Assembly (NCBI GenBank): GCA_028705565.1
Contig: JAQWDH010000002.1
Location: 40,262-104,261, forward strand
Length of the DNA stretch: 64,000 nt
Reading direction: 5' to 3'
DNA from: Patescibacteria group bacterium
GTDB lineage: Bacteria > Patescibacteriota > Patescibacteriia > Magasanikbacterales > GWA2-37-8
Part shown: positions 1 through 64,000 of the stretch, in pieces
Position numbering within the stretch: the first letter of the stretch is position 1
How the letters are laid out: each line of letters starts with the position of its first letter
Made by a program: the position numbers and the translations under genes
Notes under the pieces: model-generated
The model's database searches: none
Seen by the model: the letters and a program-made list of their open reading frames with translations, nothing else
What the model was told of the DNA's origin: nothing

Positions 1-90
1 TTCACTTTAACAACAATCGTCTTGTTCATCTTATTTGAAACAACTTCGCCTGTAAATTTTTTGTTAATTGTTTTTTTGATGTTTTCCATA
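1..90 (-). CDS. rpsQ: 30S ribosomal protein S17, N-terminal part (gene runs off window start)
   Basis: The reverse complement of 1-90 translates to MENIKKTINKKFTGEVVSNKMNKTIVVKV, the S17 N-terminal hallmark. It sits directly downstream of rpmC in canonical S10-operon order. Confidence 0.75.
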
Positions 91-96
91 TGCTTA

Positions 97-297
97 TTAT
101 TTGGACTTTTCTTCTTTCTTTAAAATTAAAACCGTGTTGATTTGCGCGATTACTCGTTTAACTTCTTTAATTTTATTCCAAGATTTCAACTGTTTATTTT
201 TGGATTTAAACCTCAAAGAACGCGCCTCTTCTCTATTTTCGGCGAGTATTTTTTTTAATTCTTCCGCGGTTTTATTTTTCAATTCTGTAAAATCCAT
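97..297 (-). CDS. rpmC: 50S ribosomal protein L29
   Basis: 66 aa with the ELR..L..EL...LRF pattern typical of L29. It lies between rplP and rpsQ. Confidence 0.85.
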   Translation of the reverse strand: MDFTELKNKTAEELKKILAENREEARSLRFKSKNKQLKSWNKIKEVKRVIAQINTVLILKKEEKSK

Positions 298-300
298 ATT

Positions 301-714
301 TTAAATTTTCTTCACGAATTTAGTTAAAACGCTGAGTTTGTATCCGGTTAATTTTATCGCTTCTTTCGCGACCGATTCTTCCATGCCGGCGATTTCAAAA
401 ATAACGGTGCCCGGTTTGACAACCGCCACATAATGATCCGGAGACCCTTTGCCTCCGCCCATAGGAACTTCATTTCCTTTTTTTGTGACCGGTCTGTCAG
501 GAAATATTCTTATCCAAACTTTGCCGTTGCGTTTCAAAAAATGCGTTAAAACGCGTCTTGCCGCTTCTATCTGGCGGCTTGAAATCCACCCGTGTTCTTC
601 ACTTTTAATGCCAAATTCACCAAAAACAACCCTATTTGTGCGGGTAGCAACGCCTTTTTGACGTTTACGGCCTTTCTGCCATTTTCTGTGTTGTACTTTC
701 TTTGGTAAAAGCAT
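301..714 (-). CDS. rplP: 50S ribosomal protein L16
   Basis: 137 aa, MLLPKKVQHRK...GKGSPDHYVAVVKPG, conserved L16 sequence. Operon position matches. Confidence 0.95.
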   Translation of the reverse strand: MLLPKKVQHRKWQKGRKRQKGVATRTNRVVFGEFGIKSEEHGWISSRQIEAARRVLTHFLKRNGKVWIRIFPDRPVTKKGNEVPMGGGKGSPDHYVAVVKPGTVIFEIAGMEESVAKEAIKLTGYKLSVLTKFVKKI

Positions 715-723
715 AATTATAAA

Positions 724-1404
724 TTATTTTTTGTTGCTCTTTTCGGTTTTTTCAAATTTATCGCGGCGGCTGAAAGTTTCGCCATGATAAATCCAAACTT
801 TTATTCCTATTTTTCCGTAAATCGTCTGCGCTTCGGCGATTGCGTAATCAATGTCGCTGCGAACCGTAATTAAAGGCATCTTGCCGGCGCTAAGCATTTC
901 ACGGCGGGCGATTTCAACTCCGTTCAAACGTCCGGCCATATTTATTTTTACGCCCTTCGCTCCAGCGCTGGTAACTCTTTCAATGATTTGTTTCATCACC
1001 CTTCTGAACGGCATGCGTTTTTCAATATCCATAGCCGCGCTTTGCGCCACAACTTGCGCGGACAAAGCCGGTTGCCTTACTTCCTGAACATTTATTTTTA
1101 CTTTTATTTTAAATTTTAAAATATTTTTTTCAATAAATTTACGCAAATCTTCAAGTCCTTGGCCGCCGCGTCCTATAATCACTCCGGGTTTAGCCGCCAA
1201 AATCGTAACAGTGGCTTCTTTCGGGCCGCGCTCAACACCGATTGAATCAATGCCGGCGTCTTTTAATTTTTTCGTTAAAAAATCACGTATTGCGACTTCT
1301 TCCTGCAAAAAAACAGGCATATCTTTTCTTTTCGCGTACCACTTTGAATCCCAAACGTAAATCTGCGGAATGCGATAAATTTTCGGATGGACTTTATGAC
1401 CCAT
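724..1404 (-). CDS. rpsC: 30S ribosomal protein S3
   Basis: 226 aa, MGHKVHP...GIKVWI, S3 KH and C-terminal domain motifs. Located between rplV and rplP. Confidence 0.95.
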   Translation of the reverse strand: MGHKVHPKIYRIPQIYVWDSKWYAKRKDMPVFLQEEVAIRDFLTKKLKDAGIDSIGVERGPKEATVTILAAKPGVIIGRGGQGLEDLRKFIEKNILKFKIKVKINVQEVRQPALSAQVVAQSAAMDIEKRMPFRRVMKQIIERVTSAGAKGVKINMAGRLNGVEIARREMLSAGKMPLITVRSDIDYAIAEAQTIYGKIGIKVWIYHGETFSRRDKFEKTEKSNKK

Positions 1405-1430
1405 ATTAAATTAAAATCAAATGTTTAGAA

Positions 1431-1823
1431 TTATTTCTTTTCTTTAATTTTTTCTTTTTTTTCTTCTTTGCCTTTCTTTTCTTCTTTACTGCCGACTAAA
1501 ACCAAGCTTACGTGGGACGTTCTTTCACGAACAGGCGTGGCGCTGCCGTGCGCCTTTGGCATGGATCTTTTAAGCACCCTGCCTCCGTCAACCATCGCTG
1601 TTTCAACTCTTAAGCTTTCAATCGGCAAAGAATAATTATTCTTGGCGTTGGCAATCGCGGAATTTAAAAGTTTTAAAACAGGTCTGGCGGCTTTTTTATT
1701 CAATAAAGACAATGTATCAATCGCGGTTGTAACTTTGCGTCCGCGTATTAAATCAATAACCAGCCGCACTTTGCGCGGACCCATTCTTAAAAAATTCAAT
1801 TTTGCGGTCACTCTTTGTTCCAT
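1431..1823 (-). CDS. rplV: 50S ribosomal protein L22 (with lysine-rich C-terminal extension)
   Basis: L22-like sequence MEQRVTAKLNFLRMGPRKVRLV..., in operon order. Confidence 0.9.
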   Translation of the reverse strand: MEQRVTAKLNFLRMGPRKVRLVIDLIRGRKVTTAIDTLSLLNKKAARPVLKLLNSAIANAKNNYSLPIESLRVETAMVDGGRVLKRSMPKAHGSATPVRERTSHVSLVLVGSKEEKKGKEEKKEKIKEKK

Positions 1824-1834
1824 ATGAAATTAAA

Positions 1835-2170
1835 TTATTTTTTCTTCGCTTCAGCCGCGGCAGGAGCGGCTCCGGCAGTAGCTGTCTTGGCGGTTTCTTG
1901 TTCTTTCGCCATCTTTCCTCCGTGTCTCACAAATTTACGGCTTGGAGAAAACTCACCCAGTTTATGACCAACCATATTTTCATCAACCAAAACGGAAATA
2001 AAATCTTTTCCATTGTGCACCAAAAAAACCATTCCGACCATTTCCGGAGAGATGGCGCAAGCGCGCGACCATGTTTTAATCGGTTCGCGTTTGCCGACCT
2101 CCCTCATTTTTAAAACTTTCTTTAAAAGTCGGGGGTCAACATACATTCCTTTTTTCAAACTTCTTGACAT
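1835..2170 (-). CDS. rpsS: 30S ribosomal protein S19 (Ala-rich C-terminal tail)
   Basis: Contains HNGK.F..V....MVGHKLGEF..(T/S)R, the S19 core. Confidence 0.9.
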
Positions 2171-2187
2171 AATTGATTGATTTAAAA

Positions 2188-3039
2188 TTATTTACCTTTT
2201 TTGGATTTACGGCGCGATTTAATAATGAACTTGTTGCTCCACTTGCCCGGCTTTCTTGTTTTTACGCCTCTTGCCGGTTTGCCGTAAACGGTTTGCGGAC
2301 CGCGTTTCTGACCTATCGGGCTGTGCCCTTCTCCGCCTCCGTGCGGGTGGTCAACAGGATTCATATTTTTACCCTTTACTCTCGGTTTTATGCCTCTGTG
2401 GCGCATACGACCGGCTTTTCCCCATCTTATCAAACGGAAATCTGAATTTCCCAAAATACCTACGCTGGCTGAACATTCTTTCGCGATTGACCTGATTTCA
2501 CCGGACGGCAGTTTGATTTGCGCGTATTTGCCTTCAAATCCTACCAACTGCGCCGACATTCCTGCTCCTCGCACCATTTGTCCGCCTTTTTTAGGAGTAA
2601 GTTCTATGTTATGAATAAATAAACCTATCGGAATATATTCCAAAGGCATACGATTGCCCATTTTCGCTTCCATGTTTTTGTCATCCGACATAACTTTATC
2701 ACCGACTTTCAAATTGTCTGGACATAAAATATACGATTTTACCCCGTCTGTGTATTCAATCAAAGCGATTCTCGGCCCTCTGTTCGGGTCGTATTCCACG
2801 GCTTTAACGACAGCTTCAATTCCGTATTTTTGTTGTTTAAAATCAACCAAACGATAATATTTTTTAGCTCCTCCACCCTGATGGCGAACGGTAATCACGC
2901 CTTGATTATTGCGTCCGGATTTTTTCTTTAAAATTTTCACCAACGATTTTTCAGGTTCAAATTTTGTTACATCTGAAAAAGTGTCCGCGCTTGATTTGCG
3001 GCGTCCTGCGCTCGTTGGTTTGTAAACTTTAATCGACAT
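2188..3039 (-). CDS. rplB: 50S ribosomal protein L2
   Basis: 283 aa with L2 motifs including the HPHGGGEG box. Confidence 0.97.
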
Positions 3040-3111
3040 AAATTATTATTATAATTTGGACTATGTTGGACTGTGTTTGACTTTAAACTATGGACTATAG
3101 ACCGTAAACCG

Positions 3112-3543
3112 TTATACTCCTTCATGGATATTTATCGTCTTTCCTGCGGGCAAAGCGACAATCGCTTTTTTATAATCAGATCTGCGTCCCGGAATTCCGC
3201 GGCTTTTTAAAACGCGTCCGTCAATGTTGACTGTGTTCACACTCTCGGGTACTACTCCGTAAACATCATTCATAGCTTTCTTGATTTGTTTTTTATTCGC
3301 TGAACGGCTTACGACAAAAGTATATTTATTCACGCTCTCGGCTATCGCGGCTTTTTCAGTTACCAAAGGATAAAGCAAAATTTTATAAGCCGCGCTTTGC
3401 AAATTTGTTTTGGTTAATTTGCGCGCGACAGGTTCTTTATCCGCGATTTTTTGCGTACTCTCAACAGCTTCCTTTTTTGACGGAGTTTCATTCTTTTTGC
3501 TTTCTTCTTTCTTCTTTTTTAACAAACGGTCTATTAAACTCAT
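3112..3543 (-). CDS. rplW: 50S ribosomal protein L23 (with N-terminal extension)
   Basis: C-terminal 90 aa match L23 (LLYPLVTEKA...). Located between rplD and rplB. Confidence 0.85.
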   Translation of the reverse strand: MSLIDRLLKKKKEESKKNETPSKKEAVESTQKIADKEPVARKLTKTNLQSAAYKILLYPLVTEKAAIAESVNKYTFVVSRSANKKQIKKAMNDVYGVVPESVNTVNIDGRVLKSRGIPGRRSDYKKAIVALPAGKTINIHEGV

Positions 3544-3544
3544 A

Positions 3545-4174
3545 TTATTTTCCTAAAATTTCTTCTAATTTAGCCACGCCTTCCTTGTTTATAATTACAA
3601 CCGGTTTTGATAAAATTTCCACGACATTCAAATCTTCGGCTTGCATGGTTTTCGCTTTCGGCAAATTTCTTGTCATTTGCAAAACATTTTCATTTTTTCC
3701 GGCTGTCAAAATTAAAACTCTATCGTCTTTTGCCGGCAATAATTTTAAAAAATTCGCGAAAAGTTTGGTCTTTGGTTCAATAAAATTAAAATCTTCCACC
3801 ACCATAAAACCGTTATTCGCCACTTTGTCAGACAAACACATTTTCAAAGCCAAACGGCGAATTTTTTTGTTTATTTTACCTTTATAATTTCTGGTTGAAA
3901 GAGGACCGAATGCCACGCCGCCGCCTTTCCATATCGGCGACCTGATAGAGCCGTGTCTGGCACGACCTGTGCCTTTTTGTGGCCACGGTTTTTTTCCGCC
4001 TCCGCTAACTTCGCCTTTTCCTTTCGTGTCGGCCCACGGTTGGCGCGCTATATTTCTTAACGCCACAAAAACTTGATGGACAGTATCCTGTTTCACCGGC
4101 ACATTAAAAACCTTATCCGACAAATTAATTTCGCCGGTTTCTTTTCCTTCCAAATTGTAGACTTTTACTTTCAT
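3545..4174 (-). CDS. rplD: 50S ribosomal protein L4
   Basis: 209 aa L4/L1e family sequence. Operon position matches. Confidence 0.9.
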   Translation of the reverse strand: MKVKVYNLEGKETGEINLSDKVFNVPVKQDTVHQVFVALRNIARQPWADTKGKGEVSGGGKKPWPQKGTGRARHGSIRSPIWKGGGVAFGPLSTRNYKGKINKKIRRLALKMCLSDKVANNGFMVVEDFNFIEPKTKLFANFLKLLPAKDDRVLILTAGKNENVLQMTRNLPKAKTMQAEDLNVVEILSKPVVIINKEGVAKLEEILGK

Positions 4175-4177
4175 ACT

Positions 4178-4909
4178 TTAAATGGTTTCTTTTTCTTTTT
4201 TGTCTTCTTCTTTTTTTTCTTCCGGCTTTTCTTCAATTATCAATTCGGATGTCGGTTCGGACACATTTTGTTCAACAGGTTGCGGGGCTGTTTTTATTTT
4301 CAATTCTCCGTCTCCGATGATGACGATCAATCCGTTTCTGCCGCCCGGTACCGCTCCTTTTATATATAACTCGTCGGTTTCAGGATGAATTTCAACAATT
4401 TCCAAATTTTTTACTGTTACTTGATTTCCTCCCATTCTTCCTGCCATGCGCATTCCTTTAAAAACTCTCTGAACGCCACCGGCTCCGATTGAACCAGGCG
4501 CGCGCAAATCATGTTTGTGACCGTGTGAAGCCGGAGCTCCGGCAAAATGATGTCTTTTAACAACGCCTGCAAAACCCTTGCCTTTTGATTCTCCAAACAC
4601 ATTAACCTTGTCTCCAATGGAAAAAGTTTCCACGGTTATTTCGTCTCCGCGTTTTATGTTTCCAACCGATTCAACCGCGAATTCTTTAATCCATTTTGAT
4701 TGTTTTAAATCTTTAAGGTGTCCGGATTGCGGTTTTGGCAAACTGTCTTTTTTTGCTTCTCCCAAACCTATCTGCACGAATTTTTTATTTTCATCGTTCA
4801 CTTGCGTTATCTGGCAAGGTCCGGCTTGCACCCTTGTCACAGGCACAACTAAACCGTCTTCTTTGAAGACCTGCGACATACCAATTTTTTTTGCTAAAAT
4901 AAATTTCAT
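4178..4909 (-). CDS. rplC: 50S ribosomal protein L3 (acidic C-terminal extension)
   Basis: 243 aa matching L3 core motifs, in operon order. Confidence 0.9.
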   Translation of the reverse strand: MKFILAKKIGMSQVFKEDGLVVPVTRVQAGPCQITQVNDENKKFVQIGLGEAKKDSLPKPQSGHLKDLKQSKWIKEFAVESVGNIKRGDEITVETFSIGDKVNVFGESKGKGFAGVVKRHHFAGAPASHGHKHDLRAPGSIGAGGVQRVFKGMRMAGRMGGNQVTVKNLEIVEIHPETDELYIKGAVPGGRNGLIVIIGDGELKIKTAPQPVEQNVSEPTSELIIEEKPEEKKEEDKKEKETI

Positions 4910-4964
4910 ATTTGAGAGGGTAATCCAAAACTGTCACCTTTCGTAGTTCGTATATAATATAAAA

Positions 4965-5014
4965 ACTAGAAGCGACAACATTGAACATTTTAAAATTCAA
5001 CCCTGTCGCTTCTA
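4965..5014 (-). terminator. 12-bp perfect inverted repeat hairpin (ctagaagcgaca/tgtcgcttctag, 26-nt loop) followed on the minus strand by a T-run; terminator- or attenuator-like, upstream of rplC
   Basis: Read directly from the sequence. It lies in the unusual 345-bp rpsJ-rplC spacer. Confidence 0.45.
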
Positions 5015-5254
5015 GCCTTCTCAAAAAAAGAACGGCTAAATTTTATCAATCAATTTTAATGTTTTTTCTCCTTCGTTATACGCGTCCTCACATAAATGTT
5101 TTTTGTTTCTTCCCCGCGTTTTGGCGGAAAGCCACAAATCTTATTTAGCCGGACGCAAATAACAATTTGAATAGTATCTACACACTACTATAAAACGATT
5201 TTTTTGTCAATAACCCTAAATTCGCTGATTCGTTTTAACGCGAAACGCGCAATT

Positions 5255-5644
5255 TTACATTTTAATTTCTATATCCACGCCGGTCGGCAAATTCAAACTC
5301 ATTAAAGCGTCAACGCATTTCGGGGTAGGATTCAAAATGTCAATCAAACGTTTGTGCACGCGCATTTCATATTGTTCGCGCGCGTTTTTATGCACGAAAG
5401 TTGAACGATTAACAGTAAATTTGGAAATTTCAGTCGGCAACGGAATAGGTCCGATAACTTTGGCATCGTTGCGTTCAGCAGTATCAATAATCGTTTTGCT
5501 TGCTTGGTCTATTATTTTCGTGTCGTAAGCGCGAATTTTTATTCTGATGCGGTTCACGGTTTCAGCGTTTTTTTGAATCGCCTGCTCCGATGTTTTAGCC
5601 GGTTCCGTTGTTTTTTTAGCAGTTGTAGTTTTTTTAGTAACCAT
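5255..5644 (-). CDS. rpsJ: 30S ribosomal protein S10 (N-terminal extension)
   Basis: C-terminal 100 aa match S10 (IRIKIRAYD...[11 protein letters not shown]). Confidence 0.9.
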
Positions 5645-5665
5645 AAGAAAGAACTTTCATAGGAA

Positions 5666-5692
5666 AGGGGGCGCTAATAATAACGCCCCCTT
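5666..5692 (-). terminator. GC hairpin (agggggcg...cgccccct) between tuf and rpsJ; possible attenuator or terminator
   Basis: Inverted repeat read from the sequence; a moderately T-rich tail follows on the minus strand. Confidence 0.35.
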
Positions 5693-5699
5693 CGCCTAC

Positions 5700-6890
5700 T
5701 TATTTTAATATTTTAATTACGACGCCTGCGCCGACGGTTCTGCCGCCTTCGCGAATGGCGAAGTTCATTTTTTCTTCCAAAGCCACCGGTGTAATCAATT
5801 TGACGTTCAAATTGACAGTGTCTCCTGGCATAACCATTTCCGTGCCGGCGGGCAATTCAACTTCGCCGGTAACATCCGTGGTGCGAATATAAAATTGCGG
5901 TTTATAACCTTTGAAAAACGGTTTGTGGCGTCCACCTTCTTCTTGATTCAAAACATAAACCTGCGCTTCAAAATCAGTATGAGGAGTAACGCTACCCGGC
6001 TTGGCCAATACCATACCGCGTTCAACTTCATCTTTCTTTGTGCCGCGTAAAAGTATACCGGCGTTATCTCCTGCCACGCCCTCTTTCAATGTTTTGTTAA
6101 ACATCTCAATGCCGGTAACCACTGTCTTTTGCGGTTCTTCTTTCAAACCGACTATCTCCGCATCATCGTTCACGTGAACAACGCCTCGGTCAATACGACC
6201 GGTCACGACTGTTCCGCGACCTTCAATGGAAAAGACATCTTCAATCGCCATAAGAAACGGCTTGTCAATGTCGCGTTGCGGATCAGGAATATACTCGTCC
6301 AAAGTTTTGAGCAAATCCAAAACCGGCTTTGACGCTGTTTCATCAGAAGGATTCTGAAGCGCCTGTAAAGCCGAACCGCGGATAATCGGAGTGGTATCTC
6401 CTGGAAATTTATATTTTTTAAGCAAATCGCGCACTTCAGCTTCCACCAAATCAATCAATTCCGGATCTGATACTTGGTCAACTTTATTCAAGAAAACGAT
6501 AATATAAGGCACGCCTACCTGACGAGCGAGCAAAATATGTTCGCGTGTCTGAGGCATCGGACCGTCTGCGGCGGAAACAACCAAAATAGCGCCATCCATC
6601 TGTGCCGCGCCTGTTATCATGTTCTTTACGTAATCGGCATGACCAGGACAATCCACATGCGCGTAGTGCCTCTTTTCAGTTTCATACTCAACGTGAGCGG
6701 TAGAAATGGTGATACCGCGAGATTTTGATTCCGGAGCTTTGTCCAAATCATCAACGCCTTTTTTCTGGGCGGTCATACCGCGGGCGTTCATGACCTGCAG
6801 AATGGCTGCGGTCAAAGTTGTTTTACCGTGGTCAACGTGGCCAATGGTACCAACATTGACATGCGGTTTGTTTCTTGCAAACTCTGCCAT
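5700..6890 (-). CDS. tuf: elongation factor Tu
   Basis: 396 aa with [17 protein letters not shown] and NKVD GTPase motifs. Confidence 0.98.
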
Positions 6891-7006
6891 AAACTTATTT
6901 TTTGCGGCACTGCTCCGAGTGGTCGGCGCAGATTTTTAACCAGCCGCTTCTGTTTTTTTTATAAAAAATTATATTTTCGCTTATTTCTTTTTTACGATAA
7001 GCTTCT

Positions 7007-7035
7007 ACATTATAGCATATATTCAAAATTTTGGC
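7007..7035 (-). promoter_or_regulatory. sigma70-type promoter TTGCCA-17bp-TATAAT driving tuf
   Basis: On the minus strand, -35 TTGCCA (7030-7035) and -10 TATAAT (7007-7012) are separated by exactly 17 bp, about 115 nt upstream of the tuf ATG. Confidence 0.6.
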
Positions 7036-7052
7036 AAGAGCCGGTAAAAACT

Positions 7053-7514
7053 TTACGCTACCGGCTCCAAATAATACCTGTCCTCTTCTTCGTCCGGAGC
7101 GTCGCTCGGAATATCGGCTAAACTTTCTTCTGTCTCTTCCGGCTGAATTTTTTCAATTTCTTTTTCTTCTTCTATCAAATCTTTTTTAAAATCATTGATA
7201 TCAACATCTCCAAAATTTTCAAAATTTTCGCCGTCTTCTTCGTTCTTTTTTATATGTTCGTCTTTGATTTCAAAACTTTTCGCTTCTTCTTTTTTTTCAT
7301 GTTCCGAACGCCAAACCGATATATCCCTATTTATTTTATTTAACATTTCTTCTTCATTCAAATCGCGTATGGTTTCTTTTTCGTCAAGCAATTTTTCATA
7401 TTCGCCAATGCTCATCATCATAAAAGCGCTGTCCGTATCTTTATCCAAAATCGCGCATCTGTCTCCTGTGCGGCGAATCAATTTCAAAATTTTATTTAAT
7501 TGCGGATCTGTCAT
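7053..7514 (-). CDS. hypothetical protein with a Phd/YefM-antitoxin-like N-terminal region and a highly acidic C-terminal tail
   Basis: The N-terminus KILKLIRRTGDRCAILDKDTDSAFMMMSIGEYEKL resembles the YefM/Phd core ([22 protein letters not shown]). The C-terminal half is D/E-rich. It is inserted between fusA and tuf. Confidence 0.4.
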   Translation of the reverse strand: MTDPQLNKILKLIRRTGDRCAILDKDTDSAFMMMSIGEYEKLLDEKETIRDLNEEEMLNKINRDISVWRSEHEKKEEAKSFEIKDEHIKKNEEDGENFENFGDVDINDFKKDLIEEEKEIEKIQPEETEESLADIPSDAPDEEEDRYYLEPVA

Positions 7515-7546
7515 ATTTTTTTAAAAAATATAAAAATTAGTCGGGT

Positions 7547-9619
7547 TTATTTTTGCTTGCCGGAAATTATATCTTGCGCGATATTGTTCGGCACTTCGGC
7601 GTAATGTCCGAATTCCATCGTTGAACTCGCGCGCCCTTGAGAAATACTGCGCAAAGAAGTGGCATAACCGAACATGCTCGCCAAAGGCACGATGGCTTTC
7701 ACGACTTTCATCTGCGCCCTGTCAAACATTTTCTGTATTTGGCCCCTTTTGGAATTCAAATCGCCGATTACTTCACCCATAAATTGTTCCGGCGTTACGA
7801 CTTCAACTTTCATAATCGGTTCCAAAATCGCCGGACGCGCTTTTTTACAAGCGGCTTGAAAAGCCATTGAACCCGCTATTTTGAAAGCGGCTTCCGAAGA
7901 ATCAACTTCGTGATAAGAACCGTCAAAACAACTTACCTTGATATCAACCACCGGATAACTCGCTTGGATACCGCGAGTAACGGCTTCTTTGACACCCTTT
8001 TCAATGGCCGGCAAATATTCTTTCGGAATAACACCACCTTTGATTTCATCAACGAATTCATAATTGCCGTCTGTTTTCGGTTCCACTCTCAACCAACAAT
8101 GGCCGTATTGTCCGCGACCGCCTGATTGTTTTATGTATTTCCCTTCGGCTTCGGCCATGGCGGTGATTGTTTCTTTATAAGCAACTTGCGGTTTTCCGAC
8201 ATTGGCGTCAACTCCGAATTCTCTCTTCATTCTGTCCACGATTATGTCCAAATGCAATTCTCCCATTCCGGAAATAATGGTCTGTAAAGTTTCTTCATCT
8301 GTGTGAACTTTAAATGTCGGGTCTTCTTCCATAAGTTTTTGCAAAGCCATGCTGATTTTTTCTTGGTCAGCTTTTGTTTTCGGTTCAATGGCAATAGAAA
8401 TAACAGGTTCCGGAAATACTATTTTTTCTAAAATCAACGGATGATTTTCGTCGCACAAAGTATCACCGGTGACAGTGGCTTTAAGACCTATCGCGGCCGC
8501 GATTTCTCCAGCATACACTTCTGCCACATCTTCGCGATGATTCGCGTGCATGCGCACGATGCGGCTTAAACGCTCCTTTGTTCCATTGGAAGAATTAAAA
8601 AGATAACTGCCGGCGGAAATATGGCCCGAGTAAACGCGGAAAAATATAAGACGGCCGACAAACGGATCGGTTGCAACCTTAAAAGCCAAAGCAGAAAAAG
8701 GTTCTTCATCGCTCGGTTTCCGTAATTCCTCAACATCATTGTCCGGATTTATTCCTTTTACAGGCAACAAATCAGTTGGAGCCGGCAAATACCAGGCAGC
8801 TGCGTCCAAAACCAATTGAACACCCATGTTCGCAAGCGCGGAACCGCACAATACCGCAAAAAAATCTCCTTTAATCGTCAAGGCGCGTATTGCTTTTTTT
8901 ATTTCATCAACTGTTAAAATTTCGCCGTTTAAATACCTTGCCATATATCCATCGTCTGCTTCAACAACTTTTTCCATCAATTTTGCCCTGTATTCTTTTA
9001 CCTTGTCTTTCATATCGTCAGGAATTGGAATTTCCACTATTTTTTCTCCGTTCTGGCCTTCAAATTTAAACGCTTTTTCTTCTATTAAATCAATGATGCC
9101 GGAAAATGTTCCTTCCGCGCCGATTGGCAATTGAACGGCGTAAGCGTTTGAAGATAGTCGTTCATTGATTGAATCCAAACTCATATAAAAATCCGCGCCC
9201 ATTTTATCCATTTTATTTACAAAACAAACTCGCGGCACATTGTATTTGTCCGCTTGATGCCAAACCGTTTCAGATTGCGGTTCAACGCCCTGCGAACCGT
9301 CAAACACGGCCACAGCTCCATCCAAAACGCGGAGAGACCTCTCTACTTCCACGGTAAAATCCACGTGCCCCGGAGTATCAATAATGTTTATTCTGCAACC
9401 TTTCCAAAAACAAGTGGTCGCGGCGGAAGTAATGGTGATGCCGCGCTCTTTTTCCTGTTCCATCCAATCCATTTCAGCGGCGCCTTCATGCACTTCGCCG
9501 ATTTTATGTTTTTTTCCTGTATAAAATAAAATACGTTCGGTGGCAGTGGTCTTGCCCGCGTCAATATGCGCCATGATGCCTATGTTACGCGTTTGTTCCA
9601 AAGAATATTCTCGTGACAT
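7547..9619 (-). CDS. fusA: elongation factor G
   Basis: 690 aa with [17 protein letters not shown] and full EF-G domain layout. Confidence 0.98.
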
Positions 9620-9644
9620 ACGAAAAAATTTTAAATTTTATCAG

Positions 9645-10121
9645 TTATTTTGAAAACCTCGCGAAATGCGCGAACGCTTTATTCGCGTCGGCCATGCGAT
9701 GCACTTCGTCTCGTTTTTTAACGGCGTCGCCCATACCTTGTGAAGCTTCAAAAAGCACGGTGGCTAATTTTTCGCGCATCGGCTGTCCTTTTTTATTTCT
9801 TGCCGCTTCAACTATCCAACGGAATGTCAAAGCGGTTTGTCTGGCGCTTGAAACAGGCAACGGCACCTGGTAATTTGCGCCTCCGACGCGTCTGGAACGG
9901 ACTTCAACCTGCGGTTGAACATTTTTAACAGCTTCTTCAAAAACTTTTAACGGGTCGCTCTTTGAAATTTGAGCCATTTTTTCAAATGCGTCATATACAA
10001 TACCCTGCGCCACGCTTTTCTTTCCGCCCTTCATAATGAAATTTATAAACTTGGCGAGAGGAACATTGCCGTATTTGATATCTGGCTTTATAATTCTTTT
10101 TTCAACTTTTTTTCCACGCAT
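9645..10121 (-). CDS. rpsG: 30S ribosomal protein S7
   Basis: S7 core sequence. The start is moved to the internal Met (MRGKKVEKRIIKPD) at 10121. The longer ORF would overlap rpsL by about 80 nt. Confidence 0.85.
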   Translation of the reverse strand: MRGKKVEKRIIKPDIKYGNVPLAKFINFIMKGGKKSVAQGIVYDAFEKMAQISKSDPLKVFEEAVKNVQPQVEVRSRRVGGANYQVPLPVSSARQTALTFRWIVEAARNKKGQPMREKLATVLFEASQGMGDAVKKRDEVHRMADANKAFAHFARFSK

Positions 10122-10158
10122 AAAATAAATTTTAATTTTGAATTTTTTGATTTTTAAA

Positions 10159-10587
10159 TTATTTTTTTGCGGCTTTTGGCCTCTTTGTGCCATACACGCT
10201 TCGGCCCCTGCGGCGCGTTTCAATTCCTTGCGTATCATAAACGCCGCGCACTATATGATAGCGCACGCCCGGCAAATCTTTCACCCTTCCGCCGCGAATG
10301 AGCACGATGGAGTGTTCCTGCAAATTATGTCCTTCGCCCGGGATATAAGCTATAACTTCAATTCCGTTACTAAGACGAATTTTTGCGACTTTTCGCAAAG
10401 CCGAATTCGGTTTCTTCGGGGTAGTCGTATAAACCTTTACGCACACGCCCCTTTTAAATGAAGCGCCCTTCGGCAATTCATTTTTTTTACGGTGTAAATT
10501 ATCCACCGAAAGCTGTAAAGCCGGCGTTTTGCTTTTGCGAACCTTGTTTGTTCTGCCCTTGCGGACCAATTGGCTTATAGTAGGCAT
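10159..10587 (-). CDS. rpsL: 30S ribosomal protein S12
   Basis: 142 aa, [12 protein letters not shown]...[10 protein letters not shown], nearly invariant S12 sequence. Confidence 0.98.
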
Positions 10588-10605
10588 ACTTTAAAATAAT
10601 TTTTA

Positions 10606-10621
10606 ATTCCTGCCAACAGGC
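10606..10621 (-). promoter_or_regulatory. 5' UTR hairpin or palindrome CCTGCC-N4-GGCAGG immediately upstream of the rpsL start
   Basis: Perfect 6-bp arms. The same motif recurs upstream of another gene start at 36858-36873 and inside repeat elements. Confidence 0.4.
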
Positions 10622-10786
10622 AGGTTATAAATTTTAATTTTTAAATTAAGTAAAAAAAATACTGAACGGAAAGCTCAGCCACGAGTTTATATCTGATACG
10701 TTCTAAATAAGAGTATACTTGAAAACGAAAATTATGTCAAGAGCCGAAAAGAACCCGAGAAAACCGAATTATTTTTCGGTAATTTT

Positions 10787-11158
10787 TTAGATTATTTCAA
10801 CGCGGTCGCACCCTAATTGCTTGAGTTTATCTTGTATTTTTGATATTACATTTTGTTTTTGCCGCGATATTTTTTCAATCTTTAAAATTCTTTCCGAGTC
10901 ATCATCCTCTTGCGCTGTTTGTTTGGCTTCTTCTACCATTCTATCAAATTCACTTCCGTCAATTTTAAATATCCCATTCTCTAAAACGACCATGCTGCTT
11001 GGCCAAATAGCTTCGCCATGTGGATCGGCTTCTTCGTTAATGAATTTATTTAGCAACTGATTAATTTCCGGATCGTAGTCAAGTTGATTATATATTGATT
11101 CAAGATTAATCTTATTCCTCTCTTGCGGAGAAATTGTGTCTTTAAATTTTTCTGCCAT
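10787..11158 (-). CDS. hypothetical protein (acidic, 123 aa)
   Basis: ORF with no recognisable motif. Confidence 0.4.
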   Translation of the reverse strand: MAEKFKDTISPQERNKINLESIYNQLDYDPEINQLLNKFINEEADPHGEAIWPSSMVVLENGIFKIDGSEFDRMVEEAKQTAQEDDDSERILKIEKISRQKQNVISKIQDKLKQLGCDRVEII

Positions 11159-11299
11159 AATATTTTGGTTAAATTTAAAACAATTAAATTATACCGCAAG
11201 TTGCGCCGACCGTAAAGTATTATAAAAATTTTCGGATATAACGCATAACGTACGCATAAATGAGGTGCCGCCTTAACAATATGGGTGGAGCGAAGCGAA

Positions 11300-11420
11300 A
11301 CCGAATACACGCTGTTAGGCGATGCAAAATTTTACGCTTTTTGTTTTTTTCGCTCGCCATTAAATCTTGAGTGGCAGGGGGGGGGCGTCGATCACTATGG
11401 CGAAGGGGATGGCCCCTCGT
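11300..11420. repeat. Repeat element copy A with a G9 homopolymer tract. It shares ~75 nt (gctgttaggcg...ttttacgctttttgttttttt...G-tract...cgtcgatcactatggcgaagggg) with copy B at 14590-14745.
   Basis: Direct sequence comparison of the two regions. The G-tract is striking in an AT-rich genome. The copy overlaps the last codons of the 11395..13401 ORF. Confidence 0.6.
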
Positions 11421-13401
11421 TGTAACTTGCCGTGTTTATCCAGGTATGCTCATTTTTATTCCACAAAATTTTATTATTAATTTGCGCGCTACTTACGGTT
11501 ATTTCAGAAGTATTTTTTAAATATTCATCTCTTATTTCACAAATTATTTTTTTTGTTCCGCTTAATATTAAATCAGAATTACCATCTTTATTTGTATCTT
11601 TATATTCACTCGCCAATTTATCATTGGAAAAAATTTCTCCGCAATTACCGTATCCGTATTTTTTAAAATTGTCAGGCGACCATTTGATATCAGGGTTGAT
11701 GTCAACTGCATGGGTTTCAAACAATAAATTTAGCTTATCATTTTTAATTTCATAAATATATAAAGAACCATGACCAACATGCGTTAATCCATAAATCTCC
11801 ACTAATGGATTACCAAAACCTTCTAAACTAATAAATCTTGCCGATAAAATAGCCTGCTCACCAGGTAATTTATCTATTGGCAGCCAATTTATATTTTTAT
11901 TCTTGACATTACCAACTTTTATTTCTTCCCACCAGTCTCTCTCCCATTCTATTTGCGCCAAAAAATATTTTTTATTTTGGCTATATGTTAATTCAATGTC
12001 TTCCAGTTGTTCACTTTGCCCTTTCACAATTTGATCTTTTATTTTATTCTCCAATGAATAGACAATACTGCCATTCAAAAATAACGGCAATATCATGATT
12101 AATAAAATTGACCAAAGGCGAATTATTCCTAGCTTTTTGTCTTTTTTTACACCTTTCTTATATATATTCCAAACATTATCTACGTATTCTTGTTTACCAG
12201 GGCCGTATTTTAAGACAGCTTCTTGCCATGATTTCCAATATCTTTTATTATCAGGGGTTATACCTTGAGCTTTGTGATAAAGCCATCTTACACCCCAATT
12301 AATACTGTCCTTGACTGTTTCCACCTTAGCATCATATTTTAAAAGTATTGTTTTACCATTATGAATCCAATATTCCGGAAGCTCTCCTCTTAGGGTTAAT
12401 ATTGACGGATCACCTCCATTTCCAACTTGCATGACATTTGATCCAGCCATTTTATCAAACCCCACTCTGCTTTCTTGGTACATTATCGCCTTCACTAAAT
12501 TAGGATCTAAAAATTCGCTGGGTGGATCAGTATCTTTCAAAAATTCATTATTCCAGTAAGTGACCGCTTCTGCTATTATCGCGTCATATCGGTTATAATC
12601 TTCCTTGCACCCAACACCCCCGCATGTATAAAGTCTAGTAATTGCTTCATTATTTTCGCCATTACTATTATTAGTAGCCAAAACCATTATTTCAATCTTT
12701 TTTAAAGTTGGACTTTTGTCCGCCCACAGCTCAATAAAATGTTTTCCTTTCCCCAAATTCAACTCTTTTGTATATTCCCTTTCATTCCCTTTTAACATTT
12801 TTCCACACCAATACCAATCTTTATGCGAATTTTTATTTTCGTTTTCTTCTACTTTGCCGTCAACAACCACTTTAATATCATCGTCATCTCTTTTTAATTT
12901 ATTCGCGCTTGCAACGATATGGAGTTTTTTAATGGCTAAATTTTGTAAAACATAATTTATCCATGGCCTCCTGTCTCCTTTTTCTGGTGGATTATTATTT
13001 AATGGAGAATAAATTATTGTTTGGTTATCCATTTCTTCCAATTCCATTATATTGATGCTTTCTAAACTTGGACTTTGGTCAGGCCGCAATCGAAGAGTGT
13101 GCCCGCCTTTCTTTAAAATGGTGGCAACCAGTACTATTTTTGATAATCCTTTTAACTCATTGCCGTTCCAAATTGCTTTAACATCAATGTCCTTGCTGTT
13201 TGAAGTAAAAATTTCAGTATTGTCTAAATACAAAATTATATCATCATCTTTAAAAAAAGATCTAAAACTTTTAAAGTTTTGCCACCAGCTTTTTGCTTTG
13301 GCTATTACTTCAATCAAATAAACACCCTCATTTGTTTCAAAAAAATAAAAAAAATCTTCTTTTATTTCTTTGTTTATTTTTTGGCTATGAAGTAATTTCA
13401 T
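11395..13401 (-). CDS. large multidomain protein with two internal repeated modules, a lytic-transglycosylase (SLT)-like motif (AIMYQESRVGFD), a central transmembrane helix and a C-terminal domain
   Basis: The ES-containing motif resembles the SLT catalytic glutamate region. A hydrophobic segment LGIIRLWSILLIMILPLFL is present. The C-terminal residues read into repeat element A. Confidence 0.5.
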   Translation of the reverse strand: MKLLHSQKINKEIKEDFFYFFETNEGVYLIEVIAKAKSWWQNFKSFRSFFKDDDIILYLDNTEIFTSNSKDIDVKAIWNGNELKGLSKIVLVATILKKGGHTLRLRPDQSPSLESINIMELEEMDNQTIIYSPLNNNPPEKGDRRPWINYVLQNLAIKKLHIVASANKLKRDDDDIKVVVDGKVEENENKNSHKDWYWCGKMLKGNEREYTKELNLGKGKHFIELWADKSPTLKKIEIMVLATNNSNGENNEAITRLYTCGGVGCKEDYNRYDAIIAEAVTYWNNEFLKDTDPPSEFLDPNLVKAIMYQESRVGFDKMAGSNVMQVGNGGDPSILTLRGELPEYWIHNGKTILLKYDAKVETVKDSINWGVRWLYHKAQGITPDNKRYWKSWQEAVLKYGPGKQEYVDNVWNIYKKGVKKDKKLGIIRLWSILLIMILPLFLNGSIVYSLENKIKDQIVKGQSEQLEDIELTYSQNKKYFLAQIEWERDWWEEIKVGNVKNKNINWLPIDKLPGEQAILSARFISLEGFGNPLVEIYGLTHVGHGSLYIYEIKNDKLNLLFETHAVDINPDIKWSPDNFKKYGYGNCGEIFSNDKLASEYKDTNKDGNSDLILSGTKKIICEIRDEYLKNTSEITVSSAQINNKILWNKNEHTWINTASYNEGPSPSP

Positions 13402-13527
13402 ATTTTATATTAATAAGAAATAATCTAATAGACCTTAGCATGTCTTTAAACTGCTTTTTTTATTTGTCAAAAAATCGTTCTGAAAAAAAACAAAAATATT
13501 TCTTTAAAATTTCAACTAACGTTATTC

Positions 13528-13692
13528 GGGACTGTCGCCGAATATGTTTGTCATTCCCGCCCCGTCATCCGACGGGGTAAACTCCAATTATTGTCATTCC
13601 CGCGAAAGCGGGAATCCATGTAATCGAACGATGGATTCCCGCTTTCGCGGGAATGACATAATAAACGATTTTTGTTATTCGGCGACAGTCCC
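13528..13692. mobile_element. MITE-like palindromic element (~165 bp) with 16-bp terminal inverted repeats (ggactgtcgccgaata / tattcggcgacagtcc) and internal gtcattcccgcgaaagcgggaatcc palindromes
   Basis: TIRs and internal palindrome read from the sequence. Other copies are at 46030-46165, inside tgt at 20351-20417, and as fragments elsewhere. Confidence 0.65.
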
Positions 13693-13820
13693 TATTCATA
13701 TCTGAAGTTTTTACGGAACGTAGCGAGGCAAAAATTTGGGTGGAGGCTCGCCAGAGGCGAACCGTAACCAGGTATGAGTTGTTGGGAGAGGCTTTAGCCC
13801 TTGATTTTGAATTTTAGCCA

Positions 13821-14412
13821 TCAATCCAAATGCTCCTTGCAATTAAAGACACACGTTTTATGATTTTTATCTTCATCAATTTCAAAAATACAGATACTCG
13901 TATTGTGTAAGTTTTCAATTGATTTTATAGCATCAGGCGTTTTATTTGTTATTACAGCTATTAATGCCTTGTTTATGCTATTATGTCCTGCAAATAAAAC
14001 GGTGTCTTTTGAATGTTTTGTTAAAATGTTATACAAGAACTTTTTAGCGCGATTGAATAATTCTTCAAATGTTTCGCCATCTTTGGGAGAAATTCCCGCA
14101 ATACTTAGAGTTTTTGGGAATCCAAGTTCAGTTTTACTTTTGCCTTGCCATTCTCCTAAATATTTTTCTCTCAATTCTTTAACAAACTCAATCGGAACAG
14201 TTAAATGAAATTTTGCAATTTCTTTCGCGGTATCTGAAGTTCTTGCCAAATCACTTGAATATATAAAATCAATTTTTTCATCTTTTAATCTTAACGCGAC
14301 TTTCTTTGCTTGAACAATGCCTATATTTGAAAGTTTGCCAGGCAAGTGCCCTTGAATAATTCCAGCGGCATTTTCTTCTGTTTCGCCATGTCTTGTGATA
14401 ATGAGTTTCATA
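13821..14412 (-). CDS. histidine phosphatase superfamily protein (phosphoglycerate-mutase-like)
   Basis: RHGE catalytic motif (MKLIITRHGETEEN). Start set at the internal Met at 14412. Confidence 0.7.
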
Positions 14413-14589
14413 CAGGGAAGATAAAAATCATAAAATGTATGTCTTTTGTAATCGCATTTGGATTGATGGCCAAAATTCAAATTTCGCCTAACGTTCGCCG
14501 ATATGCGCTGTTTCGCACATTCCATTAAAATTAAATTTGTGCGAAATATGGGTGAGAGAAAAAGTGTATCCGCTGAAAATTATTTACAC

Positions 14590-14745
14590 TTTTTCTTGAA
14601 CCGCATATCGGCTGTTAGGCGTTGTAAAATTTTTACACTTTTTGTTTTTTCGTTCACTCACGGGGGGGGTAGGGGGGGGGCGTCAATCACTATGGCGAAA
14701 GGGGGTAGAGGCCTGCCGGTAGGCAGGGGTAAGGGTGAATGCCCC
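14590..14745. repeat. Repeat element copy B with two G8-G9 tracts and a gcctgccggtaggcagg palindrome; related to copy A at 11300-11420
   Basis: Sequence comparison with copy A. It lies between the Fic gene stop and the phosphatase start. Confidence 0.6.
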
Positions 14746-14765
14746 CTGTAGTAGCCATCATTTTA

Positions 14766-15821
14766 TCAGTTGGCAATGTAGGCGGTGGTTTTTCCTTTTC
14801 CTGTTGCTTTAATCATTTTAATTTTCTTTAATTTTTGTAATTGTAATTGTGCGGATCGGCGCGGGCAAGATAAAATGTCCTCGACATCTTTAACGGCGAT
14901 GCGACCGACCTGATCTAAAAAGTCAATAATTTTTAGTTGTTCGGGAGTAAGGTAAATTTGTGATTTGATTTTTCCATCAACATTACGGGTGGATAATGGC
15001 AGGACTTTGTTTTTTACCTCATCAATTTCTTTTTTGAACCCTTTTACAAAATATTCCAACCACGATGTAATGTCTGTGCGTCGTTCATCATAAGTTTTGC
15101 CTAAGTTTATGGCGTTATAATATGACTGGCGGTCAGTGTTATAATAATCCTCTAAAGCAAACAAACGCCGAAAATCATATCCGCGCTGATAAAGTATTAA
15201 GGTGGCTAAAGCGCGAGCCGTACGGCCGTTGCCGTCGTTAAATGGGTGAATGGCGGCAATTTCCATGTGAGCAATAGCAGCTACAAGCACGGGGCTTATT
15301 TCTTGCATTTCGCTTTCTGTAAGCCATGCCACAAACTCAGACATTAGTTGGGGTACCTTTTTGGCCTCTGGCCCGGTATACAAGGTTTCTTGGGGTATAC
15401 CCAAACGACGGCGGACAACAAAAATTGGTCCGGGTCGGTAATGGCCACAGAATTGAGGTGCTAAAGTTTTATTGGCGACTAATTTATGTATTTTTAAAAT
15501 TATTTTTTCAGTTATTGGTTTATGTTCAGTTACAACTTTTTCAATAAAATTAAGAGCATTGAGATAATTTTTTACTTCGTAAATATCCCGGTCGGGCGCG
15601 TCTATTTTTTTCTTGGCATAAAGCGCCTCTACTTGCCCCATGTTTAATTTATTGCCCTCAATCTCGGTGGAGTGGTGGGTCATGCGGATAATCGCTTGTC
15701 GGCGCAATTTTATCTCTTGTTGTGGTAAAATTTTAGCACGATCAATAATGCCTTTTGCCTCGGCGATAGCAGTAAGGTCGCGTAAAATTTTATTGGTGTG
15801 TTTGTATTTGGGGGCAAACAT
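14766..15821 (-). CDS. Fic/Doc family protein (Fido domain, C-terminal winged-helix)
   Basis: Contains the canonical Fic motif HPFNDGNGRTAR. Confidence 0.85.
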   Translation of the reverse strand: MFAPKYKHTNKILRDLTAIAEAKGIIDRAKILPQQEIKLRRQAIIRMTHHSTEIEGNKLNMGQVEALYAKKKIDAPDRDIYEVKNYLNALNFIEKVVTEHKPITEKIILKIHKLVANKTLAPQFCGHYRPGPIFVVRRRLGIPQETLYTGPEAKKVPQLMSEFVAWLTESEMQEISPVLVAAIAHMEIAAIHPFNDGNGRTARALATLILYQRGYDFRRLFALEDYYNTDRQSYYNAINLGKTYDERRTDITSWLEYFVKGFKKEIDEVKNKVLPLSTRNVDGKIKSQIYLTPEQLKIIDFLDQVGRIAVKDVEDILSCPRRSAQLQLQKLKKIKMIKATGKGKTTAYIAN

Positions 15822-16103
15822 ATTATAAAATAATGGTGTTTAAGTTACACTGGCATTATACCACAAAACAGCGATTCGCGCAAGATTCGCGCAAGATTCG
15901 CGCAAAGAAAATTGCTTTTTTGGTAGAGCGGATAGATGGTGGCAAACGTCCGTGTTTCTAATATCACATTTCATACTTAATCATTACTGTGTCGCTAACT
16001 TACTAAATAAATTTGATAGCCACAAGAAAAATCGCTTAATTAATGATATTTTCTGTGGTTGTTGTTCCGGTGTGGATGAGACATTTTGAGTTGATGAAGT
16101 GTT

Positions 16104-16510
16104 TTATTTAATAACAACGGATTCTTGCTGCGGAGACACCTGCGGTTGGTCAGTAGTTTTTTGCGTATTTTGGTTTGGTGTGGGTGTAACAAGATTACTG
16201 TTTTCGTCAACATTTGGAATAAACAATTTTAGAGAGCCGAGTTTTTTTAAATCTATGTCTTCCAAAACTGAAACGCGAGAGTAATTGTTATTAGTGTTGC
16301 CAGAAGCAACAGCTGAATTATTAAGCCACGCTCTGATTGTATTTATAGATAAGATGTAGCCCATTGCGTTGAGTTCGCCTTTGACTACAGCAGACGGTAT
16401 GCCAATGTATGTGCCATTTTTTAGATAAACGCCACCACCGGAATTACCATATTCAAGTATGGCGGTAGTTTTTAGGTAGCCACCATCATTTGTGTAACCA
16501 GATATTTGGT
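16104..16510 (-). pseudogene. Remnant of a trypsin-like (S1/HtrA-type) serine protease; only the C-terminal part with the GNSGG active-site serine box is present
   Basis: The open frame from 16510 translates to ...GYTNDGGYLKTTAILEYGNSGGGVYLKNGTYIGIP.... An in-frame stop lies at 16511-16513. No upstream His/Asp catalytic region is seen. Confidence 0.4.
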
Positions 16511-16673
16511 GTTAGACGATGTGCCGAACTCTTTATTTTCTTTCGGCATTTCATCTAACTATTAATAAACGAACTCTTGGCGATATTGGCGGAGAGATGC
16601 TAAAATTTTATCATTAACTTTAATTCAGAACGGACAATGGGCTACGGACGATAGACAATGGACAAATGTCCGT

Positions 16674-16940
16674 CTATTGTTTCGTTTTGTTTTTCATTTG
16701 CGATTCAATATCCGACAAACTTTTTTCTAGATTTTCTTTTTCTTTTTGTTTTTGAATATACATTTCTTTTATACTTTCTCCTGTGCCAATCACCCTCTGC
16801 CTTCCGCCTAAAAATTCATCTATTTTGCCGATTTTTTTCTTAACTTCTTCACTTTTATTTTTAAGAGCGATAAACTCTTTCAGCTCTTCATTCTCCGGCG
16901 CGTTCAAATCCATTATTATTGTTTTGTTTGCGTTTTCCAT
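16674..16940 (-). CDS. hypothetical small coiled-coil protein
   Basis: ORF only; K/E-rich. Confidence 0.35.
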   Translation of the reverse strand: MENANKTIIMDLNAPENEELKEFIALKNKSEEVKKKIGKIDEFLGGRQRVIGTGESIKEMYIQKQKEKENLEKSLSDIESQMKNKTKQ

Positions 16941-16997
16941 ATTTTTTATTTTTAAATAAGTTACTATTTTTTATATAATACAACCTATTTTTTAAAA

Positions 16998-19145
16998 TTA
17001 CAAATCGTCTAAATCGCGCAAAAAATTTCCCTTTTTTATTTTAGGCGCGTCTTCAGACACATAATGCATGTCTTCTTCGTCGTCATTTAGCGCGAGCGAG
17101 GAATGCGGAGATAAAAAAGAAGAGTCGCGCAGAAATTCCGGACTTATTTCTTCCAAAAACAAACTCGGTCCGCTCGCCCCTCCCCACCCGCCGCCGCAAA
17201 GCGGATATGTGAGGCAAAGATGTTTTTTTGCGCGCGTGACAGCGACATAAAAAAGCCGACGTTCTTCTTCCAAACCGTTTTCTTCACGCAACGCCATATC
17301 GCTCGGAAACGCCCCGCGCGATAAATTGATTATGAATACCGCCGTCCATTCCAGCCCTTTCGCTTGGTGAATGGTGGAAAGAATAATTTTACCGCCACTT
17401 CCGCTTTTTGCTCCAACCAATTCAGACTCCAATGCCCCTTTTGTTTGTTCTTTATATTGGGACTGCCTGTTTCCCAAATTAAACGATTCAAACAAGCTCG
17501 CTTCGGACAAAAACAAATTCAAATCATCGTATTTTTTCGCGAACTCGGCAAGTTGGATAATATCGTCCAATCTTTCTTTGCCATCAGTGAATTCCGATAA
17601 AACATACTCTTTGTATCGCGAATCCAAAAGCGCGAAAACGAGTTCTGACGGATTTTTAATTTCAACGGCTGAAAGCAAATCCAGAATCGCGGTAAAACTC
17701 ACCCAACCCTCCTTGGCTTTTTCGCCCAAAATTTCAAATCCGATATTTTTTATTTCTTCAAGAGCGTTTTCTCCCTCCGTAATTTCAACTGCGGAATCGC
17801 TGTCTTCTTTTTTATTCGCTCCGACGCGCGCCGACACGATTTTAATTGCTTCAATTATTTTTTCCGCCGTAACCGGACCGATGCCTTCTTGTTTCAACAG
17901 CACTCTCAACCACGCGGCTGCGTCCGCGATATTATTCATCACTCTTAAAAAAGCCAAAGCATCTTTAATGTGCGCCCGCTCAAAAAAACGCATACCTCCG
18001 CGATAATCATACGGAACGCCGGATTTCATAAGTTCCATTTCCAACGGCTGTGAATGGTGGGAAGCGCGAAAAAGCACCGCGATTTCCTCTGGTAAAGTTC
18101 CCGCCCCCAAAAGCTCCCTGATTTTTTTGGCGACAAAAACAGCTTCGTTTTCTTGGTCATAATGCGGTTTTAATTCGGGTTTGATTCCTGTCGGCGACGA
18201 CGCGCTTTTCAATTCTTTTTTAAATTGCCTGCGATTATTATTTATAGATTCGTTCGCCAAATCCAAAATCTCAGGCGCGGAGCGGTAATTCGTCGTTAAT
18301 TTGAAAATTTTAGCGCCAGGATAAATTTTTTCAAATCTTAAAATATTCTGGATGTCTGCCGCGCGAAAAGAATAAATGCTCTGAGCGTCATCGCCGACCA
18401 CAAAAATATTATTGTGTTTTGAAGCCAGCAACCGAACAATCTCGGCTTGAATTTTATTCGTGTCTTGAAATTCATCAACTAAAATATACTGGAATTGGTC
18501 CGCGAATTTTTCCAAAACACCGCGCTCTTTTTCAAATAAAATTTTCAAATTTATCAACAAATCGTCAAAATCCATCGCCTGCGCTTCTTTTTTCTTCATT
18601 TTATAATCAGACGCGACTGTTTTTATCGTTTCCGCCAAATGCGACCATTGCGGATATTTAAAATCCAGCGCGTCTTCAATTGTCGTGTCCGAGTTTCTCG
18701 CATAACTTATCGCCGATAACAAAACCGAAGCCGAAGGAAATTTTGTTCCTGAATCCGGTCTTGTATTTTTGACGCTCAATTTTATCAAACTCTCGCTGTC
18801 GCCGCTGTCTAAAATGGAAAAATTATTTTTATATCCGAGTTTTGGAGCGTAAATTTTTAAAATTCTGTAAGCGATATGGTGAAATGTTCCAGCCCAGGGC
18901 AATTTTTCTTCCATGCCAGTTATTCTTTTAACGCGCCCAATCATCTCTTCCGCCGCTTTGTTTGTAAAAGTAACCAATAAAATATTTTCCGGCTTGATTC
19001 CTTTTTCCAAAAGATAAGCCACGCGAAAAGTGATAACTCGCGTTTTACCGGTGCCAGCGCCCGCCAAAACTAAACACGGTCCGTCTCCGAGACGAACCGC
19101 TTCAAATTGTTCTTTGTTTAATTCTTTTTCAAAATCAATCGCCAT
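16998..19145 (-). CDS. pcrA: UvrD/PcrA/Rep-family ATP-dependent DNA helicase
   Basis: 715 aa with Walker A GAGTGKT and UvrD family N-terminus (LNKEQFEAV...VLAGAGTGKTRVITFRVAYLL). Confidence 0.85.
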   Translation of the reverse strand: MAIDFEKELNKEQFEAVRLGDGPCLVLAGAGTGKTRVITFRVAYLLEKGIKPENILLVTFTNKAAEEMIGRVKRITGMEEKLPWAGTFHHIAYRILKIYAPKLGYKNNFSILDSGDSESLIKLSVKNTRPDSGTKFPSASVLLSAISYARNSDTTIEDALDFKYPQWSHLAETIKTVASDYKMKKKEAQAMDFDDLLINLKILFEKERGVLEKFADQFQYILVDEFQDTNKIQAEIVRLLASKHNNIFVVGDDAQSIYSFRAADIQNILRFEKIYPGAKIFKLTTNYRSAPEILDLANESINNNRRQFKKELKSASSPTGIKPELKPHYDQENEAVFVAKKIRELLGAGTLPEEIAVLFRASHHSQPLEMELMKSGVPYDYRGGMRFFERAHIKDALAFLRVMNNIADAAAWLRVLLKQEGIGPVTAEKIIEAIKIVSARVGANKKEDSDSAVEITEGENALEEIKNIGFEILGEKAKEGWVSFTAILDLLSAVEIKNPSELVFALLDSRYKEYVLSEFTDGKERLDDIIQLAEFAKKYDDLNLFLSEASLFESFNLGNRQSQYKEQTKGALESELVGAKSGSGGKIILSTIHQAKGLEWTAVFIINLSRGAFPSDMALREENGLEEERRLFYVAVTRAKKHLCLTYPLCGGGWGGASGPSLFLEEISPEFLRDSSFLSPHSSLALNDDEEDMHYVSEDAPKIKKGNFLRDLDDL

Positions 19146-19160
19146 AACCTATTCCGCGCG

Positions 19161-19802
19161 CTAAACTTTATGTTGCCCTTTTTCTAAAAATTTATTAAGT
19201 TTTTTACAAACATCATCAATCGTTCCTTCAAAATCGGCTTCTTTTCCTATTGGTTGATTATTTTTGTCATTAATAGGAAAAAGAACAAAACTATAACTTT
19301 CTTTTTGTTTTTTTCCATTCTTATACACCGCTCCTCCAGCTATTTTTTTCAATTCAAATTTGCGTGAACATCCATATTTATTCAATAATGTCTGCACCCT
19401 GTCTTTCGCCGTGCCTTCTATTTTTTCTTGAAATCCTCTTTCTTTGACTTTTTTTTCTTTTTTATTTATTTCTTCTTTTTTTTGAATTTGTTCAATAATA
19501 TGAGCCGTGAGCGCCGATGGCTGATGGTTTTTTTCTAAAAAATTCAACATCTGTTCTTTTTCTTTTTTCCCTTTTTCGGTCAAATTACCATCCTTGTCTA
19601 TCAAACCGTTTTTTAAAGCGTCAAGCAAATCCGCGTTATATTCATCAGCTATGCCCCATAAAGTTTTCAGGTCTTTCACAATTTTAAAACCGGAAGGCCT
19701 TCCGTCTTCATCATATAATTCAATATATTCTTTTTGTTCTTCTTTTTTATTTTCCTCCTCTTTTTTATTTAAAAAATTTTCTCCTTTAAAATTTTCGGGC
19801 AT
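19161..19802 (-). CDS. hypothetical lysine/glutamate-rich protein
   Basis: ORF only; low complexity. Confidence 0.35.
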   Translation of the reverse strand: MPENFKGENFLNKKEEENKKEEQKEYIELYDEDGRPSGFKIVKDLKTLWGIADEYNADLLDALKNGLIDKDGNLTEKGKKEKEQMLNFLEKNHQPSALTAHIIEQIQKKEEINKKEKKVKERGFQEKIEGTAKDRVQTLLNKYGCSRKFELKKIAGGAVYKNGKKQKESYSFVLFPINDKNNQPIGKEADFEGTIDDVCKKLNKFLEKGQHKV

Positions 19803-19930
19803 AAAATTAAAATTAAACAGACTATAGACTAAGGACTATTGACCATTGTCGCGGACTGTGAATCAATTGTCCAATAAATACACAATACCACAATCTTGCT
19901 TTTTGAGTCAAAAAATGATATATATACGAG

Positions 19931-21238
19931 ATGCGAAATTATATGAAATTTTTTGAGACAATTCACCAAGACAAAAAAAGCCGCGCGCGAGCCGGCATAA
20001 TCCGCGCTGAACACGGCGATATTGAAACGCCGGTTTTTATGCCTGTCGGAACGCAGGCTGTCGTAAAAACTTTGGATAGCGAAGATTTGGAAAAAATCAA
20101 CGCGCAAATTATTTTGGGAAACACATATCATCTGCATCTTCGGTCCGGAGAAGATTTAATCGCGGAAATGGGCGGGCTTCACAAATTTATGAATTGGAAC
20201 AAACCGATTCTCACCGACTCGGGCGGTTTCCAAGTTTTCAGTTTAGGAAAATCATTATTACGACCCACATCTTGTAGAGAGTTGGGATACACCTCAAACA
20301 ATACAAAAATGGATTACAAATCTACCAACAAGGCAGATGGGAATTTCAACTGTCATTCCCGTGAAAACGGGAATCCAGACAATTTGGCGATGGATTCCCG
20401 CCTGCGCGGGAATGACAATACAAAATTGGTAAAAATTGACGACGATGGAGTGTCGTTTCGCTCGCACATTGACGGTTCAAAACATCGCTTTACTCCGGAG
20501 TCGGCGACTGAAATTCAAAATAAGCTCGGCGCTGATATTATTATGGCTTTTGACGAATGCACGCCGGATGAAGCGCCATACGAATACGCGCGGAAAGCGT
20601 TAGACCGCACGCACGACTGGGCGAAAAGATGCTTGGATTTTCATCAAAAAAACAAAAAAAACGAAAAACAATTTTTATTTGGCATCATTCAAGGCGCGAA
20701 GCATAAAGATTTAAGAGAAGAATCCGCCCATTTTATTTCTTCGCTTGATTTTGACGGCATTGCCATAGGCGGAGAATCAATCGGTTATAATATGGAGGCC
20801 ACAAAAGAAATAATGGATTGGGTAACGCCGATTATTCCGGAAAATAAACCGCGCTATACCATGGGTGTCGGACTTGACCCCGCTGATTTATTGCAAGTTG
20901 TGGAAAGCGGAGCAGATATGTTTGATTGCGTCGCCCCAACGCGATTAGCAAGGCATGGTGTGCTGTTTATCAGCGATAAAGCGGACTGTAAACATCGCCT
21001 AAACATTACCAACGCTCAATACACAAAAGACGCGAGTCCGATTGATGAAAAGTGCGAATGTCCTGTTTGTCTGAAATATACTCGCGCTTACATCCATCAT
21101 CTTTTTTTAGCCGATGAAATGACCGGCATGCGCCTCGCTTCAATCCATAACCTGTATTTTATGCTTGATTTAATGCGTAAAACCCGACAGGCGATTTTGG
21201 AAGACAATTTTATGGAATTTAAGAAAAAATGGAAATAA
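19931..21238 (+). CDS. tgt: queuine tRNA-ribosyltransferase carrying an in-frame ~60-aa insertion derived from a palindromic repeat element
   Basis: Tgt motifs are present (PVFMPVGTQA, DSGGFQVFSLG, FDEC, zinc site CxCxxC...H). Compared with E. coli Tgt (SLGDIRKITEQGVHF), the insert is KSLLRPTS...NCHSRENGNPD...MDSRLRGNDN...; the genuine start may be Met5. Confidence 0.85.
   Translation: MRNYMKFFETIHQDKKSRARAGIIRAEHGDIETPVFMPVGTQAVVKTLDSEDLEKINAQIILGNTYHLHLRSGEDLIAEMGGLHKFMNWNKPILTDSGGFQVFSLGKSLLRPTSCRELGYTSNNTKMDYKSTNKADGNFNCHSRENGNPDNLAMDSRLRGNDNTKLVKIDDDGVSFRSHIDGSKHRFTPESATEIQNKLGADIIMAFDECTPDEAPYEYARKALDRTHDWAKRCLDFHQKNKKNEKQFLFGIIQGAKHKDLREESAHFISSLDFDGIAIGGESIGYNMEATKEIMDWVTPIIPENKPRYTMGVGLDPADLLQVVESGADMFDCVAPTRLARHGVLFISDKADCKHRLNITNAQYTKDASPIDEKCECPVCLKYTRAYIHHLFLADEMTGMRLASIHNLYFMLDLMRKTRQAILEDNFMEFKKKWK
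20351..20417. repeat. MITE-family palindromic core (tgtcattcccgtgaaaacgggaatcc ... ggattcccgcctgcgcgggaatgaca) embedded in-frame in tgt
   Basis: Sequence identity to the internal palindromes of the MITE at 13528-13692. Confidence 0.7.
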
Positions 21239-21242
21239 AAAT

Positions 21243-21722
21243 ATGCTTAATATAACTTTAATAACTCTCGGAAAACTCAAAGAAAAATACTGGCGCGACG
21301 CTGAAGCTGAATATATGAAACGATTGAAGCCATACGCCAAAATCACGATTCGCGAATTGAAAGAAGAATCTTTTTCCGAGAAAGACAACCATGAAACGAT
21401 AAAAAAGAAAGAAGCGGAAAAAATCGCGCGCGCTTTGAATTCATTAAAAAATAATTTTATTATTATCTTGGATGAACACGGACAAGAGTCTCCTTCTTTT
21501 GACTTCGCGCGAAATTTTGACGACGCGATGTCAAAACAATCCGGCAACGCCGTGTTTATCATCGGCGGACCTCTTGGATTGGACGAATCAATTTTAAAAC
21601 TCGCTCATCTCAAATTATCGCTATCCAAAATGACATTCACGCACCAAATGGCGAGAGTGTTTCTTTTGGAACAAATTTATCGCGCGATGATGATAAAACA
21701 AGGCAGAAAATACCATTATTGA
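21243..21722 (+). CDS. rlmH: 23S rRNA (pseudouridine1915-N3)-methyltransferase RlmH (SPOUT)
   Basis: Collinear with E. coli RlmH, including the C-terminal ...THQMARVFLLEQIYRA....HY. Confidence 0.8.
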   Translation: MLNITLITLGKLKEKYWRDAEAEYMKRLKPYAKITIRELKEESFSEKDNHETIKKKEAEKIARALNSLKNNFIIILDEHGQESPSFDFARNFDDAMSKQSGNAVFIIGGPLGLDESILKLAHLKLSLSKMTFTHQMARVFLLEQIYRAMMIKQGRKYHY

Positions 21723-21893
21723 CGGACGACGGACGTAATTGTCATTCCCGCGAAAGCCATGCCTACCGGCAGGCAGGCGGAAATCCAGAAACTTTGCTAA
21801 ATGACAATTGAAATGACAATCAAAATTATAGACAATCCCTTTAAAATCATCTACACTAAACATATCGCGAGACATTAAATATACAATATAAAT

Positions 21894-22871
21894 ATGCAAC
21901 GCATTTTATCCGGCATACAGCCGACAAACAAACTTCATCTCGGAAATTACCTGGGGGCCATAAAAAATTGGGTTAATTTGCAAAATCAATTTGAATGCTT
22001 TTTTTTCATTGTTGATTTGCATGCCATCACGGTAAAACAAGACCCAAAAATTCTGCGCGAAAACACATTGGATGTGATAAAAACATACATCGCTTTGGGC
22101 GTTAACCCGAAAAAATCCATAATTTTCGTTCAATCGGATATAAAAGAACACGCCGAACTCGCATGGATTTTAAATACCATCACAAAAATATCCGAATTGG
22201 AAAGGATGACTCAATTCAAGGATAAATCGCGCCAACACGCTGAAAACATTAATGTCGGGCTTTTTGCTTATCCGGTGTTGATGGCCGCGGATATTTTGCT
22301 TTATAACACAAATCTTGTGCCGGTTGGGGAAGACCAGACACAACATTTGGAGTTGTCTCGTCTTCTCGCTAATAGATTTAACCAATTATTCGGCGACACT
22401 TTCATTATTCCGGAACCGTTTATCGGAAAACAAGGAGCTCGCGTGATGGGTCTGGACGACCCGACAAAAAAAATGAGCAAAGGCGCTTCCTCGCCAAATA
22501 ATTATATCGCGCTTTTGGATGACCCGGATGTCGCGAGGAAAAAAATAATGAAAGCGGTAACCGACTCCGGCTCGGAAATTAAAGCGGCGGATAACAAACC
22601 CGCGCTCGCGAATCTTTTAACGATTTATTCTCTGCTCGCGGATAAAACAATCAAAGAAATTGAAAAAGAATACGCCGGACGCGGATACGCGGATTTTAAA
22701 AAAGGGCTGGCTGAAACTACTGTAAAATTCCTCGCGGATTTTCAAAAAAAATTCAACTCCATCGGCGACGCGGAGGCGAAAAAGATATTAAAAAGCGGAG
22801 CTGAAAAAGCGCGCTCTGTCGCATTTAAAAAAATGAAAGAAATTAAAGAAAAAATCGGCTTGGGTTTTTAA
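21894..22871 (+). CDS. trpS: tryptophanyl-tRNA synthetase
   Basis: Class I motifs HLGNY (HIGH-like) and KMSKGAS (KMSKS), about 325 aa. Confidence 0.9.
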   Translation: MQRILSGIQPTNKLHLGNYLGAIKNWVNLQNQFECFFFIVDLHAITVKQDPKILRENTLDVIKTYIALGVNPKKSIIFVQSDIKEHAELAWILNTITKISELERMTQFKDKSRQHAENINVGLFAYPVLMAADILLYNTNLVPVGEDQTQHLELSRLLANRFNQLFGDTFIIPEPFIGKQGARVMGLDDPTKKMSKGASSPNNYIALLDDPDVARKKIMKAVTDSGSEIKAADNKPALANLLTIYSLLADKTIKEIEKEYAGRGYADFKKGLAETTVKFLADFQKKFNSIGDAEAKKILKSGAEKARSVAFKKMKEIKEKIGLGF

Positions 22872-22882
22872 TTTAAAAAAAT

Positions 22883-23284
22883 ATGAGTGAAAGAGAAAAT
22901 TTTAATTTTGAAAAAGAAAAATATAAAAAATTTCCGATAGACGAAATCGTTGATATTTTGGAAGAAACAAAAGAAATGAACGGAAAAACTGAAAAAGAAA
23001 TTATACGGCTCGCGAAAAATTACATTAAAGAATTGAGCGGCGGAAAAAAAATTGAAGAAATTTTGAAAGAAGCCAAGGAAATGATTGACCCGCGCGACCG
23101 CGAACATCCGGATAATGACGGCTCGCTCATGGCGGAAATTGAGATAATCCCTTTTAAAAATAAAGATATAAATGACACCACGGCGTCTTTTTTACTGCGT
23201 GAAAAAAATAATCCTCGGTTTAATGTCCAAAAAAATAAAGGATATATAATTATGGAAATTCCATACAACGATTTGCTTGATTGA
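22883..23284 (+). CDS. hypothetical protein
   Basis: ORF only. Confidence 0.35.
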   Translation: MSERENFNFEKEKYKKFPIDEIVDILEETKEMNGKTEKEIIRLAKNYIKELSGGKKIEEILKEAKEMIDPRDREHPDNDGSLMAEIEIIPFKNKDINDTTASFLLREKNNPRFNVQKNKGYIIMEIPYNDLLD

Positions 23285-23352
23285 ATTTTATCGGGTTAAT
23301 TATTTAAATTTTTCAATTAAAATAGGCCCGCCGAAACGGCAGGCCTTTTTTG

Positions 23353-24024
23353 TTATTTAAAATATTCCAGATAATCCGGAATTTTCGTTACAGGATTATC
23401 TGAAATAAATTCTTTGTCTTCCTCTTTTTCCGGAAGCCAGCAATTTTTAATTATTTTAATTTTTTTTCTTATTAAAATTTCTTTCAAAATACACTTAAGT
23501 TCCGAAGGGCTGTACGCTCCTCTCTTTATCCCTTCGTTTTTTATCAGATGTTCCATTAAAAAATACACGAATTTGTTGGCTTTTTTATCTTTATCTGTGT
23601 TTACGCCTTCTTTTTCCATTTTTTCCAACTCAATTAATTTTTTTTCAAGATAGAGAACTTCCGTCCCGAAAATGACACTCCAATAATATTCAAAAACATT
23701 ATTATCCTTATTACCCTTTGTAATTTGGGAGAATGTCCTTTCCCTAACGAGGTTTTCCACCTCAAATGGCGTTAGGTCGTACGACAATGGCGTTAGGTCA
23801 TACAACCACACCTTGAACAACCCGTGCCACGCCATATGGTGGCCTAAAAAAACTTCAATTATATTTTTTTTTGAATTTATTCCACCCCTGCACAACGGAA
23901 CACAATGATGTTCCGTTATAGTAGAGAGAAACCGCGGGATACTTACTTTTTTACGCTCTGGGCTTTTATTCTTCTTTGGTTTTTTTCTTCTACGCGTCAT
24001 CATTTTCCTCCTTTTCATTTTCAA
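23353..24024 (-). CDS. HNH-endonuclease-like protein with a highly basic N-terminal tail
   Basis: Motif EHHCVPLCRGGINSKKNIIEVFLGHHMAWH matches the HNH pattern HH..P...GG...N......H...H. The gene contains a 21-bp tandem duplication (YDLTPLSYDLTP). Confidence 0.5.
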   Translation of the reverse strand: MKMKRRKMMTRRRKKPKKNKSPERKKVSIPRFLSTITEHHCVPLCRGGINSKKNIIEVFLGHHMAWHGLFKVWLYDLTPLSYDLTPFEVENLVRERTFSQITKGNKDNNVFEYYWSVIFGTEVLYLEKKLIELEKMEKEGVNTDKDKKANKFVYFLMEHLIKNEGIKRGAYSPSELKCILKEILIRKKIKIIKNCWLPEKEEDKEFISDNPVTKIPDYLEYFK

Positions 24025-24509
24025 TCAAAAATTTTAAATTGTAGATAGTCCTCCAATACCTTTCCAACAACTTCAATTTTATTATCTGCCATAAATAACT
24101 TCCACCTTTTTTTAATCCCACTCTCCATATCAAATTCAATATGTCCGCCTGAAAATCCGATCCTCAAAATTAATCCGTCTTTCCCGTTTTTTTTGATATC
24201 CGCTAAAACATCGGTATTAACCATCTTCTCCGAGGAATATACTACATAAGAAACCACAGAAGAGCAGAAATCAGAAAAAAATTTCTCCACTTTAAAAATT
24301 TCTCCGTTCTGTTTGCCTACTGGCACTGAACAGCGAATTTCTATTTTTTTTCCGACAATTTCATTTAATTTCTTAAATTTTTTATTTGTTATTTCATTCA
24401 AAAACTCTACCAAAAATTTCTCCAGATCCTCGTTTTGTGATTCTTTGTTTTGTTCTTTTTTCATTTTTTCCTCCAATTTTTGTCCGCCTTCAGCGGACTG
24501 ATTTTTCAA
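24021..24509 (-). CDS. hypothetical protein; its stop overlaps the start of the HNH-like gene by 4 nt
   Basis: ORF with a 4-nt start/stop overlap, suggesting a two-gene operon. Confidence 0.4.
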   Translation of the reverse strand: MKNQSAEGGQKLEEKMKKEQNKESQNEDLEKFLVEFLNEITNKKFKKLNEIVGKKIEIRCSVPVGKQNGEIFKVEKFFSDFCSSVVSYVVYSSEKMVNTDVLADIKKNGKDGLILRIGFSGGHIEFDMESGIKKRWKLFMADNKIEVVGKVLEDYLQFKIFD

Positions 24510-24611
24510 AGTTCTTCCTCCTTATTCGTTTCTAAACTTACACTGTATCGCGGATTGTGTCAATACAAGCCCTTGATTTTTTTATTTTTTCTGGTATTAT
24601 TTAATGGACGA

Positions 24612-24685
24612 TAGGGGGTTCGTATAGTGGCAGTACAGCGGTCTCCAAAACCGTTAGCGCGGGTTCGATTCCTGCACCCCCTGCC
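24612..24685 (+). tRNA. tRNA-Trp (anticodon CCA), CCA end encoded
   Basis: Manual cloverleaf: acceptor agggggt/accccct, anticodon loop ctCCAaa, T-loop ttcgatt, 74 nt. Confidence 0.85.
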
Positions 24686-24690
24686 AATCA

Positions 24691-24725
24691 AAAAACCGTC
24701 CGGTAGAATGACCGGACGGTTTTTA
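24691..24725 (+). terminator. rho-independent terminator (aaaaccgtccgg...ccggacggtttt + T-run) after tRNA-Trp
   Basis: 12-bp stem followed by a T-rich tract. Confidence 0.7.
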
Positions 24726-24751
24726 GATTTTTACTTATTTTCTTCCGCTTC

Positions 24752-25303
24752 TTAAAATTTTTTTATTCTATTTCTAACCGATTCAACCACATCTTGAAAA
24801 TCCTTTTCTTCTTTCTCCTCGTCTCTTTTCTTTTTTTCTTCCGTTTCTTTTTGCGCTTCATTTTTTCTCTTGTCTTCCTCGTCTTTCTTTTTCTTTATCT
24901 CAATAAACGCCTCTTCTATCGCGTCTTCATCCGACTTTTCCGCTTCTTCCGTTTTTTTGTTCGCTTCTTCGGCTTGCCGCGCTTCATCTCTTAAAGAAAA
25001 ATTTTTTTCATTTTTTGTTTTATCTTCAAATAAAATACCAACATCGTCGCTTTTTTTTTCCAATCTCGGGTAAGATTTAAGCGGCCCGCCGATAATTTCT
25101 TCCACCTCTTTTTCTTTGGCGATTTTTTCCTCGGCTTTTTCCGCTTTTATTTTCATCGCCAATTTATCAGCTATTTCTTCCACGCTTTCCTCGGCTCTTA
25201 CGCCAACGCGTTTGTCATCTTCTTTTTGCGCGCCCATCATTTCTTTATCTTTTTTGCTTAAAAACTTTTCCAATCCCCTGTTTAAAAATTCTCCTATGGA
25301 CAT
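24752..25303 (-). CDS. hypothetical highly charged (K/E-rich) protein
   Basis: ORF only; low complexity. Confidence 0.35.
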   Translation of the reverse strand: MSIGEFLNRGLEKFLSKKDKEMMGAQKEDDKRVGVRAEESVEEIADKLAMKIKAEKAEEKIAKEKEVEEIIGGPLKSYPRLEKKSDDVGILFEDKTKNEKNFSLRDEARQAEEANKKTEEAEKSDEDAIEEAFIEIKKKKDEEDKRKNEAQKETEEKKKRDEEKEEKDFQDVVESVRNRIKKF

Positions 25304-25348
25304 ACTTTTATGGATTAAAAATAAATTATTCGTTGAATTCCATACAAT

Positions 25349-26191
25349 TTACTCGCCTAACTTATTAACATTTTTTAGCCCCTTCTTTTCATCGGATTTC
25401 AGTTTCCTATCAACTTTTTTTATATCTTCCTCAGCCGGTAAATTTTCCGGATAAATGCCTCTGGAAATTAAAGTTTTTCTAACCGACCGGCTGTTTGTAA
25501 TGTGTTCATCGGAAATTTGCATTTCGCTATTCAAACCTTTTTCTTTGGAATTAAAAATAGTAATCTCGGTGGCGAAATCTTTGGCTTTTAAAATAATGGT
25601 CGGCTGAAAATCAGCTAATGCTCGGCTGTCTGGAATTCCCAACCTATTTTTCATTTCTTGCGTGGTATAACCAAACAATGCCTTGTCGCCTTTGCTCCTG
25701 ATTAACCCAAAATTTTTATCGCTTCCGGTTTACTGGAAAATTACGCCTGAAAGTTCTTTTTCTGTTTCAGATAACTTTTGTCGCGCCAGCAACCGTTCCG
25801 AGTCCTGTATTCTTTTCTCTATAATCTCAAACTTTCTGGTTTGGACGGCAAAATATGTCTGAGCAAAGGCAATCTCTTCTTTCCGTGGGTCGCCATTTTG
25901 AGCTATGAGATAACAGGCATACCTGGTAAGCATTACATCAAGCACCTCTTTTTCCGCAGTTTTAGGCATTTTTATCGTTTTCCCGACATCGGCAAAATGA
26001 TCGGAGGTGGTCTGCCCGGATATTTCACAAGCCGTTTTCGCTTTAAAAATAACCTTCAAAAAATTATCCCACTTATCATATCCTAAAAGGTGTTGCAGGT
26101 CGCGCGCAAACCAAAATTCAATGCCATTTTCTGTCTTATTGATAAAAGATTCAAAATTTTGCGTTAGTGATTGTATGATTTGATGTTCCAT
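25349..26191 (-). pseudogene. dinD: DNA-damage-inducible protein D (DinD) homolog interrupted by one in-frame TAA (25730-25732); both halves are in the same frame
   Basis: The N-terminal half (EFWFARDLQHLLGYDKWDNFLKVIFKAKTACEISGQTTSDHF...TRYACYLIAQNGDP...QTYFAVQTR) is collinear with E. coli DinD. The C-terminal half continues in the same frame after the stop (...IFQ*TGSDKNFG...). Confidence 0.6.
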
Positions 26192-26319
26192 GCTATTTTG
26201 ATTTCAAAAATAATTTTAAAATAGCGAAGGTAATCCGCAGTCCGCAGTCCGTTATTTATAATTCCTAGCGAGCCACAGGCGAAAGTTTACTTTCATCTGG
26301 GGCGAGCGACGGAATTTCA

Positions 26320-26346
26320 AGTGATGTCACGCGCCGTGACATCACT
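26320..26346. promoter_or_regulatory. Perfect 11-bp inverted repeat (agtgatgtcac-N5-gtgacatcact) just upstream of the rplA promoter in the divergent dinD/rplA intergenic region; candidate operator
   Basis: Read directly from the sequence. Confidence 0.4.
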
Positions 26347-26360
26347 TATATTACACAATC

Positions 26361-26389
26361 TTGACAAAATCCGCAAACTGCGGTAAAAT
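26361..26389 (+). promoter_or_regulatory. sigma70-type promoter TTGACA-18bp-TAAAAT upstream of rplA
   Basis: Consensus -35 at 26361-26366 and -10 at 26384-26389. Confidence 0.55.
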
Positions 26390-26463
26390 TAAACAAATAA
26401 TAAAATCAATAAGTGTGGGATCCCGACCATTCGGGAGTTTGCACCACTAATAAATTTAATAAT

Positions 26464-27141
26464 ATGTCCAAAAGAATGGATGCCTTAAGGGCAAAAATAG
26501 ACCAAAGTAAGGTCTATTCAATAGACGAGGCCGTAAAACTCGTCAAAGAAACATCCGGCGTTAAATTTGACGCGAGCGTTGAAGCGCACGCCAAACTCGG
26601 AATTGACCCGAAAAAAGGCGAACAGCAAATCCGCGCGAGCGTTAAACTTCCGCACGGCACTGGAAAAACCAAAAAAATCGCGGCTTTCGTTTCCGCTGAA
26701 AAAGAAAAAGAAGCGAAAGAAGCCGGGGCCGATTTGGTTTGCGGAGAAGAAGAAATTAAAAAAATAAAAGACACGGGCAAAATTGATTTTGAAATCGCCG
26801 TGACTACTCCGGATATGATGCCAAAAATGGCCGCCATCGCGAAAGTTCTTGGCCCGAAAGGTCTTATGCCGAGCCCAAAGACGGAAACCGTTAGCGCGAA
26901 TATCAAAAAAATGATTGAGGAATTGAAAAAAGGCAAAGCGACTTTTAAAAATGACGACTCCGCGAATATTCATCAAATTATAGGCAAGGTTAGCTTCTCG
27001 GAAAACCAACTAAAAGAAAACCTGGAAGCTTTCTTGGAAGCTTTAAAGAAAGCCAGACCGGCCACGACAAAAGGAACATATATAAAAAATTTGGTTATTT
27101 GTTCCGCGATGGGACCGTCAATAAAAATCTCAGCAAATTAA
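26464..27141 (+). CDS. rplA: 50S ribosomal protein L1
   Basis: L1 sequence MSKRMDALRAKIDQSK...; start set at the internal ATG at 26464. No rplK, rplJ or rplL is adjacent. Confidence 0.9.
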   Translation: MSKRMDALRAKIDQSKVYSIDEAVKLVKETSGVKFDASVEAHAKLGIDPKKGEQQIRASVKLPHGTGKTKKIAAFVSAEKEKEAKEAGADLVCGEEEIKKIKDTGKIDFEIAVTTPDMMPKMAAIAKVLGPKGLMPSPKTETVSANIKKMIEELKKGKATFKNDDSANIHQIIGKVSFSENQLKENLEAFLEALKKARPATTKGTYIKNLVICSAMGPSIKISAN

Positions 27142-27258
27142 AGTTTTTATTACTCAACAAAAACAACTCCCGAAAATAATTCGTGGGTTGTTTTTTTTAT
27201 GTATTTTTTTTAAAATATGATATAGTATCTTAAATTATTATTTATCTGATTAAAAAAT

Positions 27259-27744
27259 ATGACAACCAAACAAAGGGAGGATAACATCTCCTGGGATGAA
27301 TGCTTTATGCGCATGGCGCATGTTATCGCCGGACGCTCAAAAGACCCTTCCACGCAAGCCGGCGCGGTTTTAGTTGACCAAAACAATGTGGTTTTCGGCC
27401 TCGGTTACAACGGATTTCCGCGTGGAACTGACAGTAATGCTTTTCCATGGGAACGTGAAGGAAATTTTTTGGACACCAAATATCCGTATGTCTGCCACGC
27501 CGAAGAAAACGCCGTTTATAATTCGCGAACCTCGGTTCACGGATGTAAAGTTTATTGCACTCTTTTTCCATGCAACGAATGCGCAAAGACGCTTATTCAA
27601 AACCATATCGTGGAAATTATTTTTGAAAGCGACAAACACCACGACCAAGATTCTTACATCGCTTCACGCAGGCTTTTGGATGCCGCCGGAGTAAAATACA
27701 GACAATATGTCTGCGCTTGGGAGAAAAAAATTCATAACTCATAA
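27259..27744 (+). CDS. dCMP deaminase (cytidine/deoxycytidylate deaminase family)
   Basis: Zinc-binding motifs CHAEENA and PCNECAK. Confidence 0.8.
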   Translation: MTTKQREDNISWDECFMRMAHVIAGRSKDPSTQAGAVLVDQNNVVFGLGYNGFPRGTDSNAFPWEREGNFLDTKYPYVCHAEENAVYNSRTSVHGCKVYCTLFPCNECAKTLIQNHIVEIIFESDKHHDQDSYIASRRLLDAAGVKYRQYVCAWEKKIHNS

Positions 27745-27762
27745 TTCATTTCGCAAACGACT

Positions 27763-28338
27763 ATGCAAAAAATAATTTTGGGTTTTGTCGGCGACTTAGC
27801 GGCCGGCAAAGGCGCGATTTGTAAATATCTCAAAGAAAAATACGGCATAAATTCTTATCGCTTTTCCACTCCACTGCGCGATGTTTTGGACCGTCTTTAT
27901 GTTGAAAAAAATCGCGAAAATTTACAAAAACTTTCCACCGTGATTCGCGAAAATTTCAGCCAGGACATATTGAGCAAGATAATAGCGGAGGACGCTGTTA
28001 ATGATAAAAACGAAATTGTCGCCGTGGAAGGCATACGTCGGCCGAGCGATATAGTTTATTTGGAAAAAATAGACGGATTTCACCTTGTTTATATCACGGC
28101 GGAATCAAAACTGCGATGGGAACGTTTGGTAAAAAGAAACGAGAACCTTGGAGACGACAAAAAAACTTACGAAGAATTTTTGCGAGACGAACAAGCGGAG
28201 GCGGACCGACTGATTAAAGAACTCGGAAAAAAATGCGAATTTACAATCAACAATAATGGCAACTTCGGAGAACTTTATGAAAATTTGGAAAATATTTTAA
28301 ATTCTTTGAGAAAAAACGATTATGAAAATAAAAATTAA
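27763..28338 (+). CDS. P-loop nucleotide kinase-like protein (family uncertain)
   Basis: Walker A GDLAAGKG at the N-terminus. Embedded in the nucleotide-metabolism cluster. Confidence 0.45.
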   Translation: MQKIILGFVGDLAAGKGAICKYLKEKYGINSYRFSTPLRDVLDRLYVEKNRENLQKLSTVIRENFSQDILSKIIAEDAVNDKNEIVAVEGIRRPSDIVYLEKIDGFHLVYITAESKLRWERLVKRNENLGDDKKTYEEFLRDEQAEADRLIKELGKKCEFTINNNGNFGELYENLENILNSLRKNDYENKN

Positions 28339-28759
28339 AAAACTTCGGGCTGATGCCGCCATGCCGACATACGCGCGGCCCGGGGATGCCGGTCTTGATT
28401 TATATTCGCTGGAAAATTACGAACTCCGACCGGGCGAAAGAAAAATTTTTGACCTCGGTTTTGCAATGGAATTTGAATTCGGATACGCCGCGATTATCAA
28501 AGACAAGGGTAGTTTGCCTAAAAACGGCGGTATCCACACGATGGGCGGAGTTTTTGACGCAGGTTATCGCGGAGAATACAATGTCCAATTGATAAATTTG
28601 GGAAACGAACCTTATAAAATTGAAAAAGGACAAAAAATCGCCCAGCTGATAATTTACCCGATTATTATCGCTGATTTGGAAGAAACCGATGAATTGTCGG
28701 AAAGCATTCGCGGAGACGGCCGTTTTGGCAGCACAGGAAAAAAAATTAACCAAAATTGA
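28322..28759 (+). CDS. dut: dUTP diphosphatase
   Basis: dUTPase motifs GDAGLDL, DAGYRGE and RGDGRFGSTG. Confidence 0.9.
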   Translation: MKIKIKKLRADAAMPTYARPGDAGLDLYSLENYELRPGERKIFDLGFAMEFEFGYAAIIKDKGSLPKNGGIHTMGGVFDAGYRGEYNVQLINLGNEPYKIEKGQKIAQLIIYPIIIADLEETDELSESIRGDGRFGSTGKKINQN

Positions 28760-28988
28760 CAAAACGCTAAAAATATGCTATAATTATGTTATATGGCTCA
28801 AACAGATGACAATATTAAAGAAAAAATCGCTGAACTGGAAGAGGCGTTGAAGGAATTTAAACAAAAAAACGCCGAGATAAGAAAAAAATGCCAAAATATC
28901 ATCAAAAAAGCGTATGGTGAGATTGATAAACAAAAAAAGGAGGATTTGGCCAAAAAAATAAAAAATTTATAAATATTATTTTAAACAT

Positions 28989-30068
28989 ATGCCAAATAAA
29001 GAAAAATTTACCGGAAATGAAATGCCGGAAGAACAAAAAATAGAACTTTCTAAAAGTTACGTCGGGGAAATAAAAAAATACGAAAAAGAAAAAGAATCCG
29101 AGCAAGCGCAGACAGAAGCGTTTTTGGCGAGAACAAAAAAAGCCGCGGAAGCGTCTGGAAAAGAAGAACTGAAAAAAGAAGCCGAATCGCTTAAAGTAGA
29201 GTCCGTTTCGGCGTGGAGCAAATTTAAAAATAAAATGAAATCCATATTCGGCGGCGAAAAAGAAAAAATAGACGAACCGGCTGAAGTGAAAAAAATCAAA
29301 GAGCCGTTGCTTGAATTGTTAAACAATTTGAAAAAAAATTATGGCATTCGCTCGGAAATAGACGGTGATGGAAATGTGATAATAAAAGACGGCGACAAAT
29401 ATGAAAAAGCTTTGGACGAAAATGAAGAAGATTTTAAAAAAATGACAACTAAAATAAACGAGCTGGAAATTGCTTTACTTGAAATAACAAAACCGGCTCT
29501 TGTGTCCCCCGGAAGATACACGACTACATACGAAAAAGGCGGCATTGCCGGTGTCGGAAATTTGCCGCAAGCAGCAAGAACTCCTGTTGCTCGCCGTTCG
29601 GAAAGATATAGGAACGCAAAAAATATCGAGAAAGAAACAGATGTCTCGGAAACAGAACAGGCCCCAAAGAAAAAAACATTGGTTGAAATAGCGGAGGAAG
29701 ATTTCGCAAAAATAAAAAAAGAAAAAATCGGCGTTAAAAACGAGCTTTGGAATTTAAAAACAGCGGCCGCGAGATTGTCGGATAAAGAAAATTTTCCTCA
29801 ATTTGAAAAAATTTTTGATTTCAAAAATTTTAAAAAAGACATAAAAGTCATTGATGAGCTCCTGGAATCCAAAACAACAGAGTCCGCAAAATTCGCGCGC
29901 ATTAAACTTGATGGACTTAAAAGAACCCTGTCCGACTATTTAAAAAAAGAAAAAGAAGCGCTGGAAAAAACGAACAAAAATTTTCCCGACAGCGATAAAT
30001 ATCTCGCACAAAAAGCGATACTAAAAAATAAAATAAAAGCGCGCGAGGAAATTCTCGAAAAATTATAA
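28989..30068 (+). CDS. hypothetical K/E-rich coiled-coil protein
   Basis: ORF only. Sits between dut and thyX. Confidence 0.35.
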   Translation: MPNKEKFTGNEMPEEQKIELSKSYVGEIKKYEKEKESEQAQTEAFLARTKKAAEASGKEELKKEAESLKVESVSAWSKFKNKMKSIFGGEKEKIDEPAEVKKIKEPLLELLNNLKKNYGIRSEIDGDGNVIIKDGDKYEKALDENEEDFKKMTTKINELEIALLEITKPALVSPGRYTTTYEKGGIAGVGNLPQAARTPVARRSERYRNAKNIEKETDVSETEQAPKKKTLVEIAEEDFAKIKKEKIGVKNELWNLKTAAARLSDKENFPQFEKIFDFKNFKKDIKVIDELLESKTTESAKFARIKLDGLKRTLSDYLKKEKEALEKTNKNFPDSDKYLAQKAILKNKIKAREEILEKL

Positions 30069-30162
30069 AAAACCTTTTAAAACATCCCGACCAAATCGGG
30101 ATGTTTTAGTTTGCGGAAAAAAAACCAAAAAGGTATAATAACCGAAAATTAATAACATATCT

Positions 30163-31611
30163 ATGGAAACCAAATCAAACCAACTTTCCGTTTATACGTT
30201 GGACAATTTAAAACCTGAGGTCGTGGCCGTGGCTTTCGCCAAATGTTCCCGCTCTCCGGAATCGTTTCGGGATATAGCCGACGAGCTTACAGATGAAAAA
30301 TCCGCGGATTTTCATGAAAAATGGGTGGTCGGCTACGGGCACGGCAGTGTCGCAGAACACGCCAACCTGCATCTTGCGATTGAAAATATTTCCATTCTCG
30401 CTACCAAAACGATTGAAGATAACCGACTTTGTTCATACACGGAAAAATCAACTCGTTATCAAGTTTTTGACAAAACGAAATATTACAAACCGAAAAAAAT
30501 AATGGAATCGCCTTTGGGCGCGGAATACGAAAAAACGATGGATGAAATTTTTGACGTTTACTCGTCGCTTAACGCGCCGATGAAAGAATTTATTTTGAAA
30601 AAATATCCGCGCCAACCGGAAGAAAACGAAAAAATATACAACGCGACAATTAAAGCGCGGGTATGCGACAATGTGAGATATATTTTACCAACCGCGACTC
30701 TCACAAATCTCGGCATGACCGCCAACGCGCGCGCGCTTGAACACGCGATTGCCAAACTTCTTTCGCATCCTTTGATAGAAATGAATGAAATCGGGGAAGC
30801 GATAAAAAAATCAGCCATGGAAATCACTCCAACTCTCATAAAATACGCTGAGAAAAACAAATATATTCAAGAAACCGACGAAGTTTTAAAAAAACTAAAC
30901 GATAATTTGACTCAACAATACACAGACGCCGTTTCACCGGTGGAAATTGTTGATTATGACAAAGACGCGGAAGACAAATTAGCAACCGCCTTGCTTTATA
31001 AAAACTCCGATTTACCTTACAAACAAATTATGTCCGCCGTGAAATTAATGAATGGCGAACAAAAAGAGAAAATAATTGACGAGGCGATAGCGAGGCGAGG
31101 CAAGGGAGACCAACCACCGCGCGAATTTGAACATATTTATTACACTTTTGACATTCTCATGGATTATGGCGCTTTTCGCGACATACAACGGCACAGAATG
31201 TGCACGCAAACAAACCAAAAAATCACGATCAAACACGGTTTTGAAATTCCGGAAGAAATAATTGAAGTCGGTTTGGAAGAAATTTTCAAACAAACAATGA
31301 AAAAAGCCGAATCGCTTTATAAAAAAATCCATATTGTTTTTCCGGAAGAAGCGCAGTATATTCTACCGCTGGCTTTTCGCAAACGAACTCTGATAACATG
31401 GAATTTGCGCGAGCTTCATCATTTTATTTCTCTTCGTAGCGGACCAAAAGGCCATATTTCCTACCGCCGTATCGCTCAAGCGTGTTGGAAAAAATTAAAC
31501 GAAATACACCCATTGCTCGCGAAACATATCAATGTTAATATGACCGGGGGGTCGGATTCCTGGGCATCCACGCTCCATAACCCGAAATATAATTATAAAC
31601 CGAGCAAATAA
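30163..31611 (+). CDS. thyX: FAD-dependent thymidylate synthase ThyX, apparently tandem two-domain form (482 aa)
   Basis: First half has HGSVAEHANLHLAIENIS and NRLCSYTEKSTRY (ThyX RHR-x7-S-x4-RY-like). Second half carries RHR (DIQRHRMCTQ). Confidence 0.7.
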   Translation: METKSNQLSVYTLDNLKPEVVAVAFAKCSRSPESFRDIADELTDEKSADFHEKWVVGYGHGSVAEHANLHLAIENISILATKTIEDNRLCSYTEKSTRYQVFDKTKYYKPKKIMESPLGAEYEKTMDEIFDVYSSLNAPMKEFILKKYPRQPEENEKIYNATIKARVCDNVRYILPTATLTNLGMTANARALEHAIAKLLSHPLIEMNEIGEAIKKSAMEITPTLIKYAEKNKYIQETDEVLKKLNDNLTQQYTDAVSPVEIVDYDKDAEDKLATALLYKNSDLPYKQIMSAVKLMNGEQKEKIIDEAIARRGKGDQPPREFEHIYYTFDILMDYGAFRDIQRHRMCTQTNQKITIKHGFEIPEEIIEVGLEEIFKQTMKKAESLYKKIHIVFPEEAQYILPLAFRKRTLITWNLRELHHFISLRSGPKGHISYRRIAQACWKKLNEIHPLLAKHINVNMTGGSDSWASTLHNPKYNYKPSK

Positions 31612-31626
31612 TTTTGAATTTATTCT

Positions 31627-32337
31627 ATGTTTATCATGATAGACGGAATTGACGGCTCCGGAAAAAGCACCGTCATTCAATCTTGGAAAGATTGCCTCGC
31701 GAAAGAAGGCAACGCCATCTTTGATTTAAAAAATTATTGGCTGGAAAAACGCGGCGAATTTCCGGATTTGTCGGAATTAAAATCATACGATTTTGTCTTT
31801 TCCTGCGAACCGACATACTCCCCTATCGGAAAAACAATCAGGGAAGAACTAATAAAAAATGGAGAAAAATATCCGCCGCGCGCCATTGCCGAGGCATATT
31901 CCTTGGACCGTTTGATTTTATACAATAAAATAATTATTCCTCTTCTTAAAACCGGCAAGTGCGTGATTCAAGACAGAGGCATCAGTTCATCTCTCGCTTA
32001 TCAAAATTTGCAAGGTTTGAGTTTGAAAGAAATATCGCGATTGCCGGGAAACGAACTCGCTTTAAAATACAGGCCTGATTATTTGGTTTTCATGGATTTA
32101 AAACCCGAGGAAGCCATAAAACGGCTTGGTTCGCGCGCGGAAAAAAAAGATGATTCCATTTTTGAAAAAGAAAAATTCTTAAAAAAACTCGCCAAACAAT
32201 TCAAATCGCGCGAATTTCAAAACATCTTTTTAAAAAAAGGAACAAGAATTCATCGCTTGAAAACGGATGTTAAAATTGATATAATGAAAAGAGACGCGAC
32301 AAACTTGCTAACCGCGATTTTAAACCGCAATGGATGA
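31627..32337 (+). CDS. tmk: thymidylate kinase
   Basis: P-loop IDGIDGSGKST and overall Tmk-like layout. Confidence 0.75.
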   Translation: MFIMIDGIDGSGKSTVIQSWKDCLAKEGNAIFDLKNYWLEKRGEFPDLSELKSYDFVFSCEPTYSPIGKTIREELIKNGEKYPPRAIAEAYSLDRLILYNKIIIPLLKTGKCVIQDRGISSSLAYQNLQGLSLKEISRLPGNELALKYRPDYLVFMDLKPEEAIKRLGSRAEKKDDSIFEKEKFLKKLAKQFKSREFQNIFLKKGTRIHRLKTDVKIDIMKRDATNLLTAILNRNG

Positions 32338-33125
32338 AAATTTATTTTGTTTTTAAACATAATCATATGCTTTTGACAGTCGGGGAAATAATTCAAAACA
32401 GCTGGGAATTATGCAAAAAAAATTGGCGTGTTTTCGGGACTTACGCCATTCTTTTGCTTTTGCCGAGCATAGCGCTTACCGCGGTTGGATTCATAAACAT
32501 TTTCCTCACGGCCAACTTTCCGTCTTTTACAGCGATAAATAACATCATTTCGCTCGCTCTTTTCGCGGCGAGTTTGGTTTTCGGTTTTTGGGTGGCTGTC
32601 GCGCTTTCAATTTCAATTAAAAACGCTTTGGAAAATAAAATTACAGAATGGAAAAAAACAATGAAAGATAGCTTGAAAATAATCTGGCCGGCTTTGTTGA
32701 TTACCGTCCTGTCGTCTATTATCATCGGCGCGGGCATTCTGCTGCTCATAATACCCGGCGTGATATTTATGGTTTGGTACGCTTTCAGTTTTTATGAAGT
32801 TATTTTTGAAAACAAAAAAACGGTTGAATCTTTGCGCGCAAGTAAAAATTTGACGGTCGGACGCTGGTGGTCGGTGGCATTAAGATTGGCCGCGCCGTCA
32901 TTATTCTACGGGCTTATCGCGATGCTAATCGGCTACGCTCTTATTTCCATTTTACAGCTTATCACGAATTATCCTTTAGCTGTAGATATCGGCATTCAAT
33001 TTATCAGCAATGCCATCAATGTTTTATTCGCGCCGATTACTTCCGCGGCCATTATTATTCTTTATAAAAACATAAAAGAAAATCCTGTCGCTTCTTCCGC
33101 GATTGCTGAACCGCCGAAAATTTAA
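32334..33125 (+). CDS. hypothetical integral membrane protein
   Basis: Multiple hydrophobic helices. Overlaps the tmk stop by 4 nt. Confidence 0.45.
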   Translation: MKIYFVFKHNHMLLTVGEIIQNSWELCKKNWRVFGTYAILLLLPSIALTAVGFINIFLTANFPSFTAINNIISLALFAASLVFGFWVAVALSISIKNALENKITEWKKTMKDSLKIIWPALLITVLSSIIIGAGILLLIIPGVIFMVWYAFSFYEVIFENKKTVESLRASKNLTVGRWWSVALRLAAPSLFYGLIAMLIGYALISILQLITNYPLAVDIGIQFISNAINVLFAPITSAAIIILYKNIKENPVASSAIAEPPKI

Positions 33126-33126
33126 T

Positions 33127-34680
33127 ATGCCAAAATATATTCCAATAATCGGAATGGAAATTCATGTTGAGCTTAAAACCGAAAGCAAGATGTTTTGCGG
33201 TTGCAAAAACGACCCTTACCGCTCCGAACCGAACGCTAATATCTGCGAAATTTGCCTCGCGCACCCGGGATCGCTTCCAGTGCCGAATAAAACCGCGATT
33301 GAATGGGCCGTTAAAATCGCGAAAGCGCTAAAATGTCGCGTGTTGGATGAAAGTAAATTTGACAGAAAAAACTATTTTTATCCTGATTTGCCGAAAGGTT
33401 ATCAAATTTCCCAATATGACCGGCCAATCGGAGAAAACGGTTTAATTGAATTGGAATTTTTGCCTGGAAAAAATATCCGCGAAAAAGCGAAAATCGGAAT
33501 TACGCGCGCGCATCTTGAAGAAGACACCGCGAAACTTGCTCATAGCGCGAACGGAAAAGAAACATTGGTTGATTTTAATCGTTCCGGCGTGCCATTGGTG
33601 GAAATTGTGTCAGACCCTGATATTCAAAGCGCCGCCGAAGCCAAAGCGTATTGCCAAGAATTACAGACGATTCTAAGATATCTGAATGTAAGCGAAGCGG
33701 AAATGGAAAAAGGGCAAATGCGATGTGAAGTGAATATCTCCTTACAGGAAGAAAATAAATTTTCCATAAAAAACGGAATTGTTGAACCAGCAAAAGGTTA
33801 TAAATTAAATCCGAAAGTTGAAGTTAAAAATATAAACTCTTTCCGCGCCGTTGAAAAATCCGTCGCTTTTGAAATAAAACGGCAAACGGAAATGCTGGAA
33901 AAAGGAGAGATATGGCAACAAGAAACCCGCGGTTGGAATGAAAATAAACAAGCGACAGTGTGGCAAAGAATAAAAGAAACATCGGCAGATTACAGATATT
34001 TTCCGGAACCAGACATTCCGCCGTTCAACCCTTTAAAAATTACCAGCGATGTTGATTTGCCGGAGATGCCGGCTGAAAAAAGAATTCGTTTCCGCGAAGA
34101 ATACGGATTTTCTTTCGCCGACACTGATATTTTAACTTCTGATATTAATTGGGCGAATTACGCGGAAAGAACTATGAGTGAACTCGCTGATTGGCTGCAC
34201 ACGCTTCCGGAAACCGAATCCGACACGGATAAAATTATTCAAAACAAAAAAAATCAGATGGCGCGGCTCGCCGGAGGGTGGATTACTTCCAAGCTGATGG
34301 GCGCGATGGCTGAAAGAAAAATTGACATACGGATTTTAAAAATAAAACCGGAAAATTTCGCGGAGCTTGTCGCGCTTATTTACGCAAACCGCGTCAATTC
34401 CACGAACGCGCAAAAAATATTATCCGAGATGCTGGACACTAATGTTGATATGGACCCTACGCATATTATGGAAGAAAAAGGGTATGGACAAATAAGCGAT
34501 GAAGGAAAACTCGCCGAAGCTGTTGAAGAAGTGATTAAAAATTATCCCGCGCAAGTGGCGCAATACAAAGCCGGCAAAGAACCGCTTTTACAATTTCTAA
34601 AAGGAATGGTGATGAAAGCCACGGAAGGTTCCGCCGACCCGCAAGCGGTGGAAAAAATATTGAGAGAAAAATTGCGATAA
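33127..34680 (+). CDS. gatB: Asp-tRNA(Asn)/Glu-tRNA(Gln) amidotransferase subunit B
   Basis: GatB N-terminus MPKYIPIIGMEIHVELKTESKMFCGC. Start set at the internal ATG at 33127. Confidence 0.9.
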   Translation: MPKYIPIIGMEIHVELKTESKMFCGCKNDPYRSEPNANICEICLAHPGSLPVPNKTAIEWAVKIAKALKCRVLDESKFDRKNYFYPDLPKGYQISQYDRPIGENGLIELEFLPGKNIREKAKIGITRAHLEEDTAKLAHSANGKETLVDFNRSGVPLVEIVSDPDIQSAAEAKAYCQELQTILRYLNVSEAEMEKGQMRCEVNISLQEENKFSIKNGIVEPAKGYKLNPKVEVKNINSFRAVEKSVAFEIKRQTEMLEKGEIWQQETRGWNENKQATVWQRIKETSADYRYFPEPDIPPFNPLKITSDVDLPEMPAEKRIRFREEYGFSFADTDILTSDINWANYAERTMSELADWLHTLPETESDTDKIIQNKKNQMARLAGGWITSKLMGAMAERKIDIRILKIKPENFAELVALIYANRVNSTNAQKILSEMLDTNVDMDPTHIMEEKGYGQISDEGKLAEAVEEVIKNYPAQVAQYKAGKEPLLQFLKGMVMKATEGSADPQAVEKILREKLR

Positions 34681-34684
34681 AAAA

Positions 34685-35260
34685 TTATTTAATCGTTTTT
34701 AGAGCTTCTTTAATCAATTGTTCGCGCGTTTTATTTCGCGCGTCTATTTTTTTTACGGTTTCTCGCGCGTCGGAAACCGAATATCCCATCGCCACCAACC
34801 CGTCAATCACGTCGCTCAACGCGCCGCTGTCTTCTCTTTCATTATTGTTAAATTCAAAATTCTTAATTTTTGATTTCAATTCAACTAAAATTCTTTCCGC
34901 GATTTTTCGTCCGATTCCGCTTACTTTTGTAAGATATTCTATATCTCCGCGTCCGATAGCTCTATTTATTTCCGAAACAGCGCCAAGAGATAAAAGATGC
35001 AGGGCGGTTTTCGGACCAATTCCGGAAACCGACAGAAACATAATAAACAATTCTTTTTCGCTCTCGCTCGCCAAACCATACAAATCCAATGTGTCTTCGC
35101 GCGCGACCAAATGAGTCAAAATTTCAGCTTCAGAACCGATAGGCCATTTATCCGCGTTCGCGGGGTTATACGCGATTTTATATCCAACTCCGCCGGCGGT
35201 TAAAATTGACATCTCCGCGCCATTATTCGCGATAACTTTGCCTTTAATAAAAGAAATCAT
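34685..35260 (-). CDS. ruvA: Holliday junction DNA helicase subunit RuvA
   Basis: RuvA sequence MISFIKGKV...LVAREDTL.LYGL...GIGPKTAL. Start placed at the internal Met to avoid overlap with the upstream gene. Confidence 0.85.
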   Translation of the reverse strand: MISFIKGKVIANNGAEMSILTAGGVGYKIAYNPANADKWPIGSEAEILTHLVAREDTLDLYGLASESEKELFIMFLSVSGIGPKTALHLLSLGAVSEINRAIGRGDIEYLTKVSGIGRKIAERILVELKSKIKNFEFNNNEREDSGALSDVIDGLVAMGYSVSDARETVKKIDARNKTREQLIKEALKTIK

Positions 35261-35274
35261 ATTTTTGACATAAT

Positions 35275-36240
35275 TCATTTTTTGTTTATTCTTTTTACTC
35301 TTATCAAACCTCCGCAAGTAATAACTTCCACTCCTTTTTTCTCCAATTCATCCAAAAATAAATTCATTCCAAGAGAGTCCGAAGAAATATGTCCGGCTAC
35401 CACAACATTCATATGCTGTTCGTTCGCTTTTTCAGTCGCGTCTTCTTTCATGTGCATTCCCACGATTGTGCTGATGCCCGCGCGCGAAAGCGCCTCATAC
35501 ATTTTATTGGATGGATTCGTTCCACCGGTCATTTCCAAAAGATATTTGCCAACATGGTGATCTGGACTTCCAGCAAAAATTTTTGGACCGGCTCCACGGA
35601 AACGCGCTTCCTGATATTCCGGAATTTCCAATAATTTATCCATTAAATCCTTGACTGTTTCCGGTTTGTTTTTATCCAAAAATTTTTTAAGAAAAGAATG
35701 CACGAGATTGTCAGTGGCGGTATGGATATTAAAAAGATTGATTTTTAAAATCCGCGCCATATCAATAATCTGAAAATGGTTTGTCGGATGAACTCCGCGG
35801 CTTACTTCTTTTACTCTTTCTTCCATAATTTTTTCCGCCACATGCACCGGCACTCCGTTTTTTTCATAAACTTCAACAGCCATATCCATAACGCCGTGCA
35901 GACACGCCAAGCTTCCTCCTATCGGATGGTGCGAGATAACGAGGTCAATCTGTTTACCGCGTTCATTGAGCTGGCTCGCGAGTATCACTTCGCCGGAACC
36001 GATATCAATACCGGCTAAAACGCGCTTGACCGACGCGTCAGGATTGCCAGTGTGCACGCGGCTGTCGTCATAAGGATTTTCCAACTTGTTTTTGTCAAAA
36101 TATTTTTTGTCTTCCAAATTGGCGTTTTCGTATTCTTTTTTAGCGCGCGACAGATATTTTTTCACGCCCTGAACCCCGCGAGGGTCCGCCTCCACGCCCA
36201 TTTTTAAAGCCAAAGCGAAAATTTGTTTTACTGTAATCAT
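35275..36240 (-). CDS. Nif3-like (YqfO/YbgI, DUF34) dinuclear metal centre protein
   Basis: About 320 aa with HHP and AGH motifs typical of the NIF3 family; call is tentative. Confidence 0.5.
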   Translation of the reverse strand: MITVKQIFALALKMGVEADPRGVQGVKKYLSRAKKEYENANLEDKKYFDKNKLENPYDDSRVHTGNPDASVKRVLAGIDIGSGEVILASQLNERGKQIDLVISHHPIGGSLACLHGVMDMAVEVYEKNGVPVHVAEKIMEERVKEVSRGVHPTNHFQIIDMARILKINLFNIHTATDNLVHSFLKKFLDKNKPETVKDLMDKLLEIPEYQEARFRGAGPKIFAGSPDHHVGKYLLEMTGGTNPSNKMYEALSRAGISTIVGMHMKEDATEKANEQHMNVVVAGHISSDSLGMNLFLDELEKKGVEVITCGGLIRVKRINKK

Positions 36241-36344
36241 AAAAAATATTTAATTATTCTTATTGAAGTGTAGCCGTTGCGAACAATGTTTGTCAAGCGT
36301 TAAAATTAAAATACGTCCCGACCAAGCCGAGACGTATACTATAT

Positions 36345-36848
36345 TTAAGGGTAATCAAACCTCCCGCTTTTCATTTTATTGATTTTTTCCTGAATTTCCT
36401 TTTTTAAAATATCAACGTCGTCAAACGCGACGCTTCGCGCGCAGTCAATATGGAATCTTTTATCCTCTAAACACCATGCGCGCAAAAATTTTTCTCTGCA
36501 ATACATATCCATGACCATTAGAACCGTAAACGATTCTTTTGCGCTTTTGTATATAAACACAAAAGCGACGTCTCCGCTCGCTATTTTTTTTCTGTCCTCA
36601 GGCGCAAGTAATATTAAAATCGTTTTTTGTACCGATGTATTTGTATGAGATCCATGTATACAAGCAACGGGACAAAGAGCGGGTGTGTGTTTGTGTACAA
36701 TGGGGCTTTTCTTTTTTTGCTTTTTGTCGCACGAACCGCCACTTCCGCAATTATGCTGGCCACTTCCAGAGCAACCGCTTCCGCAATTGCCGCCACTATT
36801 GTTTCCACAGTTTCCTCCGCAATTTCCTTTTTTTGGATTAACTTTCAT
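36345..36848 (-). CDS. hypothetical protein with a Cys/Gly-rich N-terminal low-complexity region (CGGNCGNNSGGNCGSGCSGSG...)
   Basis: ORF with repetitive GGNCG units at the DNA level. C-terminal ~90 aa form a globular domain of unknown family. Confidence 0.4.
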   Translation of the reverse strand: MKVNPKKGNCGGNCGNNSGGNCGSGCSGSGQHNCGSGGSCDKKQKKKSPIVHKHTPALCPVACIHGSHTNTSVQKTILILLAPEDRKKIASGDVAFVFIYKSAKESFTVLMVMDMYCREKFLRAWCLEDKRFHIDCARSVAFDDVDILKKEIQEKINKMKSGRFDYP

Positions 36849-36857
36849 TTTTTCCTC

Positions 36858-36873
36858 CTTTTCTGCCTGTTGG
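36858..36873 (-). promoter_or_regulatory. 5' UTR palindrome TCTGCC-N4-GGCAGA between the SD and the upstream region of the 36345..36848 gene; same motif family as at 10606-10621
   Basis: Read directly from the sequence. Confidence 0.35.
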
Positions 36874-36965
36874 CAGACCTTTACATTTTTAAAGAACCAA
36901 TAATTTATATATGGACAGAGATCCCTCTCCGCCCCGAGCGGATCGGGATGACAACCATTAAATTG

Positions 36966-39900
36966 TCATTCCGAAATAATCTTAACAAAAATACGCTTTT
37001 TGTCAACCTCCGCTTCCGTAAACCCGTCTTTTACTTCCGTTATTTTTATTTCTTTTGCTAAAACGCTCTTGCCGATTTCTTCGGCAAACTCAACCAAAAC
37101 GGATTTTAATAATTCGTCGTCTGTCGCGATTTTCACAGCCACCTTGTCTTTCATGGTTAATTTTTTATCCTTTCTTATTTGGTTTATCGCGCGCGTGATT
37201 TCACGAGCCAATCCCTCTTTTTTTAATTCCAAAGTTATTTCAATATCCAAACCGATTTTTAAATCGCCGTCCTCTTTCCAAATCGCGTTTTCCTCTTCAT
37301 CCGCGTATTCAACGATTTTGACATTTAATTCATCGGCTATTATATTTTTAAATTCTTCCGGCAACACGCAATCTTTAACATATAATTTTTGCAACGGCTG
37401 TTTAACTTTGATTTCTTTTTCCGCGCGAATCGCTAAGCCGATCTCCACAATTTTTCTCGCCATATTCATCTGTTCCAAAATTTCTTTGTCGCTCGGACAT
37501 TCATCAGCTTCGGGCCAATCTTCCAAATGAACACTCTCTTTAAATTGATTTTGCCCACGATCAGCTACTTTTATTTCCCGATACACTTTTTCAGCTAAAA
37601 ACGGCGTGAACGGAGCGATTACTTTTGACAAAATTAGCAAAACTTCTCTTAAAGTCGCGATAGCTGCGTTTTTATCTTCTTCATCATCCCCTTTGAAACG
37701 GTCGCGTGAACGACGCACATACCACTGGGACAGTTCGGTAATAAAATCCAAAATAGGACGGCTCGCGTCCGCCAGCTTATATTCTTCCATGCCTTTTGTG
37801 GTTCCTTTGATTAAAATTCGCAATTTCGCCAAAATCCACTTATCAAGAATATTTTTGGGCATCGGTCTATTGTCCGTAGTCCGTTCACTGAACATCTTCC
37901 AAAATTCAACAACATTCCACAGAGTATTTACAACTTTATTATACATTTCTCGCGCGCCGGCTTCGGAAAAATTCAACGACTCCGCTTCCATTACCGGCGA
38001 TGTCGCGAAATAATAACGCAAAGCGTCAGCGCCGTATTTTTCCAAAATCAAATCCGGCTCCGGATAATTTTTCAACCGTTTGCTCATTTTTTTGCCGTCC
38101 TCGGCCAAAACGATGCCATTCACTATCACATTTTTAAAAGCAGGAGAAGATTCTTTTACCGCGATTGACGGTTTCGCGCCTGATGTGAGAGCCGTTGCCA
38201 AAACATGCAAAGTATAAAACCATCCCCTCGTTTGGTCCTGTCCTTCGGCGATAAATTCCGCCGGAAAACCGTTCTCAAATTTTTCTTTATTTTCAAAAGG
38301 ATAGTGCGCTTGTCCGTAAGGCATTGAACCCGATTCAAACCAGCAATCCAAAACTTCCGGAACACGCCGCATTTTACCGCCGCATTTTTCACACTTGAAT
38401 TCAATATCATCTATTTTATGTTTGTGCAAATCAACAATTTTTTGTCCTGATAATTTTTCCAATTCCTCCACCGAACCAACCGCGACCATATTGTCGCATT
38501 TACTGTTTTGGCTCTCATTGAAAATTGAAAATTGGTAATTGGTAATTCCGGTTTGGCAAAGCCAAACCGGCAACGGTGTTCCCCAATAACGATTGCGCGA
38601 AATCGCCCAGTCGCGCGCGCCTTCCAGCCATTTGCCGAATCTGCCTTCCTTGATATGTTCCGGCACCCAATTTATTTTTTCATTATTTTTTAAAAGTTGT
38701 TTTTTAAAATCATCGTCAATTTTAACGAACCAACTGGCGGTCGCGTAATTTAAAAGCGGCGCGTCGCAACGCCAGCATAATGGATAGCTGTGCGTTATAC
38801 TTTCTTTACTGAAAAGTTTGTTTTCTTTCGCGAGCCATTTTATTATTTCCACATCGGCTTTGCTCGGGTCGTCTTTCGGTTTAACTTCCATACCGGCAAA
38901 ATCAACGACTTCAGGCGTAAATTTTCCTTCCATTGTCACATGCTGAACCAACGGCGTATTTTCGCGCCGTCCGACATTATAATCATCCTCGCCGAAAGCT
39001 GGAGCAATGTGCACAACGCCAGTTCCTTCTTCAGTGGTCACAAAATCCGCGTCAACGATTTTAAACGCTCTCGGCGTATTTTTAAAATACGAAAAAAGAG
39101 GGTCGTATTCCAAACCTATTAAATCCGAACCGTCAATTTCTTTTATAATTTTGTATTCTTTATTTTTTAAAATTGCTTCAGCCCTGTCTTTCGCCAAAAT
39201 AAAATTTTTATCTTCGCCATCAATGCTTACTATTTGATATTTTATATTTTTGTTCACAGCCAACAAAACATTCCCGGGCAAAGTCCACGGCGTAGTTGTC
39301 CAAGCGAGTATATATATCGGTTTATCATTTAAAATTTGCGGTTTGGAATTTATTTGTGATTTAAAATTTGTAATTTGAAATTTTACAACAACCGATATAT
39401 CTTTCATTTCCTTGTAATTCTGCGTCACTTCAAAATTTGAAAGCGGAGTGGCGCAATGCGGACAGATGTGCATCGCTTTGTGTCCTTGATAAATCAAGCC
39501 CTTGCTCCAAAGTTCTTTGAATACCCACCAAACGCTCTCCATAAAATTTATATCCATCGTTTTGTAATCGTTTTCCATATCAACCCACCTGCCCATTCTC
39601 CGAATCGTTTTTTTCCATTCATTCGCGTATTTCAAAACCGTCGCGCGGCACGCCTCATTAAATTTTTCTATTCCGCATTCTTCAATGTCTTTTTTATTTT
39701 CCAATTTCAATTCCTTTTCAATTATATTTTCAACCGGCAATCCGTGGCAATCCCAACCCCATCTCCGTTCAACTCTAAAACCGCGCATGGTCCAATAGCG
39801 CGGAACAATATCTTTCATCAACGAAGCGACAATATGCCCGTAATGAGGCAAGCCAGTGGCAAAAGGCGGGCCGTCGTAAAAATGATACGGTTTGTCTTCC

Positions 39901-39998
39901 GGACGATTTTTCACCGACTTTTCAAAACACTTGTTTTTATCCCAAAAATCAAGTATTTCTTCTTCGTTTTTTTTCGCGTCGTAAAGCATAGGTTGCAA
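36966..39998 (-). CDS. ileS: isoleucyl-tRNA synthetase (type 2-like)
   Basis: 1010 aa with HYGH (HIGH) and KMSKRLKN (KMSKS) motifs and editing-domain architecture. Confidence 0.95.
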   Translation of the reverse strand: MQPMLYDAKKNEEEILDFWDKNKCFEKSVKNRPEDKPYHFYDGPPFATGLPHYGHIVASLMKDIVPRYWTMRGFRVERRWGWDCHGLPVENIIEKELKLENKKDIEECGIEKFNEACRATVLKYANEWKKTIRRMGRWVDMENDYKTMDINFMESVWWVFKELWSKGLIYQGHKAMHICPHCATPLSNFEVTQNYKEMKDISVVVKFQITNFKSQINSKPQILNDKPIYILAWTTTPWTLPGNVLLAVNKNIKYQIVSIDGEDKNFILAKDRAEAILKNKEYKIIKEIDGSDLIGLEYDPLFSYFKNTPRAFKIVDADFVTTEEGTGVVHIAPAFGEDDYNVGRRENTPLVQHVTMEGKFTPEVVDFAGMEVKPKDDPSKADVEIIKWLAKENKLFSKESITHSYPLCWRCDAPLLNYATASWFVKIDDDFKKQLLKNNEKINWVPEHIKEGRFGKWLEGARDWAISRNRYWGTPLPVWLCQTGITNYQFSIFNESQNSKCDNMVAVGSVEELEKLSGQKIVDLHKHKIDDIEFKCEKCGGKMRRVPEVLDCWFESGSMPYGQAHYPFENKEKFENGFPAEFIAEGQDQTRGWFYTLHVLATALTSGAKPSIAVKESSPAFKNVIVNGIVLAEDGKKMSKRLKNYPEPDLILEKYGADALRYYFATSPVMEAESLNFSEAGAREMYNKVVNTLWNVVEFWKMFSERTTDNRPMPKNILDKWILAKLRILIKGTTKGMEEYKLADASRPILDFITELSQWYVRRSRDRFKGDDEEDKNAAIATLREVLLILSKVIAPFTPFLAEKVYREIKVADRGQNQFKESVHLEDWPEADECPSDKEILEQMNMARKIVEIGLAIRAEKEIKVKQPLQKLYVKDCVLPEEFKNIIADELNVKIVEYADEEENAIWKEDGDLKIGLDIEITLELKKEGLAREITRAINQIRKDKKLTMKDKVAVKIATDDELLKSVLVEFAEEIGKSVLAKEIKITEVKDGFTEAEVDKKRIFVKIISE

Positions 39999-40182
39999 AT
40001 TTTGACGATTTAAGATGGACGATGGACCATAAATTATAGACTATAGACCGCAGACCATAAACGATAAGACCTTCGCCCATCCTTGAAATTTTAATTTAAT
40101 TCACCCAAAATGTCAATTTTATGTATTGCTAAAAATATGCTATACTAATTTAAGCTTATTTATTCATAATTTTAATAAATTT

Positions 40183-40626
40183 ATGTTATACATCGCCTCG
40201 GACCACGCCGGTTTTCAACTCAAAAATTACATCACCAATTTTCTTAAAAATCAAACAAGCTCCGTGTTTAAAGATCTGGGACCAAAGGTCTTTAAAGAAG
40301 ACGACGACTATCCTGATTTTGCCTTTGCTTTGACAAAAGAAGTGGCTAAAAATAAAATTCACAAAGGAATTTTAATTTGCGGTTCAGGCCATGGAATGTG
40401 CATCGCCGCGAACAAAACCAAGGGCATCCGCGCGATTGAAGGATACAACATTCAAGGCACGGAAATGGGACGCAGGCACAATGACGCGAATGTGCTTTGT
40501 TTAGCAGGAAGAATTTTAAGCAATGAGCACGCCGCCGCCATTGCGCGCATATTTTTAGAAACAGAATTCGCTAAAGACCACCGATTTATGAGAAGAAATA
40601 AAAAAATCGCTGATTACGAAAAATAA
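40183..40626 (+). CDS. rpiB: ribose-5-phosphate isomerase B
   Basis: RpiB/LacAB motifs IASDHAGF and ICGSGHGM. Start set at the internal ATG at 40183. Confidence 0.85.
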   Translation: MLYIASDHAGFQLKNYITNFLKNQTSSVFKDLGPKVFKEDDDYPDFAFALTKEVAKNKIHKGILICGSGHGMCIAANKTKGIRAIEGYNIQGTEMGRRHNDANVLCLAGRILSNEHAAAIARIFLETEFAKDHRFMRRNKKIADYEK

Positions 40627-40628
40627 CT

Positions 40629-41294
40629 ATGATAATTCCGGCAATTCTTGTCAACACTTTCGGCGAATTTGAAACGCAAATAAAAAAAATGGAAAAAATT
40701 TTTACTCGCGTTCAAATTGACGTTATGGACGGTAAATTCACGCCGAACAAATCTTTCGCGGACGCGAAAAAAATTAACGGATTGAAAACAAAAATGAAAT
40801 ACGAGCTGCATTTGATGGTTGATAACCCTCTCGCGGAAATTAAAAAATGGAAAAAAGTAAAAAAAATTTATCGCGTCGTTTTTCACATTGAATCAAAAAG
40901 CTCCACGGAAAAAACAATTTCCGCTATTCGCAAACGCGGCTGGCAAGTCGGGATCGCCGTCAATTCGGAAACCCCGCTTGACAAAATCAAGCCATATCGC
41001 GGATTTGCTGATTTAATTTTATTTATGACAGCGCGTCCCGGCCGCCAAGGCGCGAATTTTTTGCCAAAAATGAAAGAAAAAATAAATAAATTTAAAAAAT
41101 TTTTAAACGAGCGAACGACCGAAAAAAATTCCAAAACTCCGGCAATTGCGGTTGACGGAGGTATAAAAAAGAGTAATATTGGTGATATAAAAAAGAGCGG
41201 AGCGGATATTTTTTACATTGGCAGCGCGCTTTCAATGGCGAAAGACGCGAAGCTCGCGTATAATACTCTTAAAAAAGAGCTCGCTAATTCGTAA
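40629..41294 (+). CDS. rpe: ribulose-phosphate 3-epimerase
   Basis: TIM-barrel Rpe pattern (DVMDGKFTPN, LHLMV, FH.E). Confidence 0.8.
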   Translation: MIIPAILVNTFGEFETQIKKMEKIFTRVQIDVMDGKFTPNKSFADAKKINGLKTKMKYELHLMVDNPLAEIKKWKKVKKIYRVVFHIESKSSTEKTISAIRKRGWQVGIAVNSETPLDKIKPYRGFADLILFMTARPGRQGANFLPKMKEKINKFKKFLNERTTEKNSKTPAIAVDGGIKKSNIGDIKKSGADIFYIGSALSMAKDAKLAYNTLKKELANS

Positions 41295-41304
41295 TTCAAT
41301 TTTT

Positions 41305-42255
41305 ATGCACGATCTTATTATTATCGGCGCGGCGGCGGCCGGAAACAGCGCGGCAATTTACGCGGCAAGAAGAAAACTGAGTTTTAAAATTATAACCGAC
41401 AATATCGGCGGCGAGGTCGCTTTGTCCGGAGTAATTAATAACTGGCCCGGTATGCCGGGCGTAAAAGGATACGAACTCGCGCAAAAATTCGCGGAACACG
41501 CCAAATCTGCCGGAGCGACAATTGATGTCGGCTGGAAAGTTGAAAAAATTTATCAGGAAAAAAATTATTTGGCGGTCGCGGCAAAAAACGCGATAGGCGA
41601 AGAAAAAATTGAATACGCGAAATCAATAATTATCGCCAGCGGCGTGCGTCCGCGCAAACTTATGGTTCCTGGTGAAGCGGAATTAAACCGTAAAGGCGTG
41701 ACATATTGCACTGTTTGCGACGGTCCTCTTTTCAAAAATAAAATAACCGCTACCGTGGGTTCCGGAAACGCCGCTTTGGAATCCGCTTTAATGATGGATA
41801 AAATCGCTAAAAAAGCTTATTTGATAAGCAAATATCCAAATACCAAGGAATCAAAAGGCGGTTTTCCAAAAGGCGAAGATGTCTTAATAGAAAAAGTAAA
41901 ATCGCTCGCGAATGTGGAAATAATTTATGGAGCGATAACAACCGAGATTATCGGAAAAGAAAAAGTTGAGGGTCTGAAATATAAAAATGAAATCGGCGAA
42001 GAAAAAACAATCGCTTTGGACGGAATTTTGACACACGCCGGTCAAGTTCCTAATTCGCAATTTATTGATTGCGCTGAAAAAGATAAAACCGGACAAATAA
42101 TAATTGATGAAAAATGCCGGACTTCTTGTCTCGGAATTTTCGCCGCCGGAGACGTAACGAATGTTCCATACAAACAAATCGGAATCGCCGTAGGTCAAGG
42201 CATCATCGCCTCCCTCGCGGCAATTGAACATATCAACAAGTGGCGGGATTCATAA
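41305..42255 (+). CDS. trxB: thioredoxin-disulfide reductase-like FAD/NAD(P) oxidoreductase
   Basis: N-terminal GAAAAG FAD motif and redox-active CTVCDG. Start set at the internal ATG at 41305. Confidence 0.75.
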
Positions 42256-42322
42256 ACTTTTATTATTCGCCTTGGGATTACCACTCTTCGCTCGCAATGA
42301 CATTATTCATAATTTATAAACT

Positions 42323-42643
42323 ATGTCTCCACTTTCTTCTCTATTTTATTTTCTTCCGCTGCCGATTATTGATGTCGTGATGAATATCACGGCCGGACTC
42401 GGGGCGGTGCTTATCGCTTACGCTATTTTTTTGGAAGCCGAACGCCGGCAAGACGCGATTTTAACAATCGGAGCTGGTTGTCTTTTTATTTACGCGCTTT
42501 GGATAGGAAACAAAATTTTTACAGTCGCGATGGGCGGTATGGCAATAGCGGCATTCCTGGAACTTTTAGAAATTATGCTGGGACGACACGAGCACAGTGT
42601 GGAAATGGTGGAAGATTATAAAAAACCAAGCGGAAAACTTTAA
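42323..42643 (+). CDS. hypothetical small membrane protein
   Basis: Three predicted hydrophobic helices. Confidence 0.4.
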   Translation: MSPLSSLFYFLPLPIIDVVMNITAGLGAVLIAYAIFLEAERRQDAILTIGAGCLFIYALWIGNKIFTVAMGGMAIAAFLELLEIMLGRHEHSVEMVEDYKKPSGKL

Positions 42644-42662
42644 ATGGATAAATCTTATTTTT

Positions 42663-43649
42663 ATGTTTAATTTGATCACTATCGGCGATATTGTAATTGA
42701 TACTCACGTTAAAATTGATGACGCTTCCATAGAATGCGATTTAAGCCATATCAGTTGCAAACTTTGCCTTAATTACGCGGCAAAAATTCCCATTACTGAC
42801 AGTTTTCAATCTCTTGGCGGAAATGCCGCTAATGTTGCTGTCGGAGCGTCAAAACTCGGTTTGAAAACCGCAATTTTAAGTTCAATCGGCAAAGACAGCA
42901 ATGGAAAAACGATTTTGCAAGAATTAAAAAAACTAAAAATCAATACCGGCTTTGTAACCGAATACGCGAACGTAAAAACCCGCTACGCCGTGATTTTAAA
43001 TTTCAAAAGTGAGAGAACCATTCTTTCTTTTCATCAAAAAAGAAACTACGTCATGCCGAAAAAAATGCCGGCTTCAAATTGGATTTACTACACGAGTTTA
43101 AGCGAGGGGTTTGAAAACTTGCAGGACAAGCTTGTTGAATTTTTAAACAATCATCCGACCGCGCGTTTGGCTTTTAACCCCGGGTCTTTTCAGATAAAAA
43201 ATAATTTAAAAAAAGTCAAAGAAATTCTCCCAAAAACAGATTTGCTTTTCGTGAATTTGGAAGAAGCTGAAAAAATATCCGGAACGACTTTAAAAAAAGA
43301 AAAAGCTGAAGCTTCTTTAATAAAAAAACTTTTGGCAACTGGCGCGAAAGAAATTGTTATTACGAACGCCGAACGAGGCGCGTGGGCCGGCAATAAAGAA
43401 AAAATTTGGCATTTGGACAGCTACCAAGTAAAAGTTATCGCCAAAACCGGAGCCGGAGATTCGTTTTCCGCCGGATATCTTTCCGCGCGTTTTTACGGAC
43501 GCGATATTTCCGAAGCGTTAAAATGGGGTATGGCAAACAGTTCAAGCGTCATCGGACAGGTTGGCGCGCAAAAAGGTCTGCTGAATAAAAACGGAATTAA
43601 AAAAATGACGGAAAAATTCTCCGCCATAAAACCGATTGAGCTTGTTTGA
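42663..43649 (+). CDS. PfkB-family carbohydrate/nucleoside kinase (ribokinase-like)
   Basis: GGNAANVAVG and C-terminal GAGDSF motifs. Confidence 0.7.
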   Translation: MFNLITIGDIVIDTHVKIDDASIECDLSHISCKLCLNYAAKIPITDSFQSLGGNAANVAVGASKLGLKTAILSSIGKDSNGKTILQELKKLKINTGFVTEYANVKTRYAVILNFKSERTILSFHQKRNYVMPKKMPASNWIYYTSLSEGFENLQDKLVEFLNNHPTARLAFNPGSFQIKNNLKKVKEILPKTDLLFVNLEEAEKISGTTLKKEKAEASLIKKLLATGAKEIVITNAERGAWAGNKEKIWHLDSYQVKVIAKTGAGDSFSAGYLSARFYGRDISEALKWGMANSSSVIGQVGAQKGLLNKNGIKKMTEKFSAIKPIELV

Positions 43650-44165
43650 TTACAAAATTTTTAAAATTTCTTTTCCCCACGCTTCCGCTGACTTTGGTCC
43701 GTCGGCAGTAATGATTTTTCCATCCTTCACAACCGGTTCGCGTATATATTCCGCGCCGGCGGCATATAAAATTTTATCCAGTTCATTGTCGCCGTTCCAG
43801 CCTGCGGCTTTTTTGTTTTTTAAAACACCGGCATTCGCCAAAATGCGCGTGGAAATACAAATTGCCCCAAACGCTTTTCCGGAGGAGGAAGCTTCGCGTA
43901 AAATTTTATACGATTTTTCGTTGTCCAAACAATCCATCGCGCCAGGACCGCCAATAAAAAAAACGCCGTCGTAATCCGCGGCGCGCGCGTCTTCTAAAAG
44001 TATATCCACTTCGGCTTTATCGTTCGTATAAGCGGCTTTGGCAATACCGACTTTATCGCTCGCGGTGTAAACCAGCGTTCCGTTTTCTTCCAAAATCCTT
44101 TTCGTCATGCCATATTCAATCGGCTGAAAATCTTTTGAAGAAATAACGAGCAACGCTTTTTTCAT
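43650..44165 (-). CDS. DJ-1/PfpI family protein
   Basis: About 170 aa with a DJ-1/PfpI-like layout, including a nucleophile-elbow cysteine context (GAICIS). Confidence 0.6.
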   Translation of the reverse strand: MKKALLVISSKDFQPIEYGMTKRILEENGTLVYTASDKVGIAKAAYTNDKAEVDILLEDARAADYDGVFFIGGPGAMDCLDNEKSYKILREASSSGKAFGAICISTRILANAGVLKNKKAAGWNGDNELDKILYAAGAEYIREPVVKDGKIITADGPKSAEAWGKEILKIL

Positions 44166-44172
44166 AATAAAT

Positions 44173-44898
44173 TTAATCAAAAAAATTCATTTTCGCTGGC
44201 AAATGTATTCCTCTCATTCTGTTTAAATCCTGTTTGCGACCCAAAAAAAATTCAACTGACTGTTTTACGTCTTCACAACGGACATCCGGCCCGAGGCAGC
44301 AAAGCCCCTGCTCAAATTTTTCTATCACGGACAAAATTTCATTTTTAACCGTTTCATGTTCTGCCTCTTGCTCTGCCAAAAAACGCAACTTTTCCAAACC
44401 GCTTTTTATTTCTTCCAAAGCCGCTTCATACTCATTTACTTTCTTTTCGTATTTTTGACGCTCCAAACCCTGCACCGCTCTTTTGGAATATTTGCGCAGC
44501 TTTCTTCGCGTATCTATCAAAGCCGGCGTCAATTCCATTCTTTCCGCTTCGGTAAAAAACACAGCCGGTCCGCCGGTAATCAAATCTTCAAAAGTCCCTC
44601 CATACAATTTGAATTCCGCGTATTTTTCACGTAAATCCGAAGAAAGCATTGGGAGTAAAAAATTTTCGCCGGCCTGTTTTTCCGTCGCGGATAAAAATTC
44701 CTCATACGCTTTTTTCCACGGCCAAAAATGATAACCGAATTCCATCAATTCGTTTTCAATATTAATTGAGTTCACTCCGCCTGACGGACTGTCAAGATAC
44801 GCCAAAACAACCCGCGCCCGTTTTGTTTTTTCCGGCGGAAATAAAGGCGGCAATTCTGAAAATATTTTACGAAAAATTAAAGCGGTTGAATTGGACAT
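44173..44898 (-). CDS. hypothetical protein
   Basis: ORF only. Confidence 0.35.
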   Translation of the reverse strand: MSNSTALIFRKIFSELPPLFPPEKTKRARVVLAYLDSPSGGVNSINIENELMEFGYHFWPWKKAYEEFLSATEKQAGENFLLPMLSSDLREKYAEFKLYGGTFEDLITGGPAVFFTEAERMELTPALIDTRRKLRKYSKRAVQGLERQKYEKKVNEYEAALEEIKSGLEKLRFLAEQEAEHETVKNEILSVIEKFEQGLCCLGPDVRCEDVKQSVEFFLGRKQDLNRMRGIHLPAKMNFFD

Positions 44899-44901
44899 GT
44901 G

Positions 44902-45360
44902 TTATAAAATTACATACATCGCTATACCGGCGGCGACGCTTACATTTAAGCTGTTCTTTTTTCCGCGCATTGGAATTTCAATTGAACCGCCGCAATATTT
45001 TAACAAACTTTTCGGCACGCCTGTTTTTTCATTGCCTACCACCAAAGCTAAAGGAAATTTTGGCTTAAAACGAAATAAATCAACGCTGTTTTTCGTTTGT
45101 TCCAATGCAATTATATTATACCCTATTTTTTTCAATTCTTTAAGCAAGGTTCCGGCGCGTTTGCAATACTCCCATTTTATCCATTTTTCAGCGCCTAAAG
45201 AAACCTTGTCCACCTGCGGATGCGGTGGACACGGCGTATAACCGGTCAAAAACAACTTGTCCGCTCCTACACCGTCGGCTGTCCTGAAAATCGCTCCGAC
45301 ATTATGTCCGCTGCGTATATTAGGCAAAACCAAAACAAACTTTTCGGTAATTTTTTTCAT
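44902..45360 (-). CDS. SpoU/TrmH-family RNA 2'-O-methyltransferase
   Basis: SPOUT motifs (VGAIFRTA, LVVGNEKTG, IEIPM.G...SLNVSVAAGI). Confidence 0.75.
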   Translation of the reverse strand: MKKITEKFVLVLPNIRSGHNVGAIFRTADGVGADKLFLTGYTPCPPHPQVDKVSLGAEKWIKWEYCKRAGTLLKELKKIGYNIIALEQTKNSVDLFRFKPKFPLALVVGNEKTGVPKSLLKYCGGSIEIPMRGKKNSLNVSVAAGIAMYVIL

Positions 45361-45422
45361 AATTTTTTTTCATTTTTTCGTTTCGTATTTTCGTACCTTT
45401 GGTAGTTCGCGCATTATTTATA

Positions 45423-45950
45423 TTATTTTAATTTTCTAATCCACCAGCTCTGCGCTGAACAAAAAGCCGCGGCAAGCGCGTCAGCCGCGTCATCGGATTT
45501 TATTTTTTCTTTTATTCCCAAAGTAATCGCTGTCATTTTTTGCATTTGCGATTTTTCCGCCCGACCATACCCTGTTATCGCCTGTTTTATCTGTAAAGGA
45601 GTAAATTCGTCCACGGAAACGCCGTTTTCAACCGCCGTCAATAAAATAACGCCTCTGGCTTCGCTTACTTTTATAGCTGTTTTTAAATTTTTGAAAAAAA
45701 ATAAATCCTCCACTGCGATTCGCGCTGGTTTATATTTTTTTATGATGCGTTCCAATTCCAAATGAAGTTCCATTAGCCGGTCTTTAAAATCTTTTTTCGC
45801 GGAAGTTTCAATACAGCCATAGTCAACCGCCTTCCATTGCCCTGCGGTTTTGCGGATAACCCCGTATCCGGTTCTCCCGAAACCGGGGTCAATGCCTAAA
45901 ATAACTTCCGGAGTTTCAGTTCCGCGCGTTCGTAATTTTTGCGAAGGCAT
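45423..45950 (-). CDS. ruvC: crossover junction endodeoxyribonuclease RuvC
   Basis: RuvC N-terminus ILGIDPGFGRTGYGVI and catalytic acidic residues. Confidence 0.85.
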   Translation of the reverse strand: MPSQKLRTRGTETPEVILGIDPGFGRTGYGVIRKTAGQWKAVDYGCIETSAKKDFKDRLMELHLELERIIKKYKPARIAVEDLFFFKNLKTAIKVSEARGVILLTAVENGVSVDEFTPLQIKQAITGYGRAEKSQMQKMTAITLGIKEKIKSDDAADALAAAFCSAQSWWIRKLK

Positions 45951-46029
45951 AACTTGTTTTTAATTTTAAAATCCAAATTTTAAAATAATTTTTAATTTTA
46001 TAATTTTTAATTTTATAAATAAATCTTTC

Positions 46030-46165
46030 CGCCCCATCATCCGACGGGGTAAACTCCAATTGTTGTCATTCCCGCGAAAGCGGGAATCCATCGTCCGATT
46101 ATATGGATTCCCGCTTTCGCGGGAATGACAGAATGAACGATTTTCGTTATTCGGCGACAGCCCCT
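46030..46165. mobile_element. Second MITE-family copy, 5'-truncated, carrying gtcattcccgcgaaagcgggaatccat...atggattcccgctttcgcgggaatgaca and the right TIR
   Basis: Near-identical to 13560-13692. The spurious ORF 46037..46342 is its translation (IPAKAGIH...IPAFAGMT). Confidence 0.65.
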
Positions 46166-46193
46166 CAAAATGACAACTGCATCCATCGTCCGC

Positions 46194-46916
46194 CTACTCC
46201 GCGTTGGTAAAATAATTGTCCACGTCTTCGTTCGCTTCCAGATCGCCAAATAATCTTTCCAATTTCTCGCGGACATCATCGGATACCGATATTTTTTCTT
46301 TTGCCACCCATTCCAAACCGGATTCCGCGACTTCCATTCCAAATTCTTTAATTTTATTTAAAACTTTTTGAAAATTTTCCGTCTTAGTTCTTACTTCAAC
46401 AAATTCTTCGTCTTCAATAATGTCCTCGGCTCCACTCTCTATCAAACCCAATTCTTTTTCTTCTTTATTTTCCAAAAAACGCGCTCGGCTGATTTTCACG
46501 ACGCCCAAAAGACGGAACATCCATTGAACGCTGCCGGCGCCGCCCATTGAACCGACGTTATCGGAAAGAATGTGTTTAATATCGGAAATTGCGCGATTTT
46601 TATTATCGGTCAAAACTTTTATCAAAATTGCCACGCCCCCCGGACCGAATGCCTCATACATTATTTCTTCAATCTGCGCGCCCTCCAATTCTCCTGTGCC
46701 GCGTTTTATCGCCCTTTCAATATTTTCTTTGGGCATATTGTTTTCTTTGGCTTTCTCAACCGCCAAACGCAAAGAAAAATTGGAGAGAATGTCTCCGCCG
46801 CCGGCGCGCGCTGTGATGGAAATCGCTTTTCCTAATTTAGTGAATAAATTTCCGCGCAAAGCGTCTTGTTTTCCTTTCCGCGCCTGTATATTGTGCCACT
46901 TGGAATGACCTGACAT
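46194..46916 (-). CDS. yebC: YebC/PmpR family DNA-binding transcriptional regulator
   Basis: MSGHSKWHNIQ..KGKQD, the YebC N-terminal signature. Confidence 0.85.
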   Translation of the reverse strand: MSGHSKWHNIQARKGKQDALRGNLFTKLGKAISITARAGGGDILSNFSLRLAVEKAKENNMPKENIERAIKRGTGELEGAQIEEIMYEAFGPGGVAILIKVLTDNKNRAISDIKHILSDNVGSMGGAGSVQWMFRLLGVVKISRARFLENKEEKELGLIESGAEDIIEDEEFVEVRTKTENFQKVLNKIKEFGMEVAESGLEWVAKEKISVSDDVREKLERLFGDLEANEDVDNYFTNAE

Positions 46917-47052
46917 AATTCTGATTTAATTTTTAAATTTTAAATTTTTGTTCATTTTGTCATTGGACATTGGTCATTGGAACTTGATTATTACTCTCCC
47001 GCTTAGGTGGGCGAGTATATTATATCTTTTCCAGCTGAAAAATCAAGAAACA

Positions 47053-47080
47053 AAAAATCCCGATTTAATCGGGATTTTTT
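47053..47080 (-). terminator. rho-independent terminator downstream of rpoC (aaaaatcccgattt/aatcgggatttttt)
   Basis: Perfect hairpin flanked by A- and T-runs; bidirectional. Confidence 0.7.
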
Positions 47081-47088
47081 GCTTAAAA

Positions 47089-50000
47089 TTATTTTTTAAA
47101 GCCAGTTCCGACAGGAATCAAACGGCCGATAATCACGTTTTCTTTCAATCCTTCCAAATAATCAACCTTGCCGGTGATTGCGGAATTTATCAACACCCTC
47201 GCTGTTTCCTGAAACGAAGCCGCGGAAAGAAAACTCTGCGTGGACAAAGCTACTTTACTTACACCCATAAACAATTCGCGTCCGACCGCCTTGTGTCCGT
47301 TGTTCTTTGCCGCCAATCTGTTCGCGTATTCCAACTGCGCTTTTTCCAAAACTTCTCCCGGCAACAAATCCGTGTCGCCGGCATCTTCAATATAAACCCT
47401 GCTGAACATCTGACGAATCAAAAGCTCAACGTGTTTGTCATTCACTTTCTGTCCTTGCGAAGAATAAATATTTTGGACTTCTTTCAAAATATATCTTTGG
47501 ACTTCAGCGCGGCCTTTAAGTTCAAAAAGTTGATTAAGATTGATACTGCCATCGGTCAAACAGTCGCCTTTTTCCGCCATCTCTCCATCTTTAACAATTA
47601 ATTTATATTCAAGAGGAATAATATATTCGCGCGTGTGAGGGCCGGTATAAGCCAATGTGATGGTGTTTTTTCCGACCTTCACTTTACCGTTGTATTTGGC
47701 TTTGATTTCTTCGCCATCGCTGCCTCTCACAAGCATCACCTGTCCCTCAACAACATCATCGCCGTCTTTTACGGTGATTTCATCAACGGCCGCGAATTTT
47801 ATCTTCATTTCGTCCATGCCTTCAAAATGTATATGAACGATTTTTTGTCCGCGTCGTCCTTCAAAAATTTTCTTGCCTGCCGGAGAAGTGATAATCTTTC
47901 CGTCCGCGTCTTCAATTTCAACTTTGCCGGACACATCGGTTAAAACAGCGGCGTATTTCGGATTTCTGGCTTCAAATAATTCTTCAACGCGAGGCAAACC
48001 TTGCGTGATATCTCCGCCTCCGGCGACGCCACCCGTGTGGAAGGTTCTCATTGTAAGCTGAGTGCCGGGCTCGCCGATGGATTGCGCGGCGATGATGCCG
48101 ACAGCAGTACCGATTTCCGCCGGCTTGTTATAAGCCAAATTATTTCCGTAACATTTGCGGCAAACGCCCTTATTCATTTTACATTGCAAAACGCTTCTCA
48201 CATGGACTGATTTTATTTTATGATCTTCAATCGCGCGCGCCGATTGATCGTCAACTATTTCTCCGGCTTTCACGATTATTTTATTTCCGTCTTTTACTGT
48301 TTCCAAAACATATCTGCCCCACACGCGGTCTGATAATTTTTCCCCCATAATTTCCGACTGTTCGGCGGTAAATATCTCGCCTATCGCGTCTCCACAATCA
48401 TCTTCCAAAACAACCACATCTTGAGAAACATCAACCAAACGGCGGGTAAGATAACCGGCGTTTGCTGTTCGCAAAGCTGTATCAGTGAGACCTTTTCTTG
48501 TGCCGTGAGAAGATATAAAGTATTCCAACACGTCAAATCCTTCTTTAAAATTACCTTTTACAGGCAATTCAATAATGTCTCCCGAGGGAGATGCCACCAA
48601 CCCTTTCATACCGATAACTTGCCCGAGCTGTCCCCAACTGCCTCTCGCGCCAGAATCAATCATCGCGAACACGGAACTGTTTTTGTCCAAAACATTTTGA
48701 CTGTTCGCGACTATCCTGTTTTTTCCTTCTGTCCAAACTTCAATAATTTTCGCGTAGCGTTCGCTTTGGGTAAGCAAACCCTCTTGATACTGCTCTTCCA
48801 CGAGTTTTATCATTTCTTCACATTCTTTCAAAATGGCCGGTTTCTCTATATTTGCCGGGAAGTCGTCCATTCCGAGAGAATATCCTGATTTTGTGACATA
48901 TTTATATCCCAAATTTTTAAGCTCGTCCAAAAATTCCGCGACTTCTTTTTGGCTGTAAAGTTCAAGACAAAGCCGGATGATGTGCGCCAATTTTTTAACA
49001 TTTATAACCTCGTTAAAAAATGGAAGTTTGGACGGAATAATTTCATTGAATAAAATTCTGCCCGCTGTCGTCTCTATCATCGCTTCCTGATTTTCCGGAA
49101 ATTTTTCCAAATTGCCGAACCTTACTTTGATAGGTTCGTGAATTTCAATTTGGCGTTTTTTATAAGCCAACAACGCTTCCTTTTCAGAACCGAAATATTT
49201 TTTCGTTTCACCGGTCTTTACGCCATTTATTAGTTTCGTGAGATAAAAACACCCGAGAGCAATGTCCTGTTTCGGAGTGATAACAGGGTGGCCGGTGGCC
49301 GGTTTGAGAAGATTTTTTTCCGCAGCCATAAAATTTTCCGCCTCTTCTCTCGCCTCCAAAGTCAAAGGCAAATGCACCGCCATTTGGTCTCCGTCAAAGT
49401 CGGCGTTAAAAGCCGTGCAGACCAAAGGATGCAATTGTATGGCCTTGCCTTCAATAAGCCGAGGATGAAACGCTTGAATGCCGAGACGATGCAAAGTCGG
49501 AGCGCGGTTTAAAAGCACGCGCGTTGTCTTGGTCAACTCTTCCAATATATTCCAAACCTCGTCGCATTCCGACTCAATGACACGGGACGCGCTGCGAACA
49601 TTATGCGCCAAATCCATTTTAATTATTTTACTGATGATAAACGGTTTAAAAAGTTCCAACGCCATCCGTTTCGGCAAACCGCATTCATCTATATTCAAAT
49701 TCGGACCGACCACAATAACTGAACGGCCGGAATAATCCACGCGCTTGCCAAGAAGATTCTGACGGAAACGACCCTGTTTGCCTTTTAATATATCGGCCAA
49801 AGAACGCAGTTGTCTCTTCTGCCCCGTGGAGGCGGTAACGGTTTTTGAATGACGGGCGCTGTTGTCTATAAGCGCATCCACAGCTTCTTGAAGCATTCTT
49901 TTTTCATTGCGACAAATAACCTCCGGCGCGTTTAATTCCATTAAACGGCGCAATCTGTTGTTGCGGTTAATCACGCGGCGATATAAATCGTTCAAATCCG

Positions 50001-50958
50001 AAGTAGCGTAACGTCCGCCTTCCAAGGCGACCATCGGACGCAAATCCGGAGGAATAACCGGAATAATTTTTAAAACCATCCACTCCGGTCTTATTTTATT
50101 GACAAACAAACTTTTTAATAATTTTTTTCTTCGTATCATTCTTTCCAATTTTGACCCTTTGGCGCTCTCTTGCTCTTCCCCGAGTTTCTTAATTGTTTCT
50201 TCCAAATTCACTCTTTCCAAAAGCCCGTGTATCGCCTCCGCGCCGATTGAAGCCGTAAATAAATGCCCGAAACGCAAAGATAATTCTTGGTATTTGTTTT
50301 CGGAAACAACTCTCAAAAGTTGTATGTCTTTCAATTCTTTATCGGCTTGCTGGAAATCTTCTTCCAATGCTTTTTGTTTTCGCTCGCTTTCGGTTTGTAT
50401 TTTTTCTAAAACTTTCATTCCGGCTTTTTTATCATTCGCTTCTTTTATTTCTTTTTCACAATCCTTTTCAATCTGTTTCTTCTTTGTTTTATATTCCTGA
50501 CGCAACGCTTCAAATGTTTCTTTTTTTCCTTCTTCATCAACATGTGTGATTATAAAAGAAGCGAAATACATCACTTTTTCAAGCGCCTGCACCGACAAAT
50601 CCAAAATCAAACCGATTTTTGAAGGCACGGAACGAAGAAACCAAATATGAGCGACTGGCACAGCGAGCGTGATATGACCCATTCGTTCGCGACGAACCAA
50701 AGAATTGGTGACTTCCACTCCGCATTTGTCGCAGACGATTCCTTTGTAGCGAATTTTTTTGTATTTTCCGCAATAACACTCCCAATCCTTGGAAGGACCG
50801 AATATTTCTTCGGCGAAAAGTCCGCCTTTTTCCGGTTTTTGAGTGCGATAATTTATCGTCTCCGGCTTATTCACTTCTCCGTGCGACCAAGAAATAATCG
50901 CTTCCGGCGAAGCCACTTTCAATCTCATGGCGTTAAAATCTTCAGTGTTGCGGTTCAT
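47089..50958 (-). CDS. rpoC: DNA-directed RNA polymerase subunit beta'
   Basis: 1289 aa with NADFDGD catalytic motif and zinc-binding cysteines. Confidence 0.98.
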
Positions 50959-51006
50959 ATTTTTTTCAAATTAATTATTTTAAAATTATTTAATCTTGTC
51001 TTTCTT

Positions 51007-54000
51007 TCAATCCTTTCTGTATTTCGGTTCGTTATCGCTTGCTGTTTTTTCTTTTACCACTTCGTATTCGCCATTTTCATTTCGCGACAACAATTCAACA
51101 TCCATGCACAGACCTTTAAGCTCACGCACTAAAACATTGAATGATTCCGGAACATTGACTTTCTTGATTTCTTCATTTTTGATTATTGACTCATACGCCT
51201 TTGAACGACCCGGCACATCGTCGGATTTGATGGTTAAAATTTCTTGCAAAGTGTGAGCCGCGCCGTATGCCTCCAAAGCCCAAACCTCCATTTCTCCGAA
51301 TCTCTGTCCGCCGAATTGCGCCTTGCCTCCCAACGGCTGTTGAGTTATCAAGCTGTAAGGCCCGACCGAACGTTGGTGTATTTTATCCTCAACCATATGG
51401 TTGAGTTTCAGCATATAATTGTATCCGACTGTTATTTTGTTATCAAATGACTCGCCGGTGCGTCCATCAAAAAGCGTCATTTTTCCATCAGTCGGAAAAC
51501 CGGCTTTTTTCAATTCTTCTTTGATTTGTTCTTCCGAAAGCCCGCCGAAAACCGGGGCCGCCACTTTATATCCCAACGCGTTCGCCGCGAGACCCAAATG
51601 AGTTTCCAAAATTTGCCCCAAATTCATGCGGGACACTACTCCGAGCGGAGATAAAATAATATCAACCGGAGTGCCGTCTTCCAAGAAAGGCATATCCTCA
51701 ACCGGAACGACTTTGGAAATAACGCCTTTGTTTCCATGTCGGCCGGCCATTTTGTCTCCTACTTGAATTTTACGAATATCAGCCACCATCACCTGCACCT
51801 GTTTTATAACTCCGGGCATCAATTTATCTCCATTTTCAGAAGAAAAAACTTTTACCCCGATGACTTTGCCGTGTTCGCCGTGTTCAAGATAAAGAGAAGA
51901 ATCGCGAACATCTCTGGCTTTTTCACCGAATATGGCGCGCAACAATCGTTCTTCCGCGGAAAGCTCGGTTTCTCCTTTCGGACTGATTTTTCCGACCAAA
52001 ATATCTCCGGATTTTACTTCAGCGCCGATTCTGACAATACCCTCGCTGTCCAAATTACTCAACTTTTCTTCGCTGATATTCGGAATATCGGCTGTTACCA
52101 ATTCCGGCCCGAGTTTTGTTTCGCGAACATCAACAGTATAATCTTCAATGTGAATTGACGTAAATCTGTCCTGGCTTACGAGCCGTTCAGAAACAATAAT
52201 CGCGTCTTCATAATTATATCCATGCCAAACCATATATGCCACCAATATATTTTGACCTAAAGCCAACTCATGATTTTTAATTGAAGGCCCATCAGTGAGA
52301 GGGTCGCCTTTTTTCACTTTTTGTCCGGCTTCAACCGTTATGTGCTGGTTAATGCAAGTTGAAGAATTGGAACGGACGAATTTTTTTAAATCGTAAACAT
52401 ATTCTTTGCCGTGTTTATCTTTCAAAATTATATGCTTTCCGTCAGCTTCGGAAATTACTCCGTCAGCGTCCGCCAAAATCACATAACCGGAGTTTAAAGC
52501 CGCCTTATATTCAATGCCTGTGCCGACCATTGGAGGGTCCGGATTGATACACGGCACGGCTTGCCTTTGCATGTTTGTTCCCATGAGAGCCCTGGTCGCG
52601 TCATTGTGTTCCAAAAAAGGAACGCAGGAAGTCGCAACGCTCACGATTTGATTGGAAGCCACATCCAGATATTCTATTGAGGAAGATTGCACCACTGACG
52701 GTTCGCCGCGCACGCGAGCCGAAGAAAACTCTTCAGTAAAATATCCGTCCGTGTCAACTTTGGTCGTCGCCATGGCCGTGATGACTTTTTCTTCCTGAAA
52801 AGCGTCCAGATACACGACTTCGTTTGTCGCGCGCGGACGCACGGATATTTTTTCCTGTTTTAATTTTTCCAATTTTTTGGCGATTTCGGAAGTAATTTTT
52901 GTTCCGTCCTTAATACCGCCGGCATCGCCTCTTAAAATTTCACCTTCCGTAAATTTCGCTTCATTCGGAACTTCGCGCAAAACTTTACAATAAGGAGTTT
53001 CAATAAAACCGAACTCGTTCACTCGCGCGAAACATGAAAGATGATTCACCAAACCGATATTCGGACCTTCGGAAGTTGATATCGGACAAATACGTCCGTA
53101 GTGAGTGGTGTGCACATCGCGCACTTCAAAACCGGCTCTGTCGCGGGAAAGACCTCCTGGACCGAGAGCGCTTACGCGCCGTTTGTGTTCCAATTCGGAC
53201 AACGGATTCGTTTGGTCCATAAATTGGGACAGCTGCGAACTCATAAAAAACTCGCGAATTGCTCCCACAACCGGACGCGCGTTGATAAGTTTGCTTGGAG
53301 TGAGGCCTTCCATCTCATAAGTGCTCATCCTGTCTTTTACAATTCGTTCCATTCTCGCGAGACCGACACGAAAACGATTTTGCGCTAACTCGCCCACCGC
53401 GCGCACGCGGCGATTTCCCAAATGGTCAATGTCATCCGGCGTTTCCTGCGTCACATTCAAACGAACGACTTCTTTTAAAACCAAAAGCAGTTTTTCCGCG
53501 GTCAAAATGCGGTTTTCCTTTTTTTCAAAATCTTCCGGTTTGAGACCTAAACCGAATTTACTGTTAAATTTGTAAACACCGACTTTGCCCAAATCGTATC
53601 TTTCAAAATTTGTGAACATCGCCATGATTAAACTTTTCGCGTTATCGGAAGTTGCCAAATCGCCGGGTCTAATTCTTTTGTAAACTTCAATCATTCCTTC
53701 GTCGGTATTCTTTGCCAAGTCCTTTTTAATTGTCGCGTCAATATAATCCGCGTTCGGATGATTATTTACATCCTTGAATAATTCGGTTATTTCTTCACTG
53801 GAACTATAACCAAAAGCGCGCAACAAAGAAGTGGCCGCCACTTTGCGCTTGCGGTCAACCTTAATCCATATCACATTGTTCATGTCTGTTTCAACTTCAA
53901 TCCAAGCGCCTCTGTTCGGAATAATCTTGCCACCGTAATAATAACGACCGCGAATATTTTCAGCGCTGAAAAATGCGCCCGCGCTTCTGATAAGCTGTAA

Positions 54001-54405
54001 GACCACGGCGCGCTCAATTCCGTTGACGACGAAAGTGCCTCGCGGAGTCATTACCGGAACATCGCCCAAATACACTTCCTGCGATTTTGAAGCTCCTGTG
54101 CGTTTGTTGAAAAGCCGAATGGTAACATGCAGAGGCGCTTCAAAAGTCAAATTTCGCTCGCGGCAAATTGTTTCTTGAAATTTCGGCTCATCCAAATAAT
54201 AACTGTCAAAATACAATTCCAAATCGCGGCCGCTAAAATCCGTGATTGGAGAAATTTCATCAAACAATTCTTTAAGGCCGAATTTAAAAAACCAATCATA
54301 AGAATTTTTTTGGACTTCAATAAGGTCCGGCAAAGGCATCGCGTCCCTTGTTTTTGTAAAAAATTTTCGTTCTAAACTTTTTAGCGGCTGTCTTTTAAAA
54401 ATCAT
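51007..54405 (-). CDS. rpoB: DNA-directed RNA polymerase subunit beta
   Basis: 1132 aa with conserved beta-subunit blocks. Confidence 0.98.
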   Translation of the reverse strand: MIFKRQPLKSLERKFFTKTRDAMPLPDLIEVQKNSYDWFFKFGLKELFDEISPITDFSGRDLELYFDSYYLDEPKFQETICRERNLTFEAPLHVTIRLFNKRTGASKSQEVYLGDVPVMTPRGTFVVNGIERAVVLQLIRSAGAFFSAENIRGRYYYGGKIIPNRGAWIEVETDMNNVIWIKVDRKRKVAATSLLRAFGYSSSEEITELFKDVNNHPNADYIDATIKKDLAKNTDEGMIEVYKRIRPGDLATSDNAKSLIMAMFTNFERYDLGKVGVYKFNSKFGLGLKPEDFEKKENRILTAEKLLLVLKEVVRLNVTQETPDDIDHLGNRRVRAVGELAQNRFRVGLARMERIVKDRMSTYEMEGLTPSKLINARPVVGAIREFFMSSQLSQFMDQTNPLSELEHKRRVSALGPGGLSRDRAGFEVRDVHTTHYGRICPISTSEGPNIGLVNHLSCFARVNEFGFIETPYCKVLREVPNEAKFTEGEILRGDAGGIKDGTKITSEIAKKLEKLKQEKISVRPRATNEVVYLDAFQEEKVITAMATTKVDTDGYFTEEFSSARVRGEPSVVQSSSIEYLDVASNQIVSVATSCVPFLEHNDATRALMGTNMQRQAVPCINPDPPMVGTGIEYKAALNSGYVILADADGVISEADGKHIILKDKHGKEYVYDLKKFVRSNSSTCINQHITVEAGQKVKKGDPLTDGPSIKNHELALGQNILVAYMVWHGYNYEDAIIVSERLVSQDRFTSIHIEDYTVDVRETKLGPELVTADIPNISEEKLSNLDSEGIVRIGAEVKSGDILVGKISPKGETELSAEERLLRAIFGEKARDVRDSSLYLEHGEHGKVIGVKVFSSENGDKLMPGVIKQVQVMVADIRKIQVGDKMAGRHGNKGVISKVVPVEDMPFLEDGTPVDIILSPLGVVSRMNLGQILETHLGLAANALGYKVAAPVFGGLSEEQIKEELKKAGFPTDGKMTLFDGRTGESFDNKITVGYNYMLKLNHMVEDKIHQRSVGPYSLITQQPLGGKAQFGGQRFGEMEVWALEAYGAAHTLQEILTIKSDDVPGRSKAYESIIKNEEIKKVNVPESFNVLVRELKGLCMDVELLSRNENGEYEVVKEKTASDNEPKYRKD

Positions 54406-54503
54406 ACGATAAGTTTTAAAAATTTAATTCATTTATAATTTTAAAATAAAAACAAAAAATTCCGCCCTTTGTTTCAAAGCCGGTTTTTCAGAAGACGATT
54501 TTA

Positions 54504-54545
54504 GTTAAAAAAAGCAAGGATAACATGATTTTTTTATTACCTTGC
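54504..54545 (-). terminator. Attenuator-like hairpin (gcaaggtaat...attaccttgc) plus U7 run in the rpoB 5' leader
   Basis: Stem-loop followed by seven T on the transcribed strand, about 100 nt upstream of the rpoB ATG. Confidence 0.4.
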
Positions 54546-54647
54546 ATACAGCGTGATGCTTTCGTGTGAAAGCCAGCCGTACATCTTTGGCTTAAATAAG
54601 CCAAATTAAAAGCTTTTGTTTACTCTCAAAAATTCAAAAGCACAATA

Positions 54648-54676
54648 ATTATAGCAAACTACGGCGATTTTGTCAA
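54648..54676 (-). promoter_or_regulatory. consensus sigma70 promoter TTGACA-17bp-TATAAT for rpoBC
   Basis: Exact consensus hexamers on the minus strand, about 240 nt upstream of rpoB. Confidence 0.6.
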
Positions 54677-54849
54677 GAGGCGTTTATGCACAGGTTGTTG
54701 GCGCTACCGAACCATAGGATTACCTGCCTGCATACCTACGGTATGTAAACCGGTAGGCAAGCTTCGTTTCCACCCAGGGCGGATCGCAATGACAAACAAC
54801 TGTCATTGTGAACGCGGGCGGCAGGCAGGGGATTTAAAATTTTAAAAAG

Positions 54850-54898
54850 TTATCCACAACTTCGTTCCTTGACTATACGCGTGGATAAATTAAAATTA
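54850..54898. promoter_or_regulatory. Two DnaA-box-like 9-mers in inverted orientation (TTATCCACA at 54850-54858; TTATCCACG on the opposite strand at 54890-54898)
   Basis: Matches the TTATNCACA consensus. An AT-rich tract follows. Confidence 0.3.
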
Positions 54899-55150
54899 TA
54901 TATATACGACAAAGTTTTCCTTCGTCAAGCTGCGATAGAGTCGATGTGTTCAAGGGAACAGATTAATGAAACTACTCTATTTTTTGGACATTTATTTGTT
55001 CAAGGAGGCGTTTACAAAACTAATTTGTTCCATTATTTAACACTTGCGCCTCTTTTCGCAGCTTGAGGGAGGAAAACGTAAAATTATAACCCCTTGCTTC
55101 AAAAAAACGGGGGCTGTATCACGGCTACAACTACAAAATTTATAACAAAC

Positions 55151-55171
55151 AACGCCAAAAAATTTGGCGTT
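55151..55171. terminator. Hairpin aacgccaaa-aaa-tttggcgtt immediately 3' of tRNA-Pro
   Basis: Perfect 9-bp inverted repeat. Confidence 0.5.
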
Positions 55172-55182
55172 GTTTGTATTTG

Positions 55183-55256
55183 TCGGGGCGACACGACTTG
55201 AACGTGCGGCCTCCTGCTCCCAAAGCAGGCGCTCTAGCCAACTGAGCTACGCCCCG
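55183..55256 (-). tRNA. tRNA-Pro (anticodon UGG)
   Basis: Manual fold: acceptor cggggcg/cgccccg, anticodon loop ttTGGga with G37, T-loop ttcaagt, 74 nt, no encoded CCA. Confidence 0.85.
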
Positions 55257-55921
55257 AAATTTTTTGAAATACCGCTAATCCATCCTTTAATTTTATTCAG
55301 TAAAATCACATCGTTTATTCTAATTCTTAAAGTTCCAAAAGGCAAATTATTTTTTCTTTTTAATTTGCTTGACTTGCTTAATTGAAAAGACGGGGAAAGG
55401 AATTGTTTTTTTTGTAATTTTAGTATTTTTGACCAATAATGCAAAGCGTTTTTGAAAGATATGTTTTTATGAATCTGTATTTGAATTTTAATTTTTTCTT
55501 TCGGTATAAAACAAATTTCAGTAAAAAAACGCATCATTATTTTGTTTATAAATGGATCGGAATTTGAAAATATAACATTCCAATTTCCTCTTTTATATCC
55601 CTCCGCCCAATATAAAGAATTTCCAATAAAAAATAAATCTTTTTTTGTTATTTTTTGTATTTGTTTTTCTGATTTTTTTTGTATGGAGACCCATCTTTTA
55701 CGGGCTACCACAGATCTATTTTTGTTATAAGCTGTTATATTTTGAGCCCACTGAATCTTAGCCTTTTTAATATTTTGTTGTTTTATAATTTCAAATTTTT
55801 TTATGTTTTTAAACCAATAACTTAATGTCCCTTTTGGTATATTAAGTTTTTGTGAAATTTCATTATAAGAATATCCATTTTTGCGTAGCTTTGTAGCCAA
55901 ATTTTTTATTTTTTTTTCCAT
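55247..55921 (-). CDS. hypothetical HTH-domain protein (N-terminal resolvase-type HTH; possible homing-endonuclease-like fold, unverified)
   Basis: N-terminal YSYNEISQKLNIPKGTLSYWFKN. Lies between tRNA-Pro and the intron-containing tRNA-Phe; the 3' end overlaps tRNA-Pro by about 10 nt. Confidence 0.4.
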   Translation of the reverse strand: MEKKIKNLATKLRKNGYSYNEISQKLNIPKGTLSYWFKNIKKFEIIKQQNIKKAKIQWAQNITAYNKNRSVVARKRWVSIQKKSEKQIQKITKKDLFFIGNSLYWAEGYKRGNWNVIFSNSDPFINKIMMRFFTEICFIPKEKIKIQIQIHKNISFKNALHYWSKILKLQKKQFLSPSFQLSKSSKLKRKNNLPFGTLRIRINDVILLNKIKGWISGISKNFGA

Positions 55922-56006
55922 AAATTAAAACCCGTGATAATTATAACAATTTTATTATATCACGGGTTTTAATTTCATGCAACTTTCAAAACAAAAGTCA
56001 GCTTTG

Positions 56007-56320
56007 TGCCGAGGGCGAGGATTGAACTCGCGACGCAAGGATTTTCCTTATATTTTCTTTGGTTTTCCAAAGGATCGGACTATATCTTCACCCCAATAAT
56101 ATCGGGGGCAGGGCGCTATTTGCGAGATTATTGTTGGCACTCACTCGCTAGTCTCTACGCCTTCCGAAGAACTTTTATGCCTCTTCGGCTTGGTTCGGAG
56201 TTGCCTTGTCCATTTTAATTAAGGATTTAGGTTTCTCCGAGTTCACCCTGTTTTTAATTCTGAATTACTTCAGAATGGACCGAAAACCAGTCCTTCGCTC
56301 TACCACTGAGCTACCTCGGC
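56007..56320 (-). tRNA. tRNA-Phe (anticodon GAA) interrupted by a 242-nt group I intron in the anticodon loop (exons 56289-56320 and 56007-56046)
   Basis: Joined exons give a canonical 73-nt tRNA: GCCGAGG-UA-GCUC-AGUGGUA-GAGC-G-AAGGA-cuGAAaa-UCCUU-GCGUC-GCGAG-UUCAAUC-CUCGC-CCUCGGC-A. Confidence 0.8.
56047..56288 (-). ncRNA. group I self-splicing intron (candidate) inserted after U33 of tRNA-Phe
   Basis: P1 pairs exon GGACU with intron GGUCC, giving a U-G pair at the 5' splice site. P2 hairpin is auucugaa/uucagaau. Conserved R/S-like elements GACUA and AAGAUAUAGUCC form P7. Terminal hairpin is cuuugg-aaaa-ccaaag. The 3'-terminal G sits before exon 2. Confidence 0.7.
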
Positions 56321-56328
56321 TTTATTAG

Positions 56329-56401
56329 TGGACCGACGGGGAATCGAACCCCGGACCTCCGCCTTGCAAAGGCGTTGCTCTACCAGCTGAGCTATCGGCC
56401 C
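56329..56401 (-). tRNA. tRNA-Ala (anticodon UGC)
   Basis: Manual fold of 73 nt: anticodon loop uuUGCaa, G3-U70 wobble and A73 (Ala identity elements), T-loop ttcgatt. Confidence 0.8.
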
Positions 56402-56505
56402 GCATTTCGTTTCCCAAATGTCTAAAAACAAAAATAGCATACCAAAAATTCACAAAAAAGTCAACTGGTGATATAATACAATAAATTTATTAACTTAAAA
56501 TTTTT

Positions 56506-56910
56506 ATGCTTGACTTAATTTATTTTGCCCAAATCGTCTATGCGTCTTTCCTCGGCGCGATTTTGGGGTGGCAAAGAGCGAGGTGGGGCAAATCAGCCGG
56601 CTCGCGCACTTACGCGCTTGTTACCGCAGGTTCCGCGCTTTTTACTTTGCTTTCAATCAACGCTTTCGGTTTAGGAAGCGATGTTAGCCGCGTGGCTTCG
56701 CAAATAGTCGTCGGCATCGGCTTTTTAGGCGCCGGCACGATACTCCATAAAGAAAATCGCGTGGAAGGTCTTACCACCGCCGCCGGCCTCTGGATAGCCG
56801 CCGCAATCGGCATGGCGGTCGGAACCGGATATTACACTCTCGCCGCCGCCACCACCGCCCTTATGCTCATAATCCTGTTTTTAGACAGAAGCAAAACAGA
56901 AGAAAAATGA
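56506..56910 (+). CDS. mgtC: MgtC/SapB family membrane protein
   Basis: MgtC N-terminal domain pattern (GWQRA..GKSAG.RT..LV..GSALFT) with 4 TM helices. Confidence 0.75.
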   Translation: MLDLIYFAQIVYASFLGAILGWQRARWGKSAGSRTYALVTAGSALFTLLSINAFGLGSDVSRVASQIVVGIGFLGAGTILHKENRVEGLTTAAGLWIAAAIGMAVGTGYYTLAAATTALMLIILFLDRSKTEEK

Positions 56911-56955
56911 CACACCGCGGAACTACGCCATCAGTGTGTCATTGGTCATTTGGAT

Positions 56956-57342
56956 TTATCGCACATGATAATCCCTCAAAACTTCCACTTCTTCCACTAT
57001 GACTTTCAAAAGCCCGACAGTCGCGGCTTGCGCTTCCAATTCCGTTTTGCTGTTCACAAATTTTTGCCATTTGTCCAAAATTTTAGGATTATTAAGCTCG
57101 CGCACATTGTTTTCTAGTTTCAACCGCGTTTCAAAATCAACTTCGGACTTCGTTTCCAAAACTTTCTCAACGAACATTTTATAAAATTCCAAAATTTTGG
57201 TCACATCGGTCCTTTTTTGCAAATATGACTGCGCCACCGACAGCTCGCTTTTTAACATTATGGCTCGGCAGGCGAAATAAATATTTCCCGCGACCAACAA
57301 GGCGATAATTACCGCTAACAACACAATTTTCTTTTTTGACAT
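56956..57342 (-). CDS. hypothetical membrane-anchored protein
   Basis: N-terminal TM helix, then a coiled-coil region. Confidence 0.4.
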   Translation of the reverse strand: MSKKKIVLLAVIIALLVAGNIYFACRAIMLKSELSVAQSYLQKRTDVTKILEFYKMFVEKVLETKSEVDFETRLKLENNVRELNNPKILDKWQKFVNSKTELEAQAATVGLLKVIVEEVEVLRDYHVR

Positions 57343-57399
57343 ATAATATATAAATTATGGAATTATGAATTTTGGAATTTCTTAATACCATTCTGCCCG

Positions 57400-59811
57400 C
57401 TACGTCGTTCCTCTCTTCCTGTCCTTATAAAAATTAAACGCCAAAAGCATCGCAACCAAAATCAACGAGCAAGTTTTCCAATCAAGCATTTTTAGCCACC
57501 AATTTTTTGTCTTCATTTCAATATTGAAATGCACACCGCTTCCTTCTTTTACTTCAAATGGCCTGCCTTCATACGACAAATAACCTGGCGCTTCGGCGCG
57601 CACGTAATAAGTTCCTTCCGGCACGAGGAACGAGTATTTACCTGTAATATCCGTGATTTGCGGGTTGTCCTGTTGATAATCTTTTGCCGGCCACAATTCG
57701 TATTGATGTGTTGACGGATTAAACCAATTTATCGTCACGATAACACCCGGGATGCGGGCTTCTTTTCCGGCCATTTTTTCAAAAACATAACCTTCCGGGT
57801 CAATAACCGCGATCAACCGGATTTGTCTCTTGCCTAGATCAGGGTCAATATAATCCATCACTGTTATAATTTCATATTCGCCTTCCATAACAGGCGCCTG
57901 GATGACGGCAGTATAGATGCCGTCTTTTTCCGGGTCAGCATAATCAAATTCTTGTAAAACCAATTTTTCTTCCAATCTTACCGGCTGTTCTTCCGGCTGC
58001 GCCAACGCTGGATTTTGGAAAATGATTGAACCGATAACCGAGCTGAACGGTATTTCGCTGATAAATTTTTTAATGAAAGATTCTTCTTTGGCTTCCGCGA
58101 CAGGAATACCGAACAAAGCATTTTTAATTGTCATGGCAAATCCATTGTCCATCGTCTGTTGACTAACCGACTGTCTCTTTGACCTATACACCAAATACCC
58201 CTTCACCCCCCTCACTTTTCCATCGGGTTTTACGATAAGAGTAATTTCTTTTCCGGCAATCGTTGTTATTTTTTCTTCGGCTCTGCCTGAATTATCCACA
58301 GACAAAATCATATTAAAATCAATCAGCTCTCCGCCGGATTTTGCGAAAATAATTTCGGACGGAAGTTTATTTTTTTCCGCCTTGTTCAATTTTGCCAAAG
58401 GCAGTCCTTTCAAAAATCCAAACTCTTTAACATCCATTCCGGTTTTAGGAGTCGCGACTGTTTCGCTGAATCCAGGCAAAGAAAACGCTATTTCATTCAA
58501 ACGGGAAACATCGGACATTCTTTTTATGCCCAATTTGTTAAATGTGTCGCTCAAACGAGGAAAACTTTTTGCCAATTGGCTGATGCTTTTTGGCAATGGC
58601 GCGAAAACGAATTGGCGAATCTGTTTTTCAGGCATCAAAACATATTTTCCGCGCATTGAATACGGAGGAATTTTGGAAACCATTTTTTCTATCGGAACTA
58701 TTTCTTCATGCGTAGGTAATTTCGGTTTTAAAAACCCGGGCAAAATCGGCGATAAAATCTCGCGTATTCTTTCCAAGATGGTTTTTTCTTTCGGAGTTGT
58801 TGGAGCAACAGGTTTTTCTTCAACCGGCGAGGTTATTATTTCTTCTTCCACATCTTCGGTCGGAACGACAAGACGGAAAATTATTGAATCCGAATAAACA
58901 TCGGATGTCCTTCCCCATTGGGTATAAAATTTCGCGTAAACCGAACACTCAATATCGTTTGGCGGAACGACCGATGAATCCCTGTATGCTTTCCAGATTT
59001 GTTCCAAATCCACTGTTCCGGATTCTTGCCCTTTATATTTGCAGTTCATAAGAGTCCAAGGAATTTCATTTTGAAAAGGCAATAAATTCGCGCCAACAAA
59101 ATCGGATGTGTTGGAAATCGCCACTCTATCCGTATCGGTTCCGGCTGATAATTTTAAAACGACCATATCGCTGTCGGTGTAAACATCGCCATTATTAATT
59201 ACAATTGATAAATCCGCCACGCTCGGCGAACTGTAAGCCGCGGACGGGATATTTCCTCCTCCGCTGCTGTCTGTCTCATCAGTGTCGGTAAGCGAATCGC
59301 AACCGCTGTCAGACGGATAATCTATTTTGCCGTCTCTATCATCATCGGTTGAATTATTACAAGCCGGCCTCGCGGTTCTCGGACGCCAATCCGTGCGCGT
59401 ATCGCAATTATCGCAATCAAAAGTCAGGGTTCCGATCACATCGCCAGTCGCTGTTCCGCCAAATTTTCCGCTGGAATTTATTGTTACGCCGGAAAAATCA
59501 ATCCAACCGACATTTTCTCCCCATGCATTGCCAGACAAAGTTCCGTTATTATTATTTTTAACTCCGCTTTTAGTCGGATTCAAATTTATCCAACCGTAAT
59601 TTTCGCTCCACGCGTATCCGCTTAATTCAGAATCTGTAATGCTCACAGCGCCATTCGTATTTCCGAAATTTATCCATCCGATTCTGTCAGACCAGCCGTA
59701 TTTATAAGACGAATCAACAGTTCCGCTGGTGGAAGAAGCAAAAACAAAACCCGGGCTTAACAGCATAGCAAAGCCGATGAGAAATATAAGTTTTAATTTA
59801 TTTTTTAACAT
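57400..59811 (-). CDS. large secreted or surface protein (signal peptide, GWINF repeat units, carboxypeptidase-regulatory-like beta-sandwich, C-terminal TM anchor)
   Basis: Signal peptide MLKNKLKLIFLIGFAMLLSPGFVFA. Repeated YGWINL/VGWIDF units. C-terminal hydrophobic segment plus basic tail. Confidence 0.55.
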   Translation of the reverse strand: MLKNKLKLIFLIGFAMLLSPGFVFASSTSGTVDSSYKYGWSDRIGWINFGNTNGAVSITDSELSGYAWSENYGWINLNPTKSGVKNNNNGTLSGNAWGENVGWIDFSGVTINSSGKFGGTATGDVIGTLTFDCDNCDTRTDWRPRTARPACNNSTDDDRDGKIDYPSDSGCDSLTDTDETDSSGGGNIPSAAYSSPSVADLSIVINNGDVYTDSDMVVLKLSAGTDTDRVAISNTSDFVGANLLPFQNEIPWTLMNCKYKGQESGTVDLEQIWKAYRDSSVVPPNDIECSVYAKFYTQWGRTSDVYSDSIIFRLVVPTEDVEEEIITSPVEEKPVAPTTPKEKTILERIREILSPILPGFLKPKLPTHEEIVPIEKMVSKIPPYSMRGKYVLMPEKQIRQFVFAPLPKSISQLAKSFPRLSDTFNKLGIKRMSDVSRLNEIAFSLPGFSETVATPKTGMDVKEFGFLKGLPLAKLNKAEKNKLPSEIIFAKSGGELIDFNMILSVDNSGRAEEKITTIAGKEITLIVKPDGKVRGVKGYLVYRSKRQSVSQQTMDNGFAMTIKNALFGIPVAEAKEESFIKKFISEIPFSSVIGSIIFQNPALAQPEEQPVRLEEKLVLQEFDYADPEKDGIYTAVIQAPVMEGEYEIITVMDYIDPDLGKRQIRLIAVIDPEGYVFEKMAGKEARIPGVIVTINWFNPSTHQYELWPAKDYQQDNPQITDITGKYSFLVPEGTYYVRAEAPGYLSYEGRPFEVKEGSGVHFNIEMKTKNWWLKMLDWKTCSLILVAMLLAFNFYKDRKRGTT

Positions 59812-59995
59812 GTTTTTTATTCATTTATAATCAATCAGCGATTTGGAAGTAGTTTCTTTTTTTTCGCTGATATAAGCTAAAATTTTTTTGATGTATCTGT
59901 ACGCATATATAGTTGATAGTTTATTATCAACTATAAACTACCGCATTTAAATTAAAGCTGTCAATTTTGTCTGTCCGTTGTCCATTTACTCACTG

Positions 59996-61183
59996 TCATT
60001 CCGACCTGTCTATCGCCTGCCTGCCGGGTAACAAATTTTTACTGGATACTCCTTTTGTCAAAAATTTCTGATAGTTTTCTCTATCAATCACTTCGTAGCC
60101 CGCTTCCGTGTAAGTTTTCAGCCAATCGGCCGGCGGTTTGGTTTTTTTCGCCGACCACTTAAATTCATATCCGAAAAGTTTTCCATCTCTTTCTTCAACC
60201 AAATCAATTTCTTTTTGGTCATAAGTCCGCCAAAAATAAAAATTCGCGTGTGTCTGTTCATTGTTTGCTCTTTTCATCTTTTCCACAACAAGCCAATTTT
60301 CAAACAATTCTCCGTAATCGGAACGTAATCGTAATGGATTAAAATTTCGTATCAAAGCGTTTCTTAAACCGATATCCGCAAAATAATACTTGGATGTTTT
60401 GCTAATTTCTTTACGCAAATTTCTGCTAAACCCTCGCAAATTTACAACCACGAACATTTTTTCCAATACATCTAAATAATTTTCCACTGATTTTTGGGAA
60501 ATGGACAAATTTTGCGCCAATTCCGACACGGAAACTTCCTTGCCTATCTGTAAAGCCAATAGAGCCAAAAGGTCAACCGCCTTTTTCGGTTTTCTTACAT
60601 TTTCAAAGGTTAAAATATCCTTATATAAATAATTATTCAAAAGTTCATACAAATAATTCTGTTTTTCTTCTTCACTCGCGAGCGTATGAATTTTCGGATA
60701 CATGCCAAAACGCAACATTTCTTCCAGAGCCGACTCAGGCGACATCATCTGAAAATTTTTTTTCAATTCTTTATATGATAAAGGAAATAATTGAAATGTG
60801 CTTGTTCTGCCGGTAAGCGGTTCATTTATTCTGTTTGCTATATCAAATGAAGATGAACCGGAAACAAGTATGGTAATAGGGAGATTGTCAACTAATAATT
60901 TCAACGAAAGACCAATATTTGGTATTCTTTGCGCTTCGTCAATTATCAATAATTTTTCTTCGCCCACTGTTCTTTTCAAAATTTCCAATTCATTTTTACC
61001 GAATAATTCCTGCGTGTACAAATCATCTCCCGTATAATACGGCGGTTCGTTTTTAAAATTTGAAATAATTGCTTTTATCAATGTTGTTTTTCCAGCTTGT
61101 CGAGGACCGTAAAGAATCACAACTTTTTGTTTTTCTTTTAAAGAATTTTCCACTTTTTCTTTTATAGTTCTATCAAATAGCAT
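59996..61183 (-). CDS. AAA+ ATPase with a DUF4143-like C-terminal domain
   Basis: Walker A GPRQAGKTT and Walker B LIIDEAQ. Confidence 0.7.
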   Translation of the reverse strand: MLFDRTIKEKVENSLKEKQKVVILYGPRQAGKTTLIKAIISNFKNEPPYYTGDDLYTQELFGKNELEILKRTVGEEKLLIIDEAQRIPNIGLSLKLLVDNLPITILVSGSSSFDIANRINEPLTGRTSTFQLFPLSYKELKKNFQMMSPESALEEMLRFGMYPKIHTLASEEEKQNYLYELLNNYLYKDILTFENVRKPKKAVDLLALLALQIGKEVSVSELAQNLSISQKSVENYLDVLEKMFVVVNLRGFSRNLRKEISKTSKYYFADIGLRNALIRNFNPLRLRSDYGELFENWLVVEKMKRANNEQTHANFYFWRTYDQKEIDLVEERDGKLFGYEFKWSAKKTKPPADWLKTYTEAGYEVIDRENYQKFLTKGVSSKNLLPGRQAIDRSE

Positions 61184-61258
61184 AAATTGGTCAAATCATA
61201 GTTATATCTATTTAGCTAAATAGATTATACCATAAATCTATACTTTATGTCAAATTAC

Positions 61259-63910
61259 TCAAAACGATCTCACTGCTCTGACATGTCCCCCCCCATAGCC
61301 TTTATCATCCGCATACTCCAAATCGCTATCAAAATACCTGTCCCATGATTGATACGCATTACTCTCTGACGAACTCCAATACCAACTGGTGAGGGAGAAA
61401 CCGCCAATAGCCACTCGGTTTAGATAAAGTTTGTTCAATTCATTTCTGCTTGGCAAATACCAATCGCTATAACCTCCCGATACCAGGTCATCGCATAACT
61501 TTGCGGCGCTGGTTGTATGACCAGCTTGACCCACGATAGCCGTTGTATTTGCCTGACCTGTTCCTATTGCGTCTGATGTTCCGGCTAACTGGTCTACTAC
61601 ATTGCTCCACGCCGTACCGACGCTTTGATCGCTCGCCATGGCTATTAAACCATGCTGTGTATTAGCGTCATAACCTGTGTCTCCTTCCGCTAAAATATAA
61701 GCCACTACGCCTCCTTGATAACTATCGCCAACAGCGACAGGAGTTGCCGATGCGGCACGAATTTTACCTCCGCCAAGCGCGTAAAGCTGTTTTATTTCGT
61801 TCAAAGACAAGGCGCGATTGTAAATGCGGATATCGTCTAAATTTCCTTTAAATTTATAACTGTCTGCATATCCACCAAACCTGCCAATCGCAACGCCATC
61901 AGTTGTCCCTCCGTTTGGGTTGGTTGTTATTGTGTCAGTTTTATCTAAAACGCCATCAATATAAATACTTTCTACCCAATTTCCAGAAGAACCGGAACGT
62001 GTTACGGCAAAATAATGCCAATAATTATCCGAAATAGAACGGTTGGAAATTATATTTGGACTATCAGCCGTATTCCAAAGACCTAATTTGTAATCGTTAT
62101 AACCAAAAACCAATGCATAATTTGCAACAACACCAGTAGAGTTTGTTATGATAGATTGAGATGAAGTATAATCTCCATTCAATTTAAACCAACCTGAAAG
62201 GGTCAAACTTCCTTGTTGGTTTAATGTTGTTTGAGTTCCAAGGTCTATATAATCATTACTCCCGTCAAACTTCCCCGCCTGACCGATTTTACCAGAAGAT
62301 ACAGCCACGCCGCCATTTCTTGTTCCATTATTTCCCTGTCCGCTTTTATCAAACACGGTCGTCGCGTTCACATCCTTGCCGTCAAATGTCCACCAACCCA
62401 CGAGACCGGATTTTAGATTATTATTTGTGGTTGGGGCGTTTTGAAGCGAGGATGCCTGTTTTGCTCCGCCAAGCGCGTAAAGCTGTTTGATTTCATTCAA
62501 AGACAAAGCGCGGTTGTAGATGCGGACATCGTCCAAACCTCCTTTCCACCAATCAACACCTAATGCGTCATTTCCAATATAAAAAGCACTGCTATTATCT
62601 GAAATTGCTGTATAACTTTGGCAAGTTCCCGCGGCAATGCCATTTCTGTATCCGCATGTTTGCGTTCCATCTGATACTAAAACTATATGCGTCCATTTGC
62701 CTCTATAATTTTCCATGTCCGTAAATATAATTTTCCCGCTTCCGCCGTCCAAAGCTATATATAAATTTCCAGCACCATATATTTCTATTTGATAACCCGG
62801 GTAAGGACTCCCACCCATTTTATGCATTATCGGCTGATAATTTGTGCCACCACTTTCTCTTTTTAACCAAAATGACCACGACATTTTCGCACCTGTGCCG
62901 GAGCCATCCAATGAGCCGTTTGTGGAAGCGTCTAAAATATAATTTCTGTCATTCACTCCATCAAACTTCCCCGCTTGACCGATTTTACCGGTTCCCATCG
63001 CCACTCCTCCATACCTTCCTACATTATTTCCCTGTCCGCTTTTATCAAACACGGTCGTCGCGTTCACATCCTTGCCGTCAAATGTCCACCAGCCGACGAG
63101 ACCGGATTTTATATTATTGTTTGGAGTTGGAGCATTTTGGAGCGAGGTCGCCTGTTTCGCTCCGCCAAGCGCGTAAAGCTGTTTTACCTCTGAAACGGAC
63201 AAAGAACGATTATACACACGAAAATCATCCAGAGAACCATTAAAAAAATTTGGTGTTGGTCCGCCTATTATTTCCGCGCCACTGGTCATGGCGGAAAACG
63301 AACAACTGCTGTCGCTGTCTTTTAAGACATTATCAACATACAAACGGTAACTACTGGCGTCCCAAGTAAAAACAATGTGTTTCCAAGCTTTTGGAAAAGT
63401 CCACGCAACTCCATTACTATATTCTCCGCTGTCTGGCATTCCTGTTGAACCTGCCCAATAAACATACATTGCTCCGCTGTTATGCACATATATTCTTGGT
63501 TTATTATCGCTAAACGAAATCAATGAACCATAATGAGAAATATTTGAATTTATCCAAAAACTTACTGTCCCACCAGTATTACTTACCACAGTGGAAAGGT
63601 CCGGGACTGACACCCGGCTACTTGACCCGTTTAACTTTCCGGCTTGCCCTATTTTACCGGCAATCGGTGTAATCGCAGTTTTGGTTCCATCTTTTCCGCC
63701 ACCGCTTTTATCAAACACGGTCGTCGCGTTCACATCCTTGCCGTCAAATGTCCACCAGCCGACGAGGCCTCTTGTTAAATTATTATTTGAGGTTGAAACA
63801 GCGGTGTTGGAAGAATTGATGATTGAAGATTGGACAGTAAAAAAAGGCCAGAGAAAGAGACCTGAAATTATAATGAAATATAAAAATTTTTTAGGGATTA
63901 TGTGGAGCAT
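61259..63910 (-). CDS. large surface protein with three tandem LamG/concanavalin-A-like lectin domains and a C-terminal DUF1566-like domain
   Basis: The unit LVGWWTFDGKDVNATTVFDKSG...LDD.R.YNRALS..E.KQLYALGG is repeated 3 times with near-identical DNA. The C-terminus has SDWYLPSRNELNKLYL. N-terminal signal/TM segment present. Confidence 0.6.
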   Translation of the reverse strand: MLHIIPKKFLYFIIISGLFLWPFFTVQSSIINSSNTAVSTSNNNLTRGLVGWWTFDGKDVNATTVFDKSGGGKDGTKTAITPIAGKIGQAGKLNGSSSRVSVPDLSTVVSNTGGTVSFWINSNISHYGSLISFSDNKPRIYVHNSGAMYVYWAGSTGMPDSGEYSNGVAWTFPKAWKHIVFTWDASSYRLYVDNVLKDSDSSCSFSAMTSGAEIIGGPTPNFFNGSLDDFRVYNRSLSVSEVKQLYALGGAKQATSLQNAPTPNNNIKSGLVGWWTFDGKDVNATTVFDKSGQGNNVGRYGGVAMGTGKIGQAGKFDGVNDRNYILDASTNGSLDGSGTGAKMSWSFWLKRESGGTNYQPIMHKMGGSPYPGYQIEIYGAGNLYIALDGGSGKIIFTDMENYRGKWTHIVLVSDGTQTCGYRNGIAAGTCQSYTAISDNSSAFYIGNDALGVDWWKGGLDDVRIYNRALSLNEIKQLYALGGAKQASSLQNAPTTNNNLKSGLVGWWTFDGKDVNATTVFDKSGQGNNGTRNGGVAVSSGKIGQAGKFDGSNDYIDLGTQTTLNQQGSLTLSGWFKLNGDYTSSQSIITNSTGVVANYALVFGYNDYKLGLWNTADSPNIISNRSISDNYWHYFAVTRSGSSGNWVESIYIDGVLDKTDTITTNPNGGTTDGVAIGRFGGYADSYKFKGNLDDIRIYNRALSLNEIKQLYALGGGKIRAASATPVAVGDSYQGGVVAYILAEGDTGYDANTQHGLIAMASDQSVGTAWSNVVDQLAGTSDAIGTGQANTTAIVGQAGHTTSAAKLCDDLVSGGYSDWYLPSRNELNKLYLNRVAIGGFSLTSWYWSSSESNAYQSWDRYFDSDLEYADDKGYGGGHVRAVRSF

Positions 63911-63924
63911 GTGGTATGGGGAGA

Positions 63925-64000
63925 AATTTTTAATTTTTAATTTTATAAATAAATCTTTCCGCCAGCAAAGACGAGTAAAAAATTCAAATTTTTAAATTAT
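63925..64000. repeat. Repeat boundary shared with 45995-46032 (aatttttaattttataaataaatctttccgcc); probably the edge of another MITE-family copy cut off by the window end
   Basis: About 40-nt near-identity between the two loci. Confidence 0.4.

Follow-up and report, generated by a model that had tools for sequence, protein, structure and literature searches.

The genes fusA and tuf are among the most conserved of bacterial gene pairs, and the stretch of Patescibacteria DNA considered here raises the question of what a third gene does between them. In the window, by which we mean the whole 64,000-nucleotide stretch analysed, the minus strand reads rpsL, rpsG, fusA, an ORF of 153 codons, tuf, rpsJ, rplC, rplD and rplW, so that the insertion between fusA and tuf is as described in the original prediction. 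The genes concerned are the following:

7053..7514, minus strand: gene for the 153-aa 'tuf-upstream acidic protein', stop codon at 7053-7055, from the ORF listing and the sequence
7547..9619, minus strand: fusA (EF-G, 690 aa), upstream neighbour of the acidic-protein ORF
5700..6890, minus strand: tuf (EF-Tu, 396 aa), to which synteny counts link the acidic-protein family
10159-10587, minus strand: rpsL

The stop codon of fusA is separated from the start of the ORF by a gap of 32 nt in which a promoter scan found no promoter-like site, and for this reason the ORF is probably co-transcribed with rpsL-rpsG-fusA from a promoter-like site (TTGACA-17-TATACT) at 10740..10712, upstream of rpsL.

An ORF in such a position could be spurious, an open stretch of non-coding spacer. 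The 32 nt ahead of the start show no obvious Shine-Dalgarno sequence, the composition is AT-rich with low complexity, and on the opposite strand another ORF (7195-7524, plus strand) is open as well. Against this, homologues with approximately 33-50% identity, spread over hundreds of clusters, retain the same protein-level motifs, with a linker that varies in length but stays in frame and a conserved extreme C-terminus, and the N-terminal domain gives a confident AF2 model. This pattern of conservation marks the ORF as a genuine gene rather than a product of chance, and we give the spurious-ORF explanation practically no weight. The original prediction had contemplated a spacer lacking both conservation and a ribosome-binding site; the second of these holds insofar as no Shine-Dalgarno sequence is obvious, but the conserved motifs leave the coding interpretation standing. 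A protein identical to that of the window was found by a word-indexed search in NCBI Patescibacteria MAGs, where it is annotated as 'hypothetical protein', and the same search returned five relatives at 41-45% identity.

The protein was first taken for an orphan, a description that does not survive wider searches. An exhaustive phmmer search against 1.84 billion cluster representatives yielded 789 clusters at E<=1e-3, of which 189 reached E<=1e-10. A relative is encoded in at least 133 GTDB species genomes, apparently all of them Patescibacteria, a number that comes from a scan of one genome per species with the single pattern LDKINRDI, which found 133 relatives. This pattern biases the 80 loci that were fetched toward ABY1- and Parcubacteria-type genomes, and they come from Falkowbacteria, Komeilibacteria, Buchananbacteria, Parcubacteria and unclassified Patescibacteria MAGs. 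Some of the fetched loci bear the title 'uncultured Gammaproteobacteria'. These titles look like labelling errors, since the EF-Tu and EF-G encoded there are about as similar to those of the window as the ones in loci titled Patescibacteria. The family is not present as such in Pfam, NCBIfam or PADLOC, comparison of five members with the PADLOC defence models gave no match at E<=0.01, and literature searches found no description. As judged by these searches, the family appears to be large and undescribed, and was seen here only in Patescibacteria.

Synteny was counted on the 77 GTDB species loci in which the ORF could be delimited, 74 of which hold tuf. The tuf start lies no more than 600 nt downstream in 72 of these 74, with a median gap of 138 nt, and the end of fusA lies within 300 nt upstream in only 50 of the 77, being elsewhere farther away or beyond the 4.5-kb flank. 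A gene that might have been an insertion peculiar to this genome is thus a lineage-wide syntenic gene, fixed immediately upstream of tuf. Other relatives also lie between fusA and tuf, namely P0002 on four contigs and P0006 on two. Among the five contigs of the window clade, tuf is downstream in four (L088, L089, L091 and L092, with EF-Tu 82-91% identical), two of which have no fusA upstream but their own promoter-like site and divergent neighbours instead; the fifth has convergent unrelated genes. As tuf is found downstream nearly everywhere and fusA is often absent upstream, the conserved linkage is to tuf and not to fusA. The closest homologue (P0007, 47% identity, contig L090) is a stand-alone unit not adjoining tuf. 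It has a promoter-like site of its own as well as a terminator-like hairpin followed by a T-run, and convergent genes flank it, so the linkage to tuf is strong but not obligatory.

The protein is built from four modules: an N-terminal domain, a near-invariant amphipathic helix, a variable, acidic and disordered linker, and a short linear motif at the C-terminus. In the window they lie as follows:

7374..7514, minus strand: N-terminal domain, residues 1-47, with basic helix a1, two strands and helix a2, from Pfam/NCBIfam scans, hhalign and AF2
7299..7364, minus strand: conserved helix 3, residues 51-72 (LNEEEMLNKINRDISVWRSEHE), motif LxExELLxKINRDIxxW with invariant W68, pLDDT 86-93
7131..7298, minus strand: polyacidic linker of low model confidence (disordered), residues 73-128, from composition and a pLDDT of 55-62
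7056..7130, minus strand: conserved C-terminal module, residues 129-153 (EESLADIPSDAPDEEEDRYYLEPVA), from lists of C-termini

Overall, 31% of the residues are D or E and the pI is 4.3, and the proportion of D+E rises to 40% over residues 71-153, in agreement with the D/E-rich tail noticed at the outset. The first 20 residues, in an otherwise acidic protein, carry a net charge of +3. An AlphaFold model based on a 97-sequence alignment predicts helices at residues 3-16, 36-44 and 54-90 and strands at 21-24 and 29-32. Its pLDDT is 85-93 up to approximately residue 80 (85-91 over the secondary structure of the N-terminal domain) and 55-69 beyond approximately residue 90, rising from 55-62 in the linker to a slightly higher 64-69 at the tip, a division that bears out the expected contrast between a folded part and a disordered tail.

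Conservation is unevenly distributed over these modules. The N-terminal segment of the family, of about 45 aa, follows the pattern L-x-K-x3-L-x3-T-G-D-R, two hydrophobic strands and V-M-S-L-x-E-Y-E-x-L, and alignments show T16-G17-D18 and Y39-E40 of the window protein to be near-invariant. The helix that follows reads L-T-E-x-E-L-L-D-K-I-N-R-D-I-A-x-W across the family, with an invariant Trp, and its motif is found in 152 of 155 members. The linker ranges from 19 to 192 aa (median 67), with median contents of 33% D+E and 9% K+R, and whatever its length the tip is kept strictly at the extreme C-terminus. The C-terminal module consists of hydrophobic-x-[IVL]-P, an acidic run and then, at the very end, [KR]-[FY]-Y-[LFI]-E-P-[VI], the family consensus for the tip being [DE]3-4-[KR]-[FY]-Y-[LFI]-E-P-[VI]-E; Y147, Y148 and E150 are invariant among the closest six sequences. 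In Parcubacteria-type members the module takes the form W-x-I-P-x3-K-x2-A-E-E-[IV]-I-E-E-D-R-Q-Y-L-E-E-x-x-F. No other ORF in the approximately 800 kb of the window and loci has a tip-like ending.

The original prediction had aligned the N-terminal 45 or so residues with the core of the Phd/YefM antitoxins and had pointed to Pfam family PF02604. For the window protein itself this profile matches residues 5-57 with 15.8 bits (E=0.012), below the curated cut-off of 29.8, and an NCBIfam scan gave no match. The relationship is better seen in the family, of which 72 of 97 members match PF02604 at E<=0.1 (best 7e-9) and 6 of 97 match TIGR01552 (best 1.9e-5). An hhalign comparison with YefM/Phd/RelJ gave a probability of 55% (E=1.2e-4 over 38 columns), placing query residues 5-43 on residues 12-49 of YefM, whose sequence was verified against PDB 2a6q; this register agrees with that of Pfam. 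One IMG pipeline labels a family member 'PHD/YefM family antitoxin'. The predicted order a1-b-b-a2 fits the Phd/YefM fold minus its first strand, and as all homologues start at the same point, strand b1 appears to be missing family-wide. Structural comparison, on the other hand, did not back the alignment: Foldseek searches with the full model and with a dedicated model of residues 1-72 (pLDDT 81.6) retrieved no antitoxin, and no match in PDB or BFVD was significant. A family profile searched against PDB sequences did not reach the solved antitoxins; its matches there (glia maturation factor, a myosin chimera and an esterase) were discarded as chance. Taken together, a divergent, truncated Phd/YefM-type domain without b1 is a moderately well supported reading of the N-terminal domain. 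The Pfam alignment stops at profile position 63 of 74 and that of hhalign at YefM residue 49, and everything after residue 50 or so is new, with no counterpart in Phd/YefM. The type of domain is thus a known one, and the novelty lies in the architecture and in the housekeeping context.

A domain of this type might mark the protein as a true type II antitoxin that is separated from its toxin gene, for instance the Fic-family gene 7 kb away, and that would protect EF-Tu from phosphorylation or AMPylation. Doc, the toxin neutralised by Phd, phosphorylates EF-Tu, and the Fic/Doc-family gene singled out in the original prediction is indeed there:

14766-15821, minus strand: Fic-family gene, 351 aa, PF02661 E=8.6e-19

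The proposed connection with Doc, however, is contradicted by the sequence of the product. At 351 aa and with the AMPylase motif HPFNDGNGRTAR, it is not a Doc, which has approximately 125 aa and the motif H-x-F-x-[DN]-[AG]-N-K-R, and that assignment was rejected. The Fic protein has a C-terminal extension and an inhibitory S-x-x-x-E-G helix (N-terminal S-T-E-I-E-G), and it matches SoFic, a single-gene defence model of PADLOC, over its full length with E=9e-55. With its AMPylase motif, its own inhibitory motif and the full-length SoFic match it needs no Phd partner, and it is best read as a self-inhibited, self-contained SoFic-type AMPylase unrelated to the acidic-protein ORF.

The wider survey points the same way. 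No toxin gene adjoins the ORF in the window, as had been noted before, and among 79 informative loci the ORF is followed by tuf in 76 and by a toxin gene in none. In the gene tables of the looked-up loci, a set distinct from the 80 GTDB loci, no Fic gene is called. The region by which Phd binds Doc has no counterpart in the acidic protein, and the fixed synteny across at least 133 species is unlike that of mobile toxin-antitoxin modules. Thus, although the Phd/YefM-like N-terminal domain, the pipeline label and the presence of a Fic gene speak for an antitoxin acting in trans, we regard it as very improbable. That the family is conserved, linked to tuf and outside toxin-antitoxin systems we hold, conversely, with high confidence.

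The DNA between the ORF and tuf has features of its own:

7009..7037, minus strand: promoter-like site for tuf, TTGCCA-17-(TG)TATAAT with an extended TG, from the promoter scan
7037-7068, minus strand: lineage-specific inverted repeat or RNA hairpin with a 10-bp stem, GGAGCCGGUA-N12-UACCGGCUCU, approximately -17 kcal/mol
6903..6948, minus strand: short-form structured tuf leader without P2, from the MFE structure, ending 13 nt before the tuf ATG

The promoter-like site noticed ahead of tuf was confirmed at 7037..7009, where it scores 11 out of 12 and is among the two best sites in 5.3 kb; equivalent sites are kept in position and sequence in the close relatives L088, L089, L091 and L092. The hairpin after the gene is also real, but its length is about 30 nt and not 30 aa as had been written. 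It overlaps the last four codons and the stop codon, and on its 3' side the stem runs right up to the -35 hexamer. It lacks a U-tract, received no terminator call and is absent from L088-L092, and with no U-tract and no conservation its interpretation as a terminator was set aside. A scan across the loci found no conserved hairpin or terminator at the end of the ORF.

Nearer to tuf, the 50-100 nt ahead of the ATG are conserved in most loci and form a structured leader. Its general form comprises a stem P1 (ACGGC/GCCGU), an unpaired UGG, an optional hairpin P2, an unpaired CAAAUAAC and a hairpin P3, with P1 closing 10-20 nt before the tuf ATG; RNAalifold recovered the three stems. The short form in the window, common to four clade relatives, has P1 GCGGC/GCCGC, unpaired UGG and UUAAAAAUC, and P3 CUGCGCCGA-CCAC-UCGGAGCAG. 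In an alignment of 37 long-form leaders 91.4% of cells pair, compared with 83.4% in shuffles (0/500 reach the observed value) and 31-49% in slid controls, and 49 cells carry double changes compared with 16 in shuffles (0/500). P1 is nearly invariant within this set of 37, and between lineages it is compensated (AGACC/GGUCU, AGUUC/GAACU, AGGUU/GACCU, GUAGC/GCUAU) in a script test that is partly circular.

A covariance model (R1) gave one strong match per locus in 55 loci, 12 of them outside the seed, and all its matches in these loci fall on the coding strand between the ORF and tuf. Only 4 of 120 pattern matches in metagenomes were true leaders (65-67 bits), all accompanied by the ORF and tuf, and the remainder, at 32 bits or less, were chance. 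Neither the window nor 12 loci gave a match at threshold to any Rfam 15 family (best 19 bits, with 45 required), and literature searches found no description of a tuf leader. We consider the leader a candidate new cis-regulatory RNA, supported by covariation in its long form, for which EF-Tu, a ribosomal protein of the downstream S10 cluster and the ORF product are candidate ligands.

The order antitoxin-like gene, promoter, leader and tuf suggests a further explanation, in which the logic of a toxin-antitoxin operon has been turned to autoregulation. A Phd-like dimer would bind the tuf promoter region or the leader RNA, its acidic tail would inhibit that binding, and free EF-Tu captured by the tail would act as co-repressor, resulting in feedback by EF-Tu. 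Operator binding is a property of Phd and YefM, in which the disordered tails modulate it. The net positive charge of the first 20 residues and the proximity of the inverted repeat to the -35 hexamer would be consistent with such a role, and so would the motif T[GAT]TCCACA, which occurs in 11 of 77 loci and is enriched about 10-fold in the interval from the ORF to the tuf promoter (0.96 per kb there versus 0.097 per kb across all loci). However, no operator-like repeat is conserved across loci, the hairpin of the window is lineage-specific, and the family is missing the b1 segment at the N-terminus, where YefM has a basic residue to which a part in DNA binding has been ascribed. In addition, 16 of 75 loci with the ORF and tuf have no recognisable leader, indicating that the ORF does not depend on the leader, and a stand-alone copy exists in L090. 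Autoregulation of this kind appears unlikely.

The function that we tentatively favour is that of a dimeric adaptor, derived from the antitoxin fold, that binds a component of the translation machinery, possibly EF-Tu. In Phd/YefM antitoxins, which form dimers, the disordered C-terminus becomes folded upon the toxin. By analogy, the N-terminal domain would keep the dimerising scaffold role, and the helix and the tip would be binding elements that fold on contact with the partner, much as antitoxin tails wrap toxins. The partner would be an abundant translation component rather than a toxin, its likely abundance following from the protein being presumably made at str-operon levels. Within this group EF-Tu is the prime candidate and would be the most likely partner, because tuf occupies the position of the toxin gene; the neighbourhood fits the ribosome, EF-G or the tuf control region as target equally, and we put forward EF-Tu in particular only with reserve.

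According to the adaptor scheme, expression of the ORF would come with that of the str operon (rpsL-rpsG-fusA) or, in genomes that have fusA at another place, from a promoter of its own, and tuf would be driven by its own promoter and structured leader. The dimer would hold or sequester two partner molecules through its long acidic tethers, and in this way might buffer, regulate, chaperone or deliver free EF-Tu, or exert feedback control. A more elaborate version, which we think unlikely in its entirety, has the antitoxin fold domesticated early in Patescibacteria, with acidic tails and aromatic tips that dock on EF-Tu so as to store, chaperone or deliver it; the docking would mimic aminoacyl-tRNA or a stalk tail, and the protein and the new leader RNA would together set EF-Tu levels in these symbionts with reduced genomes.

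The combination of a folded N-terminal domain, an acidic disordered tail and an aromatic or hydrophobic C-terminal tip, encoded in the str operon beside both GTPase genes, would also suit a polyanionic mimic or tether that acts on the ribosome or RNA polymerase instead of EF-Tu. In one version the protein would serve as an additional arm of stalk type, its acidic tail and hydrophobic tip bringing in translational GTPases in the manner of archaeal and eukaryotic P1/P2, and many Parcubacteria-type tips do end in I/L-P-F or x-x-F, endings that resemble SSB and stalk tips. In a second version it would be a nucleic-acid mimic like the delta subunit of Firmicute RNA polymerase. Nevertheless, no search revealed sequence or fold similarity to bL12, P1/P2, SSB or RpoE, the genomic linkage is specifically to tuf and not to ribosomal-protein or rpo genes, and the argument is one of analogy. 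We therefore rate a polyanion acting on the ribosome or RNA polymerase as distinctly unlikely.

Patescibacteria are known for unusual ribosomes, and the retention of a gene ahead of tuf throughout a radiation on the scale of a phylum suggests that their elongation machinery has a component or regulator so far unrecognised. If the adaptor reading is true, it would be a clear example of a core housekeeping function taken on by a fold from toxin-antitoxin systems, and the conserved C-terminal motif offers a directly testable handle on the partner.

Comparison with systems already described places both the leader and the protein. Like the r-leader families of Rfam, which belong to ribosomal-protein operons, the tuf leader is compact, covarying and multi-stemmed, and it stops a few nucleotides short of the ribosome-binding region that belongs to the leading gene of its translation operon (tuf-rpsJ-rplC...). 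Unlike them, it has no match in Rfam 15 and precedes tuf, not a ribosomal-protein gene.

The protein shares with the delta subunit of Firmicute RNA polymerase (RpoE) a small folded N-terminal domain and a long polyanionic disordered tail, which in the delta subunit has been proposed to mimic nucleic acid. The delta subunit differs in having a HARE-HTH fold, no conserved tip and no linkage to tuf, and no search detected similarity between the two. An acidic run followed by a hydrophobic or aromatic C-terminal end is likewise found at the tip of SSB (D-D-D-I-P-F), and several family members literally end in I-P-F, L-P-F or V-P-F; the core of the family tip, however, is [KR]-[FYQ]-Y-[LFI]-E, which is not an SSB motif, an OB fold is lacking, and the genes have other surroundings. 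With the tails of the aP1 and P1/P2 stalk proteins the family would share a dimerising N-terminal domain, a flexible acidic linker and a hydrophobic or aromatic tip of the kind that binds GTPases, and the location of its gene between two GTPase genes recalls the stalk context. In contrast to the stalk proteins, its N-terminal domain is Phd-like, with no similarity to theirs in sequence or fold and no sign of ribosome binding.

The closest parallel is with the Phd/YefM antitoxins (YefM 2A6Q, P1 Phd, M. tuberculosis RelJ). The a1-b-b-a2 core is common to both, and the N-terminal domain of the window protein has the hallmark motif, a hydrophobic strand followed by M/L-S, two or three residues and Y/F-E-x-L. 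Both have a disordered C-terminal half with conserved elements, and both are encoded directly upstream of the gene for the (presumed) partner. The acidic protein departs from these antitoxins in having neither strand b1 nor the start of a1, and in a score below the Pfam cut-off; its conserved helix, acidic linker of 19-192 aa and C-terminal tip have no counterpart in them. Where an antitoxin gene would be followed by that of its toxin, there is no toxin gene but tuf, with its own promoter and leader. Finally, whereas Phd/YefM modules are mobile and patchily distributed, this family has a fixed chromosomal place in a core operon throughout a group at the level of a phylum.

A structured RNA, detected by covariation and with a covariance model, lies in the 5' untranslated region of tuf in the window, and further examples occur at loci carrying relatives of the 153-aa acidic protein encoded between fusA and tuf:

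6903-6948 (-), window: structured RNA in the tuf 5'UTR
L049:4925-4990: tuf leader RNA
L035:4933-4995: tuf leader RNA
L091, upstream of 1574: tuf leader RNA

The conserved layout consists of stem P1, an unpaired UGG, an optional stem P2, an A-rich junction and stem P3, with the 3' end of the RNA 10-20 nt before the ATG. The structure is backed by covariation, and the covariance model returned a single match per locus. No family matching this RNA was found in Rfam. It constitutes a candidate for a new cis-regulatory leader of tuf, or perhaps of the tuf-S10 cluster.

Between the stop codon of the acidic-protein gene and the -35 hexamer of the tuf promoter, DnaA-box-like octamers T[GAT]TCCACA were detected, in either orientation, in 11 of 77 loci, at a density about 10 times the background. 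No such octamer is present in this interval of the window. Sites, the first four on contigs of the window clade, lie at:

L088:1842-1870
L089:~945
L091:~1414
L092:~2366
L077 and L084-L087 (within ~35 nt past the stop)

On the other side of the gene, one contig carries several small genes inserted between the 3' end of fusA and the acidic-protein gene:

L007:900-4000: small genes encoding an NYN domain, a ParE-like toxin with its presumed antitoxin, and a SET-domain protein

Therefore, the fusA side of the junction tolerates insertions.

Among homologues of the window protein, the closest, P0007 (47% identity), is not encoded next to tuf:

L090:354-815: P0007 gene, a stand-alone transcription unit with a promoter-like site (TTTACA-17-TATAAT) and a terminator made of a hairpin and a T-run

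A His_Phos_1 gene lies near P0007 on L090, and likewise in the window (13821-14525). Many GTDB representative MAGs with a Patescibacteria-type locus (L008, L011, L016, L022, L024 and others) are titled "uncultured Gammaproteobacteria bacterium", probably a placeholder or labelling error.

Other features of the window include ribosomal proteins S10, L23 and L3 with charged extensions, two ORFs without Pfam matches at E<=1e-3 (668 and 123 aa), and an antisense ORF, an S/F/L-rich, low-complexity mirror of the acidic coding strand that is almost certainly not a gene:

5255-5644: rpsJ, S10 with ~25 additional N-terminal residues
3112-3543: rplW, L23 with a K/E-rich N-terminal extension of ~45 aa
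4178-4909: rplC, L3 with an E/K-rich C-terminal tail
11395-13401 (-): 668-aa ORF, directly upstream of the str-operon promoter
10787-11158 (-): 123-aa ORF, directly upstream of the str-operon promoter
7195-7524 (+): 109-aa antisense ORF overlapping the acidic-protein gene

A Fic protein is also encoded in the window:

14766-15821 (-): Fic protein, 351 aa

Its sequence carries HPFNDGNGRTAR, the motif of AMPylases, together with S-T-E-I-E-G as an internal inhibitory motif, and it is extended at the C-terminus. The match to the SoFic model of PADLOC (E=9e-55) spans the entire protein, which therefore probably acts in single-gene defence or as an AMPylase.

Follow-up and report, generated by a model that had tools for sequence, protein, structure and literature searches.

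Gene content and repeats of the locus

The DNA analysed here is a single stretch of 64,000 nt from a Patescibacteria (CPR) genome, referred to below as the window. Between 10.8 and 15.2 kb it carries, all on the minus strand, rpsL, a 123-aa ORF, a 668-aa ORF, and genes for a histidine phosphatase, a Fic protein and UvrD. Repeats on the plus strand are interspersed with these genes. Two parts are distinguished in the repeats: domain 1, a hairpin/three-way-junction site of ~90-240 nt between the inverse boxes nnnTAAC and GTTAnnn, and module X, which spans ~140 nt and consists of a hairpin, a T-run, G tracts and a stem-loop with a conserved G-rich loop. The features of the region are:

11237 to 11322, plus strand: site A, domain 1 (nhmmer E=2e-24, 46-copy profile)
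11321 to 11420, plus strand: reduced module X_R of the 668-aa cassette, overlapping the last codons of the ORF
11395 to 13401, minus strand: cassette ORF of 668 aa, no Pfam family
13478 to 13509, plus strand: X_L remnant (inverted partner), an A-run beside the left box of site C
13510 to 13790, plus strand: site C, domain 1 (nhmmer E=1e-6; 2e-11 once a MITE is removed)
13803 to 14484, minus strand: histidine-phosphatase cassette, ORF 13821-14411 (PF00300, 5.6e-42)
14481 to 14622, plus strand: site B, complete domain 1 (nhmmer E=1e-31)
14621 to 14760, plus strand: module X_R of the Fic cassette, with AT hairpin (14621-38), T-run (14639-51), G8 (14662-69) and G9 (14672-80)
14766 to 15821, minus strand: Fic-family cassette ORF (PF02661, 8.6e-19)
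16478 to 16559, plus strand: site D, partial (nhmmer E=9e-6)
16560 to 16627, plus strand: attI-like/recombinase-promoter region, gene lost (by comparison with locus L050)

The 668-aa protein had been assigned an SLT domain in a preliminary description of this DNA, but Pfam contains no such match, even at E≤5. The histidine-phosphatase cassette is bounded by inverted repeats of ~70 nt (13803-13874 and 14417-14484), which reach up to the box of site C on one side and that of site B on the other. Proteins at least 90% identical to the window Fic protein are found in MAGs with names such as Magasanikbacteria and Parcubacteria group, a distribution that fits horizontal spread of the cassette. The Fic start codon is preceded by three tandem copies of GATTCGCGCAA (15872-15905), which could represent an operator or binding site.

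The preliminary description reported two repeats with a common core, and these are real. The degenerate 23-nt core GCTGTTAGGCGWTGYAAAATTTT has two matches in the window, at 11311 and 14611, with 0.01 expected, and ATCACTATGGCGAA is identical in both copies. Copy A (11237-11420) and copy B (~14480-14760) have a common part of ~130 nt, across which pairwise alignment gives ~70% column identity. As described, both lie at the 3' end of a minus-strand gene, each abutting an ORF stop codon, and the palindrome mentioned for copy B corresponds to GCCTGCCGGTAGGCAGG at 14711-14727.

Profile searches identified four domain-1 copies in the window (A, B, C, and D), all on the plus strand. Site A has a degenerate left arm, and its right box, GTTAGGC, occupies 11314-11320. 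Site B has the left box ATTTCGCCTAAC, the right box GTTAGGC (14614-14620), and an interior consisting of an 11-bp stem, GCCGATATGCG/CGCATATCGGC, and two variable hairpins, with a predicted fold of -35.8 kcal/mol (DNA parameters). A third, partial copy had been suspected and does exist as site C, but its extent had been placed too small: it comprises 13510-13527, with the left box TTTCAACTAACGT at 13510-13522, and 13693-13790, the two pieces being split by a 165-bp MITE (13528-13692; TIR GGGACTGTCGCCGAATA, TSD TATTC). The fourth copy, D, retains the right half of domain 1 (16478-16519) with the box GTTAGAC at 16511-17, followed by an 'empty cassette' hairpin (16520-49) and a terminal left box, TTTCATCTAAC (16549-59). 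The same arrangement adjoins a recombinase gene in locus L056. The ends of four Logan contigs (L004-L006, L008) fall within site B and its module: three independent ones stop exactly at 14621, beside the right box GTTAGGC, and the fourth begins at 14642. These breaks probably reflect a repeat-induced branch of the assembly graph at the repeated core and are not taken as evidence of cassette polymorphism, although they could be hiding some.

Structure and covariation of domain 1

The attC sites of integrons are 57-141 nt long, with the core sites R'' (RYYYAAC) and R' (GTTRRRY) placed in inverse orientation at the ends of an imperfect palindrome. They carry extrahelical bases in the L box, and are recombined as the folded bottom strand.

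On the plus strand of the window, domain 1 reads TTTCRnnTAACGT, an 11-bp stem, GAWGTT, hairpin P2, AATWTGGGYGR, hairpin P3, and KAACC, after which the return strand of the stem and TGTTAnnnGATGT follow. TAAC and GTTA are almost invariant. The full 7-mers fit RYYYAAC/GTTRRRY in some copies (GCCTAAC/GTTAGGC, ACTTAAC/GTTAAGT), and there are also right boxes off the GTTRRRY consensus (GTTATGT, GTTAGCT). Among 43 copies from many Patescibacteria MAGs, a mean of 10.6 of the 11 stem pairs are formed, with 3-6 pair types at six positions, and RNAalifold reports 5 covarying pairs in domain 1. One-sided changes yield G.U on the plus strand and A.C on the minus strand. The plus-strand fold is the more stable one in 40/46 copies with RNA parameters and in 42/46 with DNA parameters (p~1e-7). 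By eye, the 11-bp stem lacks bulges, and an asymmetric spacer (GTTC vs T) is located on the arm opposite to that of canonical attC.

A structured sRNA, to be checked by covariation, had been proposed for the repeats. The structural part of this proposal is supported by the covarying stem in 43 copies; the sRNA part is not, with neither an Rfam match nor a conserved promoter. In Rfam 15, only tRNAs reach the gathering thresholds in the window, and nothing relevant was obtained at E≤10 in 10500-17000.

Distribution of the family and cassette contents

The repeats belong to a genuine multi-copy family. A collection scan detected the exact core in 10 genome loci. Nine of these have titles of Patescibacteria-lineage MAGs: Falkowbacteria, Magasanikbacteria, Uhrbacteria, Parcubacteria group, and unclassified Patescibacteria. 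The core pattern was present in 29 metagenome loci, and the viral collection gave one partial match and nothing else. In every locus of the core scan, the element directly adjoins the 3' end of an opposite-strand accessory ORF, and these ORFs are diverse in kind.

Profile searches revealed arrays. Loci L036, L042, and L041 contain 7 domain-1 copies each, on a single strand, and several other loci have 2-3 copies on the same strand. The arrays are tightly packed, with approximately one opposite-strand ORF per interval between consecutive copies. In the loci of the core scan, the cassette genes encode Fic (five loci), AbiEii, AAA_14+DUF4143, DNA methylase (DNA MTase), RloB, and YibE/F. An IS110-family transposase gene (NF033542; L036 6467-7432) is inserted beside a domain-1 site within one array, a position that recalls the IS1111-attC group, whose members target the attC sites of integrons.

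Cassette boundaries

The three variable positions of the right box were compared with those of the next site's left box, across the ORF. They are complementary at a mean of 1.96 of 3 positions, and perfectly so in 14/24 comparisons, whereas the two boxes of the same site reach a mean of 1.02 of 3 (permutation test, p=5e-5). Examples are GTTATACGTA / TACGTATAAC in L041 and GTTGTACGAT / TTCGTACAAC in L036. This complementarity across the ORF looks like the footprint expected of an integron-type crossover inside the GTT/AAC core. That a site was inserted into a pre-existing palindrome was considered and rejected, because the complementary flanks belong to neighbouring sites and not to the same site.

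Inverted repeats of 23-85 nt that begin exactly at GTTA are present in 13/24 cassettes. 'Empty' cassettes, consisting of only a short hairpin, occur in L041 and at 16520-16549 of the window. As in attC arrays, the sites are in the same orientation with one cassette each, and R' belongs to the next cassette. One right box and cassette body were found with differing site interiors, and hybrid sites are also present. A single crossover point is insufficient to explain these observations.

Module X and the homopolymer tracts

Module X occurs in a subset of copies only, positioned between the ORF stop and domain 1. The reduced module of the 668-aa cassette comprises an AT hairpin and T-run (11321-11350), a G9 tract (11377-11385), CGTCGATCACTATGGCGAA, and a GGGG/CCCC mini-hairpin. 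That of the Fic cassette includes the stem-loop with the conserved G-rich loop and has an extra inserted hairpin at 14711-27. A second, inverted copy of module X lies beside the left box at the far cassette end in L050, L014, L039, L024, and L041. Along one strand, the T-run and G tract of the first copy are faced by an A-run and a C tract in the inverted copy. A segment of ~19 nt containing CAATCAC has the same polarity on both arms and would be unable to pair. The hairpin and T-run had been considered terminator-like, but with an inverted partner (A-run and hairpin) at the opposite end of the cassette, the 'terminator' is instead one arm of a long cassette-end inverted repeat. Module X may extend the site stem, form inward-facing transcription barriers, or bind protein.

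Two other candidate explanations were discarded. Plus-strand mini-ORFs (ATGGCGAAGGGG...TGA) have their frame broken in copies with inserted hairpins. The VR/TR repeats of a DGR do not fit either, as the repeats are non-coding and the differences between copies are not adenine-specific.

A hairpin motif was seen beside cassette stop codons (window 14686-14760; L051 460-495 and 4570-4615; L056 669-706 and 5890-5932; L015 3009-3044; L032 291-332). Its stem is variable and covarying. The conserved loop is AGAGGGG-N2-7-GGGGTGAAT, or AUUCACCCC..CCCCUCU in the sense of the ORF, where it resembles the anti-Shine-Dalgarno end of 16S rRNA.

Runs of at least seven G on the plus strand of the whole window are limited to 11377-85, 14662-69, and 14672-80, in agreement with the earlier remarks that copy B has two tracts and that long G-runs are rare in this AT-rich genome. 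The one exception outside the elements is an unrelated run at 61287-61294, of 8 G on the minus strand, near the 3' end of an 883-aa ORF. Near-identical contigs from seven other samples were recovered by exact-protein look-ups. Over 1-4 kb they are otherwise identical to the window, and tract length is the sole difference. The copy-A tract has 9 G in the window and L001, and 8 in L002, L009, and L010. The proximal tract of copy B has 8 G in three assemblies and 7 in two (L003, L005), and the distal G9 tract is constant across the compared assemblies. Loci L039 and L045 differ in tract length (8 vs 9) and by one nearby 1-nt deletion. Across all copies, tract length ranges from 4 to 20; the longest, G20, is found in the module X copy at L041 3977-4070. 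Since tract lengths differ between otherwise identical assemblies, the G tracts likely mutate by slippage, the lengths being those of assembly consensus sequences, where homopolymer error is possible.

The G tracts had been interpreted as substrates of phase variation. Their hypervariability between assemblies agrees with this, as expected of a phase-variable contingency locus; the switch itself is not supported. No ORF overlaps the tracts, which lie at least 10 nt past the stop codons, and no promoter hexamers with a G tract as spacer were detected at the elements, by eye or by scan. With neither an ORF nor a promoter-like site at the tracts, no ON/OFF switch can be defined.

The recombinase and the attI-like junction

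Locus L050 contains a gene for a 280-aa tyrosine recombinase, divergent from the cassettes. The terminal left box lies ~80 nt before the recombinase ATG and is followed by a conserved stretch. Window positions 16548-16627 are 90% identical over 80 nt to L050 6085-6164, the stretch directly preceding the recombinase gene, and the junction is conserved in L050, L051, L053, and L055. In the window, tblastn and motif scans found no recombinase gene, and Pfam searches of the ORFs flanking the array returned housekeeping genes and no recombinase; among the first loci, only L050 has the gene.

Homologue loci were fetched (L051, L053/L054, L055, L056, and L057), giving six recombinase loci with L050. 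In all six, an array of 5-9 sites is located immediately upstream of, and divergent from, the recombinase gene, and no sites are found downstream. In the fetched loci the domain-1 copies are on the recombinase-sense strand, interleaved with accessory genes on the opposite strand, and cassette genes in the recombinase-locus arrays encode R-M, HicA/HicAB, NUDIX, Fic, and DKNYY. Divergent recombinase, attI-like junction, and array, the components of an integron platform, are found together in related loci; the window has kept the junction but not the gene.

The recombinase passes the NCBIfam model NF040815, "site-specific tyrosine recombinase/integron integrase" (235 bits, cut-off 220), and falls below the cut-off of TIGR02249, integron integrase (228 bits, cut-off 265). 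Its closest solved relatives are P. abyssi XerA (4A8E, 7e-46) and VchIntIA (2A3V, 4e-43). In the alignment to VchIntIA, query residues 182-202 are opposite IntI4 178-241, leaving ~43 residues missing, and the IntI-specific additional domain is absent. This domain is placed around patch III (Messier & Roy 2001, as cited in PMC9668308). More than 6000 homologues of the recombinase were found, and among the best 120, the named ones are almost all from Patescibacteria.

Interpretation

An integron-like gene-capture platform, of a kind typical of Patescibacteria, has probably decayed in the region ~11237-16627 and left a remnant without a recombinase. The four sites on one strand (D, B, C, and A) would delimit minus-strand cassettes: the Fic-containing one, the histidine phosphatase, and the 668-aa protein. 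In its intact form, the platform would have a gene for an XerA/IntI-like tyrosine recombinase beside the array, divergent from it and behind the conserved attI-like junction. Recombination in the GTT/AAC core would move the cassettes, and a crossover there would leave cassette bodies flanked by complementary boxes and 23-85-nt terminal inverted repeats. The strand antisense to the ORFs would fold and be recombined, as the bottom strand of attC is. Module X would be optional: some large, defence-type cassettes have it at either end as inverted copies, and pairing of its T-run and G tract with the partner A-run and C tract, possible on one strand, would extend the site stem. The complementary boxes and inverted repeats around cassette bodies are signatures shown in the sequence; recombination itself was not observed, either as circles or excision junctions or as presence/absence alleles. 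The recombinase may be a housekeeping Xer, because it is so conserved and widespread. Against an integron-like platform stand the lack of the IntI additional domain in the recombinase, the lack of a recombinase in the window, the hybrid sites and differing site interiors, and the extra unpaired bases on the arm opposite to that of attC. A wider proposal, to which we give a little under an even chance, is that CPR genomes commonly carry an unrecognised gene-capture platform, in which a conserved XerA/IntI-like recombinase without the IntI domain would act through long three-way-junction hairpin sites to maintain the cassettes beside it. Such a platform would stand to integrons as a sister or an ancestral form and connect Xer with IntI.

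Other explanations were weighed against the same observations. The plus strand could encode a structured non-coding RNA, antisense to the cassette genes and ending in an intrinsic terminator, that acts as an sRNA or exerts riboswitch-like control of antisense read-through into toxin/defence genes. The better folding of that strand, the G.U pairs produced by one-sided changes, and the strong covariation are what such an RNA would show. The AT hairpin and T-run after the junction domain would suit it as well, and, by eye, a 5' ATTTCAC could compete for pairing in the hairpin. However, folded single-stranded DNA also tolerates G.T pairs, the hairpin and T-run are absent from most array copies, and the T-run has its inverted A-run partner at the other cassette end. 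An upstream promoter is neither conserved nor predicted, Rfam gives no match, and both the complementarity of boxes across ORFs and the linked recombinase are characteristic of DNA recombination, leaving the RNA improbable. We regard it as slightly less probable still that the G tracts are slipped-strand phase-variation switches that toggle the neighbouring accessory genes. Independent assemblies of different samples do differ solely by one base in a tract, as does the tract of the near-identical pair L039/L045, and the range of 4 to 20 across copies and the rarity of such tracts elsewhere in the AT-rich window point the same way. Yet the tracts follow stop codons, lie inside no conserved ORF, and are not flanked by promoter hexamers; moreover, they recur in inverted copies at both ends of cassettes with unrelated genes, and their lengths come from assemblies, in which homopolymer errors are possible.

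The two remaining alternatives appear very unlikely, and about equally so. In one, the repeats are a selfish MITE/REP-type family without a role in gene capture, and their clustering reflects tolerated insertion sites in accessory regions. They are multi-copy, intergenic, and built of inverted repeats, and the genome has other MITEs, one of them inside site C. Nevertheless, target-site duplications are absent, polarity within arrays is strictly same-strand, the arrays lie solely upstream of the recombinase gene (6/6 loci), and the flanks of a copy complement those of the neighbouring copy instead of each other. In the other, a housekeeping Xer has integrated tandem elements at duplex dif-like sites, in the style of IMEX or pdif modules, and not at folded single strands. 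A recombinase that is XerA-like (NF040815), without the IntI insert, and apparently near-universal in the group would be expected from this, but sites of 90-240 nt that form hairpins with marked strand asymmetry are unlike duplexes of 28-31 bp. The sites also have a single orientation, unlike pdif modules, and the array is placed directly beside the recombinase gene, which is the arrangement of integrons.

Comparison with known systems

An integron-like platform shares with integrons the divergent tyrosine recombinase, the attI-like junction, and the same-orientation array with ORFs pointing away from the recombinase. There is approximately one site per mostly single-ORF cassette, some cassettes are empty, many contents are toxin/defence genes, and one site has an IS110-family insertion beside it. 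The sites resemble attC in being imperfect palindromes with a variable centre and with inverse cores similar to RYYYAAC/GTTRRRY (exactly GCCTAAC/GTTAGGC in site B). The better-folding strand is antisense to the ORFs, and the right box is complementary to the one at the far side of the cassette, as expected from a G|TT crossover. Having no recombinase, the window array is comparable to CALIN (attC clusters without integrase). The recombinase differs from IntI in lacking the IntI-specific additional domain and in scoring below the TIGR02249 cut-off. The sites are longer than attC, and distant lineages share conserved sequence in them (the GAWGTT, AATATGGGTGR, and KAACC junctions); their unpaired spacer bases are on the other arm, and no extrahelical bases are seen in the 11-bp stem. 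In addition, inverted repeats of 23-85 nt extend past the 7-bp box at the cassette ends, sometimes in the form of the T-run/G-tract module, and the hybrid sites suggest additional breakpoints.

The use of a single recombinase and of accessory modules bounded by recombinase sites is also known from Xer/dif, IMEX, and pdif modules, and the closest solved relative of the recombinase is the archaeal XerA of P. abyssi. The dif and pdif sites are short duplexes, alternating in the case of pdif and not beside the xer gene, whereas the sites described here are long hairpins in one orientation beside the gene. The tracts resemble the poly-G contingency loci of Campylobacter and Neisseria in their length (G8-G9, up to G20), in one-base polymorphism between near-identical populations, and in the AT-rich genome. 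They differ in lying outside a coding frame or recognisable promoter spacer, within a mobile cassette-end inverted repeat.

Our literature search on integrons, attC, or CALIN in CPR/Patescibacteria, which was incomplete in coverage, found nothing relevant, and integron-like arrays run on an Xer-type recombinase seem undescribed for CPR bacteria. These bacteria have tiny genomes, and how they acquire accessory and defence genes is little understood; a cassette array linked to a recombinase would give them a dedicated means of gene capture, and it seems to sit beside a recombinase whose homologues in the CPR group number in the thousands. The integron principle would then also apply to a recombinase that lacks the IntI hallmark domain, a point relevant to the origin of integrons from Xer-like enzymes. 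Such a platform would be invisible to IntI-based integron finders. Because the sites are conserved in sequence, metagenomes could be searched directly for cassette contents. Slippage in the G/C-tract inverted-repeat modules might adjust folding or the frequency of recombination, and slippage-prone tracts at cassette ends could cause within-population variation of cassette mobility or insulation.

Other repeats in the window

The MITE that splits site C belongs to a MITE-like family with ATTCCC-N8-GGGAAT palindromes (TGTCATTCCCGCGAAAGCGGGAATCC), found in the window at 13528-13692, 20344-20424, and 46026-46165. One copy (20351-20424) lies within the ORF of a tRNA-guanine transglycosylase (19931-21238), the Pfam match of which is split in two, and resembles in-frame insertions of palindromic elements. 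The 883-aa ORF on the minus strand (61259-63910) contains tandem repeats of 696 bp, in three units that are 82-91% identical.

Follow-up and report, generated by a model that had tools for sequence, protein, structure and literature searches.

How does a conserved housekeeping gene come to carry repeat DNA inside its reading frame, and what does that DNA do to the encoded enzyme? The question is raised by tgt, the gene for tRNA guanosine(34) transglycosylase, at 19931..21238 on the plus strand of the window (the whole 64,000-nt stretch of DNA analyzed here). The gene forms an uninterrupted open reading frame of 435 aa, with ATG at 19943 as a possible alternative start. Its product is assigned to Tgt by an equivalog-level score against NCBIfam TIGR00430 (503.6 bits, cut-off 306.75) and by the retained catalytic and zinc-site motifs LTDSGG, AFDEC, MFDCV and CxCxxC...HH, and it also matches the Pfam TGT domain. 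HMMER aligns the protein with Z. mobilis TGT (1.6e-102) in two parts, query residues 15-107 and 165-432. The ~57 residues between these segments find no match, in agreement with the insertion of ~60 aa that had been claimed in the original prediction. The AlphaFold model has a pTM of 0.83 and a core pLDDT above 90, and Foldseek superimposes it on Z. mobilis TGT (1ozm) with a TM-score of 0.93 and an rmsd of 1.8 A. Judged from the equivalog score, the TM-score and a low dN/dS against the insert-free allele (given below), the Tgt core looks functional. The gene had also been called essential, which is imprecise and has no basis in our analysis; E. coli tgt mutants are viable.

The near-identical strain L001 reads GKSLVKIDDDG at this position and lacks the insert, with flanks 99.3-99.7% identical to the window. 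The insert is polymorphic between the two strains, and the expectation that orthologue alignment would reveal it as lineage-specific is borne out. Comparison with L001 by BLASTN and MAFFT places the insertion at 20258..20428 on the plus strand. It comprises 171 nt, or 57 codons, and encodes LRPTSCRELGYTSNNTKMDYKSTNKADGNFNCHSRENGNPDNLAMDSRLRGNDNTKL. The junctions read TCATT[A..171 nt..TT]GGTAAAA in the window and TCATTGGTAAAA in L001, and limits of 20255-20425 fit equally well, the ambiguity amounting to one TTA/TTG codon. The original prediction was right that the insertion is in frame and stop-free and that it contains the same repeat as intergenic copies, whereas its span of 20249-20431 gives way to the limits set by L001. 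The insert contains no stop codons, and the stretch ...NCHSRENGNPDNLAMDSRLRGNDN... is seen in the Tgt translation as it had been described. ENGNPDNLAMDSR is an example of a peptide expected from the translated insert.

The insert is located between the positions of Z. mobilis TGT residues 113 and 114, in the loop immediately after the active-site strand with DSGGFQ. AlphaFold predicts the segment as coil with pLDDT below 50 at residues 98-160, a disordered surface loop of Tgt in the model. The proposal that it lies in a tolerated surface loop agrees with this low confidence, with the TM-score to Z. mobilis TGT and with a loop length of 6 to 63 aa among 121 Tgt sequences. Pfam and NCBIfam find no domain in the insert peptide, a protein collection search with the whole 58-aa peptide gave no match, and literature searches for the tell-tale insert peptides and for the Z. 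mobilis loop residues found nothing.

The repeat-like part of the insert is confined to 20350-20418 (69 nt), which is 87% identical to 46063-46131 and 84% identical to 13592-13658 in the intergenic copies. The claim that the insert contains the same palindromes as those copies holds for this part only and fails for the left 93 nt. The core consists of two 28-nt hairpins in inverted orientation. Hairpin 1 (20351..20378, plus strand; TGTCATTCCCGTGAAAACGGGAATCCAG) has an 8-bp stem and a GAAA loop and is read as CHSRENGNP. An 11-nt spacer read from the sequence (20379..20389, unstranded) separates it from hairpin 2 (20390..20417, minus strand), whose minus reading is TGTCATTCCCGCGCAGGCGGGAATCCAT and whose plus-strand translation is MDSRLRGND. 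Relative to the intergenic copies, two paired stem positions of hairpin 1 have changed and the stem is kept. Folding of the insert region gives z = -4.4 for DNA and z = -4.6 for RNA against shuffles.

The SRM motif HGTCWYN(0-2)YYVSBRHN(0-5)WNVSBRGN(0-2)RNCYNB is matched exactly by both hairpins and by the other four of the six in the window; a first-order Markov model of the window, simulated 50 times, gives a mean of 0.04 matches by chance. The palindrome ATTCCC-N8-GGGAAT occurs six times in the window (13596, 13635, 20355, 20394, 46068 and 46107) with 0.01 expected, and the 25-mer GTCATTCCCGCGAAAGCGGGAATCC recovers the same six sites at up to 2 mismatches with 0 expected. The 20-nt dRS3 palindrome is present in both tgt hairpins (20355-20374 and 20394-20413). 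The 28-nt NTS consensus CGTCATTCCCGCGMAVGCGGGAATCYRG was defined with 1 mismatch allowed (Chenal et al. 2025, Nat Commun, PMC11893778). By hand count the six window hairpins differ from it at 2-3 positions each, hairpin 1 at 3 and hairpin 2 at 2, both terminal, which makes the two tgt hairpins close relatives that lie outside the strict NTS definition. The motif matches nevertheless show that, at the sequence level, the insert core belongs to the dRS3/NTS/SRM hairpin family.

In Neisseria and other bacteria, GIY-YIG Ssn nucleases bind NTS/dRS3 repeats in single-stranded form and cut them, and SsnA cuts single-stranded DNA adjacent to NTS and lowers transformation (PMC11893778). The tgt hairpins have in common with the Neisseria repeats the 20-nt palindrome, its GTCAT lead-in and their occurrence in multiple copies, often as inverted pairs. 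A link to GIY-YIG genes is suggested by other contigs. More than 120 metagenome contigs, ranging in GC content from 0.32 to 0.67, contain the exact 25-mer of hairpin 1, and in three of them (L148, L156 and L165; tblastn) a small GIY-YIG gene is bordered by this hairpin, as in the published NTS-ssn-NTS layout. These genes are 33-42% identical to the GIY-YIG homologue located beside tgt in the sister strain L001, and none was found in 78 control loci. In contrast to the published repeats, which are described around genes, the tgt pair lies inside a reading frame and in the Candidate Phyla Radiation; neither 'intragenic' nor 'Patescibacteria' is mentioned in PMC11893778. A further difference is that the nuclease gene is absent from the window.

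The left part of the insert (20258..20350, plus strand; 93 nt) has no such relatives. BLAST finds nothing similar to it in the window or in 2 Mb of fetched loci, and an exact 29-mer taken from it is absent from the metagenome contigs scanned. This segment makes the insert more than a simple copy of the repeat, a point we counted against an origin as selfish repeat DNA. A repeat search identifies a 15-nt direct repeat, with the first copy ACAATACAAAAATGG at 20298..20312 and the second copy ACAATACAAAATTGG 117 nt downstream at 20415..20429, both on the plus strand. The two copies bracket the SRM pair, and a direct repeat matching at 14 of 15 positions arose in only 1 of 200 dinucleotide shuffles of the insert region. 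Removing 117 nt would give a 24-aa loop ending in NNTKLVK, similar to loops of homologues that end in NNEKLVK or NNQKLVS.

Two intergenic elements of the window carry the same hairpin pair. The composite element A (13528..13692) has 17-nt terminal inverted repeats (TIRs), GGGACTGTCGCCGAATA, and holds, besides an extra small hairpin, its SRM pair at 13592-13619(+)/13631-13658(-). Element B (46030..46165) is 90% identical to A, lacks the left TIR and holds its SRM pair at 46064-46091(+)/46103-46130(-). The name 'MITE-like' given to the tgt insert is imprecise, as what the copies have in common is two dRS3/NTS-type hairpins in inverted orientation, which do not appear to form a unit with TIRs and a target-site duplication. 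The insert lacks the outer, TIR-bearing part of A. The likeness to bacterial MITEs (Correia, ERIC, BOX and others) lies in small size, lack of autonomy and hairpin formation, and in-frame fusions of MITEs are occasionally found (PMC10969869). The insert differs from them in that its ends, ATTACGACC... and ...ACAAAATT, are not inverted repeats, TIRs being found only in A (17 nt). A short target duplication of fixed length is not apparent in the one empty/filled pair, where the outer junction is ambiguous by 3 nt (ATT/TTR) and the 15-nt direct repeat lies around the inner 117 nt. A flanking duplication of 12-15 nt is atypical of MITE transposition and was likewise counted as a point against the selfish-repeat explanation.

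A different unit is found upstream of tgt in L001. At the position corresponding to 19811..19846 (unstranded) L001 holds a ~470-nt unit that is absent from the window. It consists of a single-domain GIY-YIG (Ssn-like) gene between hairpins GTCATTGCGA...TCGCAATGAC, and the encoded protein of ~100 aa matches Pfam GIY-YIG at 1.3e-14. The flanking hairpins are of another type and show no SRM motif match. No ssn-like gene was found in the 64-kb window with a profile effectively built on the L001 and L084 sequences. The lack of such a gene in the window and the non-SRM hairpins around the L001 gene were two further points on the opposing side.

Is the tgt insert a single accident? We surveyed the loop in the query and its 120 closest homologues from Candidatus Magasanikbacteria. 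Long loops of 34-63 aa are present in 27 of these 121 sequences (the query and 26 homologues) and are scattered in ~16 separate runs in tree order, beside sisters with loops of 10-17 aa. Among eight homologue inserts checked in the DNA, seven are hairpin elements and six have TGTCAT...ATGACA ends. Some match intergenic copies on their own contig at 90-96%, and the insert sequences of the homologues are mutually unrelated. In the sister loci L083 and L084 the elements lie on opposite sides of a common CAAGGCCAAC motif. Repeat-type peptides also occur in three other Tgt loops, so there are at least four insertion-prone Tgt loops in the Magasanikbacteria clade. A search of genome contigs with Tgt was dominated by a conserved peptide pattern and gave mostly distant bacteria, with L002 and L003 as the only close ones. 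The loop survey and the DNA checks show that related bacteria acquired hairpin repeats of different kinds in the same Tgt loop many separate times. Strict targeting of one Tgt loop was rejected, given the repeat peptides in three other loops and the different insertion points in L083 and L084. A single ancestral insertion was rejected on the same grounds and on the empty site in the closest strain.

The reading frame of these elements varies. The suggestion that selection keeps the family length- and frame-neutral is not supported. The three window copies measure 165, 136 and 171 nt and differ in the spacers between their hairpins, the left arm uses all three reading frames in homologues, and in L083 ancestral loop DNA is read out of frame beside the element. 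With such varied lengths and frames, the in-frame status looks like the result of a survivor filter. The right arm is nearly always read D-S-R-x-x-G-N-D, a strong frame bias (12 of 13 cases) that may partly reflect common ancestry or case selection.

We consider it probable that the insert is selfish repeat DNA that joined the reading frame of tgt and that the gene tolerates it. The SRM pair would have arrived with, or after, ~93 nt of other sequence. The 15-nt direct repeat around the 117-nt unit with the SRM pair suggests at least two insertion steps, which may have added 54 nt and then 117 nt. Once transcribed and translated, the insert would form a hydrophilic, disordered extension of 57 residues on the loop, and the barrel, catalytic aspartates and zinc site of Tgt would be left intact; we infer both its translation and its neutrality. 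Repeats may land more or less anywhere, and surviving copies would be those that keep the frame, contain no stops and lie in a permissive surface loop. The pattern is best read as selfish hairpin DNA that selection has left standing only in permissive loops, and such a filter would explain both the repeated hits on the same Tgt loops and the D-S-R-x-x-G-N-D reading of the right arm. The repeat presumably spreads via an Ssn-linked process on single-stranded DNA or by copying between repeats.

The direction of change could be the reverse, with an older, repeat-bearing long loop from which L001 lost a clean 171 nt, so that the polymorphism would record repeat loss and not recent gain. The L001 loop GKSLVK, with 6 aa, is the shortest among the 121 homologues, which usually have 10-17 aa, and the TTA/TTG common to the junctions also suits a deletion. 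Hairpin DNA is deletion-prone, which would favor loss in L001. The two tgt alleles are old enough (dS 0.27) to allow time for several events. Codon comparison of the window tgt with the insert-free allele gives a dN/dS of 0.068 (15 of 375 residues differ), a ratio in which time before and after the insertion is inseparable and which shows purifying selection acting between the alleles. Against a deletion, no part of the 57 aa was found in any other homologue, and the L001 loop has the canonical bacterial length, as in E. coli and Z. mobilis. Moreover, the 84-87% identity of the repeat core to intergenic copies in the same genome fits gain within the genome. We hold loss in L001 to be unlikely.

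It is also improbable, in our estimate, that the insert has been put to use, be it as an Ssn cut site limiting recombination of incoming tgt DNA, as an mRNA hairpin tuning translation or as a new peptide module of Tgt. Each strand has one hairpin in NTS orientation, the stems are kept through paired changes and fold more stably than shuffles, and the lowering of transformation by SsnA cleavage beside NTS (PMC11893778) favors a signal role. In addition, identity to L001 falls to 93-95% in the block from tgt to trpS and is above 99% in the flanks, a pattern as described for dRS3-adjacent genes in Neisseria. However, this divergent block neither starts nor ends at the insert, the closest strain does without the insert, and the homologue inserts are mutually unrelated in sequence. 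The peptide is predicted to be disordered, searches for a terminator or promoter signal in the insert found none, and the window has no cognate nuclease gene. An internal terminator or promoter was accordingly dropped as a candidate. Misjoining of a repeat into tgt during metagenome assembly appears highly implausible. Repeats are classic sources of chimeric joins, and the exact Tgt protein, with either start codon, is not in the contig collection, so this allele has no independent assembly. Yet the extra DNA is exactly 57 codons, stop-free and for 93 nt non-repeat, both flanks continue the tgt frame, and comparable in-frame inserts of hairpin DNA recur across many independent assemblies, with some seen on as many as 8 contigs. 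Barely credible is removal of the insert as an intron or intein before the mature protein forms. Its strong secondary structure could suit excision, and excision at the RNA level had been raised earlier. But the Rfam scan returned no intron family, and its sole hit, FtrB, stayed below threshold at 28.6 bits (cut-off 66), which led us to reject an intron or known RNA. Inteins are far longer than 57 aa, the peptide shows no Pfam or NCBIfam domain, and the frame is kept, which excision would not need.

A known parallel to the proposed selfish repeat DNA in tgt is offered by the Rickettsia palindromic elements (RPEs), and the comparison with them drawn originally is apt as an analogy. According to the summary in PMC10969869 (of Ogata et al. 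2000, 2002), RPEs are short palindromic repeats that lie in frame in unrelated housekeeping genes and also in intergenic positions, translated as extra peptides at sites judged compatible with fold and function. The tgt insert is likewise palindromic, in frame and located at a structurally permissive site of a housekeeping gene. It differs from the ~150-bp consensus element of RPEs in being a pair of 28-nt hairpins with unrelated sequence, in another phylum; in Magasanikbacteria, moreover, various elements have entered one and the same loop again and again across the clade. RPE membership was rejected, since the insert peptide and the insert-bearing Tgts matched only Tgt-related NCBIfam models at E up to 1, an exclusion that presumes the TIGRFAM models of RPE domains to be part of NCBIfam. 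The element is best read as analogous to RPEs yet probably of a different, cross-phylum family. NIMEs and REP/BIME arrays are also mosaics of short hairpin repeats with variable segments between them, but they are extragenic by definition and the tgt element is coding. Ssn repeats have themselves been likened to REP repeats with domesticated IS200/IS605-family transposases (PMC11893778).

Our analysis links the Ssn/NTS hairpin-nuclease system, so far treated as an extragenic repeat that shapes transformation in Neisseria, to the selfish DNA inside protein-coding genes of Rickettsia. By motif, the same hairpin family appears to sit in frame in conserved enzymes of the Candidate Phyla Radiation and of other environmental bacteria. 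An in-frame hairpin is found in the UvrD helicase of L082, judged against the window's own orthologue, and others lie in long open reading frames that by eye, without a family scan, resemble IleRS (L104), a P-type ATPase (L130) and a methyltransferase (L151). A broader and rather doubtful suggestion is that NTS/SRM hairpins are an active cross-phylum mobile repeat that spreads via single-stranded DNA and routinely seeds peptides in housekeeping proteins of streamlined bacteria, with RPEs as one local case. Its mechanism would be Ssn-linked cutting and annealing at microhomology, as hinted by the 15-nt flanking duplication. If it were true, near-identical filled and empty strain pairs would make the insertion mechanism directly tractable; the window and L001 provide such alleles for working out how the repeat moves. 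The inserts also supply a natural map of permissive loops, with at least four in Tgt. In these genomes proteins are lengthened by peptides of repeat origin, which may lead annotation, alignment and phylogeny astray. Close to tgt, a partial or degenerate related element (21738..21806, unstranded), starting with TGTCATTCCCGCGAAAGCC, is located in the spacer between an rlmH-like gene and trpS, where L001 carries a different hairpin element.

The tgt gene of the window (19931-21238, forward strand) encodes an uninterrupted protein of 435 aa, identified as bacterial Tgt by NCBIfam TIGR00430 (503.6 bits against a cut-off of 306.75) and matched also by Pfam TGT. The motifs LTDSGG, AFDEC and MFDCV and the zinc site CxCxxC...HH are all kept in the translation. 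HMMER aligns the protein with the Z. mobilis TGT in two pieces, query residues 15-107 and 165-432, that meet at residue 113 of the crystallised protein. In the orthologue alignment, the top match P0001, encoded on the 97.7-kb contig L001 of a near-identical sister strain, carries the loop VFSLGKSLVKIDDDGVS with nothing extra. Because the DNA junction aligns as TCATT[171 nt]GGTAAAA in the window and TCATTGGTAAAA in L001, the insert covers 57 codons at 20258-20428, and its edges can shift by one TTA/TTG codon; its translation ...NCHSRENGNPDNLAMDSRLRGNDN... agrees with the peptide of the original prediction. The absence from L001 accords with the lineage-specific insert that was also predicted; we regard a reversed polarity, with loss in L001 and not gain in the window, as rather unlikely. 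Outside the insert, the alleles of the two strains show 68 nucleotide differences in 1125 nt and 15 residue differences in 375 aa (dS 0.27, dN/dS 0.068), and tgt is under purifying selection.

Only part of the insert (20350-20418) is similar to the intergenic copies, with 87% identity to 46063-46131 and 84% to 13592-13658. Its core is composed of an inverted pair of 28-nt units located 11 nt apart, at 20351-20378 on the plus strand (TGTCATTCCCGTGAAAACGGGAATCCAG) and 20390-20417 on the minus strand (TGTCATTCCCGCGCAGGCGGGAATCCAT), each forming a separate hairpin (8-bp stem, 4-nt loop). Relative to the intergenic form GCGAAAGC, the left hairpin has two paired changes (GTGAAAAC), which leave the stem intact, and the region folds far better than shuffles (z = -4.4 for DNA, -4.6 for RNA). 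The left 93 nt of the insert found no match in the window, the 2 Mb of fetched loci or, with an exact 29-mer, the metagenome contigs, nor did the whole insert peptide in the protein collection. Two direct copies of the 15-mer ACAATACAAAAWTGG, at 20298 and 20415, enclose a 117-nt unit with the hairpin pair; of 200 dinucleotide shuffles, one produced a comparable repeat. Since removal of the 117 nt would leave a 24-aa loop ending NNTKLVK, similar to other homologues, the insert may have been built in two steps, of 54 nt and then 117 nt. As to mechanism, the duplicated 15-mer is a hint of annealing or template switching in place of classical transposition, which we take as a lead and not a result. 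The insert has no terminal inverted repeats, and the label of a strict MITE was dropped.

The predicted sharing of palindromes is borne out, as ATTCCC-N8-GGGAAT occurs twice in tgt, twice at 13.6 kb and twice at 46.1 kb (six in the window against 0.01 expected). Both intergenic copies are located between minus-strand genes arranged in tandem. Copy A (13528-13692) is composite: besides a pair of Ssn-related motifs (SRM), it has an additional CCCCGTC..GACGGGG hairpin and terminal inverted repeats of 17 nt (GGGACTGTCGCCGAATA). Copy B (46030-46165), 90% identical to it, is missing the left end. In Neisseria, the palindrome ATTCCC-N8-GGGAAT is known as dRS3 and is the core of the 28-nt NTS CGTCATTCCCGCGMAVGCGGGAATCYRG; the small GIY-YIG nuclease SsnA acts on single-stranded DNA alone, where it binds the NTS and cuts next to it, and in various phyla ssn genes are surrounded by related motifs, the SRM (Chenal et al. 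2025, PMC11893778). On how the repeat spreads, the Ssn paper goes no further than a parallel with REP repeats and their domesticated transposases (PMC11893778). All six window hairpins fit the SRM search motif of that paper without a mismatch (0.04 expected). They lie 2-3 mismatches from the NTS consensus, and the tgt repeat fails the strict NTS definition, for which the authors allowed one mismatch. By motif, the tgt repeat is assigned to the SRM repeats, with a putative link to a nuclease. Its exact left-arm 25-mer occurs in at least 120 metagenome contigs, with GC from 0.32 to 0.67 among the matches listed; the hairpin is a cross-phylum repeat and not a local family.

On three contigs among the listed 25-mer matches, the hairpin flanks a GIY-YIG gene of ~100 aa on one or both sides. 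The encoded proteins are 33-42% identical to that of the GIY-YIG gene upstream of tgt in L001, and no homologous genes were found in 78 control loci. In L001, a ~470-nt unit directly upstream of tgt (L001:9476-9950), which the window (19811-19846) lacks, contains this single-domain, Ssn-like gene between GTCATTGCGA...TCGCAATGAC hairpins, another type not matched by the SRM motif. No Ssn-like GIY-YIG gene was found within the 64-kb window. At L084, the sister locus of L083, a small GIY-YIG gene adjoining a repeat copy lies 2.6 kb upstream of tgt.

The AlphaFold model of Tgt (121 aligned sequences; numbering from the ATG at 19943) has a pTM of 0.83 and a core pLDDT above 90, and Foldseek superposes it on Z. 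mobilis TGT with a target-normalised TM-score of 0.93 and an rmsd of 1.8 Å. Over residues 98-160, pLDDT drops below 50 and the model shows no secondary structure. The insert is located at the far end of the hairpin following the active-site strand, in line with the suggested tolerance of a surface loop. Neither a terminator-like nor a promoter-like site was found within the insert. The only Rfam match of the hairpin pair (20330-20439, both strands) was the Francisella small RNA FtrB, sub-threshold at 28.6 bits against a cut-off of 66; FtrB itself may derive from a similar palindromic repeat. The insert is best described as repeat DNA of the dRS3/NTS/SRM kind, now a predicted translated, disordered loop extension of a putatively functional Tgt.

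In the 121 Tgt sequences compared, the query plus its 120 nearest homologues, with named sources mostly Candidatus Magasanikbacteria, this loop usually measures 10-17 aa but reaches 34-63 aa in 27 sequences. The long loops fall into about 16 separate runs of the neighbour-joining tree, beside short-looped sisters, and many contain tell-tale peptides (VIPAKAGIQ...DSRLHGNDN, VIPS...GRNDN, MSSR...SRND, LSFRTERSE...ARDD). At the DNA level, 7 of 8 homologue inserts are hairpin elements and 6 of 8 have TGTCAT...ATGACA ends; several are 90-96% identical to intergenic copies on their own contig. The sister loci L083 and L084 carry elements of different sequence on opposite sides of a common CAAGGCCAAC motif, now out of frame in L083; their inserts arose in separate events. 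Repeat-type peptides also occupy three further loops of Tgt, which in alignment A3 follow core columns ~191-197, ~305-308 and ~333 (P0034, P0049, P0080, P0095, P0098, P0103 and others), and some proteins have three separate inserts; in P0046 the sequence at a second site is KELDSRLRGNDSRY. In P0014 (L206:4247-4426), the loop that carries the insert in the window holds a different repeat family with small CTCCCCCTT..AAGGGGGAG hairpins and peptides like SPLPRG or PLNPSLERRG, which also matches within the UvrD gene of that contig (L206:3091-3109).

The same hairpins as in Tgt are in frame in other genes as well. Compared with its orthologue in the window, a UvrD helicase (L082:2509-2603) has an insert of 27 aa. 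Long metagenome ORFs with such hairpins were identified by eye, without a family scan, as an isoleucyl-tRNA synthetase (L104:2536-2560), a P-type ATPase (L130:5103-5127), a large methyltransferase-like protein (L151:6188-6212) and a C-terminal sorting (secretion-signal) domain (L113:1524-1548). By our count, 12 of 13 DNA-level cases have the right arm read as D-S-R-x-x-G-N-D and one as W-I-P...G-M-T, an equally open frame; for the left arm, all three frames are in use. The pattern fits selection for hydrophilic loop peptides, in a set of cases that is small and not wholly independent.

The feature is real, with an original interpretation that is right in part, and it is of a kind already known, in-frame palindromic repeat DNA. 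It works like the Rickettsia palindromic elements (PMC10969869), so the predicted likeness holds for the mode; the NCBIfam scan places the repeat outside those families. The original prediction further proposed an element selected to be frame- and length-neutral. With variable lengths and frames, and with hits in several genes and loops, the in-frame status and loop location find their best explanation in a filter on survivors rather than in a property of the element. What adds interest is that the repeat could be identified with the Ssn/NTS system and that the same Tgt loops were hit repeatedly and independently; in the literature covered, which was incomplete, we found no description of such hairpins within reading frames or in the Candidate Phyla Radiation.

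The window and L001 are 99.3-99.7% identical on both sides of a ~5.5-kb block from tgt to past trpS (19929-25360; L001:10108-15338), within which identity is 93-95%. By dS, the tgt alleles are far older than the DNA on either side, suggestive of import; the whole looks like an imported stretch of alleles, as reported for Neisseria genes near dRS3. Its edges are the GIY-YIG indel on the left and, on the right, a 598-nt segment (25360-25958) that L001 lacks, sitting in a DinD-like (DNA-damage-inducible protein D; labelled by eye, without a family scan) gene split into two minus-strand ORFs (25349-25678 and 25730-26191). Between the gene for the SPOUT methyltransferase and trpS, the window has a degenerate SRM-like element (21738-21806) and L001, in the same spacer, a different hairpin element (TGTCAAATTTCC...; L001:11741-11842), one repeat having been swapped for another at a single site.

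Follow-up and report, generated by a model that had tools for sequence, protein, structure and literature searches.

A DinD-family gene on the minus strand of the window, the whole 64,000-nucleotide stretch of DNA analyzed here, is interrupted by a single in-frame TAA, and we are highly confident that it represents ordinary gene decay, a young nonsense pseudogene in the known DinD/PDC-S13 family. The window comes from a 106.7-kb contig of the NCBI MAG "Patescibacteria group bacterium" (locus tags PHY40_) and carries one dinD copy. The gene occupies positions 25349 to 26191 and comprises a frame of 281 codons, 280 sense-equivalent codons and a terminal TAA; its minus-strand translation (...KELSGVIFQ-stop-TGSDKNFGLIRSKGDK...) contains one internal stop, the TAA at positions 25730 to 25732, and neither a frameshift nor a further stop was found in this frame. 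The premature stop is codon 154, at a former Gln codon that was most likely CAA. Upstream of it lie the 153 sense codons of an N-terminal module readable from the native ATG (positions 25733 to 26191), and downstream of it the C-terminal DinD half, 126 in-frame codons and the native TAA (positions 25349 to 25729), which is undecayed and presumably no longer translated. In the list of open reading frames (ORFs) the two parts appear in one shared frame as 25730 to 26191 (153 aa, ATG start) and 25349 to 25678, the latter a mechanical ORF that opens at the first TTG.

The family assignment rests on several models. The conceptual product, joined across the stop, matches the NCBIfam equivalog NF008573, DNA damage-inducible protein D, over profile positions 1 to 287 of 288, with a score of 358.4 bits (E=2.7e-107) against a curated cut-off of 242 bits; the upstream ORF (219.4 bits, E=6e-65) and the downstream in-frame part (126 bits, E=1.8e-36) each fall below the cut-off when taken separately, and cover profile positions 1 to 158 and 164 to 287, respectively. 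The first-pass annotation had described two ORFs in the same frame, collinear with DinD and separated by only one TAA, and these coordinates, with the single internal stop in 281 codons, bear out that description; a match of this strength lies well outside what chance would give. Residues 21 to 113 (window positions 25853 to 26131) form a Bro-N domain (Pfam PF02498, 47.8 bits versus a cut-off of 25.6). The PADLOC PDC-S13 model PDLC04919 aligns at positions 1 to 276 of 281 with residues 1 to 274 of the conceptual product (E=1.7e-113), which also matches PHROG 8036 and the first 260 residues of a "Type I specificity subunit" model (717 aa), a DinD-HsdS fusion. PADLOC PDC-S05 matches only residues 2 to 153 (E=4.5e-26); in that model, the module is joined to a different C terminus. 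Searching PDB sequences with a profile yielded no match. To relate the stop to domain boundaries, the closest intact homologue was modelled with AlphaFold2 on an alignment of 27 sequences, but at a mean pLDDT of 46 and a pTM of 0.21 the model was unusable and was discarded.

E. coli DinD (b3645) shares this architecture, an N-terminal Bro-N domain followed by a conserved C-terminal half, and the window product is collinear with it over 269 residues at 36% identity (BLASTP against K-12, E=2e-50). Unlike the E. coli gene, the window copy is broken at codon 154, resides in a Patescibacteria host, and lies between rplA and a Lys/Glu-rich ORF. As cited in PMC10602874, Uranga et al. (2011) reported E. 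coli DinD to be an inhibitor of postsynaptic RecA filaments; this activity and SOS (LexA) induction belong to the E. coli protein, whose biochemistry is the only source for the function. The TAA had initially been placed where E. coli DinD has IFQN, and this placement does not survive alignment: the stop lies opposite "...AAQQA-GVA...", while IFQN is about 10 residues downstream, opposite "LIRSKG". On this alignment, the IFQ string common to the two proteins is a coincidence.

DinD-family members are encoded by one uninterrupted frame of roughly 275 to 290 codons, and the TAA at codon 154 breaks that frame; judged by its sequence, the window gene is a pseudogene of the family and not a functional member. 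The best 120 homologues listed in a protein search, at 76 to 88% identity and nearly all from Patescibacteria where a source was named, are all unbroken (267 to 294 aa, mostly about 280), and none is split. At the column of the stop, these proteins have Q in 108 cases, K in 5, H in 4, and R, Y, and N in 1 each. Among 88 loci for which DNA was fetched, the corresponding codon is CAA in 37, CAG in 15, AAA in 9, and an Arg codon in 20, with conserved codons on either side in relatives; the only loci with TAA are three contigs that match the window at 100% identity. No stop at column 154 was seen in any of the 120 proteins or the 85 nonidentical loci. The position is thus fairly conserved in close relatives, as first proposed, even though its equation with IFQN fails. 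Since CAA is the commonest codon and Q is present in 108 of the 120 proteins, the stop is most simply explained by one C-to-T transition from CAA to TAA. A CAA ancestor is most likely, drawn as it is from the majority codon, while the nearest relative (L004, 88% identical) has CAG at codon 154.

The TAA allele is reproducible. Three further public contigs carry the exact 153-aa ORF: Logan SRR22315502 (5.2 kb), ENA ERZ27247363 (1.2 kb), and JGI 3300029288 (1.2 kb). They come from three pipelines and match the window at 100% identity from end to end, TAA included; an allele that is byte-identical in three other assemblies is no one-off assembly error. A sequencing or assembly error in a genome that really reads CAA was among the options originally raised, and a single-base substitution is indeed the smallest possible artefact. 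Against this, four assemblies, the window's own among them, show the same bases throughout 1.2 to 5.2 kb, the ENA assembly carries MEGAHIT-style k141 contig names, the JGI community, dominated by the deletion-bearing sister strain described below, appears to differ from the window's source community, and an intact allele above 88% identity is not on record; we give an error only a very slim chance. A minor CAA allele may exist within the population. The 153-aa ORF is recorded in JGI, Logan, and ENA gene calls only and is absent from NCBI, where the accessions MDD4476744 (the K/E-rich neighbor) and MDD4476746 (dCMP deaminase) leave room between them for L1 only. We infer that NCBI treated dinD as a pseudogene, which fits this gap.

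Wider searches returned neither an intact close allele nor a second lineage with the stop. No intact allele above 88% identity was present among the approximately 15 billion proteins behind the searched clusters, and the best match in a scan of GTDB species representatives was 82% identical. Metagenomes (241 million records) were scanned with the degenerate pattern ATH TTY SAR TAA ACN GGN WSN GAY ARR AAY TTY G, which encodes IF[Q/E]-TAA-TGSD[K/R]NF; it was found only in this strain's own 1,221-bp JGI contig. The same pattern with CAR replacing TAA matched 15 of the 89 loci collected up to that point, which indicates that it is sensitive to close relatives. By these sequence searches, the TAA allele is private to one strain.

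This distribution bears on whether the TAA is decoded. Programmed readthrough or a suppressor tRNA would yield full-length DinD, possibly along with a short isoform, and the locus does resemble a recoded gene in having an in-frame stop, in place of Gln, followed by a homologous reading frame that is intact and consensus-like. Near-cognate tRNA-Gln commonly misreads UAA and UAG stops; UAA, however, is the least leaky bacterial stop. The locus differs from programmed recoding in that no other lineage conserves the stop and in that its context is not leaky: the genome prefers UAA as its terminator, an A comes directly after it here (UAA-A), and the 151 nucleotides around and after the stop fold with a z score of -1.03 relative to shuffled sequences, giving no stimulatory structure. 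Rfam at gathering thresholds finds only three tRNAs in the window and nothing at the stop; these tRNAs (Trp-CCA, Pro-TGG, and Ala-TGC) include no suppressor, a statement that applies to the window. The whole region has, moreover, simply been deleted by a sister strain. We consider such decoding a slimmer chance again than a sequence error, and of the three options offered in the first-pass annotation only a recent nonsense mutation stands, the error being opposed by the three concordant assemblies and programmed readthrough by the strain-private stop and its lack of a readthrough context. Reassignment of TAA as a sense codon throughout the organism, already thought unlikely at the outset, has a probability close to nil: genetic code 11 gives 58 ORFs of at least 100 aa that cover 87% of the window, 39 of the 58 end in TAA, and no other gene among those examined is split. 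More generally, an in-frame TAA followed by an undecayed downstream half is no evidence for recoding unless the stop is conserved across lineages.

The nonsense mutation appears to be recent. The 126 downstream codons contain no stops and no indels, and N234S is their lone departure from columns with 95% or higher conservation; as many or more such departures occur in 56 of 120 intact homologues, and the N-terminal part has none. An ω value for the C-terminal half could not be estimated, as synonymous sites are saturated relative to the nearest relatives, and only the ratio of dN in the C-terminal half to dN in the N-terminal half was usable. This ratio was 0.78 ± 0.17 in pairs involving the window gene versus 0.87 ± 0.29 in intact pairs, a comparison of low power given saturated pS values of 0.67 to 0.93. 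We take the lesion to be young because the downstream half lacks stops, frameshifts, and excess amino acid change. The same preservation counts against the pseudogene reading to some degree, in that it would also be expected from selection acting through readthrough.

A sister genome had been proposed as a point of comparison, and one was reached via cluster members of neighboring genes. The sister MAG (WC430_; JGI Ga0265297_10000654, 97.7 kb, here L090) is syntenic with the window: on the rplA side, its positions 1 to 5943 correspond to window positions 31900 to 25958 at 99.26% identity, and its positions 5944 to 10850 correspond to window positions 25360 to 20425 at 92.4% identity (both by blastn). 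It lacks window positions 25361 to 25957, an in-frame deletion of 597 bp that removes codons 79 to 277, including the TAA site. The remnant is an in-frame gene of 81 codons (MEHQ...KMPKT-LDE, then stop). Its 78 retained codons have acquired 7 substitutions, 3 of them nonsynonymous (L32P, L35F, and T62I), and L32P and L35F change sites that are invariant among all aligned homologues. Thus, the same gene has been struck in the sister by a deletion of its own, which supports decay. The dispensability of dinD at this locus follows from the deletion of codons 79 to 277 and the drift of the remnant, and two different lesions in two sister strains indicate that the gene is being lost in the lineage. 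Both alleles co-occur in the JGI sample, which includes the 1.2-kb contig carrying the window-type TAA and in which the deletion-bearing sister is the dominant strain; two co-occurring strains have therefore been caught with two different lesions. Contigs of other samples (L092 and L094 to L098) break off at window position 26314 or earlier, and none reaches dinD. Several assemblies are broken around the gene, and the structural variant created by the sister's deletion is a likely cause.

We also considered whether the nonsense mutation could be real and the locus still functional, either through the 153-aa Bro-N domain and following helix alone or through two polypeptides produced after re-initiation. 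The stop coincides exactly with the end of the module that PADLOC finds on another C terminus (PDC-S05), the conserved columns of the N-terminal part are fully kept, and a 101-aa downstream ORF was called by the gene callers of three pipelines. For re-initiation, however, the first in-frame starts beyond the stop are TTG-172 and ATG-180 (the downstream ORF would open at Met-180, or else at TTG-172), and neither is preceded by a Shine-Dalgarno-like purine run at the customary distance; the product would miss the strongly conserved TGSDKNFGLIRSKGDKALF stretch, and the absence of any split gene among the 120 close homologues speaks against two polypeptides. For a standalone N-terminal module, the sister strain has mutated the invariant L32 and L35 in addition to its deletion, so the module is not protected in this lineage. 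A functional locus is accordingly unlikely on either count. Since the N-terminal module is shared with other architectures (PDC-S05), the truncated protein may still have some activity. A stronger version, in which the 153-aa protein has been selected as a stand-alone DNA-binding or regulatory protein, or in which low-level UAA readthrough by tRNA-Gln supplies both isoforms, we regard as very unlikely; if either were true, continued selection, and not youth, would account for the perfect preservation of the downstream half.

The favored explanation, a young nonsense pseudogene, would proceed as follows. A C-to-T transition would have turned the Gln-154 codon CAA into TAA, so that translation from the native ATG would end after 153 residues, with the Bro-N domain and the helix that follows it. 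The 126 codons of the C-terminal half would no longer be made into protein, and full-length DinD would be absent. Relaxed selection probably drives the loss of dinD. The window copy is an orphan in a family often found inside type I restriction-modification (R-M) operons. A dinD-hsdS fusion has been described in Bibersteinia trehalosi (PMC4996451), the relative L006 has its gene between hsdS and hsdR, and hsdM or hsdR lies within 4 kb in 15 of 84 family loci (tblastn). In contrast to the dinD genes of type I R-M loci, the window copy is both orphaned and broken: no homologues of hsdM, hsdS, or hsdR were found in the 64-kb window (tblastn with HsdM, HsdS, and HsdR queries from L006), and the gene has no defense or R-M context, its neighbors being rplA, dCMP deaminase, tRNA-Trp, and TrpRS. 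Relatives at 80 to 88% identity have quite diverse gene neighborhoods. No minus-strand promoter-like site was found upstream of dinD.

The wider family behaves, as far as its sequences indicate, like a mobile accessory gene. Members at loci L008 to L087 are 54 to 83% identical at the amino acid level over very distant hosts, which include Patescibacteria, Bacteroidota, Planctomycetota, Verrucomicrobiota, Methanosarcinales, Nanoarchaeota, and Woesearchaeota MAGs. The dN is only 0.06 to 0.15 while synonymous sites are saturated, and this combination across distant hosts argues for strong purifying selection with wide horizontal transfer. The biological weight of the present case is small, a defense-associated, horizontally mobile accessory gene leaving a small Patescibacteria genome; the family is known, and gene decay of this kind is ordinary. 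For annotation, the 153-aa and 101-aa fragments listed as separate proteins in the JGI, ENA, and Logan calls should not be read as a new short Bro-N family.

Two other family members, in unrelated MAGs, carry a single in-frame TAA and are otherwise intact: L028 (positions 2951 to 3784, Bacteroidales MAG) and L060 (positions 827 to 1636, Caldithrix MAG). Together they give a base rate of 2 in 80 species-representative loci with a recent in-frame TAA of their own. Like the window gene, each has one TAA at a Gln-dominated column, Gln being the commonest residue there; unlike the window gene, both stops are at column 225 and not at column 154. The shared column raised the idea of a stop "hot spot" or of programmed recoding at column 225, which we rejected because the nearest relatives, 94% identical for L028 and 75% identical for L060, are intact. 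The intact nearest relatives mark the two stops as independent events, and we judge from the sequences that they are independent C-to-T hits on a Gln codon. In the window gene, 18 codons are one transition away from a stop, which puts a coincidence of this kind at about 1 in 18 per pair. Elsewhere in the family, a single TAG interrupts the frame at column 146 in the archaeal locus L085 (positions 4001 to 4807, Methanosarcinales MAG), for which pyrrolysine decoding and a pseudogene are both possible, and L079 (positions 4001 to 4816, Gracilibacteria) has 12 in-frame stops, as a UGA-reassigned code would give.

The comparison with the sister MAG also revealed a block of about 5.5 kb (window positions 19846 to 25360 versus L090 positions 5944 to 11332) in which identity is about 92.4%, down from about 99.3%. 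At one edge, this block meets the dinD deletion junction exactly. At the other, the sister has an extra gene encoding a GIY-YIG domain (L090 positions 11286 to 11747); L090 positions from about 11333 to 11805 are unmatched in the window, and the junction lies near window positions 19811 to 19846. From its sequence, the block looks like a recombination or co-conversion tract tied to a homing-endonuclease-like insertion. Within it, a hypervariable stretch at window positions 23500 to 24000 is 72% identical to the sister, versus 93 to 99% in adjoining bins. The ORF around this stretch (positions 23353 to 24024, minus strand, 223 aa) has no Pfam match and contains an HNH-like string, HHCVPLCRGG...H; both adjoining ORFs likewise lack a family match.

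The L1 gene rplA stands alone. Between positions 24613 and 27744, tRNA-Trp (24613 to 24686, plus strand) comes first, then two minus-strand genes (the Lys/Glu-rich ORF of 183 aa and dinD), then rplA, with a dCMP deaminase next to it on the far side; the usual partners of rplA, secE-nusG-rplK upstream and rplJ-rplL downstream, are missing. A short tandem, CGGACTG CGGACTG CGGA, occurs on the minus strand at positions 26232 to 26248, about 40 to 55 nucleotides 5' of the dinD ATG, and is identical in the sister strain across the aligned upstream stretch. The divergent intergenic region between dinD and rplA contains a perfect palindrome at positions 26319 to 26347, with 13-nucleotide arms and a 3-nucleotide spacer (AAGTGATGTCACG GCG CGTGACATCACTT), just 5' of a sigma-70-like promoter (11 of 12 matches) directed toward rplA at positions 26361 to 26389. 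Since no T-run follows it on either strand, the palindrome is more operator-like than terminator-like. Contigs L094 and L096, from two other samples, start at the palindrome, at positions 26323 and 26314, respectively.
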